Virus record (IMG/VR): IMGVR_UViG_3300042317_001691
Span: 14,020-78,019 of that record
Length of the DNA: 64,000 nucleotides
DNA from: a virus
Lineage: Duplodnaviria; Caudoviricetes
Reading direction: 5' to 3' (one strand)
Shown here in pieces: positions 1 to 64,000 of the stretch. Numbering within the stretch: position 1 is the first letter of the stretch; the number at the start of each line of letters is the position of its first letter. The translations under genes and the position numbers were made by a program. The notes beneath the pieces are model-generated. The model was not told the DNA's origin, ran no database searches, and saw only the letters and a program-made list of their open reading frames with translations.

Positions 1-3000
1 GGCATTACAAAATCTGAACAACTTGATGATGTCCCTAAAGGATTTAAAACTTATGGAGACATATTGAATCCAAATAGATATTCTTTTTCTAGCAATAGCA
101 GTAAAGTATTGTTAGCTGTTGATGATGGAACATATTTTAATATAATTGGAGGTGGTGACGATATTACAATTGTAAATACTTGCATTAGTGAGGTTATTAA
201 TAAATCAAAAACATATTACGATGCCATATCAGAATTTAGTAAAATTTATACTAAAAATAGTAACGTATCAACAGATAAAACTTTAGAAGAACTTTTTTCT
301 CCAAAGTATTCTTTGGCAACAATGTCAAATGGTTTTACGTTAAAAAATTATCTCATACCTACACAATATTGCGCATTACAAGGAGGATTTAGAGTATTAA
401 AAAACCAATTAGACCCTTCTTCATTTGATGCGAAATTAAAGACAAAAAACGATGATAATTCTTTATTTTATGAATTTGGACTAAGGGACAGAGATTTAGT
501 TTCCACCGTTGTCACAAGTGCTTATTCTGCGACTAGTACTACTACAAATTTTGGCATTCTTCCCGCTGGAAATACTCTTGCAACAATTACAGTAAATTAT
601 AAAACTGCAGCCACTTCAAGTACTAGTACTAGATATGTTATATCGACCAAAATAAATTCAATTATTCCTTGGCACGAAATTTTTGCATCTTGGCAATTTT
701 CTACAACAAATTATAGAATTGGATCTTTGGCCGAAAATTTGACAAGTTATCACGCCTTATTCTCTCCTAATAAATATATAAATATATATAACTATATAGT
801 TTATCCATTTTTGAAAATACCAGCAGTAAATGGAGCAAGAAGCAGCACTTCTATTCAAGACATTTTTTTAATTGGTTTAAATAAAGCTTACCTTGAACAA
901 CAAACTTCATTTTGGAAAAAAGTTTCTCAAGGAAATGCTTACTATTTAAGTTTAGACGCTTTGGAAAATTTGCTTGAAGAATTTTCATTAAAAAATATAA
1001 ATTTATTTGATTATTATACATACGGCAGTACAAGCGTTGTAAAAACAACATCAATTACAAATTATTCCTTAACAAAATTATTAGAAAATAATTTAATTAA
1101 ATTTGAAAATGGAAAATTATTGAATGTTTCAAATATTTATAGTGTCACCTTTACTGATGTTTCACAAGATAAAACTGATTCTTTATATGCATCAAATCTA
1201 GCTAGTAATAAAAATTTTTACAATGATGTAAATATTTATTTATATAATAATTCTTTTTCTTCGATAACTCAAAAAGCTAAAATACTTACGGCTTCAAGTA
1301 TTTTATTTTCTAATTTAGATTACGCTTATGGTGAATCAGCGTTTCATGCGGATACAATTATAACTTATACTTTATTTATTGATTCGGCTACTTATTTAGA
1401 AAATAAAGTGACTAATGGGTCAACTTTTTCAGAATTTAAATCTATAGATGGGAGTTGGATTCTTGAACCAAAAGATCCTACATTAAGTCCCTCAATACTA
1501 AGAAATGCTTGTCAAACAGTAGCAGCGGGAACAAAATTACCAACGACAGTAAAAATACAAATTGAAACTGGTTATGAAACTGAAGAAAATTCTTCTCCTT
1601 CTTTAGTTTTTGGAAATTATTTTTGTTATTGCTTTGATATATATGGTATATCTACAGATCAAGCCAGAATAGATATTGGTAGATCATCTCACCCCAGTGT
1701 TAAATCTTTTCTAGCTAACTTATCAAGATTAGCTGACCGATCTTCTAATTTTTATAAAAATCAAAAAGCTTATACTTTAGAGATAGAACATTTTAGTAAT
1801 GGTTCTTTAGTAGATAGAAGTGGTTTTTTGAAAAATACTTTAGTTGGAACTTTTTTTGAAGATTTTTGTTTATCAAATATAAAAACTGGAACTCATTCAA
1901 GATTAGACGATGAAGTTTTAAATTATTTTGGTTTAGAGAAAGATTTTTGCCCTTTTTCCGCTGGTGGCCCTTCGTACGCTAAATATAATTCAATTTATAA
2001 TGCTTTTGAATGTTATACTAAATATTGGGAACCTAATTTGCTTTTAGATCAAAATCATTTATATTGTGACGATCTTTATTACGCTCCTTACACAAAATTT
2101 TCTGATCAAAATTTAACTAAAACTTACTTTACCGCAAATCTCACGGATTGTATAGAAAATCCTTATCGATATAACACTTACAAAATAAAATGCGATACAG
2201 ATCCAAATTGCTTCTTAGTTTTAAAAGTTAAAGAATTCACGATTGAATCTTTTGATAATTTAACTTTAACAGATCCAACCATTAATTACGACGCAAAAGG
2301 TTATTATTCAAACGAATTTATAATTTTTACTCATGGCTTAATAAGTGGAAATGTAACAAATAATCAATTAACTGGATTTAATTATTGCCCGCAATACAGG
2401 GCCATTTCGCATGAAATGGTTAAGGATTATTTCGGTTCAAACGCATATTATTCTGGATTTGATTATTTATATTATAAATCGAATCTTGGCATGACTAAAA
2501 AAAGCCTTCCTAGTAAATTTGGATCTTTTTTATCTGATGTCATATGTGAGAGTAGTACTAGTTGGCCAATCACAACTACTGTTAATGCAAATGGTGGCAA
2601 TACCATTAAAGTGGATTTAAAAAATAATGTTTCTCCAAGTCATTTTTCTTCTATTTTGCATTTATCGCATGAATATATTACTGAATCAAATACTTTTGGT
2701 TTTTCCTCTTATGGAGATTTGGCAGACAAAATAGACGCTACTAATAACTGTACCGCTTTAACTTCGAATGCTAAATTATTAACTAGTGCAGGATTTACTG
2801 AGATAACCTCCAACTATTCAAATATTTTTAATGATTCAAATCAACAAAATTTTTGCCTTTTGCTTGAAAAGGAAATAAAAAATGCAAAAACTTATTGTTC
2901 AGTCATTGAATTAAGTAAAACTGATATTAGAAATAAATTATGTAAATATTTTACGCATAATGAATGCGCAATTGATAATTTGTTTTTTGATGGAGCTGAT

Positions 3001-3873
3001 CTTTATTTAAGATCAACGGCTGCTCAAAAAACTGCATTAAAAAATTTATCTCCAGACGTCAGCACTTTAGCTCAAGGCGTTAATAGAATATTTGATAAAA
3101 CTTATTACGATTACATAAATAAAACTAATGCAGATGGTAGCGCAAATTTTCTGAGAGTTTTTCAAAAACAAATTCCCAATAGTTCTGCATTTGTTAATGC
3201 AATTTATATAAAAACAATTACAGAATTAAAAGATAAAAGATATGACATTTTACTTGAGAATAGGGTGCCTGGATTGCCAATCGTCCCAATTGTTATTTAT
3301 CCAAAAATTTGGATTATACATGATAAAAAATTAAATGTTATTTTAGTCATAATGAATGATTGGGGCAATGGTTCGATTGCAAATAAATATGTAAATACTC
3401 AAACTGGGCAAGGAATAGAAGATCATATAGATATAATTAGATTAGATTGGTTTAGAGAAGAAAGTCCTGCTACGATTTCACTAGACAATATTGGTAAAAC
3501 TGCGGTATCTGCTACTGTTGGGTCAGCACAAATTGTATATGCAGTGGATGAATATGGAAACCAAATGATCGATCAAGATGGAAATCTTATTCTAACATAT
3601 TTACTTTCAAATGAGTATGGAGGAACTATTCTTACCGCTATAGAATTAAACAGATTAGTCGATAATTTTATAACTTCTAAAGTAGAAGTTATTAGCCGAA
3701 CAGGGCCAGTTACTATAAATTGGAATGATAAAAATTATTGGCTTTTTAGTGCTGTTACATATATAGGTGATCCACCTGCTACATTCGCAACTGTTAATGA
3801 TAATAAAGAACTTTTTGTAAAAGGTTTCGTAGTTCTTTCGTGGATCGTAGATGTGCCAACTTGGGCTCCATAG
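1..3873 (+). CDS. Large virion/tail-associated protein, 5'-truncated (frame is open from base 1); possibly the N-terminal part of the tail tip protein
   Basis: Frame 1 reads GITKSEQLDDVPKGFKTYGDILNPNRY... from position 1 without a stop. Asn/Ser/Thr/Tyr-rich and directly upstream of the J-like gene. No recognisable catalytic motif. Confidence 0.55.
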   Translation, partial: GITKSEQLDDVPKGFKTYGDILNPNRYSFSSNSSKVLLAVDDGTYFNIIGGGDDITIVNTCISEVINKSKTYYDAISEFSKIYTKNSNVSTDKTLEELFSPKYSLATMSNGFTLKNYLIPTQYCALQGGFRVLKNQLDPSSFDAKLKTKNDDNSLFYEFGLRDRDLVSTVVTSAYSATSTTTNFGILPAGNTLATITVNYKTAATSSTSTRYVISTKINSIIPWHEIFASWQFSTTNYRIGSLAENLTSYHALFSPNKYINIYNYIVYPFLKIPAVNGARSSTSIQDIFLIGLNKAYLEQQTSFWKKVSQGNAYYLSLDALENLLEEFSLKNINLFDYYTYGSTSVVKTTSITNYSLTKLLENNLIKFENGKLLNVSNIYSVTFTDVSQDKTDSLYASNLASNKNFYNDVNIYLYNNSFSSITQKAKILTASSILFSNLDYAYGESAFHADTIITYTLFIDSATYLENKVTNGSTFSEFKSIDGSWILEPKDPTLSPSILRNACQTVAAGTKLPTTVKIQIETGYETEENSSPSLVFGNYFCYCFDIYGISTDQARIDIGRSSHPSVKSFLANLSRLADRSSNFYKNQKAYTLEIEHFSNGSLVDRSGFLKNTLVGTFFEDFCLSNIKTGTHSRLDDEVLNYFGLEKDFCPFSAGGPSYAKYNSIYNAFECYTKYWEPNLLLDQNHLYCDDLYYAPYTKFSDQNLTKTYFTANLTDCIENPYRYNTYKIKCDTDPNCFLVLKVKEFTIESFDNLTLTDPTINYDAKGYYSNEFIIFTHGLISGNVTNNQLTGFNYCPQYRAISHEMVKDYFGSNAYYSGFDYLYYKSNLGMTKKSLPSKFGSFLSDVICESSTSWPITTTVNANGGNTIKVDLKNNVSPSHFSSILHLSHEYITESNTFGFSSYGDLADKIDATNNCTALTSNAKLLTSAGFTEITSNYSNIFNDSNQQNFCLLLEKEIKNAKTYCSVIELSKTDIRNKLCKYFTHNECAIDNLFFDGADLYLRSTAAQKTALKNLSPDVSTLAQGVNRIFDKTYYDYINKTNADGSANFLRVFQKQIPNSSAFVNAIYIKTITELKDKRYDILLENRVPGLPIVPIVIYPKIWIIHDKKLNVILVIMNDWGNGSIANKYVNTQTGQGIEDHIDIIRLDWFREESPATISLDNIGKTAVSATVGSAQIVYAVDEYGNQMIDQDGNLILTYLLSNEYGGTILTAIELNRLVDNFITSKVEVISRTGPVTINWNDKNYWLFSAVTYIGDPPATFATVNDNKELFVKGFVVLSWIVDVPTWAP

Positions 3874-6767
3874 GCGAAGCTCTCTCTAGAATTTTTAAAT
3901 TATTTTTACATATGGCAAATATTTATCCCAACATTGAAATTAATTTCCCTTATCCCGACTTCTACAATGATGCATGGACTAATTCAAAATCATTTATATT
4001 AAATGTAAATGGTGTTAATAAATCTTATTGTTATATTAAGCAAGATGTTTCACCTTCTATTACTGACTCGCAACTAGCAACAGAAATAACTAAAATTTTG
4101 CAATCGAAGGGAATTGCAAATGACTTAAGTTTTTTAGAAGATTTTTACCCTTTTAAGGGAGCAGCAAATTATAATGGAAGATTAGACATTTATTATTTGG
4201 GCCAGAATGCTCTTACAAATATTCCAAGAAATGAAACAAATGTCTTTGCAAATGATGCTGGTTTAAAAATAAGAATCCCTCCACCTAAAGTTGATAAAAG
4301 TGGAAAAGTAATAAGAAGGTTTGTTAAAGTTACAAGATTGTCTCACGAAACTCTATCTCCTTTAATTTCTAAAAGTGTCTCTTTGCAAAAAGTCACGGAA
4401 ATTATACAACAAAATTTTTCATATCCATTGTCGTCCATAGTAGGAATGAAATTGGATTCAAGAAGCTTCTCTCAAATTCCCAGTAGAACATTTGAATGTA
4501 AATTAAAAAAAGTATTAGTGCCCTCTAATTATTTTCCTTTAAATGATAAAGATGAAGATCATAGATATTTAATGTCAAGTGTTAACAAAGCTGTAATTTA
4601 CGCGGGAGATTGGGATGGAACATTTAAATTTGCTTGGACCAACAATCCAGCATGGATAATAATGGACATGCTTGTTAATAAAAGATATGGTTTGGGCAAC
4701 TATATAGAGTCTGAACAAGTGGATATTTGGGAACTTTATAAAATAGCAAGATGGTGTGATGCAGTTGACGAAAATGGTATTTTTAAAGGCGTGCCTAATG
4801 GGTTAGGAGGTATTGAACCGAGACACGCCTTTAATGCAGTAATACAAGAAAAATTTAATATTTTTGACATGATTAATCAAATTGCTTCTGTTTTCAAAGG
4901 AAATGTTTATTACATGAATTCCTTAATTACGTTCAGTGCGGAAATGCCAAAACCACCAGTTGGAGAATTTACAAATTCTGACGTAAAAGATGGACTATTT
5001 AATTATACAAATCTTAAAAAAGATGAAGAATTTACGGCTGTTGATGTAGCTTTTGTTGATGAAAAAAATAATTATAAGCCAGCGATTGAATACGTTGAAG
5101 ATTCAGATGGAATTAGAAAAAGGGGAATATTAAAAAAAGAAGTAAATGCTTTTGGCGTGACCTCTAGGGCTCAAGCCAAAAGAGTTGGTAAGCACTTTTT
5201 ACATCATACCGCAAAAGAAAATTTAAATGTAAATTTTACAACTGATATGAGAGCTTTGCTATACAAACCTGGAGATATTATAAGAATACACGACGAACTT
5301 TTAAGTTCGTATAAAAATTACGGAAAAATACTGAGCATTGAAAATGTAGTTGGTGCTGACGCCTTATTTAAAATAACCATAGATAAGCATATTGAATCGG
5401 GAATTTATGATACTGGTTCAATAACTTTATATACGCCCTTAGCAAAGCCAAAATATGAAGACATGGCTTCGTATTCAGAATTCGTTCCAACTTCAGTAAA
5501 TTTGGTGACGAATAATTCTCCAATTGGAAATATTTTAACAAAATTTATTACTGACGATGACCCATCTTTAAGTGCTGTAAGCGTACCAAGTTTAACATTA
5601 ACTCCATATAGATCAAATCCAAATAATTGGAGTTTTTCTGGTAAATTTAAACAGCAATTTACTCAACCTCCATCAACTACTCCTATAGATAAATTAATTA
5701 ATATTTATTCTTTTTATAAAGAAGGTGATTTATATGGGATTCCATCTCAACACGGACATTGGGAAATAAAAACTGGCGATTACGAAATTGACTCTCTCTC
5801 CACTTATAGTGGAAGAAGAATTATTTTAGATTCTGTTCTAAATGAAGAAATAAAAATTCAATCTCCACATAAGAAATACTTTTTTGAATATTTTGACAGT
5901 GGAAGATTTGTAAATCTATCTGGAACTGGAATTGGTGGAACTCTAATATATACTGGATATTATTTTAATCCCGAATCTAATGCACAATATATAAAATTTA
6001 ATACGGTTGAATATAAAAAACCAGAAATTGCATATTCAAGAATTTTAGAAAATGATAGGCCTTCTATTGAGTCTTTTCTAATTTCTGAATATTTAAACTC
6101 TGGACATACTGGAGAGAATGGAGTTTTATTGAATAAATATTCAGAAGTTAAAGTTTTTAAAAAACGAGAAGTTCCAAACGTATTAGACTTTTTTGCAACT
6201 GGATCGGCATACTCAATTAATATTTTAAATAAAAATGTTCCAAATTTCAGAATTCTTTCTATAACTGAAAATTATATAAATGAATATGATATATTTGCGA
6301 CTCAATTTGATCAAAATAAATTTGCAGAAATAGAAGAGTCTCAAGTTGACAATTTAGAAGATACGTTTAATGCTTTATATGGTTATACTTCAGCAAAATC
6401 TTTAAGTGTTGACGATTTATTAAAAACTCCAATTTTGCAACCAATTCAAATTTTTGAATTTGAATCAAATAAATATTTAAATATAACTTGGAATTTAGAT
6501 ACAAATGACATTTCGTCTTTATCTTATTTAAGATTTAAAATATCAATTCAAACCCCATCCAGACAAACTTCAAATTTTGAAATAGATAATTTAACCTTTG
6601 ATCAAACCTATGATAAAAATTCAAATTTATTTGTTTACAATGCGTTTAAAGTAGCAAGAGAAGAAGTAGGAACTTATATTGTGCAAGTTCAAACTTTTTA
6701 TGATGAAGCGGGCATGTACAAATTTTCTACACCAGCAAAGAGAAGTTTCTACTATTTGAATTATTAA
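3840..6767 (+). CDS. Tail tip / host-specificity protein, lambda gpJ-like (probable ATG at 3912)
   Basis: Hallmark J motifs YPLSSIVGMKLDSRSF, WDGTFKFAWTNNPAWI, RYGLG, DIWELYKIARWCD and FNYT...AVDVAFVD; FN3-like C-terminal segment. Confidence 0.85.
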   Translation: MDRRCANLGSIGEALSRIFKLFLHMANIYPNIEINFPYPDFYNDAWTNSKSFILNVNGVNKSYCYIKQDVSPSITDSQLATEITKILQSKGIANDLSFLEDFYPFKGAANYNGRLDIYYLGQNALTNIPRNETNVFANDAGLKIRIPPPKVDKSGKVIRRFVKVTRLSHETLSPLISKSVSLQKVTEIIQQNFSYPLSSIVGMKLDSRSFSQIPSRTFECKLKKVLVPSNYFPLNDKDEDHRYLMSSVNKAVIYAGDWDGTFKFAWTNNPAWIIMDMLVNKRYGLGNYIESEQVDIWELYKIARWCDAVDENGIFKGVPNGLGGIEPRHAFNAVIQEKFNIFDMINQIASVFKGNVYYMNSLITFSAEMPKPPVGEFTNSDVKDGLFNYTNLKKDEEFTAVDVAFVDEKNNYKPAIEYVEDSDGIRKRGILKKEVNAFGVTSRAQAKRVGKHFLHHTAKENLNVNFTTDMRALLYKPGDIIRIHDELLSSYKNYGKILSIENVVGADALFKITIDKHIESGIYDTGSITLYTPLAKPKYEDMASYSEFVPTSVNLVTNNSPIGNILTKFITDDDPSLSAVSVPSLTLTPYRSNPNNWSFSGKFKQQFTQPPSTTPIDKLINIYSFYKEGDLYGIPSQHGHWEIKTGDYEIDSLSTYSGRRIILDSVLNEEIKIQSPHKKYFFEYFDSGRFVNLSGTGIGGTLIYTGYYFNPESNAQYIKFNTVEYKKPEIAYSRILENDRPSIESFLISEYLNSGHTGENGVLLNKYSEVKVFKKREVPNVLDFFATGSAYSINILNKNVPNFRILSITENYINEYDIFATQFDQNKFAEIEESQVDNLEDTFNALYGYTSAKSLSVDDLLKTPILQPIQIFEFESNKYLNITWNLDTNDISSLSYLRFKISIQTPSRQTSNFEIDNLTFDQTYDKNSNLFVYNAFKVAREEVGTYIVQVQTFYDEAGMYKFSTPAKRSFYYLNY

Positions 6768-7234
6768 AGTTTTTTTACAAAAACCTCAGAATCTTTTTCG
6801 AAGCCAATTGCTTTATAAAACTTCTTTATCTTTTCTGAAAGAGGATGTCTCTCAACGGCATTCATAAAAATATATTCGCATTTTTGAGATTTGGCAAAAT
6901 TGACCGCTTCTTTGTACAAGAGTAATCCCACGGAAGAATTTTTAGAAAGCCAAAGATATTCATCCATTATTTTCTTGCCAAATTTTTCAGATTTTCTAGT
7001 TATGCCAATAAATATTGAGTCCCACTTTTCGCCATTAAAGTAGGCCCAAACATGTATGTTCCAAATTAAAAGAGATTCATGCGATATAGATTCAGCTATT
7101 AAATCTACATCGTGTTTTAAATTTAAAGCGTGTCCATAAATTTCGTTATCGTTAACGTGAAAAGAATGAACGTCTTCAAAAACTTTTTTTAATTCTTCGG
7201 TATTGATTATTTTTTTGACAAAGGATTTTGACAT
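6764..7234 (-). CDS. GNAT-family acetyltransferase-like protein
   Basis: 156 aa; motif-A-like VGLLLYKEAVNFAK and C-terminal KFYKAIGFEK typical of GNAT motif B. Confidence 0.6.
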   Translation of the reverse strand: MSKSFVKKIINTEELKKVFEDVHSFHVNDNEIYGHALNLKHDVDLIAESISHESLLIWNIHVWAYFNGEKWDSIFIGITRKSEKFGKKIMDEYLWLSKNSSVGLLLYKEAVNFAKSQKCEYIFMNAVERHPLSEKIKKFYKAIGFEKDSEVFVKKL

Positions 7235-7235
7235 A

Positions 7236-7937
7236 CTATTTAATAAGAGATATTAATTTCCTACATTCTTTAGCTGGAATATCTTTAAATGAAGCCCAAG
7301 ATTTTGCATCTTCATTCTGATAAACTTCTTCCGTCCAAAGTTTTCTTAGAAGATTTTTAAACTCATCAAAGTCTTGGCATCTAGCTTTTTCTTTTGCTAT
7401 TCTTTTTAAGATCCCGTGCGGAGTGATGTCAGATACTACTTGTTCAGTATTTTCATACTGAGAGACTTTATTTCGAGACTTGTCAATCTCCTCGTCTCCA
7501 ACAATGTGAATATTTAAAAAGTTTCTAACGCATCGAACAAAAGCTCGATTCGTGGCAATTGTTTCTAAAAATTTAGCACAAAAATCATCAGTGTTTTGCA
7601 AAGTTGCATTTGCAATATCCTCAAAATAAATCTCACTTTCAAAAGATGATTCTCTCCACTGAATTCCACACTTAACGACTACATAATCTTTTTCAGACTT
7701 TACTACTTCGTATCTTACTGATTTATATCCACGAAGCTTTGCGAGTTCTTTGATGCCTCCTAATTTAATTAAGAGTTGGTTATCTGCCAAACCTTCAATG
7801 GAATCTGGAATAGTTTGATTTCTTCTTTCAAACCAATCTTTATTGGGATAAAGATGTTCCGATTTGATCATTGCTCTCCAATTGATCGTTCCGTCCTCGT
7901 TCAACTTGAATTTCGTTTGCTCTTCCTGTTTGTTCAT
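7236..7937 (-). CDS. Putative Rad52/Sak-like single-strand annealing protein (probable start MNKQEEQ at 7937)
   Basis: LLIKLGGIKELA, YVVVKCGIQW and ETIATNRAFVRCVRNFLNI resemble the AxTxAxxRA helix of the Rad52/Sak family. Confidence 0.45.
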   Translation of the reverse strand: MNKQEEQTKFKLNEDGTINWRAMIKSEHLYPNKDWFERRNQTIPDSIEGLADNQLLIKLGGIKELAKLRGYKSVRYEVVKSEKDYVVVKCGIQWRESSFESEIYFEDIANATLQNTDDFCAKFLETIATNRAFVRCVRNFLNIHIVGDEEIDKSRNKVSQYENTEQVVSDITPHGILKRIAKEKARCQDFDEFKNLLRKLWTEEVYQNEDAKSWASFKDIPAKECRKLISLIK

Positions 7938-9078
7938 AGAAATAAAAATGTTCTGCATCTTTCCAGAATGCATCATCATCATAGATGACTTCATTATTAG
8001 TGTCAAGCTGTTTGTTCGATTTAACGTGAGCTTCGCTAGCAAAAATTTTACCTTCTGAAATAAGAAACTTATTGGTCAAAAATTTTGAATTTATTTTTTC
8101 CGTTCTCGAAATTCTTTCCTGCAGGTCATCATGTTCAACTTTAAAATCAAAATATTTATTTCTTAATTCTGAAAGCTTTTCTTTGTTTTGAGTGCATAAA
8201 ACAAAATTAATTTTAAATTTCTTAAGCTCTTCGAAATATTCGTTTTCAATTTCTATGTCATCAATCTTAAAGAAAACTTGTTCTATATTTTTTTGAAATT
8301 GTCCAAGCAGAGCAATTGGTAGTTTTTGATTTACAATGATTTTTACTTTATAGTTGTGACACCAAAAAGCAATAATTTGATCATCATAATGTAAGTCGCC
8401 TCTGATATACAATGTTTTATTTTTTTGATCTTCAAGATTTGCTCTAAAGTTTGGAATCACTTCGAAAATAGGAACATGATAATGGCTTCCTATTTTTAAA
8501 GTTTTAAAATTAACAGTCTCATCGATCTTGAGTAATTTTAGAGCCGAATTTACTATATCTTCTGGCTTAATTGTTCTTATTGTTTTAGGGCTTTCTTGAT
8601 ACGAAAAAGACGGCTTATTTCCTTTTTTATCTGACTCTAATAAAATCGTATTCTCTGAGGACGACCAGTACGGATACGCATTAGATGGGTAAATATGGGA
8701 GTATAAGGCCACAATAGGAGTATTGTAATTGCTAGCCATGTGAATCGGCAAGCTATCTATTCCTATGTGTAAACTAGATTTCTTTAATAAATAAGCTGAC
8801 TGCTTATATGTTAAATTCAAAAATCTTCCATCTGTATTTTCTAATACTGGGTCTTGAGGTCCGCCAATTTGATATATTTCATATCCATGTTTTTGCAAAA
8901 TTGGCTTCAACAGATTTACTACCTGTGGAAAATATTCATAAGCTTTTGAATCAATTTTATTATCAGAATGAATTGTCACGTATTTTTCCGCTAAAACTGG
9001 ATAAAAATGATCTACAATAACTGGCTTGCCGATTTTTACGCCCAAAGATTTTGCGTATTCCTCTATAAGATGTCCCAT
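7840..9078 (-). CDS. Glycosyltransferase family 9-like protein (C-terminal Rossmann half plus an extra domain)
   Basis: YVTIHS...SKAYEYF...QIGG...SSLHIGIDSLPIHMAS..NTPIVALYS matches the GT9 nucleotide-sugar-binding half. Confidence 0.8.
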   Translation of the reverse strand: MGHLIEEYAKSLGVKIGKPVIVDHFYPVLAEKYVTIHSDNKIDSKAYEYFPQVVNLLKPILQKHGYEIYQIGGPQDPVLENTDGRFLNLTYKQSAYLLKKSSLHIGIDSLPIHMASNYNTPIVALYSHIYPSNAYPYWSSSENTILLESDKKGNKPSFSYQESPKTIRTIKPEDIVNSALKLLKIDETVNFKTLKIGSHYHVPIFEVIPNFRANLEDQKNKTLYIRGDLHYDDQIIAFWCHNYKVKIIVNQKLPIALLGQFQKNIEQVFFKIDDIEIENEYFEELKKFKINFVLCTQNKEKLSELRNKYFDFKVEHDDLQERISRTEKINSKFLTNKFLISEGKIFASEAHVKSNKQLDTNNEVIYDDDAFWKDAEHFYFYEQTGRANEIQVERGRNDQLESNDQIGTSLSQ

Positions 9079-9079
9079 A

Positions 9080-10984
9080 TTATTTTAATGAAAATTGAAG
9101 TTTGTCTTTTCCGTTATGTTGATAACCAAATAGTTTTTGGGTAGTGATGTGCGGCAAGAATGCAACTTCAAAAAATCCCTTATGTGCTGACTGACCCTCT
9201 AAAAATAATAAATTGTCGCACATTGGACTATACTGCACACATTTATGAACCGCTGGATTGTCTCTAATTAGATCAAAGAATTTAGGATCTGTAAAAATGT
9301 ACAGATTGTATTCTGGATATAATTGTTTTAAATTCTCAAGAAGAGCATTGACTAAAAAGACATCTCCGCCAGATTGAGGAATGACTACTGCCATTCTCTT
9401 GCCCGCGTCGTCTTTATCCAAAAGATCTTCAAAGTCAATTGTTTTTGGTTTATTTAATTTTTGTTTGGCTTGTTCGATTATGTGATTAAAAACCTGTTCT
9501 TTTGAAATTCCAAATTTTAATTGATTGCATAAGTCAATGCAACTGGCGTGATTTTTATCAATCTTTTCATTTAAAATATTTTCGTAAAGATCAATAATAA
9601 ACTCTTCATTGTCTTGAATTTGTGGAAACTTATAATTTGGATTAACTTGTTTTTCCTCAAAAGTTAAATTGGAATAATCAATTTCTGGCATTTCGTCAAA
9701 AATTTTCTCAAGCTTTGAACCGATTGATTCTACTGAAAAGTTTTCTATTGTCCAATCTCTTGCGAGTTTGCCAAGTTTTGCTCTTTTATCTGGATGTAGG
9801 AAAAATACGTCAGTTAATTTTTCACAAATGCTCTTGGGCAAAGTGGACGCTTTAATAAATTGGGTTCCAGGTTCTCTGTACTCAACCCACTCTAATGGCA
9901 TTCCACCGCTTTCTAAAGTACAAGTATCTTCGCCACAAGAGTAATTTGTAACCAATGTAATTAGCTCTGCTAATTTAGCTTCTTGAATTGGAATCTCTTG
10001 TCCTCCACTAGTGAAGGGATGGCAATAAACATCCATTAAATTATAAATTTCATTTAACTGCTTGTCTGAGACTCCAGCTCCAACATTTGTTGTTATTTGG
10101 CTATTTGAAGTTCCACAGAACTTACAAGGAATATTTTGCTTTGTAAAGGGCTTGACTTCATATTCAGAACAAGCGTGGCAAAAATAAGTGGTATATACTA
10201 ATTCATTTGGTATGCCCTTTTCTCTCAAAAGTCTTGGAATGTCCCAACCTTCGGACCAATGCGTGTGAAGCAATAATTTTGCATTAGCTTGTGGAGTTTG
10301 AATTCTAAACTCATTAAATCCATCCAATAGATTTGGAACAGATTTTCTTAATTGATTTCTAAAAACGAAACCAGTCACAAATGAATCTGTCAAATTAAAT
10401 TTTTCTTTTAATTTTTGTTTCTCTGAAGCTTCTAGCTTAAAAAATTTAGAAGTATCCAAGCATCCACGCAAAGTCTTAACGTGATCATAGCCTAGCTGCT
10501 TCATTGCTTTTTCAGCAAAAGAAGCCCATACATAATAATTTTTAATTTTGGGCGCGGCATTAATTGCATCTGGTAAGATGGGCAAACTGTCAAGAGTTGT
10601 CCAAATCATCGAATTAATTTTGTCCCACCAAGGCTTGTCCCAATATCCTAAAAAGCCCCAAATATCTTCTGTTCCAACATAAATATCTGGTTTTTCCAAA
10701 TTAATGAGTTCGTCAATCATTCCAGCTCCATAACCAAGAGATCTTTCAATGTTTGGGTCTTGAGCTTTAAGCCTTTCAGCTTTTTCGTGCGGGGGAAAAG
10801 TACCATAACTTTTCCAAGGCTGTCTTTTTGTTTCTTCTGACTGAAAGGGAATTCCATTCGCAGCTTCAACAATGTCGTACTTGCCAGTCTGAAATAGATA
10901 TCTTAGAATATTTTTTGTATTCTTTCCAAATCCAGTAAAAGCTCTGGAATAATTTGAATGAAATAAAATTTTCTTTTTCTTCAT
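9080..10984 (-). CDS. GT4-like glycosyltransferase with a CxxC/CxxC insert, fused to a C-terminal GT9 N-terminal half
   Basis: ILFHSNY...TGFG; FVFRNQLRKS; YNLMDVYCHPFTSGGQEIPIQEAK (GT-B ExE7 motif); C-terminal GGDVFLVNALLENLKQLYP. Confidence 0.85.
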   Translation of the reverse strand: MKKKKILFHSNYSRAFTGFGKNTKNILRYLFQTGKYDIVEAANGIPFQSEETKRQPWKSYGTFPPHEKAERLKAQDPNIERSLGYGAGMIDELINLEKPDIYVGTEDIWGFLGYWDKPWWDKINSMIWTTLDSLPILPDAINAAPKIKNYYVWASFAEKAMKQLGYDHVKTLRGCLDTSKFFKLEASEKQKLKEKFNLTDSFVTGFVFRNQLRKSVPNLLDGFNEFRIQTPQANAKLLLHTHWSEGWDIPRLLREKGIPNELVYTTYFCHACSEYEVKPFTKQNIPCKFCGTSNSQITTNVGAGVSDKQLNEIYNLMDVYCHPFTSGGQEIPIQEAKLAELITLVTNYSCGEDTCTLESGGMPLEWVEYREPGTQFIKASTLPKSICEKLTDVFFLHPDKRAKLGKLARDWTIENFSVESIGSKLEKIFDEMPEIDYSNLTFEEKQVNPNYKFPQIQDNEEFIIDLYENILNEKIDKNHASCIDLCNQLKFGISKEQVFNHIIEQAKQKLNKPKTIDFEDLLDKDDAGKRMAVVIPQSGGDVFLVNALLENLKQLYPEYNLYIFTDPKFFDLIRDNPAVHKCVQYSPMCDNLLFLEGQSAHKGFFEVAFLPHITTQKLFGYQHNGKDKLQFSLK

Positions 10985-10985
10985 T

Positions 10986-11447
10986 TTAGTTTGTAGATTT
11001 TTCTACAGAGAAAATTTGAGATAAGCAAAATTTAATAAATTCAGATAAAGCTTCAGCTTCGGCTAGTTCAATTCCAATGCCAAATTTTTGATTTCCATTT
11101 CTTGAGATTGAAAAGGAGAATGCCTCAGATCCATCTTTCTTGCTGTATGGTTTAAAAGAAATTTGTGTTTTATTTTCTTCGAAAGAGTGAAAAGCGGAAA
11201 ATTCTGTATAAACTCTGATTGCTCGCAGCAAACCTCCTAATTCATTTACGTTTAGTTTAATGTTAGCCGTCTTTTCTGGATTTTTTGCATTTTCGGAGAA
11301 AGATCCAGTTTTTGTATTTTCGTTCCAAGAGCCCTGCTGGATTGCGCTAACGTATACGGCCTTTTCCCCGTTTTTACCTTGTCCCAATTTGAATTGAAAA
11401 GCGCATCCAGTTACCTTTGGATTAGGTTTATATAGACTAAAATTCAT
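10986..11447 (-). CDS. Putative Whirly/PC4-fold ssDNA-binding protein
   Basis: Two beta4-alpha repeats: IKLNVNELGGL...SAFHS and IGIELAEAEALSEFIKFCL parallel plant Whirly FSLSVTEIG...EFFHD and IPITRAEFAVL...F. Confidence 0.45.
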   Translation of the reverse strand: MNFSLYKPNPKVTGCAFQFKLGQGKNGEKAVYVSAIQQGSWNENTKTGSFSENAKNPEKTANIKLNVNELGGLLRAIRVYTEFSAFHSFEENKTQISFKPYSKKDGSEAFSFSISRNGNQKFGIGIELAEAEALSEFIKFCLSQIFSVEKSTN

Positions 11448-11483
11448 ACTAGATTATAATTAAATACTACTGTCTTTCTAAAA

Positions 11484-11489
11484 GTGTAA
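11484..11489 (+). promoter_or_regulatory. GTGTAA candidate late-promoter motif
   Basis: 11 nt upstream of the ATG at 11501; the same hexamer precedes several other gene starts. Confidence 0.5.
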
Positions 11490-11500
11490 GAAATAAATAT

Positions 11501-11746
11501 ATGGCGGAAAATTATATAAATTCAGTAAAAATTTTTGGATATACTGGAAATTTAACGGGAACCGTGCAATGCATACCAGGTGCCTCATTTTTACATGGCG
11601 TTTACAATGCAGCGAATAACGCTGCCGCAAGCGTTAAAGTAGATTCGTACAGTATATATATAAGTGCAGGAAGAGTCGAATTTCCAGTGCCAGTGTCGTT
11701 CCAATGTTTTTCTGGCGGTTTACCATATACATTAATTTATAGTTAA
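11501..11746 (+). CDS. Small beta-rich protein, probable virion component; paralog of the next gene
   Basis: Shares SFLHxVY...V...D...FxVPV...T.IY with 11748..11987. Confidence 0.6.
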   Translation: MAENYINSVKIFGYTGNLTGTVQCIPGASFLHGVYNAANNAAASVKVDSYSIYISAGRVEFPVPVSFQCFSGGLPYTLIYS

Positions 11747-11747
11747 A

Positions 11748-11987
11748 ATGCATAAAACTTATTTAAAAACATCAAAAAGTTTATCTTTGGTTGGCGGAGC
11801 GGCTTCAGTTACTTTGCCAAATGGTAGTTTTTTGCACGCTGTTTACGCCTCTGGAAATACAAATAGTTTAGTTACGTTGGATGATAAATTTATCTTTTTT
11901 GGGAGTGCCCAGCCAATTCAATTCACAGTCCCTGTTCCAGTTTCATTGATAAAATCAAGTTCGAATGTAACTATTATTTATACTTAA
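11748..11987 (+). CDS. Small beta-rich protein, probable virion component; paralog of the previous gene
   Basis: See previous feature; translationally coupled (TAA-A-ATG). Confidence 0.6.
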   Translation: MHKTYLKTSKSLSLVGGAASVTLPNGSFLHAVYASGNTNSLVTLDDKFIFFGSAQPIQFTVPVPVSLIKSSSNVTIIYT

Positions 11988-11988
11988 G

Positions 11989-12468
11989 ATGCCAAATCCC
12001 GTTTACAAATCATCAGACGTTTATCACGGAAAAGCTAATCCGCAGTTCTCCTATATTTACGATGGAGATACGGCGGAATGGCGACCAATGACGCCTGCCG
12101 ATTTGGCTGGGCTAGGCGACAGTTCATTATTAAAACCTCCAACCAGTTCTGGTTATAGAAACATTAACTTATCTGGAGATCCTCAAGTCGTAAGTCAAAC
12201 AGCTACGAAATTAGTGGGTTTCTTTTTTGATAATAGTTTTAATGATGAACCATTATTTATTCAATTTTATAGTTACCCTTATAATCCAGCTAGTCCGATT
12301 TTGACATATCCAATATATGCCAACTCTGCTCTTGATCAAATGTTTCCATATTCAATTCAACAATTTGAAGGAATTGTTGTAAAGGTATCAGAAGATAGAG
12401 AGGGAATTTATCCTTGGGGCGGCAACGGCGGAACTGGCTTAATGACCAATGTTTATTATCGAGCGTAA
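11989..12468 (+). CDS. Hypothetical beta-sandwich virion protein
   Basis: Coupled ORF in the same operon; alternating hydrophobic strands ending NVYYRA. Confidence 0.55.
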   Translation: MPNPVYKSSDVYHGKANPQFSYIYDGDTAEWRPMTPADLAGLGDSSLLKPPTSSGYRNINLSGDPQVVSQTATKLVGFFFDNSFNDEPLFIQFYSYPYNPASPILTYPIYANSALDQMFPYSIQQFEGIVVKVSEDREGIYPWGGNGGTGLMTNVYYRA

Positions 12469-12470
12469 AT

Positions 12471-13175
12471 ATGGGTCTATACAAAAGAATATCTAGAGTA
12501 AACTTAACAGGATTCCCTGTTTTTGGCATAAATCCACATGCACAAAACAGCGGAGAAATGATTTTATCAAATAGTTATTACCCTTCTGGGGCGACACAAT
12601 TTTCTTATTTTGTTTGTTCTAGAGATACTGAGGGGGTTGATTTTAACGGAAATCAAGGGTGCTGTATTGGATGCTTTGACATTAAATTGCGAAAAAATTA
12701 TACAAATCAAGCTTGGTTAATTAAAAGCTCTTTAATTGGAATAGGCCAACATTGGAATGGAAATACAGATCAACATTACTCGGTAGATTCTTCCATGTTC
12801 GTTTATTCAGATTTTGAAAATACTTATAACGTAAGCGGTCCATTTACCACTACTTACAGCAAAAGCCAACTTTCTTTTTCTGTTGACGCTCAAACGGGAG
12901 TTAGTGGAGTAATATTTAGAGTTCATGATTCTCCCGTGACTAAAATGAAATGGACAAATAAAATTGAAGTTGTTCAATCAATATATGAAGAAGAAATTAA
13001 TTTATTGACTACACAACAGCAAATAGAAAATTTTCTTTCAACAGCCATAAGTCCTCAAAGCGCAGCTACAGAAATTCAAGTTTTGAATTTAGAAAATCAA
13101 ATTCCAGAAATAAATGCAAGCGAAGACCCTGGAACAGATCCAGTTGATATATTTGATGGAGGCGAAGATGTTTAA
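12471..13175 (+). CDS. Hypothetical virion/tail-associated protein with acidic C-terminus (probable ATG at 12471)
   Basis: ATG 2 nt after the upstream stop; TG/SG-rich beta protein. Confidence 0.55.
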   Translation: MGLYKRISRVNLTGFPVFGINPHAQNSGEMILSNSYYPSGATQFSYFVCSRDTEGVDFNGNQGCCIGCFDIKLRKNYTNQAWLIKSSLIGIGQHWNGNTDQHYSVDSSMFVYSDFENTYNVSGPFTTTYSKSQLSFSVDAQTGVSGVIFRVHDSPVTKMKWTNKIEVVQSIYEEEINLLTTQQQIENFLSTAISPQSAATEIQVLNLENQIPEINASEDPGTDPVDIFDGGEDV

Positions 13176-13204
13176 TTTTTTATTTTTAATTTTATAATAT
13201 AGAT

Positions 13205-13450
13205 ATGCAATTCGAACTTCAATCTCCTAAAACTATTACCATCCGTCCAGCAGAAACTGTTGAACTTTCTACAGTTTCTATCGAAAGAGTTCTAGACGAT
13301 CCAGTCCATCAAAAAGTTATTGTTTGGCTACGTGGACTTCAGCATCCTGTAGAATTGGGCTCGCTATCTGGTGAAAATTACGATAATCCTCAGTGGACAA
13401 ATGAAAGCTTACTTCAAGCTGTAACAGATTTCGTTTCAACTTTGTCTTAA
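13205..13450 (+). CDS. Hypothetical protein
   Basis: 81-aa ORF with TATAAT (13193-13198) 6 nt upstream and a terminator downstream. Confidence 0.65.
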   Translation: MQFELQSPKTITIRPAETVELSTVSIERVLDDPVHQKVIVWLRGLQHPVELGSLSGENYDNPQWTNESLLQAVTDFVSTLS

Positions 13451-13471
13451 AAGTATTTAAAATAGAAAACG

Positions 13472-13503
13472 AAAAAGCCCCGCAAAAGCGGGGCTTTTTT
13501 TTT
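13472..13503. terminator. Bidirectional rho-independent terminator
   Basis: AAAAA-GCCCCGC-AAAA-GCGGGGC-TTTTTTTTT between convergent genes. Confidence 0.9.
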
Positions 13504-13517
13504 GTTTGAAATGCCTA

Positions 13518-14390
13518 TTAAAAGTTCTTAATGATCTCGTTAAGATCAAAAACGTCTGCAGAACTATATGGGTAATCATGAACTCTATGTCCAGAAAAAT
13601 CATGTTCTTCAATATACCCTTCAATAGAAACTTGCTTCAGTACCTTTAATTTTGAGTCTGGATTTACGTTTTTATTATTTTTATATCCAAAAACTACGGG
13701 TTTATTTGTAATCCAACAGACGGTGCTTGTTTGGTTAAATGCGGCAGCGGCGTGCTGCATAAAACTATCAATTCCTAGTCTAGCTTGCGAGCTTTGAATT
13801 AATCCAAACAAATCCCTAAATGGTGCATGTATGTGTTGTACGTTTTGAAGCTTAATCTGATCTTCTCTACAAAATTGCAAAATATGATATTTTTGACCTA
13901 ATACGTTAACGATGGCTTGAGCTTGATGTGGGGGAATGTCGCGATTCCAACTATATTGAACGTCCTTGCTGCCTCCGCCAAAAGGCTGAAAGATTAAAGT
14001 TGGTTTACCAGTTGGAGATTGAAATCTTGTTTTATTGATCTCTACTGGATTTAAATAAAGTTCTGGCTTTGGACCATCGTATTTAATGCCCAAAACTTCG
14101 CACCAAGCTTCAGTTAAATGCATATTTTTCTTTAAGTATCCTTTGGCGAGATAAGGTTCATCGCACATAAAGATTGTATCGCCTCCTTTTACAAAATCTT
14201 CGTAAAAATAAGGGGCCATTCCAACCCTATAAAATCTATGCACATTAGGATTTCCAATAAAAACTTCTGGATATCCAGAAACAACAATTAAATTATAATC
14301 TGGAAAAGATTTTTTTATAGCTCTGCATACTGCGGTGGCCATAATAGATTTTCCAATTCCGCCATTGATTTGAAAAATAATGTTCTTCAT
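13518..14390 (-). CDS. Glycosyltransferase family 9-like (heptosyltransferase fold), full length
   Basis: GGIGKSIMATAVCRAIKKSFPD N-terminal half; LIFQPFGG...; ARLGIDSFMQHAAAAF C-terminal half. Confidence 0.8.
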   Translation of the reverse strand: MKNIIFQINGGIGKSIMATAVCRAIKKSFPDYNLIVVSGYPEVFIGNPNVHRFYRVGMAPYFYEDFVKGGDTIFMCDEPYLAKGYLKKNMHLTEAWCEVLGIKYDGPKPELYLNPVEINKTRFQSPTGKPTLIFQPFGGGSKDVQYSWNRDIPPHQAQAIVNVLGQKYHILQFCREDQIKLQNVQHIHAPFRDLFGLIQSSQARLGIDSFMQHAAAAFNQTSTVCWITNKPVVFGYKNNKNVNPDSKLKVLKQVSIEGYIEEHDFSGHRVHDYPYSSADVFDLNEIIKNF

Positions 14391-14444
14391 TTATGAATTA
14401 TAAATTAAATAGTGTAAAAATACACAGAGAACAAGGAAAAAGGA

Positions 14445-16388
14445 ATGAGTATTTTAATTCTATCCAATACGAGCGGACAAATAGATTTTACATTAAAGGA
14501 AGGTTTTACTAGATTAACTGGTGGATTTGTGGGTCCAACTGAATTAGTTGATGGTTTCACTGTTCAAGATGGAAATCAACAAACTGGAATCTATGTAGGC
14601 AATTCTTGCATTCAATTATGTAAAAATACAATTGATTTTAAAGAGGTTGCAAATGTAAATTTATTAGTTCCAAATACAAGATGTTTTTCTGTTTCTGGTA
14701 ATGGTAGTAATTTTTTATTTAATGAAGAGGGCACAGTTTCTTTTGGGTCTGGAATAGATACTAATTATAAAGGTGTTCAATCTTATTCGACTAATCCTTC
14801 TTTAGTTCTTAGGAATACAAATTCAACTTGTAACCAAGCAGTAAGATTTTTAAATAATGCTGGAATAGAATCCTTTTACATATGTCAAAATGATGGTTTG
14901 GGAGTAAGTATATGCGGTAAATGTTTGGAATTGTCAACAAGTAGTGGACCATCTATTTGCTTAAGCGGAGATCACATCAGCTTCAATGCTCCAATAGATA
15001 GTAGTTATAATAATTTGTTTAATGGTTCAACATTTTTAAGTGGTGGGGCTTACCTAAGAGGAAATACAACTGGATCTGGTATTTTTTGTTATTTTAATTC
15101 TGATAGTGCTATAGTGGGATTAAGTATAAATACATGTTCTTATTTTTGCAAAAATGCCGCATTTTCTGGCGGATTATTTGTAACTGGAAATACTTCTTTT
15201 TTGTGTTCTGATAATTATATTTGCTCAAGAACTGGTTATTTTACTTGCTCCTCGGGAAGTGTTTCTAATTATGAAACTTCTTATAATAAAATTTTATGCA
15301 TTAATGATTATGGCTCCATAACTGAAGCAAATGGATTAAATTTTACTGGAAATAAAACTGCATTTTTAAGTGGCATATGCACTAGTGGTGTTTGTATTCC
15401 TACTGGTTATTTTAATTCTACTCTTCCAAATGGCTTGAACATTTCTGGAAATTTAAACTTGACTGGTTCATTAAATATACGTTCGCCTTTAAGTAGTCCA
15501 ACTACAAATCTTATTTCTGGATGTTCATTTCAATTAATTTCAACAAGTACGGCAATAACATGGCCAAATAACATATCTGGTAATTTATCAATTAGTGGTT
15601 GTTTATGTGGCACGGAAACAAGTTATTTTCGTAATTTTTGTTCTTTTGGTAGTACTATTTCTTGTTTTTTAGGGCCAGTTTGTGTTGACAATACTTTTTG
15701 TACAAAGTCAATTTGCGCTGAAAATATAACTGGAAATACTATATCTGGAAATCAGTTAATTTCTGGAAACTGTGGTTATTTTAATTGTTTTCAACAGATA
15801 AAGGGGACCGAGGTCAGTTGTTTTTCTTCTTCTGGATTGAATGTAGGCTTAAGTCAAACTGGAGTAATTAAATCTGCAAATACTTCAAAAGCTTGGGGAG
15901 TTTTAGGAATTTCTGCTGGGGGGGCAACTTTTTGCTGTGGATTTAATTTGAAATCTGCTCAAATTTATGCTCAGAATACAACTTCGACAAGTTTAATATA
16001 TGCACATGGAATTTGTTTTTGTGAACCAATAAAATATCCATTTCTAATTAATTTTAATGTTTATGGACTTACAAGTGCTATAACTGGTGTATCTTCTACT
16101 AATACTGCCTTTGGTTTATCTCCGAGTCCTTTAGGTTTTACTGGTGTAACGACTATAGCTAGTCCTGTTATTGGCGCTGGTACTGGTGTATCTCCCATAA
16201 ATGTTCAACTTTATTCAAATATGGGAAGATGCTCCACTGACTCCAAATTATCTTTATTTCAAAATGGTAGTACCTATTCTGAAATATATTTTAATTTTAC
16301 AAACTGTAAAGGTGGAGCTACTCCATATTCAGATTTAACAAGAGCAAATGCGAGCGGAGTAATTCATTTCAATATTTTAGGATATTAA
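14445..16388 (+). CDS. Tail fibre protein, Cys/Gly/Ser-rich
   Basis: Beta-helix/fibre-like repeats (xSGNLNLTG, ISGN); followed by a fibre-chaperone-like gene. Confidence 0.7.
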   Translation: MSILILSNTSGQIDFTLKEGFTRLTGGFVGPTELVDGFTVQDGNQQTGIYVGNSCIQLCKNTIDFKEVANVNLLVPNTRCFSVSGNGSNFLFNEEGTVSFGSGIDTNYKGVQSYSTNPSLVLRNTNSTCNQAVRFLNNAGIESFYICQNDGLGVSICGKCLELSTSSGPSICLSGDHISFNAPIDSSYNNLFNGSTFLSGGAYLRGNTTGSGIFCYFNSDSAIVGLSINTCSYFCKNAAFSGGLFVTGNTSFLCSDNYICSRTGYFTCSSGSVSNYETSYNKILCINDYGSITEANGLNFTGNKTAFLSGICTSGVCIPTGYFNSTLPNGLNISGNLNLTGSLNIRSPLSSPTTNLISGCSFQLISTSTAITWPNNISGNLSISGCLCGTETSYFRNFCSFGSTISCFLGPVCVDNTFCTKSICAENITGNTISGNQLISGNCGYFNCFQQIKGTEVSCFSSSGLNVGLSQTGVIKSANTSKAWGVLGISAGGATFCCGFNLKSAQIYAQNTTSTSLIYAHGICFCEPIKYPFLINFNVYGLTSAITGVSSTNTAFGLSPSPLGFTGVTTIASPVIGAGTGVSPINVQLYSNMGRCSTDSKLSLFQNGSTYSEIYFNFTNCKGGATPYSDLTRANASGVIHFNILGY

Positions 16389-16389
16389 T

Positions 16390-16824
16390 ATGTATCAATT
16401 AATTTTATTAAAAGACGGTTTGTTGCAAATTTCAAATTTTAAAAGTCAAGCTGAAGCTTATTCATATGTATCTTCGGCTGCGCCAAATAAGTATAAAATA
16501 TATCCACCAAACAAGAATAGAAAATTAGACGTAATTAATTCTTACTATTGGGACGAATCAAAACAAGATTTTGTAATTAATATTTCTATTGCAAAAGAAA
16601 TTAGAAAAAATCTATTCAGAGAAATAAGATCTATTCTTTTTGAAAAATTAGATAAGGCATTTTTAAAAGCTTTAGAGCAAGATGACGCTGAAAGAAAAAA
16701 TTATATTGTAAATTTAAAAAATCAATTTAGAGACATAACTGATTTAGATTTGCCAGATACGGAAGAAGAATTAATTAATTTTGTTCCTGCTGTTTTTAAA
16801 GAAGTTTACGATTTAGTTATCTAA
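16390..16824 (+). CDS. Tail fibre assembly chaperone-like protein
   Basis: Helical AKEIRKNLFREIRSILFEKLDKAFLKALE...KNQFRDITDL pattern typical of fibre assembly proteins; immediately after the fibre gene. Confidence 0.65.
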   Translation: MYQLILLKDGLLQISNFKSQAEAYSYVSSAAPNKYKIYPPNKNRKLDVINSYYWDESKQDFVINISIAKEIRKNLFREIRSILFEKLDKAFLKALEQDDAERKNYIVNLKNQFRDITDLDLPDTEEELINFVPAVFKEVYDLVI

Positions 16825-17898
16825 AATTAATTGAGAAAACGTCCTAACAAATAAATCTTTATTCCTGTCAAACACAGGTATTCCAGCAAATTTATAAAAA
16901 TGCTTTGAAAAATTTGTTGCTAATTTTGCCATCTTTGACGTTCTTTGTTTATTCAAAATAATAACTTCTTTCACGTACTCTTTAATCAAATCTAAGAATT
17001 TTTTTCTTATCCAAATTTTTTTGCAAATCTTATATTCTTCGATAAAGCTTCCTGCCATTAGTCTATTTTCTACTAATTTGGAATCTTTCATTCTCCTTGA
17101 AAGAAAATCATGCTCCTTTAAACCCGTCATTTGCAATTCAAAAATTATATTTACCAAATCAAATAAAGGGCTTCCCAAAAAACAGTTTTCAAAATTAATA
17201 AATTTAAATTTTGATAAGTTGTTGATAATGGTGCTACTATTTAGGTTGCCATGAACAAATCTTTTTGATGTTATCTTTTTTTCATTATCGTTAAAAATAC
17301 TTAACATTTCTGAAAATGTTTCAGTATATATTTCTTTAATAAATTTAAATACTTCCTCTTCTCCACTATCTACATAAGATATAATCTTGTCAAAATTAAT
17401 ATTTTGATATTCTAAAAAAGATTTTGTGTCATCTAGGTATTCGTGCACTTCTTCTGGTGGTGTATAACTGTGAAGTATTGATAATTTGTTATTAAAGTCT
17501 TTAAAGTATTCATCTAGAATTGCTGAATTTCCAATTGAATTTAAATTATCAGAGTATTCGTAAGACTGCAGTGTATAGAAAATTTTTTGTCCATATGGAA
17601 TTTCATTTCTGTCAATTACTTGTGGAGCTAATTGCAATTCTTCTATTCCTTTAAGCACCATATGTTCATAATATATTGGAATAGGATCAAAGGACATTTT
17701 TAAACAAATTCCAAGATCGTCCGCTTCAATAAAAAAAGAATCATAATCATCATTTTCATCAATAAGTTTAACGGTTTGCAAATTTTCCTCGCCATGTCTT
17801 TTCATTATTAATTTAATGAGTTCCATTTGAGATTCTGGAACAAAATCCGCTCTTGGTATTAAAAAACATCTTTCTTTTAAGGAGTCCAATATGTTCAT
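16813..17898 (-). CDS. Aminoglycoside phosphotransferase/choline kinase-fold protein, probable pseudokinase
   Basis: FVHGNLNSSTI and FKFINFENCFLGSPLFDL align to HGDLxxxNI and IDFExxxxGxPxxDL, with the catalytic Asp residues replaced by Asn. Confidence 0.7.
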   Translation of the reverse strand: MNILDSLKERCFLIPRADFVPESQMELIKLIMKRHGEENLQTVKLIDENDDYDSFFIEADDLGICLKMSFDPIPIYYEHMVLKGIEELQLAPQVIDRNEIPYGQKIFYTLQSYEYSDNLNSIGNSAILDEYFKDFNNKLSILHSYTPPEEVHEYLDDTKSFLEYQNINFDKIISYVDSGEEEVFKFIKEIYTETFSEMLSIFNDNEKKITSKRFVHGNLNSSTIINNLSKFKFINFENCFLGSPLFDLVNIIFELQMTGLKEHDFLSRRMKDSKLVENRLMAGSFIEEYKICKKIWIRKKFLDLIKEYVKEVIILNKQRTSKMAKLATNFSKHFYKFAGIPVFDRNKDLFVRTFSQLILDN

Positions 17899-17921
17899 AT
17901 ATTATATTACATTGTAAAGCG

Positions 17922-17953
17922 AAAAACCCCACCAAGTTTCCTTGGTGGGGTTT
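17922..17953 (-). terminator. Rho-independent terminator
   Basis: Minus strand AAACCCCACCAAG-GAAA-CTTGGTGGGGTTTTT downstream of the small gene 17975..18211. Confidence 0.9.
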
Positions 17954-17974
17954 GGAGTTTGATTGAATTAAATA

Positions 17975-18211
17975 TTAAACAGTTGCTCCAACAACTTGGG
18001 TCTTTAAGATCCTTCGATTTCGAACATTATTACGATCATATACCATAAGATATCGATCTGATTGGCTGCGATACTGAGCATTAATTCGCTCGCCACTTGA
18101 GAGATATAGGCCGAAGAATCGACCCTTGGTATTTGGAAGACGATCAAACAACGAAGACGTTGTTCTCGTAAGCCTGCTTGTGGTTTTTGCGGTAACTTTA
18201 GTAGTACTCAT
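17975..18211 (-). CDS. Small basic protein (possible SH3/Sm-like barrel) in its own transcription unit
   Basis: ATG at 18211 lies 7 nt after a -10 box; Arg/Thr-rich; visibly higher GC than its neighbours. Confidence 0.65.
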   Translation of the reverse strand: MSTTKVTAKTTSRLTRTTSSLFDRLPNTKGRFFGLYLSSGERINAQYRSQSDRYLMVYDRNNVRNRRILKTQVVGATV

Positions 18212-18218
18212 ATGTGTG

Positions 18219-18247
18219 ATATTAAACAAACACTAGTTCGTTGTCAA
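18219..18247 (-). promoter_or_regulatory. sigma70-type promoter (leaderless)
   Basis: TTGACA-N17-TAATAT-N7-ATG, overlapping the 3' end of clpC. Confidence 0.75.
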
Positions 18248-20636
18248 CAACTTTAAAGGAAATTTCCTCTAAATTTTCGTTTCCAACAATAAATTTACAT
18301 AGTGGCAATTCAAATTTATTCCTTAATACTTTTTGTACTGCCCTTGCGTTATTTCCATCTTTTTCAATCAAATTGTATAGATGATCAAGAAGCTCTTGGT
18401 TTTTATTAAATTTTATATTTTTCTCAGATAGAGAATTTTTAATTTCATCAAGAGTGAAGCAGATCATTTTGATAAGTCCATCTTTGGAAAATTTGTTGTT
18501 AAATATTAGGACTTCATCTAATCTTGAAATTAATTCTGGCTTGAATGTTTTCTTGAGCGAGTTTTCATAATCATTCTTTCTTGTTTCTGTAGTTTTTTGT
18601 ACCACGAAGCCCATTGATTTTGACGTTTCAGTTTCTGCGCCTATGTTTCCAGTCATTACAATAATCGTATTTGTGAAATCAATTTTCCTGTTGAAGTTAT
18701 CAATAATGATTCCTTCGTCCATTATTTTTAATAAAATATTGACTACATCAGGATGAGCCTTCTCAACTTCATCGAATAGAATCAATGAGAAGGGATTGTT
18801 TCTTACAAATTCAGATAGCAAGCCTCCTTCTTCGTAACCCACATATCCTGCAGTAGCTCCTAACAGTTTTGAAACTGAATTTTTATCTACAAATTCAGCC
18901 ATGTCAATCTGTAGGAAAGAATTAGGCTTATTAAAAAATTTCTCGGCAATAATTTTTGCAGTATACGTTTTACCAACTCCTGTAGATCCAATAAACAGTA
19001 GATTGGCTAAAGTCTTTTTTCTCTTTTTAATTCCAGCTTTTGCGCACAGAAGAATTTCGTAAATTTTATTGATAACTTCTTCTTGATCTACCACAAGTTC
19101 ATTTATCTCTTCTTTTAGCGACAAAACACTATTTGCAGAACCTATTTTTAGTTTCTCTTTATCTAAACCGCTGATCTTAGAGAAGGTTTCGAAAATGTGA
19201 TCGTTTTCAATTTTAAACAAATTTTCAGAAGTCTTTTTTATCCAGACATTTCTTTTCGTTAAATATTCTTGGAGCTTTTTTTCGCATTTTTGCTTTTCAA
19301 TGTCTGAAGACAAATCTGTTTTATCCATATAAGAAAGAAGCTTTTCTTCAATCTTTTTTATATTATCTGGAACTTCGTATTTAATCAATTTGCCCTTCGC
19401 TCCAATTCTATCAAGGATGTCAAATGCCTTATCTGGAAATCTTCTGTAGGGCAAATATTTATCAGAAAGTTCAATAATGTTATTGATTATTTCATCATCA
19501 TAGGTCACCCCATGAAACATTTCATATGAAACTTTTGCTTTCTTGAGGATTTCAAATGTTTGTTTTTTATTAGGCTCATCAATATTAATTAACTGAAATC
19601 TTCTATTCAATGCCGAATCTTTTTCAAAATATTTTTTATATTCAGCATGAGTTGTAGCTCCAATGCATTTTATTTCACCTCTCGCTAGAGGAGGTTTAAT
19701 CATATTTGCCAAATCTAAACTGCCCTCATTTGAGCCAGTTCCTACGATAGAATGAATTTCATCAATAAATAAGATGGCATGGGGATCTTCTTTTAATTCG
19801 TCTATCAGGCCCTTAAATCTTTCTTCAAACTGACCTCTGTATTTTGTGCCAGCAACAAGTGCACTCAGATCAAGTGAGTAAATTTTAAATCCAGCAAAAA
19901 ATACTGGACACTCACCCGAATTAATTCTCTGCGCCAACGCTTCAACAACGGCAGTTTTTCCTACTCCAGCATCGCCAACAAGAATAGCGTTGTTCTTTAC
20001 TTTACAAGAAAGAACCTCAATCAATTTATCAAGCTCAGAATCTCTGCCATTAATTTTTGAGTCTAATTTTAAAACTAATTTAGTGAGATCATTGCAATAT
20101 TTTTCTACAAATTTTCCTTGCTCTTTTTTGCTTGGGTCTGATTTTTCTTTTTCTTGTTGGGGTTGATCTTGTCCACTTTCTGTTGGGTGAAGAGTTTGCA
20201 GGATCGCATCTGCGATTTCTTCAACGGGAACTTCTTTTGAAATTAAATAGTTTCTTAAGAAGCTGTCCCTCTTAAAAATTCCATATATTACGTGCTCTAC
20301 ACCTATAAATTCTTGATCCAGATCTTTAGAAAGTTCATAGCTATAGCGTAAACTAAACTCTAAATCTTCACTCCACCAATCTTCTGTTTTTTCAGCTTTC
20401 TTAAAAAAAGATGACTCTAAAGTGGGAAGCTCTATAACTAAACAATTCTTTAAAGCGTCTACATTAATCTTAAAATGATTTAAGATATTTTTAATGGCTA
20501 TAGTGCCATTATCTAATAAAGCGTAAAATAAATGCGCGGAATTGACCTTTTGATGCTTATTTTTATTCGCTATTTCAATTGCGTCCTCAATGGATTTTTT
20601 TGCCCGAGGAACTAGATTGTATTTTTCCATCTTCAT
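18222..20636 (-). CDS. clpC: ClpC/ClpA-type AAA+ chaperone
   Basis: Clp N-domain; Walker A GDAGVGKT and GSTGVGKT; Walker B LFIDE and ILFDE; pore loops KYRG and GYVG; MGF ClpP-docking loop. Confidence 0.92.
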   Translation of the reverse strand: MKMEKYNLVPRAKKSIEDAIEIANKNKHQKVNSAHLFYALLDNGTIAIKNILNHFKINVDALKNCLVIELPTLESSFFKKAEKTEDWWSEDLEFSLRYSYELSKDLDQEFIGVEHVIYGIFKRDSFLRNYLISKEVPVEEIADAILQTLHPTESGQDQPQQEKEKSDPSKKEQGKFVEKYCNDLTKLVLKLDSKINGRDSELDKLIEVLSCKVKNNAILVGDAGVGKTAVVEALAQRINSGECPVFFAGFKIYSLDLSALVAGTKYRGQFEERFKGLIDELKEDPHAILFIDEIHSIVGTGSNEGSLDLANMIKPPLARGEIKCIGATTHAEYKKYFEKDSALNRRFQLINIDEPNKKQTFEILKKAKVSYEMFHGVTYDDEIINNIIELSDKYLPYRRFPDKAFDILDRIGAKGKLIKYEVPDNIKKIEEKLLSYMDKTDLSSDIEKQKCEKKLQEYLTKRNVWIKKTSENLFKIENDHIFETFSKISGLDKEKLKIGSANSVLSLKEEINELVVDQEEVINKIYEILLCAKAGIKKRKKTLANLLFIGSTGVGKTYTAKIIAEKFFNKPNSFLQIDMAEFVDKNSVSKLLGATAGYVGYEEGGLLSEFVRNNPFSLILFDEVEKAHPDVVNILLKIMDEGIIIDNFNRKIDFTNTIIVMTGNIGAETETSKSMGFVVQKTTETRKNDYENSLKKTFKPELISRLDEVLIFNNKFSKDGLIKMICFTLDEIKNSLSEKNIKFNKNQELLDHLYNLIEKDGNNARAVQKVLRNKFELPLCKFIVGNENLEEISFKVVDNELVFV

Positions 20637-20644
20637 TTTTTACA

Positions 20645-23197
20645 CTATTTTAGTTCTGAGAGTTTCATATAGATTTTTTCATCCAATATGAAAATGTTAT
20701 CCAAGAACATCGTATCCGTTGATTTCCGTCCTGTCAATACTACAACGCTATCTTCTTTGGGAGTTTTACCACCGTTTTCAAAATATTCCGTCATTTTGTT
20801 TCGATTGCCGTCCATGAGCATGGCGGACATCGAGCCGTATTCATCTTGAATATTTACTCTTAAATATTTGTTTCCGTTTCTACTTGTTCTTTTTTCCGCT
20901 TCAGTTACCCAACCTACAATTTTAATTTGCGAGTTGTTTTCTGTAGATCTAAACTCTAGAGTGTTGGCAAAATTATTTTCGTCGCCATCTTTAAAAATCT
21001 CTCTGATTTTATGTGAATAAGAGTAGCCAAGAAGCTTCTTTTCAAAAAACCAGTTTGCAAATTTTTGATGCTTTGCATTCTTATCATAAATTTCTTTATA
21101 CGACTGATATTTTTTCTTAAAGGTTTCGAATCTTTTGTCAGTCATTATTTTTTTATTGTCGTCTCCAATCATTGAATCTTTAACGACCGCTTTAATTGAA
21201 TTTAAGATATCAAAATTATGATTCTGTCCAAGATTAACGAATTGAATCTTTTCCCTATCAGTCAGTAAATTGAAAGCTTGAGCCTCCAAAACCAACCTGC
21301 ACCTGTCGCTAGAAAAGCTATCTAGGGCTCCCGCTTGAATTAGTGCTGACAATGCCCCGATATTCAATCCAGACTCTTTTGCAGCAATAAAAATATCATA
21401 TTTATTAACAAACGTGGATTGTCTAAAATCAATAAGAGATTCTAATACTTTTGTTGAGATTCCTTTGATTGAATTTAAGCCATATCTGATGTCTCTGCCT
21501 TCAATTTTAAAGTCAGAATCTGACTTTGCTAAATCTGGTGGCAAAAGCTTCATGTCGAAATAACAAAGCTCTTTTGAGATTTTGGAGATTTCTTCGTGTG
21601 GATCTGGTTCGTACTGGGTCGATTTAAGCAAGCTCAAAAAGAACTCTTGTGGATAATTAAATTTTAAATATATAGTCCAAGCTGCAAGAATCGCATAGGA
21701 AATTGAGTGCGATTTATTGAAGCTGTAGTTTGCGCTATCTTCCGCAACTTTCCAAAGTATAGATGCGATCTCTTCCGAAAGACCATTTTCTTTGATCTTG
21801 TCTTCAATTTTTTGTTTCCACGCTTCAATCTGATCAACCTTTTTCTTTCCTACAATTCTTCTAAGCTGTTCAGCTTCATCAAGAGTAAATCCTACTTTAA
21901 CTGCCATTTTCATTAACTGTTCCTGATAAAGAGGAATGCCCCCTGTATAGGAAAGTACGTCATCAAAAAATGGATTAACACTTTGGAAGCTTCCTGTTTC
22001 CGTATATGTTGCGTAATTCTGCAAAAACTCTAAAGCTCCAGGTCTTGCAATTGCCACTACGGCAGATAATTCTTCTAGACTTTTTGGTTTGACTTTTTGG
22101 CAAACTCTAAAGTTTGTATCTGCTTCAATTTGAAACAGTCCTTGGGGATTCTGAAGTTGTTGCAGATTGTTATAAATCAAAGAACTAGATAGATCTATTT
22201 CCTCTAATTTAATACCCGTTTCTTTTGCTACGTTTTGAAGTACTGAAAGAGTGCGAAGTCCAAGAATATCAAATTTAACAGTTAGTTCGGATACGTTATT
22301 CATGTCGTATCCAGAAACCAAATCTCCATCGCTGGTTTTCTGAACTGGCATGAGATTGCTCATTTCATCGTATGAAATGGCAATTCCAGATGGATGAACT
22401 CCAGTATTTTTGTTTAAATTCTCTAATTTGCGAGCAATTTCATATACTTTTGGATGGAGGTTTGCAAAAGCTCTGAATTTTTCAGATTCTTTGTACGCCT
22501 CTGTTAAGGGCGCAACCTTTCCGAATTTTTTGGGGATGGAGTCACTAATTTCGTTTACTTTTGCTTCGTCCAACTCCCCTACGATTTTACCACATTCTTT
22601 AATGCAAAGTTTACCGCTCAAAGTATTCATCGTGAGAATCTTTGAGGTTTTTCCTTTATATTTTTCTTCAATGTATTGGATTACTTCTTTTCTTCTTTCG
22701 TAGCTGATATCGTTATCAACATCTGCTAGCAGTGAGCCGTCCAAATAAGTGACTCCGTTGTGTTCAATTTTTTTGGCGCGACTTTTTGAAACAAATCTTT
22801 CAAAGAACAGTCCATACTTAATTGGGTCTACTTTGGTCACTCCAATCAAATAAAGAATTAAACTACCTGCTGCGCTTCCGCGACCTGGACCAGTAGGAAT
22901 GTCATTCTCATGGCAAAAATTCAATATGTCCCAATTCAGTAAAACATAATCAATAAATCCAAGCTCTTGAAAGATGGAAAGCTCAATTTTAGCCCTGTCG
23001 TAATATTCTTGCTTGTTAGGTAATTTATCAATTCCCTTGTCTTTGACGCCTTTGTGAGCAAGCTTTCTTAAAAAATCAAAGTTAGATGAAGTGCTCGGAA
23101 TACTGAGCATATCGTAGTACTTGTTTTCTATTTTGATTTGTGGCAATAGAACGCCAACCGCAGTTGGAGTTTCGTATTTTTGAAATTCTTCGAACAT
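20645..23197 (-). CDS. dnaE: DNA polymerase III alpha subunit, catalytic part (lacks most of the PHP domain)
   Basis: GPGRGSAAGSL, LFFERF, ADVDND, HPSG, KFDILGLRTL, LYQEQLM, YSFNKSHS, C-terminal OB fold. Confidence 0.95.
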   Translation of the reverse strand: MFEEFQKYETPTAVGVLLPQIKIENKYYDMLSIPSTSSNFDFLRKLAHKGVKDKGIDKLPNKQEYYDRAKIELSIFQELGFIDYVLLNWDILNFCHENDIPTGPGRGSAAGSLILYLIGVTKVDPIKYGLFFERFVSKSRAKKIEHNGVTYLDGSLLADVDNDISYERRKEVIQYIEEKYKGKTSKILTMNTLSGKLCIKECGKIVGELDEAKVNEISDSIPKKFGKVAPLTEAYKESEKFRAFANLHPKVYEIARKLENLNKNTGVHPSGIAISYDEMSNLMPVQKTSDGDLVSGYDMNNVSELTVKFDILGLRTLSVLQNVAKETGIKLEEIDLSSSLIYNNLQQLQNPQGLFQIEADTNFRVCQKVKPKSLEELSAVVAIARPGALEFLQNYATYTETGSFQSVNPFFDDVLSYTGGIPLYQEQLMKMAVKVGFTLDEAEQLRRIVGKKKVDQIEAWKQKIEDKIKENGLSEEIASILWKVAEDSANYSFNKSHSISYAILAAWTIYLKFNYPQEFFLSLLKSTQYEPDPHEEISKISKELCYFDMKLLPPDLAKSDSDFKIEGRDIRYGLNSIKGISTKVLESLIDFRQSTFVNKYDIFIAAKESGLNIGALSALIQAGALDSFSSDRCRLVLEAQAFNLLTDREKIQFVNLGQNHNFDILNSIKAVVKDSMIGDDNKKIMTDKRFETFKKKYQSYKEIYDKNAKHQKFANWFFEKKLLGYSYSHKIREIFKDGDENNFANTLEFRSTENNSQIKIVGWVTEAEKRTSRNGNKYLRVNIQDEYGSMSAMLMDGNRNKMTEYFENGGKTPKEDSVVVLTGRKSTDTMFLDNIFILDEKIYMKLSELK

Positions 23198-23198
23198 A

Positions 23199-23828
23199 TT
23201 AAATATTAATTTCTTGAATTTGTTTTAAAAAAATCTTGAACGTCATCTCAATATCATACAAAGCATTATGCAATTTTGTGGGATCATGTTCAATTTCATA
23301 TTTTTTCAGCAAGAATGCTTGGCTTGTTTTTATTTTTTTATCCCTGTAAGAGACGAATTTATATTGAGACAAAATATCGTCCTTTTGAAAATCTTTATTT
23401 TCTAAAGCTAATGACATTGCTAAAGCTCGAACATCTAAAATTCTAGATATGTAAGAATGATCGGGCTCCAAACCGCAATGTTTTCTTAAGATATTCAAGA
23501 TGTAAACATCAAAGTTAAGTAAGTTTTGTCCAACAATAATATAGCTAGGATCGGATAAAACCGACCAAAGATCATTTAAAACTTTTAAAGGATTTTCTGC
23601 TTTTGATTCGTAAAAATGCCTGTCAAAGTTTGTAATTTTTGCAGCTTCATCTGAGACTTTTAAATCTGGCCATTTGACATATCTGTCATTCTTGGTCTTG
23701 ATTGCTTTGCCCTTTGCGGTAATCCAAGATACTTGCCAAGGTCTGGACGAGATTAAATTCAAACCTTCTGTTTCCGTGTCCAGAATCAAGTAATTCTGGT
23801 CGAAATTAAACCTGAGTAAGTTTTCCAT
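23199..23828 (-). CDS. DEDDh 3'-5' exonuclease (DnaQ/epsilon-like)
   Basis: LDTETEG, GQNLLNFD, LHNALYDIEMT motifs. Confidence 0.9.
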   Translation of the reverse strand: MENLLRFNFDQNYLILDTETEGLNLISSRPWQVSWITAKGKAIKTKNDRYVKWPDLKVSDEAAKITNFDRHFYESKAENPLKVLNDLWSVLSDPSYIIVGQNLLNFDVYILNILRKHCGLEPDHSYISRILDVRALAMSLALENKDFQKDDILSQYKFVSYRDKKIKTSQAFLLKKYEIEHDPTKLHNALYDIEMTFKIFLKQIQEINI

Positions 23829-24567
23829 TTTTTTCTAAGTAGCTCTCCCAACAAAATTCATCTGAACCAAAATGATTTAAATTTGGATTAGATAAGGATA
23901 TTTCTTTTCCGAATGATCTATTAGTTAAGCATTTATATGTTTGAAATGCAAAAACATCCTTTTTATCTTTATAAAGGATTGTCTTGGCTAGTATTGGATC
24001 TGAAGTTACATTTTTAATTTTAGGTTTCAGAATTGAATCAAATGGCAACCCATTATCTTCAATAAAATAAACTGGCTGAGTAAAGTTAAAATTTGGAAGA
24101 CAATTTGAAAAGCTAAAACTATTATTAAAAATATAAGAATCGTAAAATGGTACTGCTAGTTTTAAGTCAGACTCACTCCACAAAGAAGATAGAGTTTTAC
24201 AGTCGATAAAACCTCCATGATCGCAGAATGCAGTTGAATAAATTTTATTTAACTGTTTGCAGCCAGAATCATTTTTTGCAAAGATGATTATTTTGTGTTT
24301 TGATTGTTCTTTGTTCTCTTCTGAAACGTCGTTGCAGCAATTTATTCTAAGGCCGAAAATGAGTTGGATATTTAAACTTTTGCAGGACTTGTGCGCCTCA
24401 AGAAAGCCAATCATTGAATCTTCGACCAAGACAATCTGATTTAAATTATTGTCTTTTGCTATTTGCAAAATTGAATCTGCACAAGAAGAATCTGGGTCAT
24501 CTTCTGGCATGTCCAAAGTGAGTATGCTTTTGCCAATTGAAAAATTGGACTTGAACAACGGAATCAT
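23806..24567 (-). CDS. Stand-alone PHP domain of Pol III alpha (metal ligands degenerate)
   Basis: FKSNFSIGKS, AKDNNLNQIVLVEDSMIG, LIFGLRI, IIIFAKNDSGCKQLNKIYS align to the DnaE N-terminal PHP domain. Confidence 0.85.
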   Translation of the reverse strand: MIPLFKSNFSIGKSILTLDMPEDDPDSSCADSILQIAKDNNLNQIVLVEDSMIGFLEAHKSCKSLNIQLIFGLRINCCNDVSEENKEQSKHKIIIFAKNDSGCKQLNKIYSTAFCDHGGFIDCKTLSSLWSESDLKLAVPFYDSYIFNNSFSFSNCLPNFNFTQPVYFIEDNGLPFDSILKPKIKNVTSDPILAKTILYKDKKDVFAFQTYKCLTNRSFGKEISLSNPNLNHFGSDEFCWESYLEKNGKLTQV

Positions 24568-24573
24568 AAACGA

Positions 24574-24602
24574 ATGCTATTCCGTAAAGGACGCTTCGTC
24601 AA
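24574..24602 (-). promoter_or_regulatory. sigma70-type promoter (leaderless)
   Basis: TTGACG-N17-TAGCAT-N6-ATG of the PHP gene. Confidence 0.7.
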
Positions 24603-24609
24603 GCCTAAT

Positions 24610-25611
24610 CTATTTGCATGAAAAGGCGGGACATCCTTTATATTTATGAAGCACAAATTGCTTGTCTGAATATTTTTCTTTAAATTTTTCTAAATCTTCT
24701 TTGAAGCAAGAGTCAATTATTTTACCAGTTTCATCTTTTATTTGGTAAAATTCAAATCCAAATTTTGCTGAACAAAACCATTTGGGAGATCCATCCGCCT
24801 TCTTTTCATCTGGAGACTTGGCGTACCCACACATTAATGGACCACCAAAAGAGTTATCTTTGGGAAAGTCTGCTTTTGCTGCCAAATTTTTCAGTGCAGC
24901 TTTTTCATTAAAATTGTCAAGGTAATTTTGAATATCTGTTAATTGCTGTTCAAAACCAGCCAACTCCTCGTTGGTAATTTCTGGCATTTTAATAACGCCC
25001 TTTTTATGAGGATATTTTAAAAATATAAATTCGCTTGTGACACTTTTTAATTCTGGATACATTTTTCGCACAGCGAGTACGTACATTAAATCTTGCAAAT
25101 TGTCTTCCAAATCTTTTCCTTTAAATACCTCTTTGCTCGACTTAAAGTCTCTTATTAGAGCTGAATCTTTTGATATAAATAATTTATCAATGAATCCTTT
25201 TATTTTAAAATTAATTCTTTCGTCTTTAAAGTCTAAATCAAAATCCTTTTCCGAAACGCTTTCTTTAAGTTTTCCCATTGACTCTCCATAAAAATCATAA
25301 GTTAAACCATTTAAAATCATCTCTTTGATTGAAGAGATATTTTTTTCATCTGCTACGCCTTCTCTTATTGCAGCTTCCTGCATTAAGTTTTCAACAATTT
25401 TGCTACCAGATATACAGTTCTTTTTAAGAATTTTATTAAATTCTTTTTTATTCTCTCCTAAGAATTCAAAAATTTCATGGCATACAGTTCCTCTTTTTGC
25501 TCCATCATTACTCTTGTCTGGAGCCTTTAGAAAATATTTAAACCAATAAAGCCAAGTGCATGACTGAACAGTTTTTATTCTGCTTGCGGAAAGTGTTACT
25601 CGTTCAGACAT
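24610..25611 (-). CDS. PD-(D/E)xK nuclease, RecB/AddB/Cas4-like
   Basis: LSASRIK..QSC, GTVCHEIFE, KGFIDKL, IRDFKSS, QDLMY; distributed Cys compatible with an Fe-S staple. Confidence 0.85.
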   Translation of the reverse strand: MSERVTLSASRIKTVQSCTWLYWFKYFLKAPDKSNDGAKRGTVCHEIFEFLGENKKEFNKILKKNCISGSKIVENLMQEAAIREGVADEKNISSIKEMILNGLTYDFYGESMGKLKESVSEKDFDLDFKDERINFKIKGFIDKLFISKDSALIRDFKSSKEVFKGKDLEDNLQDLMYVLAVRKMYPELKSVTSEFIFLKYPHKKGVIKMPEITNEELAGFEQQLTDIQNYLDNFNEKAALKNLAAKADFPKDNSFGGPLMCGYAKSPDEKKADGSPKWFCSAKFGFEFYQIKDETGKIIDSCFKEDLEKFKEKYSDKQFVLHKYKGCPAFSCK

Positions 25612-26615
25612 TTTTTATAAAATTTTGCTAGCTTTGTTTTATCGAACTCTTTTTCGTTTTCCTTGATAAGATTTAAAATTTCTTCTATGGATAGTTCTTT
25701 TCTTTTTCTCCATTCGCAAAATAATAATGGATTATCAGAATTTTGCATTTCACCAAAATCATTTAACAATGGGGGTTTTACTTTCAATATATTTAAATCA
25801 AAATAAGAAGAAAGCTTTATTAAGGTTTTAATGGAGGAAATTAATCCTCTGTTTGTATCGCTCGTAGAGTCATTATTTGCTGATATATAAATGCACTTGA
25901 GATCCTTGGAAACAAGAAAATTTATTAAGGTGCTACTGCAATCTAATCCAAACATCACAAGGTTGTTATAGTATCCATTTTGGGAAAGCGCCATGCTATC
26001 ACCAATACTTTCTACTAAAATAACTTCGTCATTTATTTCTGGAAAGTCTGGAATGAGTGCAGGATAAATCCAATTTGATTTTCTTCCTATCAACTTCCAC
26101 TTGGGCGCATTCTCGTCTTCATCAGTTACCTTCCTTCCAGCAAAACCAAAAATTTGCCCGATATCATTGTAGATAGGAAAAACAGTTCTCCTATACATTC
26201 TTCCTGCAGAAGCTAATCCACACTTATAAAACTTTTGTGTTTCTTCTGAGATTCCGCGCTTTTTGTAAAAAGAATAATTTGGAAATAGCTTTTTTAAGCA
26301 GTCTTCTGGATAAATTTTTTCCATTTCTAATTTTTCTTTTTTTTCTACGATCTCTCCCATTTGCTCCTTACAATCGAGGAGGTACTTTTGGATAACAGAA
26401 TAATCAGTTGTATTTAATGTTAATTCAACAAGTTTTTTAAATGGCATGGGAGCTTTGCTTTGGACAAAGTCTTGCCAGACTCCAGTATCCTTATAAATCT
26501 TTAAGGAAGAGTTATTGTTGCCATTTCTATATAAAGCTTTCGTTCTCCAATGATTTCCGAAATCATTGAGTTCGTAGCCAAGCTCAATTAGGGAAGATTG
26601 AATTTTAGATTTCAT
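25596..26615 (-). CDS. dnaG: DNA primase, DnaG-like Toprim (probable start MKSKIQ at 26615)
   Basis: RTVFPIYN..GQIFGFAGR, PKW, VILVESIGD, ISANND. Confidence 0.85.
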   Translation of the reverse strand: MKSKIQSSLIELGYELNDFGNHWRTKALYRNGNNNSSLKIYKDTGVWQDFVQSKAPMPFKKLVELTLNTTDYSVIQKYLLDCKEQMGEIVEKKEKLEMEKIYPEDCLKKLFPNYSFYKKRGISEETQKFYKCGLASAGRMYRRTVFPIYNDIGQIFGFAGRKVTDEDENAPKWKLIGRKSNWIYPALIPDFPEINDEVILVESIGDSMALSQNGYYNNLVMFGLDCSSTLINFLVSKDLKCIYISANNDSTSDTNRGLISSIKTLIKLSSYFDLNILKVKPPLLNDFGEMQNSDNPLLFCEWRKRKELSIEEILNLIKENEKEFDKTKLAKFYKKCLNE

Positions 26616-28125
26616 CGAAGTTGGGAACCCTTTCCATTGTAAAATCTGAATCCTCATCAAGATCAGCTCTTCCGTTTAGAAACGCTGCAATATCACGAAG
26701 ATCTCCTTTTTCTGTAATTGAAAAGTTTTTAAATTCTAAATTTATAAAATTGTTTCTCATTGTGTCGTTAATTCTAACTGGCTCTAAAGCGCCAGCCAAA
26801 TCTGAACCAAGGTGACGATGCTTAATGCATATGAACTTATGAGTTCCAAACTGATTGCCTTCGCTTTGAATTTCATCAATCGTTTTCTTTCTCAAAATAA
26901 ACATGTGAGAACTGAACTGCGTAATCCTATCAGAAAGAGAAACGATGCTTTCATCGTCAACTACATTTTGTGAATTTCTATTATTCGTAATACCCGTCCG
27001 ATTACTTTGAACGGAAGTAATCATAGGAATAATTGGCTTGCCATCAATAAGCATTTCTTTCTGGATGCATTTTTTAAATTTGTCAACCATTTCTCCAACT
27101 AACTGCCATTCATTTTTATCGCTCTTTTCTGCAGTGGTTTTAATGTAATCGAAGCTAAAAACCATTTTATTTCCCCTGCCAATGTTGGAATAATAAAACC
27201 TTTTTAACGTATTGATCATTGAATCAACATCAAGTCCACCCACATTATAATAAAAGAACTTCATCTTTTTTATTTTGGGCCAAACAGACCTAACTTTTTC
27301 CACAACTGCATCGCCAGCTTTTCTCCATTGTCCACTCTCTAACAAGTGCATTGGAACTCCAGATAAAGCAGTACATTGCCTCATCATTAATTCTTCTTTG
27401 CTCATTTCTCCATTATCAAAATGTAAGACAGGAACGTCATAAATTGACGCAACCTTTGTTGCGTAATCCATGCAAAATTGTGTTTTACCAACGCCAGATC
27501 GAGCAACTACGACAGTAATATTTCCAGGCCTTAAAAGAGATCCATATATTTCATTTATTTTCTTATGTGGACCCATTAAGCCAAATTCCTTTATTGGATT
27601 ATTTCCCCTATCCTCTATGAGATACTCCATATCATCATAGATATTTTGTGGTGTATCGGCTCCTATTTCGTAAAAATTTATTTTAGAATTATAAATCTTA
27701 TCCGCAGAAGAAACGATATCTAAATAAGAACTCTCTGGAGGGAGAGATTTCATCTTCTTTCCAACCTCCAGCGAGGAGTCGTAAATCTCTCTTCTGATTG
27801 TATATTTTTTTAATTCTTTTGCAGCTTTAAGGGTGCTAGATTCGGAAACCTTACGCATTCCTAATGACTTTATATAGTCAGCCGCATTAAAATTGTCTTC
27901 AAAAGAAATTCCTATTGACTGAATTCTTTGTGCAATAATAACATCATCAATGTCTTCTGCATTTTCAATCGCTTGTTTGATGATGATGAAAATTGTTTTA
28001 TTTAGAAGCGAATCTTCGGAATAAAAATCTCTTTCGCTGACGAAAGAACAAATGTCAACGAAAGAGTTTGGATTTTTAATTAAGCCTGCAAGTAGTTGTT
28101 TTTCTAGTTCATACGAATAGATCAT
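26605..28125 (-). CDS. dnaB: Replicative DNA helicase
   Basis: ELEKQLLAGL N-terminus; Walker A ARSGVGKT; FDNGEM; FDYIK; SVQSNR. Confidence 0.92.
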   Translation of the reverse strand: MIYSYELEKQLLAGLIKNPNSFVDICSFVSERDFYSEDSLLNKTIFIIIKQAIENAEDIDDVIIAQRIQSIGISFEDNFNAADYIKSLGMRKVSESSTLKAAKELKKYTIRREIYDSSLEVGKKMKSLPPESSYLDIVSSADKIYNSKINFYEIGADTPQNIYDDMEYLIEDRGNNPIKEFGLMGPHKKINEIYGSLLRPGNITVVVARSGVGKTQFCMDYATKVASIYDVPVLHFDNGEMSKEELMMRQCTALSGVPMHLLESGQWRKAGDAVVEKVRSVWPKIKKMKFFYYNVGGLDVDSMINTLKRFYYSNIGRGNKMVFSFDYIKTTAEKSDKNEWQLVGEMVDKFKKCIQKEMLIDGKPIIPMITSVQSNRTGITNNRNSQNVVDDESIVSLSDRITQFSSHMFILRKKTIDEIQSEGNQFGTHKFICIKHRHLGSDLAGALEPVRINDTMRNNFINLEFKNFSITEKGDLRDIAAFLNGRADLDEDSDFTMERVPNFDEI

Positions 28126-28130
28126 GAACT

Positions 28131-28159
28131 ATGCTACATTGTATAAATTCAATTGTCAA
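28131..28159 (-). promoter_or_regulatory. sigma70-type promoter (leaderless)
   Basis: TTGACA-N17-TAGCAT-N5-ATG of dnaB. Confidence 0.75.
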
Positions 28160-28428
28160 TCATCATCGTCATTTTCCTCTGGGCTTTCCTCAAATTCTAC
28201 ATGATGCATCGACGAGTTGTCTTCAGTAAAAATTTCTAAAAATTTAGTTAAGGCAAATTCTGTAGCTTGAGAATCGTATTTTTGTTTAATTTGACCATTA
28301 CCATCTTCGTCAATATAAACAAGAATATATCCCTTATTCTTTTCTGTTGAACCTGTAAATTCATACAGCATTTCTAGAAAATTATCTGGTATTTCAAACT
28401 TATTAAATTTGACTTTTTTTCTAGCCAT
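28156..28428 (-). CDS. Hypothetical protein with acidic tail (probable start MARKK at 28428)
   Basis: Fills the gap in the operon; GTGTAA 8 nt upstream of the ATG. Confidence 0.6.
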   Translation of the reverse strand: MARKKVKFNKFEIPDNFLEMLYEFTGSTEKNKGYILVYIDEDGNGQIKQKYDSQATEFALTKFLEIFTEDNSSMHHVEFEESPEENDDDD

Positions 28429-28441
28429 ATTTTGTATTACA

Positions 28442-28849
28442 CTACAAATAAACGCCAAACTTTTCAAATAAATCTTTATTTATATTATCGGATGGATAAA
28501 TCTCTACAAGATTAATTTGATTCAATTCACAAAAATCAATTTTACTTACGTCTCTTTTTATTTGCTTTAAATATCCCCCTCTAGTGCTATGAAAAAACGG
28601 AGTATATTTAAAATGCTGCGCTCCTTGAACTTCTATTGCTATTTTTTTATTGGCGTTGTAAAAGTCTAAAGAGAGTCGAGTGCCCGCAATTCTCATTTCT
28701 TCGAATACGACATCTCCTTCCCAAAATTTTTTGAGGAACGCTTTTACTTCAAATTGAAATTTACTTCTGCTTTTTCCATCCCACTTTATTAAAAATTGCT
28801 TGATATTTTTAACGGTTCTCTCCTTGCCATCAAGCGTTTTGAATTTCAT
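28442..28849 (-). CDS. Vsr/DUF559-like restriction-fold endonuclease
   Basis: LSLDFY....KIAIEVQGAQH...RD..K...C....INLVEI. Confidence 0.8.
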   Translation of the reverse strand: MKFKTLDGKERTVKNIKQFLIKWDGKSRSKFQFEVKAFLKKFWEGDVVFEEMRIAGTRLSLDFYNANKKIAIEVQGAQHFKYTPFFHSTRGGYLKQIKRDVSKIDFCELNQINLVEIYPSDNINKDLFEKFGVYL

Positions 28850-29966
28850 TAATTGAATTTTTAAAGTAATTTACTAGAAATTTAATTAAGATCGGATTTT
28901 CTTCAATAAATTTAAATAAAGCCTTTTCTCCTTGGAAGTTTTCTGGAACTTCTACTCCTGTGTCTTTAATTAATTCAACGAGTTCTTCTGAAGGTTTAAT
29001 CCAAGGTCCAGACCTCTCTACGAATTCCCAAGCGTAAAGTAAATCAACCAATTCTTTTTCGATCCAAATTGAACTTCCATTTTTTCTTCCATATCTAATT
29101 GGATATGGAATTTGGAGATTTGTCTTCTCGTTTGGAGATTTTTTAACAGTTACTTTCGCCCAATGGCCGATTGGAGGATTTTTTTCTAAATCTATTTTTT
29201 TGTTATTTGGATCTTGTAAGATCAAATCTCCGCCAAATCGAGGCTCAAACTCCAAAATCCAATTAGCGAAGTGCAATAATGCATTGCCTCCAGTTGCTGA
29301 TGTTTGCCTAATTGGAGCTTTACTATATGGGTCAAGTTTAATATCGGCTCGCACTTGCGAAATAAAGACTGCCATATGCCCTCTCTTTGCTAAGGCGATA
29401 GACATGCGCTTCATGAAGTTCGCGGCTATTACGGCCCCTCCAGCGACCTTATTGCTATCTTCAAATGTCTTATCTAGATCAACCTTGCTAATCAACCCAT
29501 CTACAGCATCAAGCAAGAAATAGTATTTAATGCCTTCTTGATTGTTGGCAACCAAGGATCTCATTGCATCAACGACCGTTTCATAAATATTACTCTCAAA
29601 GACAAAACAAGTACCCGTATTCCAATCTTCTGCAGAAGTAGTAAATTTAACTCCAGATCTCTCCTTCATTTCTGGAGAGAGTCTTCCTTCAGCTTTAATA
29701 TAAAAGCCTTTTGAATTAGGGACTGTATTCAAGAAATTGCGCATTACCTCTAATGCTTGACTTGTTTTTCCCCCTTCATTAATTCCGCAAAACCTATGGA
29801 GTCCAGGTCCAAATCCTCCTCCCATATGGATATCCAGTTGTAAAGAGCCGCTTGATACCTTGTAATTAAAATCATCTTCAAAATTGTAGTGATTTTCTTT
29901 ATTATTCTTCAAGAAATTTGATAAAATTTCATTTGAAGTGACAATCTTTTCTTCTTTTTTAGCCAT
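28830..29966 (-). CDS. recA: RecA/UvsX-like recombinase
   Basis: SSGSLQLDIHMGGG; Walker A GINEGGKT; YIKAEG; LLDAVD; FISQVR; TGGNALLHFA; KVTVKKS. Confidence 0.88.
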   Translation of the reverse strand: MAKKEEKIVTSNEILSNFLKNNKENHYNFEDDFNYKVSSGSLQLDIHMGGGFGPGLHRFCGINEGGKTSQALEVMRNFLNTVPNSKGFYIKAEGRLSPEMKERSGVKFTTSAEDWNTGTCFVFESNIYETVVDAMRSLVANNQEGIKYYFLLDAVDGLISKVDLDKTFEDSNKVAGGAVIAANFMKRMSIALAKRGHMAVFISQVRADIKLDPYSKAPIRQTSATGGNALLHFANWILEFEPRFGGDLILQDPNNKKIDLEKNPPIGHWAKVTVKKSPNEKTNLQIPYPIRYGRKNGSSIWIEKELVDLLYAWEFVERSGPWIKPSEELVELIKDTGVEVPENFQGEKALFKFIEENPILIKFLVNYFKNSINEIQNA

Positions 29967-30300
29967 TTAAAAAGTCCCTTACTGTTTTTGGTTTTTTGTT
30001 TAAGTTTAAATCTTCTCCAAATTTTTTGTCGCTTATTTCGTGAGCGTCATACTTAGAATAATCAATTTTGTATTCAAAGCATCTAAATCTTCGATCAAGT
30101 TCTTGTTTGAAAGAATCGCATAAAAGTATAGCAATGCTTTCGTATTTTTTATCAAATGTCAATGCTTCAATAAATTCTTCTGAATACCTTTCAATTAAAA
30201 GATTCAGCATCTTCATCTCTTTCGAGAAGAAGATGCGTGATCCCTTGTTTGGAAATTCAACTAATTTTTTTAAAATTGTGCGCTTGTTTATTTTCGCCAC
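29959..30300 (-). CDS. Hypothetical protein
   Basis: GTG start 5 nt after a -10 box; coupled to recA. Confidence 0.65.
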   Translation of the reverse strand: MAKINKRTILKKLVEFPNKGSRIFFSKEMKMLNLLIERYSEEFIEALTFDKKYESIAILLCDSFKQELDRRFRCFEYKIDYSKYDAHEISDKKFGEDLNLNKKPKTVRDFLNG

Positions 30301-30305
30301 AATTT

Positions 30306-30334
30306 AAACTATCAGGAAGATAGATCGTTGTCAA
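30306..30334 (-). promoter_or_regulatory. sigma70-type promoter (leaderless)
   Basis: TTGACA-N17-TAGTTT-N5-GTG, overlapping the end of gmd. Confidence 0.6.
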
Positions 30335-31361
30335 CCATCTTTTTTACTAGCTGTTCGAATGAAACTTCTGGCTTCCAGCCCAATTCATCTCTAGCTGGAT
30401 TTGAGTCCCCTAATAATAAATCTACCTCCGCTGGTCTATAAAATTGAGGATCAATTTCCATTAAAATGGAGCTTTTAATTTCACAAACATCATGTATGTA
30501 ACTGGGAACAATATATTTTCTACCCTCTCCACTTCCAATCCACTCTCCTTGAATTCCTGCGTGTGTGAAAGCTAGTTCAACAAATTCTTGAATTGTGTGA
30601 GTTTCATTTGAAGACAGAACATAATCTTTAGGCTTTTCTTGATTCAGCATTAACCAAATTCCATGCACGAAATCTTCAGCATCACTCCAATCTCTTTTTG
30701 AAAGAATGTTGCCTAGTTTTAATGGTTCAAATTCTTGTTTATTTTGAATTGCTTTTCTGATTCTGGCCACATTTTTTGTAATTTTCCTAGTGACGAATTC
30801 TTCTCCTCTTCTGACTCCTTCGTGATTAAAGAGAATACCTTGAACTGCATAAAGATTATAGGACTCTCTGTAAACTTTTACTAAATGATGAGCAGTGCAT
30901 TTTGAAACTCCATATGGAGATCTTGGCTTAAAGGGATGCTTAATATCTTGTGGCGCATAATCTACATCTCCAAATTGCTCTGAACTTCCAGCATTATAAA
31001 ATCTAGTATTTGGTTTGATATTTTTAATTGCTTCTAAGCAATGAAGAACTCCAATAGCATTTGTCTGCATATGATTAACTGGCATCTTCCAGCTATTACC
31101 AACAAAAGAATTAGCAGCAAAATTAATGAAATAATCTGGTAAAATCTCAGCAAATACATTTCCTATGCTTTCTGGATCTGTAGCATCCATTTCAACTATT
31201 TTAAATCTAGAATTTGATTTTAAATGTTGAATATTTGAATGATTTGGAACGCTAAGTCTTCTATGAGCGCCATATACATCTGCATCCTTATATTTAGATA
31301 AAAGATATTCGGCCATTAAACTTCCATCTTGACCAGTAATTCCCGTTATTAATATTTTCAT
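30312..31361 (-). CDS. gmd: GDP-mannose 4,6-dehydratase
   Basis: LITGITGQDGS, AGSSEQFG, PRSPYGVSK, GILFNHE..RRGEEFVTRKIT, RDW, YRPAEVDLLLGD. Confidence 0.96.
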   Translation of the reverse strand: MKILITGITGQDGSLMAEYLLSKYKDADVYGAHRRLSVPNHSNIQHLKSNSRFKIVEMDATDPESIGNVFAEILPDYFINFAANSFVGNSWKMPVNHMQTNAIGVLHCLEAIKNIKPNTRFYNAGSSEQFGDVDYAPQDIKHPFKPRSPYGVSKCTAHHLVKVYRESYNLYAVQGILFNHEGVRRGEEFVTRKITKNVARIRKAIQNKQEFEPLKLGNILSKRDWSDAEDFVHGIWLMLNQEKPKDYVLSSNETHTIQEFVELAFTHAGIQGEWIGSGEGRKYIVPSYIHDVCEIKSSILMEIDPQFYRPAEVDLLLGDSNPARDELGWKPEVSFEQLVKKMVDNDLSS

Positions 31362-31702
31362 GATTTTTTTTCTAAAACTTTAGAATTTGGAAAAAATTTA
31401 TTTTGTAAATTTATCTTACAATTATATCTTTTTAGATTTAAATTATCTACTTCTTTTGCGGATATTTCTCCATATCTTGCCTTTTCCACTGCATTGAATG
31501 TCTCAGCATTGGAGTAAAGTAGAGCTTGATATTCATCTGAATTTACTATTTTAAAATGCAAACTTTTACCAACCTGTCTTTCAATACTATCATTCAGAGA
31601 TAAAAAATTTTCAGTCGCATTTGTAATATTTTTTATTATTTTTACTTCAGCAATTGCTAAAACATCATAAGCATAACCTTCATCTACTGGTATGTTTATC
31701 AC
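31358..31702 (-). CDS. Small helical hypothetical protein of the glycosylation cluster (DUF6165-like; probable GTG at 31702)
   Basis: INIPVDEGYAYDVLAI..VK N-terminus; N.KRY..KIN.. C-terminus. Confidence 0.55.
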   Translation of the reverse strand: MINIPVDEGYAYDVLAIAEVKIIKNITNATENFLSLNDSIERQVGKSLHFKIVNSDEYQALLYSNAETFNAVEKARYGEISAKEVDNLNLKRYNCKINLQNKFFPNSKVLEKKS

Positions 31703-31752
31703 ACTAAATATAATTAGAATTTGAATAAAAATTAATAATTGATTCTTTTGCA

Positions 31753-32355
31753 TTATAGCAGCTCTAAATTTACATACCAATCTTCATATGGTTTATTAAA
31801 CCATAATGGATTCGGATCTAAACAAGCTACATTATCAAATACTCTTTCAAATCCATTGTTTGACAATAAATTAAAAATTAAATCTTTTCTTTCTGAACCT
31901 TCGCAGTATAAATTATGTTCGACTGTAATTAATCCAATTCTATATTTTTTAAAATCAAAATCTTTTAAAGCTAAAAATTCATGGCCTTCAATATCTAGAG
32001 ATAAATAGTCAATTATATTGGGACAATTATTTTCTTCTAAAATATTTATTAATGGAGAGCATTTTACTTTTTCGCCATTGGAAGAAATTTTATCATTGTT
32101 AATGAAACATTCTCCAATATAATCTGTAACTGCATAATTTAAATTAATTGATTTTCTATTTTTTTTCAATAAAGAAAATATAAATGGATTTGCTTCAATG
32201 CAAATTCCAGACCATTCTAAATTTTTTTCAAGGAAAAATGTATTGCTCGTTTGAATTCCGTCATAAGCTCCAACTTCAATAAAAAAACAATTTTTTTTAT
32301 TTTTATAAAATTTGGACACCCATTCGTCTTGTTTAGATTGGGAGTAATAAGTCAT
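31753..32355 (-). CDS. FkbM-family SAM methyltransferase
   Basis: YYSQSKQD, FIEVGAYDG..TSNT, IDYLSLDIEGHE. Confidence 0.9.
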   Translation of the reverse strand: MTYYSQSKQDEWVSKFYKNKKNCFFIEVGAYDGIQTSNTFFLEKNLEWSGICIEANPFIFSLLKKNRKSINLNYAVTDYIGECFINNDKISSNGEKVKCSPLINILEENNCPNIIDYLSLDIEGHEFLALKDFDFKKYRIGLITVEHNLYCEGSERKDLIFNLLSNNGFERVFDNVACLDPNPLWFNKPYEDWYVNLELL

Positions 32356-32986
32356 TTTTAATATATATTTGGTTATATTCTATTTGTTTACTGAGTGAAT
32401 ATCCTATATCATTAAAATATTTTTCGTAATTAGGATTTTTTAAAAAATTTTCAACTACAATAATTTTGCAATTATATTTTTTTGTATCAAATCCTTTCAT
32501 GACTTCTAATTCCCATCCTTCAGTATCAATTGACAATATATCTATATTTTCCAAATTTAGTTCCTCAAAAAGTGTATTTAATTTTATAGTTTTGACTTTA
32601 ACTTTTGTAGAATTAGATTCAGTTAATTTAAAATTTGTAAATTTTAAATAATCTTCATTAATACTTAATGATGAGAAGGATTCGTAAGTTATATCGCCAA
32701 CTTGTTGCTGAACGATAGTGAATTCACTCTCGCCATCTTCAAATGAACATGCAAATTCATATATTTCATTTTTTAAATTTCTATGTTTATTTGCAAATTC
32801 TGGATTCGGCTCAACAATAATTGATCTCCATCCACTATCTTTAAAGTGTTTAGACATTGATAGGAATTCTGGATCTGCACCACCAACCTCAATAATTAAA
32901 CCTTTATAATTAAAGTCTGAAAAATAAGTTTCTCTTATTATTTTATCTGTTTCAAATTCTGCGTAAAATCCTTTTATATTATTCAT
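32333..32986 (-). CDS. FkbM-family SAM methyltransferase
   Basis: IIEVGG, IIVEPNP, IDILSIDTEGWELEVMKG. Confidence 0.9.
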   Translation of the reverse strand: MNNIKGFYAEFETDKIIRETYFSDFNYKGLIIEVGGADPEFLSMSKHFKDSGWRSIIVEPNPEFANKHRNLKNEIYEFACSFEDGESEFTIVQQQVGDITYESFSSLSINEDYLKFTNFKLTESNSTKVKVKTIKLNTLFEELNLENIDILSIDTEGWELEVMKGFDTKKYNCKIIVVENFLKNPNYEKYFNDIGYSLSKQIEYNQIYIKNDLLLPI

Positions 32987-32991
32987 AAATT

Positions 32992-34236
32992 TTAATTATT
33001 TTTAATTTTTTCAAAAGTCGGTAAAAATATAATTTCTCCTCCAGAATTTAAATATTCCCTTTCTCTTTCAATTATTTCTTTTTTGAAACCTATTAATGAA
33101 CATATATAAACGTCTGGTTTCATTTTTCTAGATTCTTCTTCTGAAATTATATTTATACCAGACAGTGTTTTCGCTCCCCATTTTTCGGGACTTCTTTCTG
33201 CTGCATATGGTATTAAATCAGAATCAATCCCAGCGGCTTCTAAAACAACATTCATTTTAGTTGAAGCTCCATATAAATGAACTACTTTATTATTTTTCTT
33301 ATGTTCAAGTAAGATGCTTTTTAATTGACTTAAATAAGTTTCAACTCGGTTCCTAAAATTTTCATAAGTTTTATTTTCATCTAATTCTTTTTCAAACTCT
33401 TCAAATCTTAATGTAGATAAGTTATTTTTCCACTCTTGTTTTTCGTACAAATCGCACTCTTCATTGCACGCATAGATCATTATAGATCCTCCATTTGTTT
33501 GAGTTTTTTCAGCTCTAAATAATTTTAAACCGCTATTTTTAAGCAACCGTTCAAATGGAAATAAATAATAATGACAGGAATGCTCTAATAAAACTTGATC
33601 AAACGCAAGATTTTCCAACATTAATGGCCAATAGGCGAATTCAGCTATCCAAATACCATCCTTTTTTAAATTTTCTTTAATTTCAGAAACAAACTCTTGA
33701 GGTTCATTAACGTCATAAAAACATGCTATAGATGTGATTATATCAAATTTTTTATTTTTCAATTGTTTATTTGGATAAACTTCATTTACAATTTTAATAT
33801 CTTTTTGCTTGGAGGCTATATCCGATGGATCAATTCCAATTCTATTAAAAGAATCTGGATAACCTCTAAGTAGGGTTCCGTCATTGGCGGCAATATCCAA
33901 AACATCTAATGATTTATTTATATTTAAAATATTAACGGCTTCTTCGGCAATATTTTGTAAATGTTTAGTCATAGTTTGACTGATACCAGATTGATACCAA
34001 TAATTCCTATAAAGTATTTCTGGAGAAATTGAAAATTCAGATTGAATTAAACCACAGCCCTCTTCAAATTTATCTGTATCACATCTTACAATTTTATTTT
34101 GAACCTTTCTATATGGAGGTTTTGGACTTTTGGAATGCTCAAATGCCCCTTGTACGTGCTGTAATCCAAGATCTAAAACTTCCGTTAAATTTGGATTGTT
34201 GCAAATCCTACATTTTCTATGTTTTTTTACGTGCAT
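32992..34236 (-). CDS. NDP-hexose C3-methyltransferase family (Zn-binding N-domain)
   Basis: CRIC...LDLG, Y.YQSG.SQTM, LDIAANDGTLL, EH..Y, GGSI, YGASTK, WG. Confidence 0.88.
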   Translation of the reverse strand: MHVKKHRKCRICNNPNLTEVLDLGLQHVQGAFEHSKSPKPPYRKVQNKIVRCDTDKFEEGCGLIQSEFSISPEILYRNYWYQSGISQTMTKHLQNIAEEAVNILNINKSLDVLDIAANDGTLLRGYPDSFNRIGIDPSDIASKQKDIKIVNEVYPNKQLKNKKFDIITSIACFYDVNEPQEFVSEIKENLKKDGIWIAEFAYWPLMLENLAFDQVLLEHSCHYYLFPFERLLKNSGLKLFRAEKTQTNGGSIMIYACNEECDLYEKQEWKNNLSTLRFEEFEKELDENKTYENFRNRVETYLSQLKSILLEHKKNNKVVHLYGASTKMNVVLEAAGIDSDLIPYAAERSPEKWGAKTLSGINIISEEESRKMKPDVYICSLIGFKKEIIEREREYLNSGGEIIFLPTFEKIKNN

Positions 34237-34268
34237 ACTTAGAATTATAAAATTGATGTATGTTTAGT

Positions 34269-35156
34269 CTAAAGTGAAAATTTATCTACTACGCAGTCAA
34301 ATAAATTAATTAATCTTTCTTCAGAATATAAATCTAAAAATGGTTTAAAGTGGTCTATACCATAAGAAATTATTTCTGGTAATGAATTTGAACTTAATAA
34401 AAATTTTTTTTCTGAACTTATATGTCTGTACATTTCTGAGTCCGATATTGCAATTGGCTTTCTTGCTGAAAGTGCTTTATCTATTGAACTTGATAAACCT
34501 CTACCTTCTCCAATCATTGGTGGCAAAAGAAATATATTTGCGGTATTTGATGATAAGAAGTTTATCAATTCATCGTCCGATAAAAAATTTGAAGTTACTT
34601 CAATATCAATATTTTTATCTCCCATGCAGTTTAGTTTAATTTTTTTTATTATACACTCTAAATCTTCGCCATTTGGATGTTGAGGCATATGAATTTTAAT
34701 TAGAGCATCATCGTAATATTCTGAAACTATTGAATATATCTTATCAAAATTTTTTGAAGAAAACGAAAAACCAATTGATCCAATTGTTAATCTTTGGGGA
34801 TTTTGTAATGGAGTTAAATTTTTAATTGGTCTTGGTATTGGTATATTTTTATCTGTACGTTGCGATGTTGAATCGCAGTTCAATATTAACTGAATATTTT
34901 TAAAATTAGGCAAGCAATCATGACCACCTATAGCTAGACATGGCTTTTTTAAACTAATTAAAAAATCTTCAGTTAGCCAATTAAAAAGTTTTTCATGATA
35001 ATTAAAAATTACAATATCACTATTTTCTATATCTTTTAGATCTGAACTTAAATAGTATTTGTGTTTTATTGATTTTTTTAAAATTGACTGCACACATGAA
35101 CCATATTGATAGACTCCGCAAATTTCTGAAGTTGGATTTAATATTAAAACTTTCAA
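34269..35156 (-). CDS. GT-B glycosyltransferase-like protein
   Basis: CGVYQYG, IGSIGFSFSSKNFDKI, GLSSSIDKALSARKPIAIS. Confidence 0.7.
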   Translation of the reverse strand: MKVLILNPTSEICGVYQYGSCVQSILKKSIKHKYYLSSDLKDIENSDIVIFNYHEKLFNWLTEDFLISLKKPCLAIGGHDCLPNFKNIQLILNCDSTSQRTDKNIPIPRPIKNLTPLQNPQRLTIGSIGFSFSSKNFDKIYSIVSEYYDDALIKIHMPQHPNGEDLECIIKKIKLNCMGDKNIDIEVTSNFLSDDELINFLSSNTANIFLLPPMIGEGRGLSSSIDKALSARKPIAISDSEMYRHISSEKKFLLSSNSLPEIISYGIDHFKPFLDLYSEERLINLFDCVVDKFSL

Positions 35157-35158
35157 GA

Positions 35159-35866
35159 TTAAATATTATAATAAATTATTGATGGATGATCGTAGTCATA
35201 TTCGCTTTTGTTAAAGAATGCACTGTTTGTAGGTTCAAATACATGACATATCGATCCGACGGCAATAGCCAAATTCATATCTCCAGTATTGCATCCAAAA
35301 TAGATTCCAACTTTTCTCAAAAGCGAAATATATTTACTTAAATCTAAATCAGTTAATTTTAATTCATAATCTAAATTAGATGGATTGTCGGAACTATCAC
35401 ATATAATTGGAGTATGGTTGTTTTTTATTAAATCATTAATAATTGAATTTGATAATCGTTCACTTAAACTTCTGGTATCATGCCACTGTTTGGAACAATT
35501 GGGTACAAAAATAACTGGATTTTTTATATTTTTTATAAAATTAAACGCCCATATTTCAGATTCTTTTTTTGAGTGCAAAACTATTGGTCTAATATCCAAA
35601 CATTCCGAATCTTCAAAGAAATTTCTTAATTTTCTTAAAATATAAGTTCCATTATATCCTATGTTTTTTGTGGGTTCTATTTTAGATTCTTCTTCTTTTG
35701 AAATTAAATTAACATTGCATAAACCATCGAAAAGTATTTTAAATCTCTCTTTCTCTTTGGGAAGCAAAAATTCACATTCGATATTTCTGGCTTTTAAATG
35801 TTTAACAATTGGAGTAAAAAGTAATGTATCGCCAAGGCCATGTTGATCAGACATTAATTTAATCAT
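35159..35866 (-). CDS. Glycosyltransferase family 9-like (compact)
   Basis: HGLGDTLLFTPIVKHLK; YFGCNTGDMNLAIAVG. Confidence 0.75.
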   Translation of the reverse strand: MIKLMSDQHGLGDTLLFTPIVKHLKARNIECEFLLPKEKERFKILFDGLCNVNLISKEEESKIEPTKNIGYNGTYILRKLRNFFEDSECLDIRPIVLHSKKESEIWAFNFIKNIKNPVIFVPNCSKQWHDTRSLSERLSNSIINDLIKNNHTPIICDSSDNPSNLDYELKLTDLDLSKYISLLRKVGIYFGCNTGDMNLAIAVGSICHVFEPTNSAFFNKSEYDYDHPSIIYYNI

Positions 35867-35898
35867 ATTTTAAATAATAAAATATTTTATGCAATTTG

Positions 35899-36672
35899 TT
35901 ACAAAATTAAATTATGTTCAAAAGATTCATATTCAAAATCTTCATGCTTCATGTGAATTTTATGAGCTGGATCTTGCCCACCTCCTTCTACATACCAATG
36001 TTCATGCCAAAATTCATGATTTCTTTTTAATCTAGAATTTAAATCAACATAACCCATATGAACAACAAATGGCAATTGTTGAGACTCCATTAACTTAATA
36101 TCTTTTGGGGTTCCAGCCGTTGAAACAAAATTGCCATCCTTATCTACTAAATCGCATCCATCACTTAATTTAGTATTAATCGTTCCATCTGGCTTTCTAG
36201 CAGCAATTTGGGGCGCTCTATAGGCTGTTGCCTTGTGAAGATATTGTTTGTGATTTATTGATTTGTAATGATTTAAATCTTTATATAAATCTACAGATGG
36301 AATTGCATAACATTGAGCTTGATCAAATTTAAGACGAAAACATAAGTTTGACCACAATGGTTTTTGCCAAAGTGGAATATACTCATCTAAATCTAATTGT
36401 AGTTTAAAATCTTTTGTACACTCCTGCAATGCAGCATTTTTTATTTTTCCATCCAACCAAGGATCTTCGTAGCTAAATGAAGTGTCTATAATTTTAAAAG
36501 ACTTTGAGTGCTCTTTTAAAATCTTCTCCACAGTTGATCTTGTGTCATCAATTGATGTATTGACTGCCACAACAACCTCTTCAGCAAAAAGGCAAGACTT
36601 TATTAAACAGTCTTGCCAAAAAGAAAAACCGTGATTGTTTAAATTGAATGCAGAGTGATATATTGAAATCAC
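35899..36672 (-). CDS. GT-A (family 2-like) glycosyltransferase
   Basis: EVVVAVNTSIDDT, KNAALQECTKDF.LQLDLDE (DxD), VVHMGY. Confidence 0.82.
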   Translation of the reverse strand: MISIYHSAFNLNNHGFSFWQDCLIKSCLFAEEVVVAVNTSIDDTRSTVEKILKEHSKSFKIIDTSFSYEDPWLDGKIKNAALQECTKDFKLQLDLDEYIPLWQKPLWSNLCFRLKFDQAQCYAIPSVDLYKDLNHYKSINHKQYLHKATAYRAPQIAARKPDGTINTKLSDGCDLVDKDGNFVSTAGTPKDIKLMESQQLPFVVHMGYVDLNSRLKRNHEFWHEHWYVEGGGQDPAHKIHMKHEDFEYESFEHNLIL

Positions 36673-36684
36673 TCTGATAATAAC

Positions 36685-37860
36685 TTACTCTTCGATGATT
36701 TCTACAAAAGCTAAAGATGGATTTTCCTTCAGCAAATCTTGTTGGTCAAACTCTTGCTCGCCATCCCATTCGTATTCATCTGCTTGGGCTTTTTTCCAAG
36801 CTTCTTTGTCTGGGCGATCCTTATCACCTGGTTTTGCAGGTTTATAATTTTTACCCATTCTTTTCTTCTTTTCTCTGATATTGTCCCAAAGACCTTTTTT
36901 GCCAGCTTCTAACTCTTCTTTGGGCTCACATTCTCCGCCACAGTCGCAGCCACATCCACCATCAGAACCAGCAATTTTACTTACTGGTTTCGCTGACCAC
37001 ATTTTACACGACCAATAATTGGCTTTCCATTTGGGTCCAGGGCTTTCGCAATTATGTCTTGCTCTATAATTTTTTCTACGTTCTGGATCGTCCCTCTTGA
37101 TCTCCATGTTGGGATCTCCAAATTTTACCATCACGACATTGCCTTTGTCGTTTTTTACATAAACTCCAAATTTTTTCTTTGAACCAGATGGCAATCTGAA
37201 GGGTTTATTTAAGGCTTTTTTTTTGCCTTCTTCTTTTGCTTGCTGCATTTCTAGCTGAGTGATTCCAGCCTCAATGCAGTTAAGTTTAGCTAATTGGAAT
37301 TCAATATCTTGGAAATCGCAAAAATCATAATTTTCTTCAATCTCTTCGCTGTTAAGAATATCGCTATCTGCTTTAATATAGGAAGCTTTGACCTTTTGAT
37401 TGGCAGCCATTTTGAAGAAAAGAGCTACTCTAGCAAATGCCCACTCATCTTCCGTCTTGCCTGGTTTAAAAACTCTAGAGGCTTGCTCCAAGCCTCTTCT
37501 GTAAACTTTTAAAACTTGATCTATTGATAATTTCTGATCAAAATTTTCGTTATGCTTTGAAACTTTTTTCAATAAGAAAGCTTTAACCTTCTTCATTTTT
37601 GAAGAATCCATTTCTTCCTCATCCTCTTCAGAATCCTCTTCTTCAGAATCTTCTTCCTCGTCATCCATCTCTTCCTCTTCGTCTTCGCCCTCTTCATCTT
37701 CCACTTCAGAAGATGGTGGAACTTTTTGTGACTTTTCAATTTTTTGAGCTTCCAACTCTTCTTGGGTGAACGAATCGGATTCTTTTGAAGATTCTGCAGT
37801 TTTATTTTTGTCTGCAGAAAGTCCAAGTTGTTTAATTTGTTCTGAGAAGTCTAGTTCCAT
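36685..37860 (-). CDS. Multi-module protein with an acidic tract and basic viral DUF-like modules; possible internal head protein
   Basis: KVYRRG...KPG..EWAFARV (DUF5824-like); KKFGVY...VKFGD...RRKNYRARH...YWSCKMW (DUF5754-like); GLWDNI..KKKR module; GTGTAA upstream. Confidence 0.55.
   Translation of the reverse strand: MELDFSEQIKQLGLSADKNKTAESSKESDSFTQEELEAQKIEKSQKVPPSSEVEDEEGEDEEEEMDDEEEDSEEEDSEEDEEEMDSSKMKKVKAFLLKKVSKHNENFDQKLSIDQVLKVYRRGLEQASRVFKPGKTEDEWAFARVALFFKMAANQKVKASYIKADSDILNSEEIEENYDFCDFQDIEFQLAKLNCIEAGITQLEMQQAKEEGKKKALNKPFRLPSGSKKKFGVYVKNDKGNVVMVKFGDPNMEIKRDDPERRKNYRARHNCESPGPKWKANYWSCKMWSAKPVSKIAGSDGGCGCDCGGECEPKEELEAGKKGLWDNIREKKKRMGKNYKPAKPGDKDRPDKEAWKKAQADEYEWDGEQEFDQQDLLKENPSLAFVEIIEE
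37612..37701 (-). repeat. Low-complexity GAA/GAG/GAT repeat encoding a poly-Glu/Asp tract
   Basis: EDEEGEDEEEEMDDEEEDSEEEDSEEDEEE. Confidence 0.85.
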
Positions 37861-37903
37861 CTTGAAAAAGATTACACTTATAAATTATTTTTTTGAAATA
37901 GAT

Positions 37904-39559
37904 TTATGCTTCACAGCTTTTGCAGTCTAAGATTGATCTAACTAACTCTTGTGCTGGGTTCGCACTACGTTGGTAATAAAGAGACTTAATTCCTTGTTCC
38001 CAAGCAAATATCATCAATTCATTAACCTCTTTTGCCTTTGTTTCTGGAGGAATCATTATGTTTAAACTTTGACCTTGATCAATGTACTTTTGACGTTGAG
38101 AGGCTTGAATTATAATCTCTTTTTGAGAAATCTCTCCAAATGTCTTGAACACGTCTTTCTCATCTTGAGATAAAAAGTTTAAATGTTGCACGCTGCCGCC
38201 CTTGATTAAGACAGATTTCCAAACCTCATCTGTATCTTGATTTTTTGCTTTTAAAAGCCTTTTTAGATACGGGTTTTTATAAGTAAATTTACCTTTAGCG
38301 AGGTCTTTGACAAAATAGTTGCTATTCAAGGGTTCGATTGAAGGAGAAACCTGACCAAGAATAAATGAACTTGATGTGGTTGGAGCAACTGCCATTGTTG
38401 TAGAATTTCTTTTACCAGTTCCTTTCATAAGTTCTGGCTCGCCAAATAGTTCAGCTAATTTTTCCGAGGCTTTATGAGATTTTTCTTTGATATGTTTCCA
38501 AATCTCAACATTTAACATTTTTGCTTGAAATGATTCAAATCCAATCATCTTTAATTGTAGAAGTGAATGCCAACCAAGTACACCAAGCCCCAATGCTCTT
38601 TGATTTTTTGCAAATTTATTTGCCGCTTCCATATAAGGCATTTCATCAGTCTTTTGGATGAATTCGGTCATAACGGCATCCAAGAAATAAATCATGACTT
38701 CAACCGCATCAGTCTCTTTCCATTCGTCCCACTTCTCCAAGTTCATTGAAGATAAGTTACAAACAAAAGATTCATCTTCTGAATTGCTCAAGAAAATTTC
38801 TGAACACAAATTGCTATTATTTATTTTTAGCCCCTTTTTCTTGTAAACTTCTGGAGCTTGATTGTTTACATTATCAGTAAAAAAGATATATGGATAGCCG
38901 CTTTCAAATCTCTTCTTCAAGACTTCTCCCCATATTTTTCTTTTTTCTTTGTTACCCTCTATCATTGATTTCATCCATTCGTCAGACACGCAAACTCCGA
39001 TTGAAATGTCTTGGATTTCGTTTCCTTCTGATTTAATCTTTAAAAATTCTTCAATATCTGGATGATCGATTGGAAGGTAGGCAGCAAAAGATCCACGACG
39101 TACATTACCTTGGCTAACAACATTCATGAGTTTGTCGTAAAGCTCCATGAAGTGAACAGAGCCAGTAGACTCACCTCCAGCAGAAATTGGCATACCTCTC
39201 CCCCTTACATCTCCAAAATAAGCGGATGTGCCGCCTCCAGATTTAGTCATCATTCCTACTTCGGCAAGCTTTCCAAGAATGCCTTCCATTGTATCAGGAA
39301 TGTAAGAACCAAAGCAGGAAATTGGAAGACCCCTATTTCTTCCGAAGTTGGCCCAGATAGGAGAACTTAGTGAGTAAAAGCCCTTCTGCATATAAAGGCA
39401 GAACTTTTCAAAGAAATTTGGAATTTTGTTTAAAAGCTTATCTAAAGCCGTGTTTGCAATGTCTTCAATTCTTTTCTCTGGAGTTTCCCCCTTCAATAAA
39501 TAACCTCTCTCCAGAAATGTACGAGAGTCTTTATTGAGCCAATAAAAATTATTTTCCAT
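37904..39559 (-). CDS. nrdA: Ribonucleotide reductase class Ia alpha subunit, short form without ATP cone (probable start 39559)
   Basis: PISCF, KSGGGTS, SNLCSEI, CNLSS, RALGLGVLG, APTTSSS, SLYY, C-terminal CKSC. Confidence 0.95.
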   Translation of the reverse strand: MENNFYWLNKDSRTFLERGYLLKGETPEKRIEDIANTALDKLLNKIPNFFEKFCLYMQKGFYSLSSPIWANFGRNRGLPISCFGSYIPDTMEGILGKLAEVGMMTKSGGGTSAYFGDVRGRGMPISAGGESTGSVHFMELYDKLMNVVSQGNVRRGSFAAYLPIDHPDIEEFLKIKSEGNEIQDISIGVCVSDEWMKSMIEGNKEKRKIWGEVLKKRFESGYPYIFFTDNVNNQAPEVYKKKGLKINNSNLCSEIFLSNSEDESFVCNLSSMNLEKWDEWKETDAVEVMIYFLDAVMTEFIQKTDEMPYMEAANKFAKNQRALGLGVLGWHSLLQLKMIGFESFQAKMLNVEIWKHIKEKSHKASEKLAELFGEPELMKGTGKRNSTTMAVAPTTSSSFILGQVSPSIEPLNSNYFVKDLAKGKFTYKNPYLKRLLKAKNQDTDEVWKSVLIKGGSVQHLNFLSQDEKDVFKTFGEISQKEIIIQASQRQKYIDQGQSLNIMIPPETKAKEVNELMIFAWEQGIKSLYYQRSANPAQELVRSILDCKSCEA

Positions 39560-39560
39560 A

Positions 39561-40532
39561 TTAAAAAAGATCTTCTTCTCCAAACGACTGATTTTTCTTT
39601 GAGTACTCAACTGGCTTCGAATGAAAGAAGTCAGTCATATTGTTGCCAAGTAATTCCTCTTCAAACCAAGAGGTCTTAGAAAGCAAATCAGAATTGATTA
39701 CAAAAACTTTTTGGAAGCCGATTTGAACTAATGATTCATTAATTCTATTCTTAACGAACTCTTTTAAAATGTCCGCACTTAGATTTTCTTCTTGAATACC
39801 ATTTACCATCCAATCAATTATTTTAGACTCTGCCTCAAAAGCCTCTTTAGCCTCAGAGATTATTTTTCCCTCAAGCTCTTCATCAAATAAATAGGGATAT
39901 TCTTCTTTAATCGTATTGATTATTTTGATCCCGACCAAAGCATGAAGATTTTCTTCGTTCCTTGTGTACTTGACCTGTTGGTCCGTGTCTTTTAATACGT
40001 TCTTAAATCTACTGAACCAGTTAATTATATAAAACTGAGAGAACAAAGAAACATTCTCTACAAACAGAGTGAATAGCGTAATTGCATACAAATATTGTTT
40101 TTTGCTGTCTTTATAGAAACGATGAGTATATTTCTTTAAATACTTTACTCGCCCTTGAATCCATTCGAGCTTTAAATTCTCTTCGAAAACGTCTTCTAGA
40201 CCAAGAACAGAGATTAATCTTTCATACGCATTGTTGTGGATCACCTCCACATTTGCCATAACGTACCCTAAATCAGAAAGGGATGGATGAGGAAGGTTTT
40301 CCCCTAATTTTGCCCAGAAAGTTTTTACGGCAACCTCAATTTGACCAATTGCAGAAAGCGTTCTGATGACAATTTCTTTTTCCTTATCAGAGAGAGAAAC
40401 TTTAAATTGTTGAATGTCTGACTTAAAGGAAAACTCCTTATCTGTCCAAAATCCTTCATGCATTGCACTTATAAACTTTTCCGTCCAAGGATACTTGTTC
40501 GGCTTCCTAGAGATTTGTTCCTCGAAAATCAT
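39561..40532 (-). CDS. nrdB: Ribonucleotide reductase class Ia beta subunit (probable start 40532)
   Basis: FWTDKE, EVIHNNAY, LFVENVSLFSQF, RNEENLH, DFF. Confidence 0.95.
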   Translation of the reverse strand: MIFEEQISRKPNKYPWTEKFISAMHEGFWTDKEFSFKSDIQQFKVSLSDKEKEIVIRTLSAIGQIEVAVKTFWAKLGENLPHPSLSDLGYVMANVEVIHNNAYERLISVLGLEDVFEENLKLEWIQGRVKYLKKYTHRFYKDSKKQYLYAITLFTLFVENVSLFSQFYIINWFSRFKNVLKDTDQQVKYTRNEENLHALVGIKIINTIKEEYPYLFDEELEGKIISEAKEAFEAESKIIDWMVNGIQEENLSADILKEFVKNRINESLVQIGFQKVFVINSDLLSKTSWFEEELLGNNMTDFFHSKPVEYSKKNQSFGEEDLF

Positions 40533-40611
40533 GGCTATTAAAAATATAATACACCATGCGAGAGAGCAACTCAAGATGAATCGGAAAAATTTATCTGTTC
40601 CCAGGATTTTC

Positions 40612-40641
40612 TTGACAGAACCAAAAAAGTGTCGTTATAAT
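40612..40641 (+). promoter_or_regulatory. Perfect-consensus sigma70 promoter
   Basis: TTGACA-N18-TATAAT in the divergent intergenic region. Confidence 0.85.
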
Positions 40642-40671
40642 TAAAACAAGAACGAAGAAATTGAATTCGCC

Positions 40672-40693
40672 GCTTCGCGACGAAGCATTTTTT
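40672..40693 (+). terminator. Terminator-like hairpin just downstream of the promoter
   Basis: GCTTCG-CGA-CGAAGC-A-TTTTTT. Confidence 0.55.
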
Positions 40694-40723
40694 ACAAAAA
40701 TGCATCCATAAAAATTAAATGCG

Positions 40724-41092
40724 GTGCAAAAAATGGAAAACTTTCTATTAAAAAAGAATATTAATATGATTAGGGAGATCATAAGTTATAAAAAATTCTA
40801 CCTTTGCCAAGGAGGTAATTGGCAAGTTGTTGTAGAAGCTGATTGCGAAGAAAATGCGGCAACTCAAGCTGTAGAGGAAATTATGGTTGAAGAAGTTAAA
40901 TTTGTAAGATTGTCTGCAGCTATTTTTGTAAAAGAACTTCCTCGACATTTGGGAGGAGATGTTTTACAAGAAGATTCGAAGACAATTTTGTTTTATACTC
41001 CCATGATTATGGCAAATGCGGGCTTCCATGCTGAAGCTCACAAACTTCAAAATTATTTAGACGACATAGATTCAGATGAATATGAAAAATAA
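40724..41092 (+). CDS. Hypothetical protein (start uncertain)
   Basis: First ORF of the rightward operon; overlaps the dUTPase start. Confidence 0.65.
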   Translation: MQKMENFLLKKNINMIREIISYKKFYLCQGGNWQVVVEADCEENAATQAVEEIMVEEVKFVRLSAAIFVKELPRHLGGDVLQEDSKTILFYTPMIMANAGFHAEAHKLQNYLDDIDSDEYEK

Positions 41093-41600
41093 AAATAAAA
41101 TTTTTGCTGACAAAAAGGTAAAACTTTGCGAAAAAACCTATCCGCTTGATAGCGGATATGATTTAAAAAGTATTTCAGAACCAACAATCGTTGGCGAAAA
41201 AATAATTGGGGAGTATTACAAAAGCATACAATACATAGAATACGATACTGGTATTAAAATCGACACTCTTCAGAGAAAGAGTGAAAAACAAATATGCGCT
41301 TTTGTATTTCCAAGGTCGAGTATTAGTAGCAAAACAAATTTAGTTTTAGCTAATTCAGTTGGAGTTATAGACCCACTTTATAGAGATAGTATAAAAGTAA
41401 GATTTAGATATATCTTTCAGCCAAATGATTTTAAACTGATAAATGACGAAGTAGTGGGAAAAATCAATCAAGATAGAATATATAAAATCGGAGACAGAAT
41501 AGCTCAGATTATTTTTGTGGAAAACTTAGATCATGAAATTGATTACGTTGAACAACTAATAGAAACTGGTCGCGGAGGTTTTGGTTCCACTGGAGATTAA
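41076..41600 (+). CDS. dut: Trimeric dUTPase
   Basis: DSGYDL, PRSSIS, NSVGVIDPLYR, GDRIAQ, RGGFGSTG. Confidence 0.95.
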   Translation: MNMKNKNKIFADKKVKLCEKTYPLDSGYDLKSISEPTIVGEKIIGEYYKSIQYIEYDTGIKIDTLQRKSEKQICAFVFPRSSISSKTNLVLANSVGVIDPLYRDSIKVRFRYIFQPNDFKLINDEVVGKINQDRIYKIGDRIAQIIFVENLDHEIDYVEQLIETGRGGFGSTGD

Positions 41601-41601
41601 T

Positions 41602-42189
41602 ATGATTTTTGGAATTTCTGGATACGCAACCGTGGGCAAAGATACTTTTGCAGATTCAATGCATTATCTTTTGTTAAAAAGAAAAATTAATTGCTATAGA
41701 GAATCATTTGCAAAACAATTAAAACTTCAAATGGAAGGGTTTTTGATGATGAATTTCAAAATATCAGCCCTTACCTCAAAAGAAGAAGAGAAAAAAATTA
41801 TTAGACCTCTTTTGGTCGCTTTTGGAGAAGCGAAAAGAAAAATTAATCCAGATTATTGGGTGGGCGTTCTAGATCATCTTTTGTTAAAAAATGGATTAAC
41901 AATTATTTCTGATGTTAGGTATGAGAATGAGGCAGATTGGATTATTTCTAAAGGTGGAAAAATTTTACATCTAAATAGAATGAATGAAGATGGTTCTTAC
42001 GTTCAACCAGCAAATAAAGAAGAGGAACTAAATTCGCCCAATGTTATTAAAAAATGTTTTCATGAATTATGTTGGAAAACAATGCCAGATAAAAATCAAA
42101 CCAACGAAGTTGTGCAATCTTTCGTTGACACAATCTTAACAGAAGAACTAGAAAAATGGAAAGTGACATTTCCCTTATCCAAAGGGTAA
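41602..42189 (+). CDS. Deoxynucleoside monophosphate kinase
   Basis: GISGYATVGKDT P-loop, FAKQLK, RPLL..FG, IISDVRYENE. Confidence 0.88.
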   Translation: MIFGISGYATVGKDTFADSMHYLLLKRKINCYRESFAKQLKLQMEGFLMMNFKISALTSKEEEKKIIRPLLVAFGEAKRKINPDYWVGVLDHLLLKNGLTIISDVRYENEADWIISKGGKILHLNRMNEDGSYVQPANKEEELNSPNVIKKCFHELCWKTMPDKNQTNEVVQSFVDTILTEELEKWKVTFPLSKG

Positions 42190-42731
42190 AAAAAGACGGA
42201 GATGCGGAAAGTTTATGCTTGCTAATTCAAAGGCATTCTGGTATATACCTTGACATGGTAAATTCGGTAATACCGAATAACTGTGATTTTTTGGATAAAA
42301 ATGACATTATAGAGGAAAAAGATATTTCAATCTATAAGGCGATACTTAATTTTGATCCAGATAAAAATACAAAATTTTCTACCTATCTTGGCAACGAAAC
42401 AAAATGGAGATGTTTGAATCTATTTAATAGAGGTACAAAATATAAACATATTGATATAGAAGACTTTAAAGAAGATTCAAATTTTATAGAAAACGAAACT
42501 TTTGAAAATATTCATTCAAAAGAAATTTTAGAAAAGATTTTTTCATACGCAGAAACGCATTCAGACAAAAGAATTTCCGAAATAATCAATTTGAGATATA
42601 AAGTTGGACTAGCGAACAAAACAATGCCTTGGAAAGAAATAGCAAAAAAAATAAACTTAAGCATTCAAGGATGTATAAACATTCACAATAAATTTATCGA
42701 AGAAATAAAAAAGGAGCTATATAATGTATAA
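42156..42731 (+). CDS. Phage RNA polymerase sigma factor (sigma70 regions 2 and 4)
   Basis: AILNFDPDKNTKFSTY region 2; IINLRY...WKEIAKKINLSIQG HTH region 4. Confidence 0.85.
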   Translation: MESDISLIQRVKKDGDAESLCLLIQRHSGIYLDMVNSVIPNNCDFLDKNDIIEEKDISIYKAILNFDPDKNTKFSTYLGNETKWRCLNLFNRGTKYKHIDIEDFKEDSNFIENETFENIHSKEILEKIFSYAETHSDKRISEIINLRYKVGLANKTMPWKEIAKKINLSIQGCINIHNKFIEEIKKELYNV

Positions 42732-43116
42732 CAAAGTACTACTAATCGGCAATGTTGTAAAAGACATTGAAACAAAGCAAGTTGGAAAATCTACTGTTGC
42801 TAGATTTAGATTGGCCGTGGATGACCCATATAGAGAAAAGAATACTCTCTATATTGACTGTGAAGCTTGGGGCGAACAAGCTGACTTTGTGCAGAAGTGG
42901 CTATCAAAGGGCAAGGGGGTAATTGTTGATGGTAGACTTTGCATGGATTCTTGGGAAAAAGATGGAAAAAAAGAAACCAAGTTCTTTGTAAAGGCTCAAG
43001 ATATTAGATTTTCCTTTAGCCCCAAAAAAGAAGACTCTAAAAAAGAAACCTCACAAGCAAAAGAAAAACAAACTGAAAAACAGAACGACGAAGATTTTTC
43101 TGAAGTCCCCTTTTAA
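42724..43116 (+). CDS. ssb: Single-stranded DNA-binding protein
   Basis: MYNKVLLIGN, YIDCEAWG..A, KGKGVIVDGRL, acidic tail ending EVPF. Confidence 0.95.
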   Translation: MYNKVLLIGNVVKDIETKQVGKSTVARFRLAVDDPYREKNTLYIDCEAWGEQADFVQKWLSKGKGVIVDGRLCMDSWEKDGKKETKFFVKAQDIRFSFSPKKEDSKKETSQAKEKQTEKQNDEDFSEVPF

Positions 43117-43118
43117 TT

Positions 43119-44183
43119 ATGAATTTAATAGTAGAAGCTCCACTCAATTCCTTGAGTTTTGGAAATGTCTCTTATAATCTTTTAAGAGAACTTTTTAAAG
43201 CAAACGTGGAAATTGCATATGTTCCGATTGGTGAACCAGACTTATCTGCGTTTCAACCCAAGCAAGAATTCATGCAGTGGCTGAATAAAGCCGCAAATAG
43301 AAGATTCGAATGCTTGGATCTTGATTTACCAACTATCAGACTTTGGCACTTAAATGGTTCGGACTTTTTAAGATCTAGAAGGCAATACTTATTGACTTTC
43401 TATGAATGCAACAACCCAACTGAGCCAGAGAAAAAGATTGCAAACATGCAAACAAAAACCTTTTTCTCTTCAGATTTCTCTAAAAATCAGTTTGATAATT
43501 CAGAAAAATTTTCTCTTGGCTTTGATGAAGATTTTCATCAAACGGGGAAAAAATATATGGAAGGAGTGATCCATTTTGGACTGTGTGGAAAATTTGAAAA
43601 AAGAAAACATACAGAAAAAGTAATTAAAACTTGGCTAAAGAAGTATGGAAATAATCCCAAGTATCTTCTTTCGTGCTGCGTTACAAATCCGTTTGTAAAA
43701 CCAGAACAGATGAACCAAATCATTGTAAATGCCTTGGAAGGAAAACATTATTCAAATATTAACTTCATTCCTTGGTTAAAAACAAATGCGGAAGTTAATG
43801 AATTCATGAATGCAATTGATATCGATTTGACTGGAGTAAGCGGAGGAGAGGGTTGGAATTTACCAGCCTTTAATGCCACTTGTTTAGGCAAATGGAGCGT
43901 TGTATTAAACGGCACGTCTCATAAAGAATGGGCAAACCAAGACAACTCTATTCTGATCGAACCAAATGGAGAACAAGAATCTGAAGACGGGCTATTCTTC
44001 AAAAAGGGAGCGCCCTTTAATCAAGGAACCTTCTTGACCTTTGACGAAAATGAACTTGTAGCAGCAATGGAGAAAGGTGAGACACTAGTGGGACAATACA
44101 ATATGATTGGCTCAGTATTGGGACAATCTTTCACATATAAAAAATCTCTAGAAGAAATTCTCTCTAGAATCTCAATGGCATAA
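43119..44183 (+). CDS. GT4-like glycosyltransferase
   Basis: FGLCGKFEKRK, AIDI, SGGEGWNLPAFNATCLGK. Confidence 0.8.
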   Translation: MNLIVEAPLNSLSFGNVSYNLLRELFKANVEIAYVPIGEPDLSAFQPKQEFMQWLNKAANRRFECLDLDLPTIRLWHLNGSDFLRSRRQYLLTFYECNNPTEPEKKIANMQTKTFFSSDFSKNQFDNSEKFSLGFDEDFHQTGKKYMEGVIHFGLCGKFEKRKHTEKVIKTWLKKYGNNPKYLLSCCVTNPFVKPEQMNQIIVNALEGKHYSNINFIPWLKTNAEVNEFMNAIDIDLTGVSGGEGWNLPAFNATCLGKWSVVLNGTSHKEWANQDNSILIEPNGEQESEDGLFFKKGAPFNQGTFLTFDENELVAAMEKGETLVGQYNMIGSVLGQSFTYKKSLEEILSRISMA

Positions 44184-44204
44184 AGACTGCTTTAATAAAT
44201 TTAT

Positions 44205-44645
44205 ATGTATTCTGATTTCTTACCAACAATAACAACGTGTGATTTATTATCACTATTTACTCCAATTAAAGCTAATTCCCTTACGGAAGGATTTGAGAAA
44301 ATTAATGGCGTTTCTTTAAAGACGACCCTTGAAAATCCCACTTCCGAATCTCAGAGTGATCATAAGTTAAAATTCAAACTGCCTGGATACGAAAAAAATG
44401 AGATTAAAATCTCTATTGAGAATTTTGATAAATCTAGAAGATATAGGGTAATTGAAGCCGCTGGCTTTTTAAAGGTCACCATTGTAGCTCAAAACAAAGA
44501 AGAGGGCACGACTAGATATGAGGGATACTTCCCTCAATCGGTTGATGACTCAACAATTCAAGCAAAATTAAATAATGGCATTTTGACACTAACGGCAAAA
44601 ACAGATCCAAAGAAAACAAGGGAAAGAGAAATTCAAATTAGTTAA
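44205..44645 (+). CDS. Small heat-shock protein (Hsp20/alpha-crystallin)
   Basis: LPGYEKNEIKI, AKLNNGILTLT, terminal IQI motif. Confidence 0.85.
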   Translation: MYSDFLPTITTCDLLSLFTPIKANSLTEGFEKINGVSLKTTLENPTSESQSDHKLKFKLPGYEKNEIKISIENFDKSRRYRVIEAAGFLKVTIVAQNKEEGTTRYEGYFPQSVDDSTIQAKLNNGILTLTAKTDPKKTREREIQIS

Positions 44646-44674
44646 GGCTTCAAAAAACTTTTCTAATTAAATTG

Positions 44675-44705
44675 AAACCCGTCGAATTTGACGGGTTTCT
44701 TTTTT
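44675..44705 (+). terminator. Rho-independent terminator
   Basis: AAACCCGTC-GAATTT-GACGGGTTT-CTTTTTT. Confidence 0.85.
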
Positions 44706-44714
44706 ATTATACGT

Positions 44715-45107
44715 ATGCCAATTTATTCTTTTATCAATAAAAAAACGGGAAAAATTATTGAAGTTTTTCAATCAATGAATGACGTACACGAATACAAGGG
44801 GGAATCTGGAAAAGATGAAAATTGGGAAAGAGTTTTTCATATTCCGAATGCTTCAATTGATACTAAGCAAGATCCTTTTAGTGATAATCAATACCTAGAC
44901 GTGACAAAAAATAAAAAAGGCACGTATGGAAACATGATTGATTACAGCAAAGAATTGAGCGAAAAAAGAGCAAGTCTAAATGGCGGTATCGATCCCATTA
45001 AAGAAAAGCATTACGAGAATTATTCAAAACAAAGAAAAGGCGCAAAACATCCAGACAAAATGAAAAAGAGTTTTGAAAATAAACACGTAAAAATTGATTT
45101 AAGCTAA
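44715..45107 (+). CDS. FmdB-like zinc-ribbon protein lacking its cysteines
   Basis: MPIYSFINKKTGKIIEVFQSM parallels the FmdB pattern MPIYEYxCxxCGxxFExxQxM. Confidence 0.6.
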   Translation: MPIYSFINKKTGKIIEVFQSMNDVHEYKGESGKDENWERVFHIPNASIDTKQDPFSDNQYLDVTKNKKGTYGNMIDYSKELSEKRASLNGGIDPIKEKHYENYSKQRKGAKHPDKMKKSFENKHVKIDLS

Positions 45108-46274
45108 TATAACTAAATCTCCATTTGTTGATGACAATTTGTGTCCATCAGAAGAATGAAGTTTCATAAAATTTTCATCTTGGTCAGAAACTTCTAGCAG
45201 AGTAAACTTTGCTCCAGACTTATCACTTATTTCTATTGAGCACTGAATAGAATAATTTAAAAATCCATCCATTGATAATGAATAATTAAAACTTTCTACT
45301 GTTATATTTTCAAATTTAATTTCCGAATAGTTTAATCCTAATCCACTTTTTCCAAACCTTAAGATTATATAAAATTTTGAATCGGAATTCTTCAAAGAGG
45401 AAAGGGACTTTTCATTAAACTGTGAGGTTATACCTTGAATACTGAGTGATGCAAGACATGGAAATAGAAAAGCTCTTTCTAGTGGACTCATGCCCCTTTC
45501 AAAGAAAAAGAAATTATTCCTTTTGAAATCTAAAGAAAAATCCATTGACTGTATATTCGACGAACCTAAAACTGATAGGTCCGAAGAAGGTATCTCCAAA
45601 GACGAGTAGTCAGTTAATAATTCAAAATCTATTGCAGTTGTATTTATTTTGTCGCTGACATCAAAATTTGTTTTATAATAAAATGAATCTATCCAAGTAT
45701 TTTCTAATTTTATATTATTGCCAGAAGGATCTTGTGCATAATACGTATTTGAAATATTTAAAACATTTGATATTTTAACATCATTAAAAGAAAAAGAAAG
45801 ATTGCTAATTGGAAGTTTTCCGTCTCCATAAGAAAAAGAATAACTATTTAAAAAAAGTTTTTTAAACACAAAGCATAGCAAGTCTTCTGAATATCCATTA
45901 GATCTTACTTTATATAAAATATCTTCTCCATCTTTTTCATTTAAAAATAAAATTGCAGTTTCAATGAAATTGTTTTGAAATTTATTCAAAATGGAAGCGT
46001 TATCCTGAGAAGATGTATTTACAAATAAACCAATAAGCATTTCAAGCAAGAAATTTTTCTCTTGTATCAAAGATATATTTAAGCTGAATTCTGGATTTGT
46101 ATAAAACTTTTTATTTAGATTGCTATTGCCAATTGATTTTTGAGATATCTTTTGCAGATTTGAATTCAATTCAACATTTTGTAAAAATGGAATAAATTTA
46201 AATTCTGATAAATTTGCATTAAATGCAGATCTATCAAGTGCCAAAAGCGAAGAATTGTACCTAAATAAAGACAT
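45099..46274 (-). CDS. Tail tube-fold paralog (tail tip/baseplate proximal); probable start at 46274
   Basis: LFLNSYSFSYGDGKLP and IQSMDFSLDFKR...FP parallel segments of the major tail protein; TAATG coupling. Confidence 0.6.
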   Translation of the reverse strand: MSLFRYNSSLLALDRSAFNANLSEFKFIPFLQNVELNSNLQKISQKSIGNSNLNKKFYTNPEFSLNISLIQEKNFLLEMLIGLFVNTSSQDNASILNKFQNNFIETAILFLNEKDGEDILYKVRSNGYSEDLLCFVFKKLFLNSYSFSYGDGKLPISNLSFSFNDVKISNVLNISNTYYAQDPSGNNIKLENTWIDSFYYKTNFDVSDKINTTAIDFELLTDYSSLEIPSSDLSVLGSSNIQSMDFSLDFKRNNFFFFERGMSPLERAFLFPCLASLSIQGITSQFNEKSLSSLKNSDSKFYIILRFGKSGLGLNYSEIKFENITVESFNYSLSMDGFLNYSIQCSIEISDKSGAKFTLLEVSDQDENFMKLHSSDGHKLSSTNGDLVILA

Positions 46275-49200
46275 TATATATCCCCGATTACACAGATGCA
46301 AATACAAGCATCTGAATTTATTAAATAATTATAAGGATTAGAGTAAATAAAATTTGACAAATCATAATTAATCATTGCAACATTTTGTATTATTCTACTG
46401 CTTCCAGTCTCAGAAACGCTTGAACTTATTGCTCTAGGCAAGGTCACCGAATCAATCCAACAAACATTAGAAATAAGAGTTCCTTCTGGTGCAATAAATT
46501 TCAATCTAGTATTATTAAAATTATTTATATTATATATATAGTAATAAACTCCAGAAGTGCAATTATCAAAATCTAGTGGTTCGTAATTTTTTAATTCTAA
46601 AGTTTTTATTGGACTACAAATACAGCTTAACACATAATTAGAACTTAAATTTATAGGCTGAACACCACTAAATGTAAAGTATTTTTCCATACAAATACAT
46701 TTGCCAGACAGACTTTGAAGTATATCTTCTGAATTATAGAATAAACTTAAATTATTTCTCAGCAAAGAAAATCTAGCATCTTCTTTAAATCCAGTTGGCG
46801 TTCCAGTTATATTCCCAAATTCATCAATCAATATACAAGTTCCAGTTGATCCACCAGTAAAATTAATTGAACAAGATATATAATTTGTATTCTCATTAAA
46901 TATTTTGCAATTTAAATAAAATTCACCAGAGCAACAATTATATCCAGATTCAAAAAAAGTGATCCCAGTAGATATTGGAAATATATAGCTATACCCATCT
47001 CCACCAGTGTGCTTAAAAGCTATAGGATTAGAGTAGTCATAATTAAAAAATGAAATTTTTTCTTCAATTAAAAAATTTCCACTTCCACTTGGAATTATTG
47101 TATTGCACGTATAAAATTCATCTTTCAATTCCATCATAAATAAATTATATTCTGAGCTTCCATATGAAAAGCCAGTATAATTGATTGCATGAACTACACC
47201 ATTGTTTAATTCAGAAATTAAGAAAAACAAAAAATTATTCAATCCATAATTCAAATCGTCACTAAAACTAGAATATGGATTAATATAAAATTTATTATTA
47301 TTTTGAATTTTTAAATAAGTATTTAAATTTAATGAAACTGACGGAGCTTCATAGCCAATTAAATTTTCATTTTTTATTTTAGGAAAATTTAAGCAAATTA
47401 GATTTGAGTCGTACTGCAGACAATTAAATGAAAATCCACTATAACAAATACAAGAATCAAAAGTATTGACAATATCAATAACCTCATAATCATTTATTAT
47501 TTTAAAATTTCTTAAATTTAACGCTTTAATTGGAAAGTCAAAGTTGATGCATTTTCCAGTTACATCTAATATAATATTGACATTTATATCTGGTGGATAA
47601 TAAGTAATATCCCTGTATAGGATAGCGTCTACTGGATTATATCTATACTCCAATCCACTATAAGTAAAAATATTTTCACTATTACTTAGGAATACTTGGT
47701 AGCTTTCGGAATTTAAAGCGCCAGTCTTATCGAGCAATGAATTTGTATTTTTTCTTGATTCAGAAAAATTTAAATCTACGTAAAACATTTCTGGAGAATT
47801 TCCAGTATATCCAGAATCATTTATATCAACTAATTCTATTAAATTCTCAAAGCAAGAAGCGTCAACCACAAAGCTTTCACACCAATTCCCAGAAGATCCA
47901 GTTTCAAAAGAATAATTAAAATCTGCAAGTTCAAAACAATAAGACTGTGGAAAAATTTCGGACGGCGGAAGATATAAGTTTGAACGATTTAATGATTTTG
48001 TTTTTATATCTTTTATTGAAAAACCGCAATTTGAAACGAGACAAGATAAAGCGTTATTGCTTGAATTATTTGAAAAATTTAAAATTGAATTTCCACTTAA
48101 ATTGCAACAGTATATTTCACCATTTAAAATAATACATTGGTTTGAATAGCCATCTCCTCCACTGTTTATATATTTAAAATTATAAATTTTTTCTTCACTT
48201 GAGCTTATGTTATAATATAAACATAAGTTTAAATCATCTATAATTTCAACATTATGACCACTGTTGTATATATTGCTAGATATTAATCCATTCTGATTAT
48301 ACAAAGAAACGCAATTAATTCTTGTTAAGCCGCTTATGCAATTGAGCCCATAATTACTAGTATGATGTATTTCGCATTTAATATCAAAATTTCCAGTTTT
48401 GCAAAAAATTAAATCCAAGGAAATTCCAGAATTCACGTATCTTTCTAATGAAAAAGTATGTGGCATTAAAGAGTCTTTGGGAAACTCTCTTGGCTGAATG
48501 AGCAATAGAGTACCGCTTCCAGAACTCAAAGATCCAGTTGGATATGAAAAATTTCCACTGACGTCTAAGGTATATGGGAAAATACCAGTTGTGTATTTTA
48601 AAGATCTAATTCTTCCATCAAAAAAAGCGGATGGTGTATTAGTTTGGTGCGCACCCAGAACAAATTTACAATTACATATTGTTGGAGTTGGAAATATAGC
48701 ACCACTAGAACAATCTAAATATGCAGTTAAAATTCCATTTATATATCCATATAAACAGCAACAATCAGAAGCTACCATTAAGTGATAAAAACATCCAGTG
48801 CTAAATGTTTCATTTGATATAGCAAAATCAACATAACTACCGCAGGCGGCTAACTGCATTCCGACTCCACCTTCACCAAATCCCAATATAAAATAATTTC
48901 CATCTTGCCCGTTCCAAGCGCCATCGCCTCCGCCCTTCGCTATGACAAGCCCGTTGCCTGGAGAAAGCACGGTTTCCCAAGCGAAACATCCACTTAAATC
49001 AAAAAAATCATAATTCCCAGAATTAGGATCGCAAACAAAACTCAAATAGTTAGTTCCATCAAAAACCAGCGATCTATAATCCTCTAAATATAAATTTTGA
49101 TTTTCAATAAAGTTGCAAGTCTTTACATTGCCTTGATTGCATAAAACTATTTGACATGATCCTTGATTTATTGGAATTGAACATCCAGAAAGATATTCGT

Positions 49201-49750
49201 AAGAATATATTGGAAAGCATAAAGAGCAAACGTCAGAATAAAAAGCGTTACTAATCAATAAACTTGAATCGCAAATAAAATTATTTAAATTTTTATATTC
49301 ATAAAAAAATCCAAATGGATGATGGGATTTTGAATAGTACCTTGAGCCATCTTTATCAACATTTATTGTGAAAAATGCAGACTCATTTTTCTTTAATAAA
49401 TAATTACATTTTTCAAAATCGTAGACCCCAGAAGACGAATAACAAGAGTAATCCACAAATCCGCTGCTAATTGGTAGCGAAGAAAAATTAAAATATAAAT
49501 TGCAAGGACCATTATTTTTAAAAAATAAAAATGCATTATTTGAGTTATTCAAAAAAATAGGTTGACCTAATTCAGCATCTGACAAAAAAACACAAGTGTC
49601 TTGCGTTGAGCAAATCAAATTATATTTTGGCGATAATGAATAATCTACTGATACTTGCCCACCAGAATAAATTGAATTAGCAAAATATAAATCTTTACTA
49701 ATTTCATCAAAATCCCAATTTACAGATATTTGTTTTAAACAATCGTTCAT
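46274..49750 (-). CDS. Cys-rich tail protein with a LamG/ConA-like lectin domain (approx. 48500-49075)
   Basis: LVFDGTNYL...FAWE...HLMV...YINGIL...LGA...FDGRI..LKY. Confidence 0.7.
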   Translation of the reverse strand: MNDCLKQISVNWDFDEISKDLYFANSIYSGGQVSVDYSLSPKYNLICSTQDTCVFLSDAELGQPIFLNNSNNAFLFFKNNGPCNLYFNFSSLPISSGFVDYSCYSSSGVYDFEKCNYLLKKNESAFFTINVDKDGSRYYSKSHHPFGFFYEYKNLNNFICDSSLLISNAFYSDVCSLCFPIYSYEYLSGCSIPINQGSCQIVLCNQGNVKTCNFIENQNLYLEDYRSLVFDGTNYLSFVCDPNSGNYDFFDLSGCFAWETVLSPGNGLVIAKGGGDGAWNGQDGNYFILGFGEGGVGMQLAACGSYVDFAISNETFSTGCFYHLMVASDCCCLYGYINGILTAYLDCSSGAIFPTPTICNCKFVLGAHQTNTPSAFFDGRIRSLKYTTGIFPYTLDVSGNFSYPTGSLSSGSGTLLLIQPREFPKDSLMPHTFSLERYVNSGISLDLIFCKTGNFDIKCEIHHTSNYGLNCISGLTRINCVSLYNQNGLISSNIYNSGHNVEIIDDLNLCLYYNISSSEEKIYNFKYINSGGDGYSNQCIILNGEIYCCNLSGNSILNFSNNSSNNALSCLVSNCGFSIKDIKTKSLNRSNLYLPPSEIFPQSYCFELADFNYSFETGSSGNWCESFVVDASCFENLIELVDINDSGYTGNSPEMFYVDLNFSESRKNTNSLLDKTGALNSESYQVFLSNSENIFTYSGLEYRYNPVDAILYRDITYYPPDINVNIILDVTGKCINFDFPIKALNLRNFKIINDYEVIDIVNTFDSCICYSGFSFNCLQYDSNLICLNFPKIKNENLIGYEAPSVSLNLNTYLKIQNNNKFYINPYSSFSDDLNYGLNNFLFFLISELNNGVVHAINYTGFSYGSSEYNLFMMELKDEFYTCNTIIPSGSGNFLIEEKISFFNYDYSNPIAFKHTGGDGYSYIFPISTGITFFESGYNCCSGEFYLNCKIFNENTNYISCSINFTGGSTGTCILIDEFGNITGTPTGFKEDARFSLLRNNLSLFYNSEDILQSLSGKCICMEKYFTFSGVQPINLSSNYVLSCICSPIKTLELKNYEPLDFDNCTSGVYYYIYNINNFNNTRLKFIAPEGTLISNVCWIDSVTLPRAISSSVSETGSSRIIQNVAMINYDLSNFIYSNPYNYLINSDACICICVIGDI

Positions 49751-49751
49751 A

Positions 49752-50723
49752 CTATATTACATAATAATATTGATTATTATCAATTAAAATATTTGGGTTG
49801 GGATCTTCGGAAAATAAAACGTCAATATCGTGGCAATTTTTATATTTGAATACGTGACTCCATTCCGTGCAAATAAAAACCTTCTTTTGATTAAAGAAAA
49901 CTGGAAAGTCATAAATGAATCTTCTGTATCCGCATTTTTTTTCCAAAAAGAACAAAATCGATAGACACTCATCATCATCTATTGACTCAAATTTAATTCG
50001 ATACTCTTTGAGAATATTCGAATTTGATTTATACTTTAAATTTTGAACAAAAGAATTTTTATAATCAAATTTACGAAAATCTAATTCATTTTCTAATTGA
50101 AATGGCAATTTAGGAAAAAAGTTAAAATTTTTAGTCCAATTGTTTCTATTAAAAGCTCCAGCAGTTATGTCCTGTTTAGCAAACCAAAAATTATCAATCT
50201 TATTGCTTGTTACGGAATATTGTTCATTGTAAACAAATTGATTTTTTCTATAACTTTTTGACTCGGAGAAATTTAAATCAGAAATATTAAAAAATGAACT
50301 TGTTTTCCAAGTTAATATTGGGGCTTTAAATGGACACGATATTTCTAAAGTAATTTCATTCAATTGGTTGCTAGATCTAGATATTGAATAATCTTCGACA
50401 TATCCAATAAACTCTTTATATAGACCAGAACTATCGCTAAACTTTAATGGCTTGAAACCTCCAGCGGTTTCAATTGTCTTTAGTAAATTTCCAGCTTCGG
50501 TTTCGCTTAATAAAAATCTCAAAGAGTAATTAGAAATTAAATTATTCTCAGATGCAGGAAGCACTTTCAATGCATTGTCTACAGTTTCTATGAAATTATA
50601 TTTAGATTTAAAATTTATAGAGGAACCATAAATTGGTTTGTAAATTGAAAGATCATTTACATAAGCATACTTGGGATCTATGGAAGAATCCCTATCATAT
50701 AAATATGGATTATTGTACGCCAT
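49752..50723 (-). CDS. Distal tail protein with tandem lambda gpM-like domains
   Basis: Two repeats: YSLRF...LLKTIETAGGFKPLKF and YRIKF...ILFFLEKKCGYRRFIY...ICTEW. Confidence 0.7.
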   Translation of the reverse strand: MAYNNPYLYDRDSSIDPKYAYVNDLSIYKPIYGSSINFKSKYNFIETVDNALKVLPASENNLISNYSLRFLLSETEAGNLLKTIETAGGFKPLKFSDSSGLYKEFIGYVEDYSISRSSNQLNEITLEISCPFKAPILTWKTSSFFNISDLNFSESKSYRKNQFVYNEQYSVTSNKIDNFWFAKQDITAGAFNRNNWTKNFNFFPKLPFQLENELDFRKFDYKNSFVQNLKYKSNSNILKEYRIKFESIDDDECLSILFFLEKKCGYRRFIYDFPVFFNQKKVFICTEWSHVFKYKNCHDIDVLFSEDPNPNILIDNNQYYYVI

Positions 50724-51558
50724 AATATCCTATAAAATCTTTTTTAATCTCAAGAGTATTTTCATTTGAGATTTGAATTGAATCACTAATTAATTTTGCT
50801 CTTCGTATTGGAAGACTTAATAAAGAAGATCCAGTACCAGAAACATTAATATTGAAATCAGAATTTTTTGAAGTAAAATCGTCGTATTTATTAATGTCAA
50901 TGTTGGTAATATTTCTAACCAATTTTGCATTTATTGATGACTTTATTTCTAATGGTAAAATTAAAGAAACTTCGATAGGACTTAGTCCGCTGCCTATAGA
51001 ATAAAATGGCTGCCTCTTTATCGTCATCTGATAATCAAAAGCATATACATTGTATTTTGTTTTTAAATTTAGATCATATATTCCAGATATGGAAATTGAG
51101 TCTATTGAAGGTATGTCAATGTACTGAGAGTATTTTTCTATTTCCAAATTGTTATATTTTGGCAATTCATTTAATTGATTTATGTCACCTCCATATGACA
51201 CAAAAGAAGTTGAAACTTTGGGCAAATCTCCAATCCCAAAGTTTGCCGAATATGAATTCATGTAAAGATTGTTTACTTGATAGTACTGAGTCCCATTATA
51301 AACATATAAAGAATCAATCTTCTTGTCGCCAGTGAATTGAAGTAAAATATCATTTTGAATAATACTTCTCTCAAAGGTTAATTGGATTTCTTGTGGAGAA
51401 TTTAATAAGTACGTGTTATCTGAAATGCCCAAAGCGTACTCTGAATTATAAGAAAGAATTTTTTGAAAATTTAAACTATTAATACCATCAATTTCAATCA
51501 TCTTTTTAGTGGCGTCTCCACTTAAAAAATATATTTTATAATAGGATGGGTCTATCAT
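50710..51558 (-). CDS. Tail tube-fold paralog immediately after the TMP
   Basis: LYMNSYSANFGIGDLPKVSTSF and FDYQMTIKRQPFYSIG...P parallel the major tail protein. Confidence 0.65.
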   Translation of the reverse strand: MIDPSYYKIYFLSGDATKKMIEIDGINSLNFQKILSYNSEYALGISDNTYLLNSPQEIQLTFERSIIQNDILLQFTGDKKIDSLYVYNGTQYYQVNNLYMNSYSANFGIGDLPKVSTSFVSYGGDINQLNELPKYNNLEIEKYSQYIDIPSIDSISISGIYDLNLKTKYNVYAFDYQMTIKRQPFYSIGSGLSPIEVSLILPLEIKSSINAKLVRNITNIDINKYDDFTSKNSDFNINVSGTGSSLLSLPIRRAKLISDSIQISNENTLEIKKDFIGYYGVQ

Positions 51559-51559
51559 A

Positions 51560-54500
51560 TTATCTCAACATGCCTCCTAATCTTTTTTCTTCTTTTATTA
51601 CTCCCATTACAACTTCTTTAATTCTTCTGGCCATTTCTCGATTTTGACGGTCTTGATTTTCGGAAGAATCTTCTTCTTCTTTTTTAGATTTTCCGCTAGA
51701 GTCTGAATTCACAGTTATATTTATGGTTCCGACTCCACTGACTTTTTCCACTAATTCCTCTAATTTTGATTCTATTCTTGAGGTAGATTCATCTGAAGCG
51801 CCACCTGATCCTCCTCCACCAGAATTCATTTTTTGCAAATTATTGTATCCAATATTTTGAGCAGCTTGCTTTGATATAACAAATTCTCCACCATTTAACA
51901 TAGCTGGGACATTATCTCCCATGCCATTGCCTGGAATATATCCACCAGCAGCCCTGCGATTTCCCAACATTTTTTGTAAATACAAGTCTTTCTCTTTGGG
52001 AGTAAGACTCGTTACGGATTGATTGGGATTAAAAATATCTTTAGCATCGCCTCCACCAAATCCAAGATCGCCCATATTCATTCTCGAAGAGCTATAAGAT
52101 TCAGAAGGTTTAAACAAATTCATCGGATTCAATTTAGGCGCACTAAAACTCGAACTTGGGGACTGCCAACCATAAGTAACAGGAGTCCCTAACTGATCGT
52201 AGCCTAATCTACCAAAATTTTGAGCCATTCCATATCTACTGTTAAAAACGTCCTCGCTCATATTAACGTAGGAACTGCTTTTTGAATCCCACATTGCAAG
52301 ACCTTCTGTATTATTTAGTCCAGCTTGACCAGCACCTATTACAGAAAAATCTTTATACCCAGAAGAACTAAACATATTAGCTAGCCCACCTCTTGTTTCA
52401 CCCCCCATTGTTCCACCCGTAAATCCACCCATTAATTTTTCACCAAATGTGGCGGTTCCACCTTCTGCGGCTGCAGCTTGAGCTGTTGAACTCCATCCTT
52501 GTCCAAAACTATTTGCGGCGGCTCCAAGTGCGGCCATGCCTACAGACATTCCTATCTGAACAAGCATTCCTTTCATTTGTGCTTTTCTTTGAGCTTCTTG
52601 TTGTTTTTTAAATTCTTCAATTCTTTTTCTTGCTTCTTCTTCTATATTGAATTTTTCTTTTGTTGCTCCTATTCCTTCCAGATATAAATCAAAAGCTTTT
52701 TGTTTGGATTCAAGGTATTGTTGATTCATTGAGTTTTCTTGATTTCTCAAGCCAAAAAGAGTAAAATTGCCACTTCCTGCGCTTAAATTAATACCTTGCG
52801 GTCCAATTTTATCGAATTGAGTTCCTGTTGTTTGTTGAGTTGCGTATGCTAATAAATTTTTCTGACCCATTATTGCACCAGCTCCTCTTTCTCCAGGCAT
52901 AAAGAATCCACCTTCACCCGTTTGTTGGTTCTTGGCGTAGAAATCGCTCTGAGCTTTCATTAGAGCCATTTGCTTATCTTCTTCTTTCCCCTTATATGAA
53001 GATAAACCTATTACTTTTCCACTCTCGTCAAAAGACATGTCCCCAACTCTTGTTTGGCCGTATGGGGTATATTTTTTTGGATTAACCACCAAATCCTTTA
53101 GATCTGCTTCTTGAAAACCAACCATTCCGCCATTGGCGAATCCTTGAATTTTTCCAGAGTTTAATCTATCAAGAAAGCTTTTGCCATATTTTGAGGCGGC
53201 CTTTTTATTTATAACATATTCTCCACCCATTAACATTGCAGGGACATCATCTTTTGTCCCAGAACCGCCTACAATTGGTCCACCACTTGCACGTTCAACA
53301 TATTTCATTGATTGACCGCTAAGATCAAATGCGCCACCAAGTAAACCTCTAGTCAATTTATCTGCCATGTTACCCATTAATGCATCATTAATCCTTTGCA
53401 AGAACGATGTGGCCGCGCCAAGTAAGGCGTCTTTAACCGACTTAGTGCCACCAGAAATATCCTTCATTGCCTGAAGCATTGAATCTCTAAAGGCCATCGG
53501 TATATCTTTTCCAAGTTTTGTTTCAAATTGATTGATATTGGTATCTAATTCACTATAATAAGATTCAAAACCTGCAGCCATTCCACCGCCTCTATAATAT
53601 CTTTGCTTTTCTGCAGTTTTAAGTGCTTTTTCTTTTTCTCTGTCTGCAGCTTCTTTTTCCTTGGGAATTGCTCCAGGTACAATAAGAGATTCAGCTCTAT
53701 TTTTTGCTAATGTAGTTCTCGTTTGTTGTAGTTTGGTCTCTAATTCAGTTATTTTTTTATCTATTTCGGCAATCTGATTCTTATTATCATTCTCCTCTTC
53801 TGGAGAAACGGGTTGTTCCAAGATGCTTTTTTGATCTTTTAATTTTAATAAATCCGCTGCAATATTTTTTGAATCTTGTTCACGTAAAATTCTATCAATT
53901 TCACTTGAATTTGATTCGCCAGTTTCAATTGGGCTAGGCTTTCCAGAAAGTTCATTAGCAGCTCCAGTTACAATTCGTTTAAATTCTTTCGCTGCCGAAA
54001 CTACCGTATCTTCAAATCCTTTTGATTGTAATTCCGTGGCTTCTTGTATAACCTTTAAATACTCTTCTGGAGTTTTTGCTTCGGCTGCCCTTCTTTGTAA
54101 TTCTATGTCTTGTGGCGCTATTCTTTGAACTTCATTGAAAACATTTCTTCTAGTTTCTAATGCGGCTTGAGCATTCTTTGTTTGAATGTCTTGCAACCTA
54201 TCTGTATAAGTATTTTGCGCTCTTTGGACAGCAAGTTCATACTCATTGTCTCTTCCAGCCTTGTATGTCAAACTAGAGATTTCTAATTCTGCATCCCTTA
54301 TTTCTCGTATTGCAGAAAGTCTTTGCTGTTGGATCTGTAAACCTTTTTGCTGTTTATCTAAGTTGGAAGAGATTATGTCTCTTTCTGCTTGTAGATAGAA
54401 ATTTTGTTGTTTTGCTACGGCGGCATTTAATGTAGCTTGAGCGTTATCCCTTAGTCTTGCTTTGGATTGCCTTTCGGCAAGTTCTACTTGCAAACTAAAA

Positions 54501-57500
54501 AGTTTGTATATTCCTTTGAGAACTTCTTCTTGCGCTCCGAGAGTTTGAAGTTTATTTTCTTGATCTATTAAATCTTCTTTATTCAGCTCTAAAGTTCTAT
54601 CTAATATTTCAACTCCATACTCAAGTTCATTTTTCTCTAATATTAAATTTTCAATTCTATCTTGTATTTGTTTTGCAATCTCTTCTTGCTTACCCTTTAC
54701 TGGATCTAAAGCCCTTAATAAACCTGCTATTGCAGTTTTTTGAGCCTCAATTCCTTCAGCTTCTTGTACCTTTCTATAAGTTCCTCTAATTTCATTTGCT
54801 TGAGGTTCAGTTAAAGAACTCGCTCCAATTTGTAAAAATTTATTTATTCTTTCTTCGCCAACTCCTGCTGCAATATTTTGTATTTCTCCCTCCAATTTTC
54901 TTCTTTCTTCGAGAGCTTTTATTTCTAAATCTATTTGTACTTTCCTCGCTTCAGAAGTTGACAGCAACTCTTTTTCAATAGATAAAGAGTTTTCTCTTGC
55001 AGTTGGGATGGAGAATTCGAGTTGTTTAATTTGCTGTCTTATTCCTAATTCTTTTTTCAATAATTCAGATTCAATTAACAAAGCTTCTTCTCTTAGTGAA
55101 GCTGCGTATTGAACTATATTTGCTTCTCCAGCGAGGGTTTTTATATATTCTTGAAATAGTTTATATTTTCTATCTAAATTTACTCCTTCAACTTCTTGTC
55201 CATTTAGAATTGTGTCTTCAAGATCTTTTTGTTTTTGCTTTAATTCAGCAATGTCCTTTTCCACTTCTAATTTTCGCTTATCAGTTTCCAATTTAATTGC
55301 TCCAAAACCTTTGTCATCACCACTTAATCTCCTCTCTAAAAATGCTATTTTTTCTTTTACATTTTGCAATCTAAAATTAAAAGCTTCCTTCGGTGAAGTT
55401 TTTTGTTGGAACGCAAGAAATTCAGCAGTATTTTCTGGCCTAATACCAAATTGTTTTTCAAGTTTATCGATACTAACTTTCTGTTGAGAAAGTGGAACTC
55501 TTTTTTTTATTTCTTTTGAAGCTTCTTCGATATCTCTAACAAAATTAGCAATTGTAAAATTAACCCCTTCTTTGATTTCATCTGGTCCTGCAATATAGTT
55601 CGGCCCCTTTTCTTCTCTTATTTTTTGTTGAATAATTGGAATTAATTGATTTCCCAAAGCTCGCGTTAAATCCCTATTTCCACTGTTGCTCAATCCAGTT
55701 TTTCCTAAAGCGTCTGTAAGTTGTTTTTCATCTTCACTACTAAAAAAAGTAGAAAATCCGCTTCTATTAAAAAAACCTCTAAATCCAGCCCCCGAAACAT
55801 TTCCAGATTCAGAAATAGATTCTAGAATTTTTTTCTGTTGATTGTTTAAAGTTACGCCATATTTTTGAGTAGCTTCATCGAGCACGCTCATTGCTTTTTC
55901 AGTTTCTGAAACCGTTCCATTCAGAACTTGAAAAATTTTATCTGCAGCGTCTAATCCTTCAAAAGCTAAGAAAGCATAAGGTAATACCTTTAAAGCTTGT
56001 CCAGCGATTGCTGCAACACCTCCTTTTTCCCTTAAAGCCGCTCCTACGCTTTCCAAAGGACCAGCTTCAGCTTCTCTTGCAGCAGCATATGCTTGACCAG
56101 CTTTTGTTTCTTCAAATCTTTTGCCTTCATTAAATATATTATCAATTAAATCTTTTGATTCTTGTAGTGAATAAACTGCAGTACCTAAACCACTAATTGC
56201 TTCTCCAACAACTTTTGTACTTTCTCCAAATTTACTTAATACACCAGAAACAAATGATAATGCCGCTTGCCATTTAAATATATTAAATGTTGATTGTTGG
56301 ATTGATTTTATTTCATCATTTTTAGCATCAACTACTTTTCCAGATGCATCAGCTTCCGCTGCTTTACTTTCATTATTTTGATTTTGTGGATTTGGTGCTG
56401 GTAAACCTTCGACTCTAGCAAGTAATCTATCTTCAATATCTTTAGTTGTTGTAGACAAAATCCTTGCAGCATTTTCAATTGGACGAGCTAAGTCTTCGCC
56501 TATTTTATTGAATCTTTCCTCTAATGATTTAAAAATTATTTCAATCTTTTCTGGTGAAATTCCATCACCATCAGCAAAATTTGGAATCTTACCGTTCGGT
56601 TCGTCGCGTTTATTTATAACGGCTAAACCGTCTGGGTTTTGCCTATTAATTAATCTATTGTCTTTAACTACTGAAATTGCAGAAAGCGGAAGACCCGATT
56701 CAATCTTTTCTCTTGAGATTGCATCCATCAAAGCTCCACTTGCATAGTTTGGAATATATCCAGAATAAGCACTGGAAGAACCTCTTTCACGCTCTCGCAA
56801 ATAAGCTTGTCTTCTTTCCGATCTTTTTTTTGCTGCTCCTTTTAGATTTCTTTCGGGATTTGGAGCATCTAGTGCAGCTTTTATGGTTTTTATGACTTCT
56901 ATTGCATCAATCCCTTCTGGCATGTCAAAAATACTTTGAATTGCTTGATTCGCTAACTGTTCTACAATAGGATTTTTTACGGATGTTTTTATAAAATCCT
57001 TTAATCTTTTAATTATTCCATCTCCTTCGCCGACAACTCCATCTCCATCAAAATCTTCAGTGGGGTTCGCAAAATTAGGAATTCTTAAATTTGAATCTGC
57101 TTTTAATCTTTTTGAAGCTGGATCATATTTGACGCTCGACATCCAAGGCTGAAGTCCCGTTGGTACGCCGCCAGAAGAACTAAATTGTTGTACCAGAGCT
57201 TTATACTCTTCACTTCTGCCATAATTCCAACCTTTCCAAGTTGAATAAGCTTTATAATCACCTTGTGTTATTTGACTTATGAAAGTTTTAAGAATTTGTC
57301 GCCTTGCGAGTTTTTGTTTTTCTTGTTCTTCTAATTGTTTCTTTTCTGCCGCCTTGCGAAGTCCAACGCTCGAAACTCCCTTTGGAAATGCCTTAGAGGA
57401 GAATGGCATTAAATAGCTAAGATTTTTTTCATTCAATTCAGACGCATCTAGCTGAACGCCTCTTAGCTCTTCGTCTTGAGAAGTAAATTTAGCTTGGAAT

Positions 57501-60500
57501 CCAACTAATTCTGGATCATATTTTTTTACGCCTTCAATTGCAGCATTTTTTAATTTTAATGTATTTTCCCTAACTCTTGAAGTAATCTTCCAGAGATCTG
57601 GATTATCTTTACGGAGGGAAGACGGATAAATTTGTTCTTTTTCATAAACTTTAGCAATTGCTGCTAATTTGACCTCTTCCCAAACATCGTTTAATCCTTT
57701 AGCTCTCCAAAATCTAGAAAATAGTTTTCCTAAATTGCCGTATTGCAGATTTTTAAATTTTCCTTCAACATCTCCCTCTAAAATATCATTTGGCTGAACA
57801 TTTAAAACTGAAGCTCCAAAAAAACCTCCGTTTACTTCGCCTGTAGTAGCGCCTTGTGAACTAGCTCTTAGAACAAAGCGTTTTAAATTCTTTACGGCAT
57901 CGGGTTCAGAGCCTTCAGTAAAAAATGTATTATTTCCTAAAATAGAAGCAACAATTGCGTTCTCATCTAAGACTGGATTTCTTCGCGAATCAAAACTTCC
58001 AACCACAGTGCCAGTGAATCCTGTTCCTCTGATTTCATCTAGAGTTGATTCCAAAGGTCTATTTGCTTGTAAAGCATAACCGATACTGCTTCCATATCTT
58101 GTGCCAAAACCTTTTAAGTTAGAAGTTTTTGCAAAATTAGGAATATAACCTCTTAAAGCTGAACTTGCTGGATTGAAATAGCCTTGAGTATCAAACATTG
58201 TATGTTTGCCGCCCAATCCTCCAACCAATTCATTTAGTGCTGCAACTTGTGGACTTTTATCTAATTGTTTAAATATGTAATTGTCTACTTCCCTGTCTGT
58301 AATATTCTTTTTCGAAGAGAAAAACTCGTTTGTTTTTTCAAGCAAGAAATTTTGCATGATATCATTGACTTTGAAATTTTGCGCGTAAACATCGTCAATG
58401 CCAATTGAATTAGGTCCGTATATTTTTTTATATTCTGAAACGACTCCCCTAACTCCAGCCTGAGCCATTACTTCGGATAACAAGTATGCAAAGTTTGCTT
58501 TTAGTTGTTGATTTTTAAAATTAGCTTGTGCAAATTCATCTACGCCAGAATCGGTTACCACTTCTCTTTCGAATCCAGCTAGCAATCCATTTTTGGTTAA
58601 AGTTTTTCCTACGTTTGTAAATGAAATTGCATTTTTCTTAAACAAAGTTGGATTTGCATTTTCAAAATCTTTGATGGCTTTATTTACATCGTATTCTTTT
58701 TGAATCTTTTCCCCGCCAGGTTTGTAAAATATTTTTTGACCAAAACCTTGTCCAGATTTTGGAGCTAAGAATTTTCCGCTTTGACCACCGCCAAGCTCAT
58801 TAAAGTCTGGATCGGAATAGAGCATTCCTGCTCCAGATCCAGTTAGTTCTGAGAAATTTGGAATGAAACCAGAGGCTGCTGAAGTGACCAATAAACCATT
58901 AACTTGAAAGTTATCAGTAGCCGTAGTTAACAATTTGCCTAAATCATTATCTCTTCCATAATTTTCAAAAATTGCTCTACGAAACTTATCTTCAACACTT
59001 GAATTTGAATAGCCTCCACTTTTAACCTCTAAAAAATTTAAAGAAGATCCATTTTTTTTAACACCATCCACATCTGAAGATCCATCTATTTTAAAACCAT
59101 CTATAGCTGAAGATCCTTTATATTTTAAAGAAGAATTATCTTTATAATCTTTTGATTCTTTTAATTGTTTCAAAATTCTATTTTCGTAATCAATTGGACT
59201 TTCATTTTCATTTAATTTAGGAATTTTTATTTTTTCAATATTGGGATTTACGCTAACTGAATCTAGAGGAATTAACTTTTTATCTGAAGCTAATGATTTT
59301 TTTAAATTATATTTTATTCTTGGATAACGAGCTAAAGATTCCGCTGTTTCTGCGGAAAAATTAGGAATATATCCACTAGCCGCAGATTTAGCGCCGCCAT
59401 AATCAGCAAGAAATCTTTCTCTTAAATTTCCACCTTTAAGTAATTCATTAATTGTTTTTCGCGTTAAGTCTTGTACTAAATCTTTTTTTGTAGCTTTAAC
59501 TTCTACGTAATTAAAATCTTTTTCTGGCAGACCGTATTCTTTTGCGATCTTTGATTTTAATCCATAAATATCAAAAGAACTTCTTTCATCGGAGCCACCA
59601 GAAGCAGTAAATTGCCCCCAATTGTCATCCAAGAAATCCATGTTTGCAGCTTTCAACATTATTTCAAAAAAGCCACCTGCAGTTTGATCATTTATGAAAT
59701 CAAATTTCTGCCCTTCTTTTAATGCATAATCCATTGCATCTGTGGGCTTTATTTTCAAATAGTCTAACTCTTGTTTTATAAATTCTCCAATTTTTGGAGA
59801 TAAGGTTGCGTTCGCCCTTGCCTTGAAGAGATTTTTGATATCTTCTTCTTTTGCTTTTATAGCATTGAGATTTTCATTTTCTCTTCTATAAACATTTCCG
59901 ACTGGAATATTATCAACTCCAAAGGCTCCATACTTTTGAAAAATACTTAAAAGAGTGGGGTCGCTTTTTACAGCTTTTTCTAAATTTTCTCTTTTAAATC
60001 TTGCTCTAATTAAATCTTGATCGCCGCCTATAGTTAATCCAGCGATGCTATATTTTCCTGCATCTAATACTAATTCTGGAAGACCAGTTTGATTTTGGGC
60101 TGGATTTGCGAAATTTGGAATAAATCCTCTTGCTGCGGATCTGGGGCGATAATTGGGAATGATTGCGTCTCCACCAGTTCCAGCAAAATTTGGAATCCTT
60201 CTTTCATTGCTATTATAGACCATCGTTCCGCGCTTACCACCACCCATCGGAAAATTATTATCAACAATAATTCTTGAGCCTGCTGGAGCATTTTTCTTTT
60301 CCTGCATCACTGCACTACCAATAGGCATATATCCACCAGCAGCTTTCTTAACTTCTTTAACGCCTTCTGGAGAAGAACGAATTCCACCCTCATACAAAAC
60401 AGGAGCAATTGTCTTGCTTATGGAAGACATTTTTTCTAAAAATGCGGCCTGTTCTCTGTATATGCCTAAAATATATTCTGCTTGTTTAGCCTTGTTTCCC

Positions 60501-61987
60501 TCTAAAGAAAGAATTGTTGCTTGAACATCTTGATTTTTTGTCAAAGCTGCAAAGATGTCTCTCTCTAAAGTTGCTTGTTCTTTTTTTGCGCTGTTTACTC
60601 CAAGCTGAGTTTGAATACTATCTGATAAAAATTTACCGAAATTAGTAAGAAGTTTTAATCCGACTCCTGCGGCCAAAAGTAGACCTGGACCAGATAAGAC
60701 ATTTCCAATTCCAGCTACGATACCTTGAGCAAGTTTGTTTCCTATCGTTTCTCCTTCGTCGCCACCAGTTAAGGCTTTATTAATTGAACCTACGGCAGAA
60801 TCTAAAGCACCTAAAATATTTTTTAAATTACCAGAAAGACCAATCTTACCAATATTGCTCGCCAATTCAGAACTGGACAAAACTAATCTATCAAAAGTTG
60901 CCGAAGTTGTTCGGCCCAACTGCTCGACTTTTCCAAATGCTTGATTTGTTGCTGTTTGAGATTCAGATAAAGATCTAGCAAAAACTCCATTTGCATCAGC
61001 GACATCTTTTAAAACAGCAGATAATTTATCAATTTGAAAACCGCCGCCGATTTTAATTAAAACACTTTTTCTGGTGGCGTCATCAAGGTATTGTATCTCA
61101 GAAGCTAATTTTCTAATAATAGTTGTAGCGGGAAGTAAATTTCCCTCTACATCATTAACTGCTATTCCTAAACTTTTTAAAAGATCAAGATTTTCTCTGC
61201 CTTGTACTCTTGTGAAAATTGTTTTTAAGGCGTTACCGATAACGGCTCCACCTCTAGCTGTTTTTTCTTGAAGTGTTGTGATTAATGCGGTTAATTCATC
61301 AAAAGAAACTCCAGCTTCTTGAGCTACCGAAGCCGAACGAGTTATACCTTCAATTAAATCTTTTGAACTTACTGCAAATTTTGTATCGACGGCAGCTAAT
61401 TTATTTACTACCTTTTCGTAATCAAGTCCAACATCATTAAAAGAACTAACTGCTGCAGTTAAACCTCTTACAGATTCAGCGGCATCTAAACCAGTTGTTC
61501 TGGTTAAAACAAGTGCCGCTTGAGCCCTTTTCAGAGACTCTTCCATTCCAGCACCTTGACGAGAAAATTCTAATGCTGCATTTGCGGCATCTTTAAATGA
61601 TGTTCCAGTTAATTTTGCGACATTGAAAATCCCTCGCCCAAGAGATTCCATATTTTTTGCCGTCTCTCCAGAAGTTACAGCTATTTCTGTAAGCGTTCTT
61701 TCTACATCAATACTAGAAACAACGATTGATTCGAAAGCTTTGGCGACTGCATTTAATACTCCAACGGAAGCTCCGAATGCGAGAACGCGAGCGTTCGCGG
61801 CCTCCATTGATTTTGTGAACTCATCTGCTTGTCCAGTAATTTTACCAAGTGGGCGACTAATAGAATCTAAACCGCGTGCGTTTATAGTTGGAACTATAGT
61901 TACCTGCGCTCTACGAGCCGCATTGGAAATATCTGCTTCCATGCGACTTGTATCCGCTGATACTGGTATTCTGATTTCGTCCGCCAT
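51560..61987 (-). CDS. Tape measure protein (3475 aa) carrying an internal cassette array of cargo domains
   Basis: TP901-type TMP core (AALEFSRQG, AVRGLTAA, DKLAAVD-like, TARGGAVIGNALKTIFTR); long coiled coils; two GGxxxGxGxxDxVPAML..GE motifs; nine IPN[FY] repeats. Confidence 0.93.
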   Translation of the reverse strand: MADEIRIPVSADTSRMEADISNAARRAQVTIVPTINARGLDSISRPLGKITGQADEFTKSMEAANARVLAFGASVGVLNAVAKAFESIVVSSIDVERTLTEIAVTSGETAKNMESLGRGIFNVAKLTGTSFKDAANAALEFSRQGAGMEESLKRAQAALVLTRTTGLDAAESVRGLTAAVSSFNDVGLDYEKVVNKLAAVDTKFAVSSKDLIEGITRSASVAQEAGVSFDELTALITTLQEKTARGGAVIGNALKTIFTRVQGRENLDLLKSLGIAVNDVEGNLLPATTIIRKLASEIQYLDDATRKSVLIKIGGGFQIDKLSAVLKDVADANGVFARSLSESQTATNQAFGKVEQLGRTTSATFDRLVLSSSELASNIGKIGLSGNLKNILGALDSAVGSINKALTGGDEGETIGNKLAQGIVAGIGNVLSGPGLLLAAGVGLKLLTNFGKFLSDSIQTQLGVNSAKKEQATLERDIFAALTKNQDVQATILSLEGNKAKQAEYILGIYREQAAFLEKMSSISKTIAPVLYEGGIRSSPEGVKEVKKAAGGYMPIGSAVMQEKKNAPAGSRIIVDNNFPMGGGKRGTMVYNSNERRIPNFAGTGGDAIIPNYRPRSAARGFIPNFANPAQNQTGLPELVLDAGKYSIAGLTIGGDQDLIRARFKRENLEKAVKSDPTLLSIFQKYGAFGVDNIPVGNVYRRENENLNAIKAKEEDIKNLFKARANATLSPKIGEFIKQELDYLKIKPTDAMDYALKEGQKFDFINDQTAGGFFEIMLKAANMDFLDDNWGQFTASGGSDERSSFDIYGLKSKIAKEYGLPEKDFNYVEVKATKKDLVQDLTRKTINELLKGGNLRERFLADYGGAKSAASGYIPNFSAETAESLARYPRIKYNLKKSLASDKKLIPLDSVSVNPNIEKIKIPKLNENESPIDYENRILKQLKESKDYKDNSSLKYKGSSAIDGFKIDGSSDVDGVKKNGSSLNFLEVKSGGYSNSSVEDKFRRAIFENYGRDNDLGKLLTTATDNFQVNGLLVTSAASGFIPNFSELTGSGAGMLYSDPDFNELGGGQSGKFLAPKSGQGFGQKIFYKPGGEKIQKEYDVNKAIKDFENANPTLFKKNAISFTNVGKTLTKNGLLAGFEREVVTDSGVDEFAQANFKNQQLKANFAYLLSEVMAQAGVRGVVSEYKKIYGPNSIGIDDVYAQNFKVNDIMQNFLLEKTNEFFSSKKNITDREVDNYIFKQLDKSPQVAALNELVGGLGGKHTMFDTQGYFNPASSALRGYIPNFAKTSNLKGFGTRYGSSIGYALQANRPLESTLDEIRGTGFTGTVVGSFDSRRNPVLDENAIVASILGNNTFFTEGSEPDAVKNLKRFVLRASSQGATTGEVNGGFFGASVLNVQPNDILEGDVEGKFKNLQYGNLGKLFSRFWRAKGLNDVWEEVKLAAIAKVYEKEQIYPSSLRKDNPDLWKITSRVRENTLKLKNAAIEGVKKYDPELVGFQAKFTSQDEELRGVQLDASELNEKNLSYLMPFSSKAFPKGVSSVGLRKAAEKKQLEEQEKQKLARRQILKTFISQITQGDYKAYSTWKGWNYGRSEEYKALVQQFSSSGGVPTGLQPWMSSVKYDPASKRLKADSNLRIPNFANPTEDFDGDGVVGEGDGIIKRLKDFIKTSVKNPIVEQLANQAIQSIFDMPEGIDAIEVIKTIKAALDAPNPERNLKGAAKKRSERRQAYLRERERGSSSAYSGYIPNYASGALMDAISREKIESGLPLSAISVVKDNRLINRQNPDGLAVINKRDEPNGKIPNFADGDGISPEKIEIIFKSLEERFNKIGEDLARPIENAARILSTTTKDIEDRLLARVEGLPAPNPQNQNNESKAAEADASGKVVDAKNDEIKSIQQSTFNIFKWQAALSFVSGVLSKFGESTKVVGEAISGLGTAVYSLQESKDLIDNIFNEGKRFEETKAGQAYAAAREAEAGPLESVGAALREKGGVAAIAGQALKVLPYAFLAFEGLDAADKIFQVLNGTVSETEKAMSVLDEATQKYGVTLNNQQKKILESISESGNVSGAGFRGFFNRSGFSTFFSSEDEKQLTDALGKTGLSNSGNRDLTRALGNQLIPIIQQKIREEKGPNYIAGPDEIKEGVNFTIANFVRDIEEASKEIKKRVPLSQQKVSIDKLEKQFGIRPENTAEFLAFQQKTSPKEAFNFRLQNVKEKIAFLERRLSGDDKGFGAIKLETDKRKLEVEKDIAELKQKQKDLEDTILNGQEVEGVNLDRKYKLFQEYIKTLAGEANIVQYAASLREEALLIESELLKKELGIRQQIKQLEFSIPTARENSLSIEKELLSTSEARKVQIDLEIKALEERRKLEGEIQNIAAGVGEERINKFLQIGASSLTEPQANEIRGTYRKVQEAEGIEAQKTAIAGLLRALDPVKGKQEEIAKQIQDRIENLILEKNELEYGVEILDRTLELNKEDLIDQENKLQTLGAQEEVLKGIYKLFSLQVELAERQSKARLRDNAQATLNAAVAKQQNFYLQAERDIISSNLDKQQKGLQIQQQRLSAIREIRDAELEISSLTYKAGRDNEYELAVQRAQNTYTDRLQDIQTKNAQAALETRRNVFNEVQRIAPQDIELQRRAAEAKTPEEYLKVIQEATELQSKGFEDTVVSAAKEFKRIVTGAANELSGKPSPIETGESNSSEIDRILREQDSKNIAADLLKLKDQKSILEQPVSPEEENDNKNQIAEIDKKITELETKLQQTRTTLAKNRAESLIVPGAIPKEKEAADREKEKALKTAEKQRYYRGGGMAAGFESYYSELDTNINQFETKLGKDIPMAFRDSMLQAMKDISGGTKSVKDALLGAATSFLQRINDALMGNMADKLTRGLLGGAFDLSGQSMKYVERASGGPIVGGSGTKDDVPAMLMGGEYVINKKAASKYGKSFLDRLNSGKIQGFANGGMVGFQEADLKDLVVNPKKYTPYGQTRVGDMSFDESGKVIGLSSYKGKEEDKQMALMKAQSDFYAKNQQTGEGGFFMPGERGAGAIMGQKNLLAYATQQTTGTQFDKIGPQGINLSAGSGNFTLFGLRNQENSMNQQYLESKQKAFDLYLEGIGATKEKFNIEEEARKRIEEFKKQQEAQRKAQMKGMLVQIGMSVGMAALGAAANSFGQGWSSTAQAAAAEGGTATFGEKLMGGFTGGTMGGETRGGLANMFSSSGYKDFSVIGAGQAGLNNTEGLAMWDSKSSSYVNMSEDVFNSRYGMAQNFGRLGYDQLGTPVTYGWQSPSSSFSAPKLNPMNLFKPSESYSSSRMNMGDLGFGGGDAKDIFNPNQSVTSLTPKEKDLYLQKMLGNRRAAGGYIPGNGMGDNVPAMLNGGEFVISKQAAQNIGYNNLQKMNSGGGGSGGASDESTSRIESKLEELVEKVSGVGTINITVNSDSSGKSKKEEEDSSENQDRQNREMARRIKEVVMGVIKEEKRLGGMLR

Positions 61988-62007
61988 TCCTTAATCCTTT
62001 AATGTTC

Positions 62008-62013
62008 TTACAC
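62008..62013 (-). promoter_or_regulatory. GTGTAA candidate late-promoter motif
   Basis: 20 nt upstream of the TMP ATG, just after the tube-gene terminator. Confidence 0.5.
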
Positions 62014-62014
62014 G

Positions 62015-62053
62015 AAAATAAAAAACCCGCCCCTTTCGAGGCGGGTTTTTTTT
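62015..62053 (-). terminator. Rho-independent terminator after the major tail gene
   Basis: Minus strand CCCGCC-TC-GAAA-GG-GGCGGG-TTTTTATTTT. Confidence 0.9.
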
Positions 62054-62069
62054 ACGAATGCTAAATTTA

Positions 62070-63266
62070 TTAGTAACCCCAGTTTCCTGCGGGATAACCA
62101 CCTGCACCAGTGGTATAAGATCCAGACAAATAGATACCATTATTTGTATCTGAAGGTCCACCAATTTGTGTTTGGAACACAAGATCTACTGTTTTATTTG
62201 CTCCAATGCTGGAGGAGAAAGATTCACTTTGTAATTGAGAGCCTTTCAATGTGAATATCATTGCATTAGATCCTTCGCCACCTGGCTTCTTAATTGTTAA
62301 AGTGATATCTCTTTTTGAATTATCATCTAACATTTTTGCCAAGCTTCTCGATTCAGTTTCATTTACAATTGCACTGACATTTAATGTTGCGACGATTGGA
62401 AAATCTACCACGCGAGCAAATGCAAATTTTGAACCCAATCTTTCAATTGGAGTACGACTTAATGGAAGCTGCAAAGAGGCGCTTTGAATATTAATTGAGC
62501 TGTCTCCAGCAACAGATGCGATTGGAGTACCACCCGTTCCTGTATAAGAACTCCAAGAAAGCGTAACATCTCCAGGGCGTAAAGCAGTAATAAATGTATT
62601 TCCATTATCTCCAGTACCTTCCGTAGGACTTGGCAATTTTCCAGTTTTATTAAGCTCGGTTCCAGAAACTGGTAGAATACTTGGTGAATCAACAAAGTTT
62701 CCAGTTGCTGCTCCTGCTCCAACACCAGTTGTTCCAGTAATAGTAGAAGATTTAATGTTTAAGCCTTCAACTGTAACACTCACAGTTGGAAGATTTCCAA
62801 CGCTGGCATCAAAAGTATAGTTACTTAAAAATGCATTTCCAATTGCAATAGCAGTTTTACCACCTAAAACATTTTCTCCAGTTCCCAAAGTATTTAAATC
62901 ACTTCCCTCGCCCGCAGTTACGATATAGAAGTTTTGTCCGCTTGAGTTTCCCATTTGACCAGATGCAAAGTTTCCATCTGTTGCAGTTCCATAGACATCG
63001 TTTCGAACATAAAAACCCAAAGTTTTTTCATTATAACCGTCAGTTGGATAATATGAAAAATCTAATGTTACAGTGGGAGATGTCAAAACCAATGCGTCAA
63101 TACGAGCTAATTGACCAAATTGGTTTACGTCTTGACGTTCAATACTAAAATTATAGTTTGCACTTTGAACTCTTCTTAATTGAGCATGTTCTCCAGAACC
63201 AGTAGAATCAATGTTCTTACTGACATACAAAGCTTCTGATTGATAAATTACGCGATTTCTTCCCAT
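62070..63266 (-). CDS. Major tail tube protein (tandem tube fold)
   Basis: Directly upstream of the TMP and followed by a strong terminator; two repeats (VQSANYNFSIERQDVNQFG / IQSASLQLPLSRTPIERLG). Confidence 0.8.
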   Translation of the reverse strand: MGRNRVIYQSEALYVSKNIDSTGSGEHAQLRRVQSANYNFSIERQDVNQFGQLARIDALVLTSPTVTLDFSYYPTDGYNEKTLGFYVRNDVYGTATDGNFASGQMGNSSGQNFYIVTAGEGSDLNTLGTGENVLGGKTAIAIGNAFLSNYTFDASVGNLPTVSVTVEGLNIKSSTITGTTGVGAGAATGNFVDSPSILPVSGTELNKTGKLPSPTEGTGDNGNTFITALRPGDVTLSWSSYTGTGGTPIASVAGDSSINIQSASLQLPLSRTPIERLGSKFAFARVVDFPIVATLNVSAIVNETESRSLAKMLDDNSKRDITLTIKKPGGEGSNAMIFTLKGSQLQSESFSSSIGANKTVDLVFQTQIGGPSDTNNGIYLSGSYTTGAGGYPAGNWGY

Positions 63267-63325
63267 AAAATAAAAAAGTTTAATTGTAGTGTTTTACAGT
63301 AGTCAGTTATCCATGTGAAAAATTA

Positions 63326-64000
63326 TTAAGATCTATAACGATAAATAGAAAGATCAAAATCAATAAATCCAATATACAAATCTTTAAGAAGATTTTGTTT
63401 TAATTTATCGGATAATTTTGAGGAAGTAACTTTATTAACAAAAATCTCTTTAGGGTATTGATTTTTTAAATCTTCGTATGAATAGTATCCAGTTTTCAAT
63501 CCTCCATATTCATTAAATGGATGGGAGTCATAGTTGACTAGTGGAATTACTTCGTTATAAGAATCGGCAAAAATAGAAAGAACTGTATCTAATTCGTAAC
63601 TATTATTTACTATCACCGTTGCTCTTGCCTTTGTTACAGTTTCATTCATTCCGCCGAAAGCAAATGGTAAATTTTCCATTGAATCGTTCGCCAAATATAT
63701 TGCAGGAATTTTTTGCTCATATGGTTGGTAATAATCCGTATGAATATTTGATACGCTTTGATTTATTTTTTCTTGAACATTTATGACGACATTCTCTTCT
63801 GTGTCATTTGTATAGTAGACATTCATGTCTTTTACTGTGAAAGATCCAGTAACCGCACTACCGCTATATAAACCACTACCGATAAAGCGGCCATTATCAA
63901 AATCAAATATATATTTATCTTGTTCATTAGCAACAAATGAACCATTAACATAAACTCCACTGGGTACGTAAACATTTGGCAAAGAAGAATCAAAAATCAT
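63326..64000 (-). CDS. Probable tail completion/neck protein (may extend beyond the window)
   Basis: Position upstream of the tail tube gene; KIPAIYL...PFAFGG...ATVI pattern. Confidence 0.5.
   Translation of the reverse strand: MIFDSSLPNVYVPSGVYVNGSFVANEQDKYIFDFDNGRFIGSGLYSGSAVTGSFTVKDMNVYYTNDTEENVVINVQEKINQSVSNIHTDYYQPYEQKIPAIYLANDSMENLPFAFGGMNETVTKARATVIVNNSYELDTVLSIFADSYNEVIPLVNYDSHPFNEYGGLKTGYYSYEDLKNQYPKEIFVNKVTSSKLSDKLKQNLLKDLYIGFIDFDLSIYRYRS

Follow-up and report, generated by a model that had tools for sequence, protein, structure and literature searches.

The window analysed here, a stretch of 64,000 nucleotides of viral DNA (IMGVR_UViG_3300042317_001691:14020-78019), carries the gene of a giant tape measure protein (TMP), whose parts are listed in Table 1. 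Residues 125-315 of this protein matched PF10145 (PhageMin_Tail; E 1.2e-29, 104 bits against a cut-off of 33.2), and 12 PHROG tape-measure families matched aa 11-508. With this core domain and its position in a tail-gene block, the TMP belongs to the TP901 family. The downstream ORF at 49752-50723 gave weak matches to Phage_min_tail and phrog_14 (minor-tail, gpM-like); the gene order of the tail block was kept in 79 loci, and the genes downstream of the TMP are tail genes. The source is a large uncultured aquatic long-tailed phage, and the scaffold of its TMP consists of a TP901-type N-terminal core and a C-terminal coiled-coil/tip part. The N-terminal core, with hydrophobic stretches at ~aa 63 and ~aa 419, was 50-90% identical across ~600 aa in 23 relatives and was also retained by relatives lacking the internal modules described below. 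The C-terminal part has a conserved C-terminus, several hydrophobic segments and, at ~aa 2200-2800, a stretch resembling a coiled coil; the second of its two G-rich elements opens with AAGGYIP, resembling the peptide found between the modules.

Table 1. Features of the TMP gene, with residues of the protein and coordinates in the window.
Feature	Residues (aa)	Coordinates	Strand	Remarks
TMP gene (P0001)	1-3475	51560..61987	minus	ORF of 3475 aa; PF10145 and PHROG matches
N-terminal core	1-554	60326..61987	minus	conserved scaffold
Left bracket	555-630	60098..60325	minus	degenerate AAGGYMP, then three IPN[FY] copies (598, 610, 623)
Module 1	631-866	59390..60097	minus	near-universal core module; nuclease-like E775, D806, E829-x-K831 signature
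Module 2	881-1034	58886..59347	minus	rare module; invariant E935, D963, E987-x-K989
Module 3	1049-1275	58163..58843	minus	predicted minimal protein-kinase-like domain
Module 4	1289-1629	57101..58123	minus	families f10 and f13, hhalign 98.8%
Module 5	1641-1738	56774..57067	minus	small module
Right bracket	1739-1806	56570..56773	minus	full copy (1745), conserved 56-aa element, closing short copy DEPNGKIPNF (1801)
C-terminal part	1807-3475	51563..56569	minus	composition profile; conserved among relatives
First G-rich D-x-V-P-A-M-L-x-G-G-E-[FY]-V element	D at 2913	53177..53308	minus	invariant columns
Second G-rich D-x-V-P-A-M-L-x-G-G-E-[FY]-V element	D at 3358	51842..51973	minus	invariant columns
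IPN[FY]	598	60185-60196	minus	short copy
IPN[FY]	610	60149-60160	minus	short copy
IPN[FY]	623	60110-60121	minus	full form
IPN[FY]	874	59357-59368	minus	full form
IPN[FY]	1042	58853-58864	minus	full form
IPN[FY]	1282	58133-58144	minus	full form
IPN[FY]	1636	57071-57082	minus	short copy
IPN[FY]	1745	56744-56755	minus	full form
IPN[FY]	1801	56576-56587	minus	short copy
Linker copy SAASGYIPNFS	~874	59348..59389	minus	low pLDDT in model
Linker copy SAASGFIPNFS	~1042	58844..58885	minus	pLDDT <50, residues 1-10 of module 3 model
Linker copy SALRGYIPNFA	~1282	58124..58162	minus	pLDDT <50, residues 234-247 of module 3 model
Short linker copy LRIPNFA	1636	57068..57100	minus	motif scan

Nine IPN[FY] sites were present in the TMP, all of them inside aa 598-1805, against 0.025 expected from composition, and five had the full form AxxG[FY]IPN[FY][AS]. 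When all six frames of the window were scanned, IPN[FY] turned up at only three further sites, and the flanking consensus was missing from each of them. The codons of the copies differed synonymously (CCA, CCT or CCC for Pro; AAT or AAC for Asn; TTT or TTC for Phe), and the five full copies shared 19-27 of 36 nt, with exact matches of only 5-15 nt. An earlier note on the same DNA had placed the nine sites in the middle of the protein, counted five full copies and reported synonymous variation of the linkers, in agreement with these results; its approximate sizes for the modules were also correct, the values here being about 250, 168, 240, 354, 109 and 56 aa. At the DNA level, the P-N-F codons CCA-AAT-TTY form a canonical slippery heptamer that could direct programmed -1 frameshifting and give truncated TMP isoforms, and A_AAT_TTY was seen in four of the nine copies of the window. 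Across 544 copies, however, CCA was used at the motif in 37% of cases against 49% in the background, and slippery copies amounted to 24% when ~35% were expected from codon usage. The heptamer is therefore avoided, not kept, and with this depletion frameshift sites were set aside as a highly improbable explanation.

In the predicted structures, the peptide copies sit in low-confidence, apparently disordered flexible linkers, with a pLDDT of about 49-68 at the junction of modules 1 and 2 (AF2 model). Module 1 itself was modelled with a pLDDT mostly >90, and its families f6, f4 and f22 were joined by hhalign. Residues G771, E775, D806, K831 and K844 were invariant or near-invariant in 54-74 sequences (≥90% for E775, D806 and K831), and the model places E775 on a helix, D806 at the start of a strand and ExK on the following strand. 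No fold match was obtained for this module with Foldseek (PDB, BFVD), with VIA, for which the two-domain model of 457 residues was a handicap, or with a profile against PDB sequences. Homologues of module 2 were found in only ~7 TMPs; E935, D963, E987 and K989 were invariant in 5 sequences (alignment A9), the AF2 model was not confidently folded (pLDDT mostly <50), and no PDB sequence was matched. Both modules keep a putative nuclease-like E..D..ExK signature, with its residues in PD-(D/E)xK order. The previous assignment of the two modules to PD-(D/E)xK nucleases was thus supported in part: the residues are conserved, whereas the fold had no match and, in module 2, no confident model. The conserved Asp of module 2 was also corrected from D974 to D963 (S-A-x-D-G context), since D974 lies in an insertion absent from the relatives. 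Module 4 matched nothing in Pfam or among PDB sequences, and its Atlas leads were weak (0.88-0.89), pointing to viral hypothetical proteins and including one cluster (0.88) with PF18857 LPD38. Module 5 had homologues in ~13 TMPs and no Pfam match.

The predicted structure of module 3 showed a bilobal kinase fold. The catalytic set, comprising the Gly-rich loop (G1066/G1068/S1070/G1071), the beta3 Lys (K1085), the alphaC Glu (E1098), the catalytic D-x4-N (D1199, N1204) and the metal-binding Asp (D1266), was invariant in 20 sequences at 55-70% identity, and these residues were placed on the matching predicted structural elements. In Pfam, module 3 matched no family at E values up to 1 and did not fall into a curated kinase family; a profile search of 1.84 billion representatives found it only in these TMPs. 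Module 3 is, according to the model, a minimal protein kinase fold with a complete invariant catalytic set, and the kinase proposed earlier for one of the modules holds at the level of fold and catalytic residues.

The modules lie between two brackets. The right one was present in 81 of 97 TMPs, always as the last unit ahead of the C-terminal part, and has 17 invariant residues. The motif cluster of the left bracket was conserved across the TMP family, and its equivalent f11, an element defined in the relatives and not separated out in the TMP of the window, aligned with the right bracket (f2) at 94.6% hhalign probability over 29 columns. Judged from these alignments, two related bracket elements delimit the cassette site, one at either end.

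Lake and marine metagenomes supplied 163 related TMPs for a wider comparison. These TMPs contained 881 copies of the peptide, approximately [ST]AAxG[YF][IV]PNF[AS], with a median of 6 per protein; P and N were conserved in 100%, I/V in 99% and F/Y in 100%, and beyond the TMP ORF no copy was found in the 1.3 Mb of DNA flanking the related genes. In 125 complete TMPs, 57 internal module families and 47 architectures were distinguished, and only four family pairs were related by hhalign, the remaining families being unrelated. The relatives carry from none to six modules, drawn from at least 57 families: five of them (L054, L071, L058, L061 and L074) retained only the N- and C-terminal parts, and L057 consists of the core, the right bracket and the C-terminal part. 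Pfam enzyme or toxin families were matched by only 2 of about 50 module families, namely GNAT (PF00583) inside motif-bounded modules of P0007 and P0022, and Ntox24 (PF15529; 26.1 bits against a cut-off of 24) in a module of L119.

BLAST alignments of modules begin and stop at the peptide, and 67% of the homology breakpoints fell within 12 aa of a peptide site, against 11% at random. The same architecture was shared by only 21 of 41 pairs whose N-cores were ≥95% identical. At the DNA level, blastn pieces stopped and resumed on the peptide and overlapped there (L011/L100, L004/L007 and L002/L003), and the two peptide copies flanking a module present in L100 and absent from L011 share 25 nt. Because indels join exactly on the peptide-encoding DNA, the peptide is an in-frame recombination joint, as had been suspected. 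In sequence comparisons, each module is a homology unit of its own, with the peptide at its borders. The idea of a cassette array was likewise borne out when flanks and modules were compared: the modules differ from one relative to the next, and the flanks on the N- and C-terminal sides are conserved.

An alternative interpretation is that the modules are spacers or lumen fillers of an unusually long tail instead of effectors, with the peptide serving to dock the tube protein, a chaperone or the two remaining chains of the TMP. The peptide would hold the three chains in register and let tube polymerisation pass the non-coiled-coil stretches, so that each inserted module must bring its own copy. 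The peptide is indeed exclusive to the TMP, and its resemblance to the start of the C-terminal elements (AAGGYIP...) and to the short copies within both brackets suggests that an ancient structural element of the TMP was put to new use. Module 1, near-universal and lacking a known enzyme fold, would also suit such a role, and AF2 draws short strand pairs, at low confidence, between the first two copies. On the other hand, the kinase-like catalytic set is invariant, and the GNAT and Ntox24 modules, together with the conserved E..D..ExK residues, point to enzymes and not to spacers. Since the same scaffold also occurs in TMPs without modules, tail building does not require them, and the fast turnover of content on near-identical scaffolds fits conflict-driven cargo better. 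We consider this structural interpretation unlikely.

The explanation that we favour, with moderate confidence, is a TMP with exchangeable, motif-fenced modules that are putative enzymes carried into the host. The scaffold offers a mid-protein cassette site, filled here by five compact modules, each fenced by the ten-residue peptide. Since modules are added, dropped and swapped at the peptide, the tail probably also carries ready-made enzymes to the host. They would travel in the tail as parts of the TMP, leave it with the TMP before the DNA at infection, and then act on host targets in take-over or counter-defence, in the manner of the TMP-fused RNA polymerase of P23-45. Delivery with the DNA may be expected by analogy with TMP ejection in T5 and P23-45. 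Because the strong selection at the protein level exceeds the needs of a mere joint, a conserved partner most likely makes use of the peptide as well, be it a processing protease or a component of tail assembly. An immunity-like or protease partner was not identified, and ten conserved neighbour proteins had no PHROG match. Some points count against this explanation, among them the failure to identify such partners and the small number of module families with an enzyme or toxin match in Pfam. A folded 240-aa domain present in three copies would fit only tightly into the tail-tube lumen, the geometry of which is established, and the modules would have to be carried unfolded or be accommodated in some other way. 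Also, the near-universal module 1 has no recognised fold and module 2 no confident model.

Among published concepts, polyvalent proteins and the RNA polymerase fused to the TMP of P23-45 come closest. Polyvalent proteins, known from phages and conjugative elements, contain minimal protein kinases without a C-terminal subdomain, GNATs and nucleases, and their content varies between relatives, for which cassette-like recombination was suggested (Iyer, Burroughs, Anand, de Souza and Aravind, 2017; PMC5512222). Both are giant phage proteins that string unrelated catalytic domains together, and host entry with the DNA is proposed for both; the TMP family combines several unrelated effector or catalytic domains variably (kinase-like, GNAT, Ntox24, nuclease-like). 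In contrast, the carrier here is the tail-lumen ruler and theirs is packaged in the head, neither a metallopeptidase nor any other processing domain was detected here, and module 3 has no Pfam kinase match. Signature domains of polyvalent proteins (LPD, MPTase peptidase) had no Pfam match in the modules of the window or among 49 module representatives, the LPD38 cluster being a weak Atlas lead (0.88). Tape measure proteins have 0 occurrences in PMC5512222, and no fencing peptide is described there.

The gp96 protein of Thermus phage P23-45 is a TMP of 5002 aa whose N-terminus carries a virion RNA polymerase, and it is uncleaved in virions (PMC10770324). Like the TMP of the window, it belongs to a long-tailed phage, and its enzyme works in the host as infection starts, which makes gp96 the experimental precedent for enzymes borne by a TMP. 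Unlike the internal array described here, gp96 has one N-terminal enzyme, and neither a repeated fencing peptide nor module swapping was reported. A conserved delivery part with exchangeable domains is also found in polymorphic toxin systems, in phage MuF-toxin fusions and in the Sle1-type effectors of contractile injection systems, which are TMP-related and have diverse functional domains (PMC13277306); Ntox24 in one relative recalls them. However, polymorphic toxins have a single C-terminal variable domain, usually with an adjacent immunity gene and silent cassettes, whereas here up to six domains are internal. No motif-bearing cassette was found in the 1.3 Mb of flanks, no immunity gene was evident, and tail genes follow downstream.

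Another possibility, put forward in the earlier note, is that the peptide is a cleavage site, at which the TMP would be cut at each copy during tail assembly or after ejection and the modules freed as separate enzymes. The cutter would be a phage or host protease, or the protein would cleave itself at the invariant Asn. Conservation is far higher in the peptide than in the modules between its copies, a conserved short site is found between every pair of domains, and its low-confidence linkers are like those of protease sites. Succinimide-type cleavage C-terminal to Asn is known from several virus coat proteins, which speaks in favour; this self-cleavage normally requires a folded context, however, and disorder is predicted for the peptide. 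Neither the TMP nor its neighbours nor the 49 module representatives showed a protease domain, split genes or free-standing modules were not found, and gp96 remains full-length in virions. A precedent for TMP processing is T5 pb2, which forms a trimer in the lumen in a metastable state and is cut after R1127, both parts remaining in the tail (Linares et al., 2023; PMC10038345). In T5 an embedded enzymatic (muralytic) part is separated during tail assembly, but pb2 has a single cut, one cell-wall enzyme and no cassette variability, and no P-N-F-type site was reported. We regard cleavage at the peptide as clearly less probable than the favoured explanation.

In its fullest form, which is somewhat more doubtful still, the ten-residue peptide would be a programmed processing site and the TMP a true polyprotein, cut while leaving the tail into a phage-specific, rapidly reshuffled enzyme cocktail (kinase, nuclease-like, acetyltransferase and toxin-type) that acts in the host ahead of phage gene expression. 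If this were true, the tail rulers of aquatic phages, in their hundreds, would conceal a polymorphic effector-delivery system.

The tape measure protein (TMP) encoded in the window is matched by PF10145 at residues 125–315 (E 1e-29), and its first 500 residues are matched by twelve PHROG tape-measure families; beyond PF10145, Pfam gave no match in this protein. To our knowledge, TMPs are usually regarded as rulers and channel-formers, carrying at most a wall-degrading motif. Here, the middle of the protein consists of modules separated by copies of a short peptide with the core IPN[FY], and its units are listed below together with its neighbors. The GC content of the window is about 32%.

Units of the tape measure protein and the genes around it
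Feature	Position (nt)	Strand	Length (aa)	Remarks
TMP ORF	51560-61987	minus	3475	
N-core			597	first unit of the TMP
Three closely spaced IPN[FY] copies				second unit, between N-core and module 1
Left bracket	60098-60325			opens the module array
Module 1			251	after the triple copies
Module 2			168	after module 1
Module 3			240	after module 2
Module 4			354	after module 3
Module 5			109	after module 4
Closing element			56	after module 5
Right bracket (closing element f2)	56570-56773			ends the module array
C-terminal part			1675	last unit
Conserved C-terminal element, copy 1	53177-53308	minus		G-rich, then D-x-V-P-A-M-L-x-G-G-E-[FY]-V
Conserved C-terminal element, copy 2	51842-51973	minus		as copy 1; starts AAGGYIP, linker-peptide-like
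Tube-like protein	62070-63266	minus	398	directly upstream of the TMP; n1 family
282-aa protein	50710-51558	minus	282	downstream of the TMP; n1 family
402-aa protein	45099-46307	minus	402	downstream of the TMP; n1 family
gpM-like minor tail protein				downstream of the TMP; weak match
1158-aa protein			1158	downstream of the TMP

Nine IPN[FY] sites were found in the TMP (residues 598, 610, 623, 874, 1042, 1282, 1636, 1745, and 1801) against 0.025 expected from its composition, and the long form A-x-x-G-[FY]-I-P-N-[FY]-[AS] is seen at five of them. In the rest of the 64-kb window, IPN[FY] occurs just three times, each time bare and lacking the consensus around it. The earlier note had described the nine sites, the five long copies and synonymous codon differences among the linkers; the coordinates were identical when re-checked, and the other two observations were confirmed, with 19–27 of 36 nucleotides in common among the long copies and exact matches of just 5–15 nt. 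Since the codons vary between copies and little nucleotide identity is left, the repeat is maintained at the protein level. Among 163 non-identical TMPs, 881 copies were counted (median of six per protein), with the profile A(-5) A/S(-4) x G(-2) Y/F(-1) I/V P N F/Y A, in which V, M or T substitutes for I in some relatives. The flanks of these genes, 1.3 Mb of phage DNA, had no copy outside the TMP ORF.

The peptide residues were of low confidence in both AF2 models (pLDDT about 49–68 at the module 1/2 junction and under 50 at either end of the module 3 model), and the peptide is therefore placed in linkers, outside the folded parts. Its conservation is far above that of the modules, and this favors a conserved partner over a passive spacer or a joint that matters only at the DNA level. 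A purely structural role, with the peptide docking to a tail component or holding the three chains in register, is considered rather unlikely; a complex prediction of the tube-like protein with TMP residues 560–640 scored 0.00 and speaks neither for nor against binding. The start of the second C-terminal element hints that the linker may derive from an older element of the TMP. At 544 motif copies, Pro was less often encoded by CCA, and Asn less often by AAT, than in the rest of the gene; the slippery heptamer A_AAT_TTY is thereby made less frequent, and this under-use may reflect selection against frameshifting. A reading of the motif as a slippery-heptamer frameshift site was rejected because both codons are depleted there.

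Relatives were collected by a word-indexed search, which gave 27 giant TMPs of 2000–4000 aa, and by pattern scans, which gave at least 196 TMP relatives in IMG/VR and at least 447 in metagenome contigs; 80 from each of these two sets were taken into the analysis. JGI and TARA metagenomes are the source of most of the analyzed contigs, and we take these to be lake and ocean samples on the basis of the record names. No cultured-phage relative of residues 560–1830 was found by tblastn in 50,697 phage records, and this is a phage group without a detected cultured relative. Every TMP was split at the peptide and the resulting pieces were clustered. BLAST alignments span these pieces from the first residue to the last.

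The N-core, module 1, the closing element and the C-terminal part are near-universal, and the remainder varies. The earlier note had proposed a check for conserved flanks around variable modules, and this is the pattern seen: the flanks recur, and between them the internal pieces of 80 aa or more fell into 57 families over all loci, with 47 architectures in 125 complete TMPs. The number of modules ranges from none to six per TMP (one to six of at least 80 aa in the 125 complete ones), the order of module 3-type and module 4-type pieces is not constant, and the most frequent architecture is module 1 type alone. Profile-profile comparison related only four sets of families (f4/f6/f22, f10/f13, f15/f17, and f8/f19), and because the remaining ones are unrelated, divergence of a tandem repeat does not explain the array. 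Between modules 1 and 2, hhalign detected no relationship outside the peptide. Five related loci (L054, L071, L058, L061, and L074) have both the N-terminal and the C-terminal part with no match to residues 630–1730, and another, L057, consists of core, closing element and C-terminal part. From these layouts, the middle of the TMP is a site of insertion within a scaffold that is itself conserved.

Module content also changes between close relatives, the architecture being the same in only 21 of 41 pairs with N-cores at least 95% identical. The N-cores of locus L085 and the TMP P0025 are 98.8% identical, yet one module is present in the former and three in the latter. In the nearest relative of the window's TMP (P0002, 90%), modules 3 and 5 are absent, slot 2 is occupied by an unrelated module, and identity in module 4 drops to 46%. 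No stand-alone relative of the modules was found among proteins shorter than 1911 aa (8000 candidates scored).

The proposal that the linkers serve as recombination joints was borne out by the breakpoints and by the DNA itself. Inside the array, 67% of 233 BLAST breakpoints lie within 12 aa of a peptide copy, compared with 11% of random positions. In three pairs of related loci (L011/L100, L004/L007, and L002/L003), blastn pieces end and resume on the peptide with overlaps of 4–12 codons, which is the signature of in-frame insertion or deletion between two peptide copies. In L100, the copies at residues 1404 and 1561 flank a 157-aa module missing from L011 (98% identical) and have 25 identical nucleotides in common, as opposed to 5–13 in typical copy pairs; this resembles a junction newly formed by insertion or deletion. 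In our reading, recent events leave long repeats at the junctions, and these subsequently drift synonymously. Homologous recombination on long repeats was rejected as the general mechanism because 90% of the copy pairs share less than 14 nt.

The array is delimited by two brackets. In each, a stretch of about 50 conserved residues is combined with one long peptide copy and one short IPNF copy, and the short copies sit in conserved contexts. The closing element (f2) and the left-bracket element of the relatives (f11) matched with an hhalign probability of 94.6%, and the two look like paralogues.

With respect to module content, the AF2 model of module 3, built with 19 relatives, reached a pLDDT of 80.8 and a pTM of 0.79. 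Its top 50 Foldseek matches in the PDB were all protein kinases (E from 6e-4), with a probability of 0.92–1.0 in all rows but one and a TM-score of just 0.3–0.38. The invariant set (Gly-rich loop, K1085, E1098, D1199-x4-N1204, and D1266) falls on the expected elements, so that the kinase motifs reported earlier are upheld by fold and catalytic residues. The module carries a helical insert of about 60 aa and stops about ten residues after the last Asp. It had no Pfam match, and no relatives outside these TMPs were found among 1.84 billion representatives.

Two modules had been described as having PD-(D/E)xK nuclease motifs, and for both the residue signature stood but a fold match was not obtained. 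Module 1 gave a confident AF2 fold (pLDDT mostly above 90) and conserves G771, E775, D806, (E829)-x-K831, and K844 in 54–74 sequences of 15–48% identity. In the model, the Glu is helical, the Asp lies where a strand starts and the ExK is on the following strand; the module thus fits a PD-(D/E)xK nuclease. Foldseek against PDB and BFVD, a profile search of PDB sequences and Atlas returned no match, nor did a wide VIA run, which was dominated by the low-confidence module 2 helices of the two-domain model, or a second look; the nuclease call for module 1 therefore stays at motif level. Module 2 keeps E935, D963, and E987-x-K989 and did not fold in AF2. Neither module 2 nor module 4 matched PDB sequences, and Pfam gave no usable match for any of the six window modules at E up to 1. 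Among the relatives, a GNAT domain (PF00583) lies within a peptide-bounded module of two TMPs (P0007 and P0022), and a 378-aa peptide-bounded module at L119:5857-6990 (+) matched Ntox24 (PF15529; 26.1 bits against a cut-off of 24), a domain that occurs in polymorphic toxins of bacteria. For the remaining 47 module representatives, Pfam gave nothing significant.

In the surroundings of the gene, the 398-, 282-, and 402-aa proteins form a single BLAST family, n1, without a Pfam or PHROG match, and this three-paralogue arrangement is kept in most related loci that reach past the TMP. In most relatives (L004, L046, and others), three to four small genes (families n4, n27, n3, and n2; 74–336 aa) separate the tube-like gene from the TMP, at the place where chaperones are usually encoded. 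The window and its nearest relatives (L001–L003 and L008) have no small genes there, the gap in the window being 82 nt (61988-62069), and no counterparts of n2, n3 or n4 were found in the window or inside the TMP. According to the precomputed Pfam hits of the contig, the stretches 36685-40574 and 40724-45107 bring the ribonucleotide reductase large and small subunits, on the minus strand, and a plus-strand block with a dUTPase, a kinase-like protein, an SSB and an HSP20-family protein. Ten conserved neighbor proteins matched no PHROG family, and as the neighbors have no PHROG or Pfam names, no protease or chaperone can be named. Cutting of the peptide, as in a polyprotein, is possible but doubtful. 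T5 pb2 is a precedent, being cut after R1127 with separation of its enzymatic part (PMC10038345), whereas P23-45 gp96, which shows that a TMP can carry a polymerase, has this polymerase active within the full-length protein (PMC10770324).

In the best-supported reading, the TMP is a scaffold whose cassette site is prone to recombination and bears enzyme-like cargo. The modules would exit the tail together with the TMP and before the DNA, and would then act on the host. The nearest concept in function is that of the polyvalent proteins, which likewise include truncated kinases, GNATs and nucleases, but whose description mentions neither tape measure proteins nor a fencing peptide (Iyer et al., 2017, PMC5512222). 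An actinobacterial injection system has TMP-related effectors with variable functional domains (PMC13277306). In the literature searched, no account of a peptide-delimited multi-module array inside a TMP was found.

In a large and widespread group of lake and marine phages, all of them uncultured, the middle of the ruler is a cassette site with one conserved peptide at every boundary, and this peptide is a candidate site for some new step of tail processing or assembly. Were the modules delivered, they would constitute a protein-level first strike before gene expression, their content changing faster than the scaffold as an arms race would predict. In that case they would include many candidate take-over or counter-defence enzymes of unrecognized fold, and the peptide would offer an easy sequence rule with which to find and delimit them.

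Follow-up and report, generated by a model that had tools for sequence, protein, structure and literature searches.

A putative protein-kinase-like domain inside a giant phage tape measure protein

The tape measure protein (TMP) encoded in the window, by which we mean the whole stretch of 64,000 nucleotides of phage DNA analysed here, contains an internal domain, module 3, which very probably adopts a protein-kinase-like (PKL) fold according to AF2 models and fold searches. Module 3 as analysed comprises 235 residues of the TMP (aa 1047-1281; 58145..58849, minus strand). A first-pass annotation, made from the sequence alone, had placed a kinase-like domain at 58160-58849, which corresponds to aa 1047-1276. 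The best explanation overall, to which we give about even chances, is that module 3 is a minimal PKL module that would perform ATP/Mg2+-dependent phosphotransfer, be delivered by the TMP and act early on a host or phage target.

The carrier, an ORF of 3475 aa on the minus strand (51560..61987), is a tape measure protein. In the Pfam scan, PF10145 matched aa 125-315 with 104 bits, and the ORF also matches TMP families of PHROG, with a best value of 1e-43. It shows the features of PF10145-type TMPs: the PhageMin_Tail domain is at the N-terminus, the helical regions are long, hydrophobicity peaks at aa 422-448, 1991 and 3140 mark hydrophobic segments, and tail genes are its neighbours, with a minor tail protein that matches phrog_14 encoded downstream. 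The gene order around the TMP is kept across the loci L001-L008, and the TMP homologues (n = 17) are between 2236 and 4015 aa long. Since the closest cultured phages share only ~26% identity with the N-domain of the TMP, no host is indicated. The phage is uncultured, and its clade is one of freshwater phages with ~30% GC and ~150 kb.

Module 3 is a discrete, self-contained and exchangeable domain of the TMP that lies between two G(F/Y)IPNF linkers, AASGFIPNFS upstream (aa 1037-1046; 58850..58879, minus strand) and ALRGYIPNFA downstream (aa 1277-1286; 58130..58159, minus strand). An IPN[FY] motif directly precedes module 3 in most homologues, and such motifs are found on both sides of it in most TMPs. 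The position of the module within the TMP varies, and its neighbours differ from TMP to TMP; in a related TMP, it is directly followed by a GNAT acetyltransferase domain (PF00583; 33.3 bits at a cut-off of 20.7). Among the parts of these TMPs, module 3 shows the highest conservation, with 50-67% identity compared to 22-36% for the coiled coil.

A phmmer search with module 3 against 1.84 billion representatives returned only nine matches, eight of which lie within giant TMPs while one is a fragment of 303 aa. IMG/VR and metagenome contigs added just three more module 3 loci, and tblastn against 50,697 phage records left module 3 unmatched. In a profile search for stand-alone forms (124-427 aa), we obtained only two fragments on contigs of ~1.1 kb, and a profile search by word index for other fused forms (428-2000 aa), which gives weak evidence, yielded none. 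The GTDB species genomes contained no relative of module 3 and hence give no indication that it has a prophage form.

Sequence-based methods tie module 3 to no kinase family. Scanning the module against Pfam and PHROG gave nothing, and when 10 members were scanned at E<=10, no Pfam family matched, including those of the PKL clan (Pkinase, RIO1, ABC1, APH, Kdo). Kinase-PolyVal (PF18762) was likewise unmatched, both by hmmscan of the 10 members and in a record with a module 3 homologue (E<=10). No kinase was retrieved by phmmer and a profile search of the PDB sequences, where the best matches were at chance level (E of 0.08 or higher). Direct comparison by hhalign gave a probability of 0.3% for 30 ABC1/UbiB proteins and of 0.1% for 11 Kinase-PolyVal proteins, with a query alignment of Neff ~2, at which these values do not count as negatives.

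Direct translation of 58160-58849 confirmed that the core kinase motifs proposed by the first-pass annotation occur in the order and at the positions given there. We assessed their conservation in an alignment of 13 homologues with 50-67% identity, every one of which lies within a giant TMP. In these homologues, 65/235 positions of module 3 are invariant, among them GxGxSG, K1085, E1098, FERE, D1199, N1204 and D1266. All of the eight residues that had been picked from the single sequence (G1066, G1068, G1071, K1085, E1098, D1199, N1204 and D1266) are invariant (8/8), an outcome with a chance of ~0.277^8 = 3e-5 if invariant positions were randomly spread. The invariant share differs between the parts of the module, with 33/82 positions in the N-lobe, 8/16 in the catalytic loop and 5/12 in b8-DFG versus 4/49 in the insert. 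Thus, conservation in the alignment gathers on what is, in the models, the predicted nucleotide site, and the periphery drifts.

Along the module, which is encoded on the minus strand throughout, the N-terminal extension ELTGSGAGMLYSDP (aa 1047-1060; 58808..58849) is conserved, with 7/15 positions invariant, but has no confident model (pLDDT ~32). It is followed by the predicted N-lobe with five strands, a GxGxSG loop, a beta3 lysine and an alphaC helix, and then by a hinge, alphaD/alphaE and the D-x4-N motif. The glycine-rich loop GGGQSG (aa 1066-1071; 58775..58792), annotated before as LGGGQSG (aa 1065-1071), is placed by the second of the two AF2 models described below between strands b1 and b2, and the candidate beta3 lysine, K1085 in GQKIF (58733..58735), is on modelled b3. 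The glutamate proposed for alphaC, E1098 (58694..58696), is invariant, but it shares candidacy for this role with a second invariant glutamate, E1109 (58661-58663), since model and alignment put both on the conserved face of the same alphaC-like helix; the alphaC glutamate may be either of them. The sequence GFEREV (58559..58576), in which G, F, E, R and E are invariant, lies where the last N-lobe strand ends in the model, consistent with the hinge position suggested for it. In the catalytic-loop-like DVYAQN (58376..58393), D1199 and N1204 are invariant, and the motif is preceded by a long alphaE-like helix and followed by a short strand.

N1204 and D1266 are separated by 62 residues, an atypical spacing that agrees with the insert of ~60 aa noticed earlier, and three helices are modelled in between. 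This three-helix insert (aa 1209-1257; 58217..58363, 49 residues) has 4/49 invariant positions and carries indels between homologues. The putative DFG equivalent MFDTQG (58181..58198), with the invariant D1266, stands after the last strand, and the module ends at the IPNF linker 11-16 residues past D1266. As module 3 stops a few residues past D1266, it lacks the activation segment (DFG...APE) and the alphaF-alphaI subdomain of eukaryotic-type kinases (Pkinase, PF00069), and neither AF2 model has helices after the last strand. The earlier view that the module ends at the linker is thus borne out.

The AF2 model of the module 3 from the window had a pLDDT of 76.5 and a pTM of 0.76. A second model, built for a homologue of 59% identity whose ends had been trimmed, reached a pLDDT of 80.3 and a pTM of 0.77 and resolved the b1-b2 hairpin. 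The underlying alignment is shallow (10-13 sequences, Neff ~2), and five AF2 models span pLDDT values from 57 to 80. Both models, although started from different first sequences, have the same topology of a bilobed PKL fold with the order alphaE, loop, strand, and later strand and Asp. The kinase-like reading thereby passes the check on a bilobed fold set in the first-pass annotation.

These two models were compared by VIA to 48,161 PDB representatives, and the best 50 rows per model were considered. All of these rows (100/100) are PKL enzymes, with Z scores of 8.6-6.1 for the first model and of 9.3-6.8 for the second, the latter with rmsd values of 3.0-4.2 A over 118-152/203 residues. Individual Z scores are middling on the tool's own scale, on which unmatched models typically reach 4-5, compared to 6.8 at rank 50 for the second model. 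With the second model, the matches include Rv3197 (UbiB/ABC1-like, Z 9.3), Rio2 (8.3), Bud32 (8.1), OspG (8.0; 126/169 aligned, rmsd 3.0), NleH1 (7.5), Ark1 (7.2) and HopBF1 (7.1). APH(2'') enzymes scored 8.1-8.2, and APH(3'), YihE and corramycin phosphotransferase come to within 1-2 Z of the top match, as do WaaP and macrolide phosphotransferase for the first model. A specific affinity to RIO/Kdo-type kinases, the comparison drawn earlier, gains no support from these scores, as the PKL families tie within 1 Z; Rio1 (Z 7.3/7.9 for the two models), Rio2 (7.1/8.3) and WaaP (6.3) tie, within ~1-2 Z, with ABC1, ULK4, APH, OspG and eukaryotic protein kinases. In a Foldseek search against the PDB, the best 50 rows were all kinases, albeit with weak values (E of 0.014 or higher), and the matches in BFVD were mostly giant-virus kinases.

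Equivalent residues were read from the end-points of the alignment ranges, assuming ungapped ends and using textbook kinase residue numbers. On this basis, GGGQSG, K1085 and D1266 coincide with their counterparts in BRAF and in further kinases. In the VIA alignment of the second model, 1..202 corresponds to 460..600 of BRAF and, with ungapped ends, G5/G7/G10 fall on G464/G466/G469, K24 on K483 and D196 on D594, which we take to be the glycine loop, the beta3 lysine and the DFG aspartate of BRAF, respectively. In at least 12 kinase rows, D1266 falls on or within 1-2 residues of the DFG aspartate, e.g. in PKR, PknB, CDK2, CDK6, LCK, MK2, PIM1, CaMKI, ADCK3 and A. fulgidus Rio1. Topology and alignment end-points together suggest that the K/E/D/N/D set converges on one site.

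The closest published concept to module 3 is Kinase-PolyVal (PF18762), a group of Ser/Thr/Tyr-type kinase domains without C-lobe (Iyer et al. 2017, PMC5512222). They occur in phages of Bacteroidetes/Verrucomicrobia, as parts of polyvalent proteins that are injected. Kinase-PolyVal and module 3 have both lost the entire C-terminal subdomain and retained the residues for ATP binding and phosphotransfer (PMC5512222), end ~10 residues past a metal-binding F-x-D-T / F-D-T motif, contain an extra insert and are part of multidomain phage proteins with GNATs alongside that are thought to enter with the DNA; modification of host proteins is the role proposed for Kinase-PolyVal. The two differ, however, in several respects. 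The 11 Kinase-PolyVal members compared have GAEQ, with a Glu before strand 2, in the ATP loop, where module 3 has GxGxSG (GxGxSGKF), and their last N-lobe strand contains a conserved Gln, where module 3 has AGFEREV; at neither of these two positions does module 3 have a conserved Glu or Gln. Kinase-PolyVal also has LHDENV with canonical N-to-D spacing, whereas module 3 has no conserved His before the catalytic Asp and, unlike Kinase-PolyVal, carries its insert after the catalytic loop, ahead of the DFG-like Asp. Moreover, the carrier of module 3 is a TMP, and the term 'tape measure' has 0 occurrences in the text of PMC5512222. Injected polyvalent proteins have protein-modifying domains of four classes, which include kinases and GNATs (PMC5512222), and the GNAT beside module 3 in the relative was counted, together with these classes, as supporting context; the action proposed for module 3 would be similar to that of the protein-modifying domains of polyvalent proteins.

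Minimal PKL kinases such as OspG (Shigella), NleH1 (E. coli), HopBF1, Ark1/TkArkI (archaeal), Bud32 and RIO1/RIO2 resemble module 3 in their size of 160-270 aa, the lack of an activation loop and a reduced C-lobe. In contrast to module 3, which ends at the DFG-like motif and has three helices before it instead, OspG, NleH1, HopBF1, Ark1, Bud32 and RIO have helices after DFG, and there is no sequence similarity between them and module 3. OspG, NleH and HopBF1 enter another cell through an injection machine, but kinases of this type are type III effectors or cellular ATPases rather than phage tail proteins.

As is predicted for module 3, T7 gp0.7 and the cyanophage kinases are phage-encoded PKL kinases, and they act on host processes; T7 gp0.7 is expressed after entry. 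The kinases of the cyanophages S-CRM01, S-TIM5, S-CBWM1 and S-CREM2 were found in virion proteomes and proposed to enter with the DNA (PMC10665884). These are separate proteins of recognisable families (APH/ChoK/Rio2), whereas module 3 is an internal domain of a TMP that no family model describes. In the literature, we found no paper on a kinase inside a TMP. Peptidoglycan hydrolase motifs occur in the TMPs of mycobacteriophages and other phages. Like these TMPs and the TMP-related CIS effector Sle1 (PMC13277306), module 3 would represent a swappable functional domain on an ejected tape-measure scaffold, but the known TMP domains act on cell wall or membrane, whereas a kinase fold would imply a cytoplasmic site.

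The boundaries of module 3, its conservation and its predicted fold are what the computations show, whereas catalysis, delivery and a host target are inferred. Module 3 would most likely bind ATP/Mg2+, because the residues for binding the nucleotide and for phosphotransfer do not vary whereas the periphery does, and would then transfer or hydrolyse the gamma-phosphate. We consider it more likely than not that it is an active phosphotransferase or ATPase; the 62-residue gap from the Asn to the metal-binding Asp and the absent alphaF, both unusual for an active kinase, speak against activity. As part of the TMP, which occupies the tail lumen and leaves the tail ahead of the DNA, module 3 would arrive in the envelope or cytoplasm of the host upon infection and refold there. 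A lumen of ~4 nm has no room for three folded 26-kDa domains in register, so module 3 would need to pass through it in an unfolded or collapsed state and refold afterwards. To our knowledge, the periplasm contains no ATP, and action of module 3 would therefore need exposure to the cytoplasm, which, as far as we know, is not established for TMPs in general. If so exposed, it could modify its target, from the host (or the phage), at a time when no phage gene is expressed yet. Delivery into the host and action there is possible, although we hold it to be somewhat doubtful.

Alternatively, the PKL fold may not be directed at the host. Like RIO and Bud32, module 3 could act as a nucleotide-binding switch or ATPase, or else form a scaffold of the pseudokinase type. 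It would then work in the producing cell, for example in TMP folding, tail assembly or self-modification of the TMP, or serve as docking surface during ejection. The top structural matches include ATPase-type PKL proteins (Rv3197, Rio2 and Bud32 with Z 9.3, 8.3 and 8.1), both models lack a substrate-binding C-lobe, and the TMP is, as generally known, made in the ATP-rich cytoplasm. We nevertheless regard this as unlikely, as the full invariant phosphotransfer set including the catalytic-base Asp exceeds what nucleotide binding needs, the variable position and swapped neighbours are unexpected for an element critical for assembly, and the adjacent GNAT in the relative fits an effector cassette.

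It seems quite improbable that module 3 is a phosphotransferase for small molecules (APH, choline/Kdo or WaaP type) that would modify an envelope sugar, lipid, metabolite or antibiotic-like compound during entry. These enzymes bind their substrate with a large helical C-terminal subdomain that module 3 does not have, and the envelope side of the membrane is without ATP. The scores of APH(2'') (Z 8.1-8.2) and of APH(3'), YihE, corramycin phosphotransferase, WaaP and macrolide phosphotransferase (within 1-2 Z of the best) as well as the APH/ChoK-like kinases reported in cyanophage virions (PMC10665884) would fit such an enzyme, but Z differences < 1 are ties. Even less credible is that module 3 is no kinase but a conserved globular element that serves the TMP as a spacer or for packing, with the kinase-like model being an artefact of a shallow alignment and low-information motifs. 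This would account for the lack of kinase homology in Pfam, PDB profile search and hhalign, for Foldseek E-values of only 0.014 or higher, and for the Neff of ~2 with its spread of pLDDT values (57 to 80). It is at odds with the agreement in topology of two models from different first sequences, with PKL enzymes in 100/100 listed VIA rows, with the invariance of all blind-picked motif residues and their location on canonical secondary-structure elements, and with conservation centred on the predicted nucleotide site.

In its most extended form, which we put forward tentatively and consider doubtful as a whole, the effector reading holds that module 3 founds a PKL family detectable by structure only, in which a helical insert before DFG replaces the C-lobe. 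The TMP would carry it in the tail, and at the G(Y/F)IPNF joints it would come free or become exposed. It would refold in the host cytoplasm and phosphorylate host defence, transcription or translation proteins before phage expression. It would then be one cartridge in a magazine of swappable TMP-borne effectors, with the GNAT as another in relatives.

TMPs are usually viewed as length rulers and channel formers with, at most, motifs of cell-wall hydrolases. An intact-looking kinase fold inside a TMP would widen the idea of polyvalent injected effectors to the tail lumen and provide long-tailed phages with a way to deliver protein in advance of their DNA. In addition, module 3 would add a PKL family that is currently missed by every sequence model, and it raises the physical question of how an enzyme domain of 26 kDa, in three copies, passes a lumen of ~4 nm and then refolds. 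The models suggest that the phage may bring a kinase that is ready for use into the host with its tail.

The tape measure protein (TMP, P0001) is encoded by an open reading frame (ORF) of 3475 residues on the minus strand (51560..61987), and the opposite strand holds no ORF of at least 80 aa at this place. Tail genes lie on both sides, in an order that is kept in related contigs. The N-terminus matches PF10145 (PhageMin_Tail, 104 bits) as well as a dozen PHROG tape-measure families, and hydrophobic segments are found at aa 422-448 and near aa 1991 and 3140. The motif IPN[FY] occurs nine times from aa 598 to 1805. The first-pass annotation had proposed a protein kinase-like domain at 58160-58849, i.e. 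TMP aa 1047-1276, and direct translation found every motif that it had listed at the residue number given. This domain, module 3 (analysed as aa 1047-1281), is bordered by the linkers AASGFIPNFS (58850-58879, minus strand) and ALRGYIPNFA (58130-58159, minus strand). The G(Y/F)IPNF joints could serve for cleavage, for recombination or for contact with the tube. Elsewhere in the TMP, the repeat GG(P/Y)I..G.G...D.VPAML.GGE(Y/F)VI.K.AA occurs in two copies (53153-53311, aa 2893-2945; 51818-51976, aa 3338-3390), and, since the second copy begins with AAGGYIPG, similar to AxxG(Y/F)IPNF, the linkers may, judging from this resemblance, be derived from it.

In the alignment of 13 sequences, 65 of the 235 positions of module 3 are invariant, among them G1066, G1068, S1070, G1071, K1085, E1098, E1109 and G-F-E-R-E 1138-1142 as well as D1199, Y1201, A1202, N1204, F-K, D1266, T1267 and G1269. 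The eight catalytic-type residues picked earlier from the single sequence are all among them; if invariant sites were distributed at random, the chance of this would be about 3e-5 by our own arithmetic. The invariant share is 33/82 in the N-lobe, 8/16 in the catalytic loop and 5/12 in the last strand with its Asp, compared to 4/49 in the three-helix insert (aa 1209-1257) and 6/49 in the alphaD-alphaE region. Invariance is thus clustered at kinase-type nucleotide-binding positions. Directly after the upstream linker, the stretch ELxGxGxGMLYxDP (aa 1047-1060; 58808-58849) is invariant at 7 of 15 positions (L, G, G, G, M, Y, D), yet it is modelled as disordered; conceivable roles are those of a docking strand, a processing site or a phospho-acceptor Tyr.

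A first AF2 model from a 10-sequence alignment reached pLDDT 76.5 and pTM 0.76, with the first 36 residues uncertain, and a second one, for which the 59%-identical homologue L009 with trimmed ends and 13 sequences were used, reached 80.3 and 0.77; in this model, the b1-b2 hairpin that holds the glycine loop is resolved. Both models share the order b1, Gly loop, b2, b3 with the Lys, a long alphaC, three more strands of which the last ends in FEREV, alphaD, an alphaE of 30 residues, then D-x4-N in a short helix/loop, a short strand, three helices, and a further short strand before the Asp. In VIA searches against 48,161 PDB representatives, protein-kinase-like (PKL) enzymes filled 50 of 50 rows with both models, at Z 8.6-6.1 for the first and 9.3-6.8 for the second (rmsd 3.0-4.2 Å over 118-152 residues), single values that are middling on the scale of this tool. 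The argument for the predicted PKL fold rests on the uniform superfamily across rows and on rank 50 still scoring 6.8 versus a typical 4-5. The best matches were the ABC1/UbiB-like Rv3197, ULK4, CKM kinase, Rio2, APH(2''), Bud32 and BRAF, followed by a lanthipeptide-synthetase kinase, OspG and YabT; because they tie within 1 Z, no PKL subfamily can be named. Foldseek also returned kinases in all of its top 50 rows, though weakly (E at least 0.014, TM 0.25-0.44), and matches in BFVD were mainly giant-virus kinases. The first-pass observation is confirmed, and its PKL reading is supported at the level of fold and motifs.

The BRAF row of VIA pairs model residues 1..202 with chain residues 460..600, from which an ungapped count equates G5/G7/G10 with G464/G466/G469, K24 with K483 and D196 with D594. 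By the same end arithmetic on alignment ranges, which assumes ungapped ends and uses textbook residue numbers for the references, the last Asp of module 3 falls on or 1-2 residues from the DFG Asp of PKR (D432), PknB (D156), CDK2 (D145), CDK6 (D163), LCK (D382), MK2 (D207), PIM1 (D186), CaMKI (D162) and ADCK3 (D507). For A. fulgidus Rio1, the counterpart D212 is hit exactly in the row of the first model and missed by about three residues in the second. The structural alignments therefore stop at the would-be start of the activation segment, and the three-helix insert, some 50 residues of the model, lies outside them.

Module 3 had no match in Pfam, PHROG or PDB sequences, nor among 50,697 phage records. 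A search of 5.8 billion clusters, covering TMP-sized proteins, yielded 17 homologues that are 50-67% identical along the whole module, all of 2236-4015 aa and nearly all with PF10145. Since exhaustive phmmer on 1.84 billion representatives of all lengths returned the same TMP group plus fragments, and profile searches and GTDB genomes gave no stand-alone form, module 3 is known solely from within the giant TMPs that uncultured phages encode, the contigs being up to 152 kb long. The inter-linker modules of the window (M1 to M6) were mapped onto the homologous TMPs. In complete TMPs, the start of module 3 varies between about aa 1015 and 1558. M2, M4 or another stretch precedes it, and M4, M5, M6 or another stretch follows. 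It is the best-conserved part (50-67% versus 28-51% for M1, 24-35% for M4 and 22-36% for coiled-coil regions), and IPN[FY] adjoins both of its ends in most homologues; it is therefore an autonomous unit that can be exchanged and is under strong constraint. The content of the cassettes is shuffled between phages. All homologues have M6 (48 aa), at 48-82% identity, and few have M2 and M4. The modules M1, M2, M4, M5 and M6 (56597-60097, aa 631-1797) had no Pfam match at E<=1. In P0016, a related giant TMP on locus L002, the copy of module 3 is directly followed by a GNAT acetyltransferase (PF00583, 33.3 bits, above cut-off; aa 1788-1857, L002:15362-15571), which makes it the second type of protein-modifying enzyme in this cassette region.

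In Bacteroidetes and Verrucomicrobia phages, injected polyvalent proteins contain kinase domains from which the C-terminal subdomain has been lost entirely; these domains keep their active-site residues, contain an insert and lie beside ARTs, GNATs and nucleotidyltransferases (Iyer et al. 2017, PMC5512222). In 11 members from Bacteroidota genomes, this family (PF18762, Kinase-PolyVal) has the motifs GAEQ, KLND, a conserved Gln, LHDENV and FIDT, and the domain ends some 10 residues further on. Module 3 is truncated at the same point and also has an F-D-T-like motif, but its loop is a canonical GxGxSG, it has neither the conserved His nor such a Gln, and its insert lies elsewhere. HMMs gave no link between the two, and hhalign a probability of 0.1%. 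Module 3 would work like the Kinase-PolyVal family, yet cannot be shown to belong to it, and the parallel with polyvalent proteins is strengthened by the GNAT directly following it in P0016. Stand-alone PF18762 genes (about 210-237 aa) were seen in 13 of 301 sampled Bacteroidota genomes (L053-L068), and a single stop codon interrupts three of the matches (L055 and L063, TAA; L057, TGA).

The window also encodes a class Ia RNR large subunit (37904-39610), whose closest relatives (68-81% identity, L014-L019) lie on MAG contigs, some of 118-141 kb, labelled Bacteriovoracaceae, Crocinitomicaceae, Flavobacteriales and even Promethearchaeota. As these may come from related phages that were binned with hosts, they give a weak hint to Bacteroidota or Bdellovibrionota as host.

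The module boundaries, the constraint and the prediction of a PKL fold are established by computation. We consider it fairly probable that module 3 binds ATP/Mg2+ and is catalytically competent, as strong constraint has preserved every canonical residue; the absence of alphaF and the odd N-to-D spacing count against competence. Alternatively, it could be an ATPase or pseudokinase with a role in assembly, or a small-molecule kinase, or the kinase-like model could be a modelling artefact. That module 3 would leave the tail with the TMP and act in the host is a more tentative proposal, which we hold to be somewhat doubtful. Because three folded 26-kDa copies in register exceed the lumen of ~4 nm, it would have to be stored collapsed or unfolded and refold later, and, as its action needs ATP, it would have to be exposed to the cytoplasm.

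Virion-associated kinases of cyanophages are reported as separate proteins (PMC10665884), and we found no paper describing a kinase inside a TMP. By fold and motifs, module 3 appears to be a new variant, orphan by sequence, of the kinases without a C-lobe that injected phage proteins contain; its activity, target and delivery are putative, and the TMP would be a new carrier for this kinase type.
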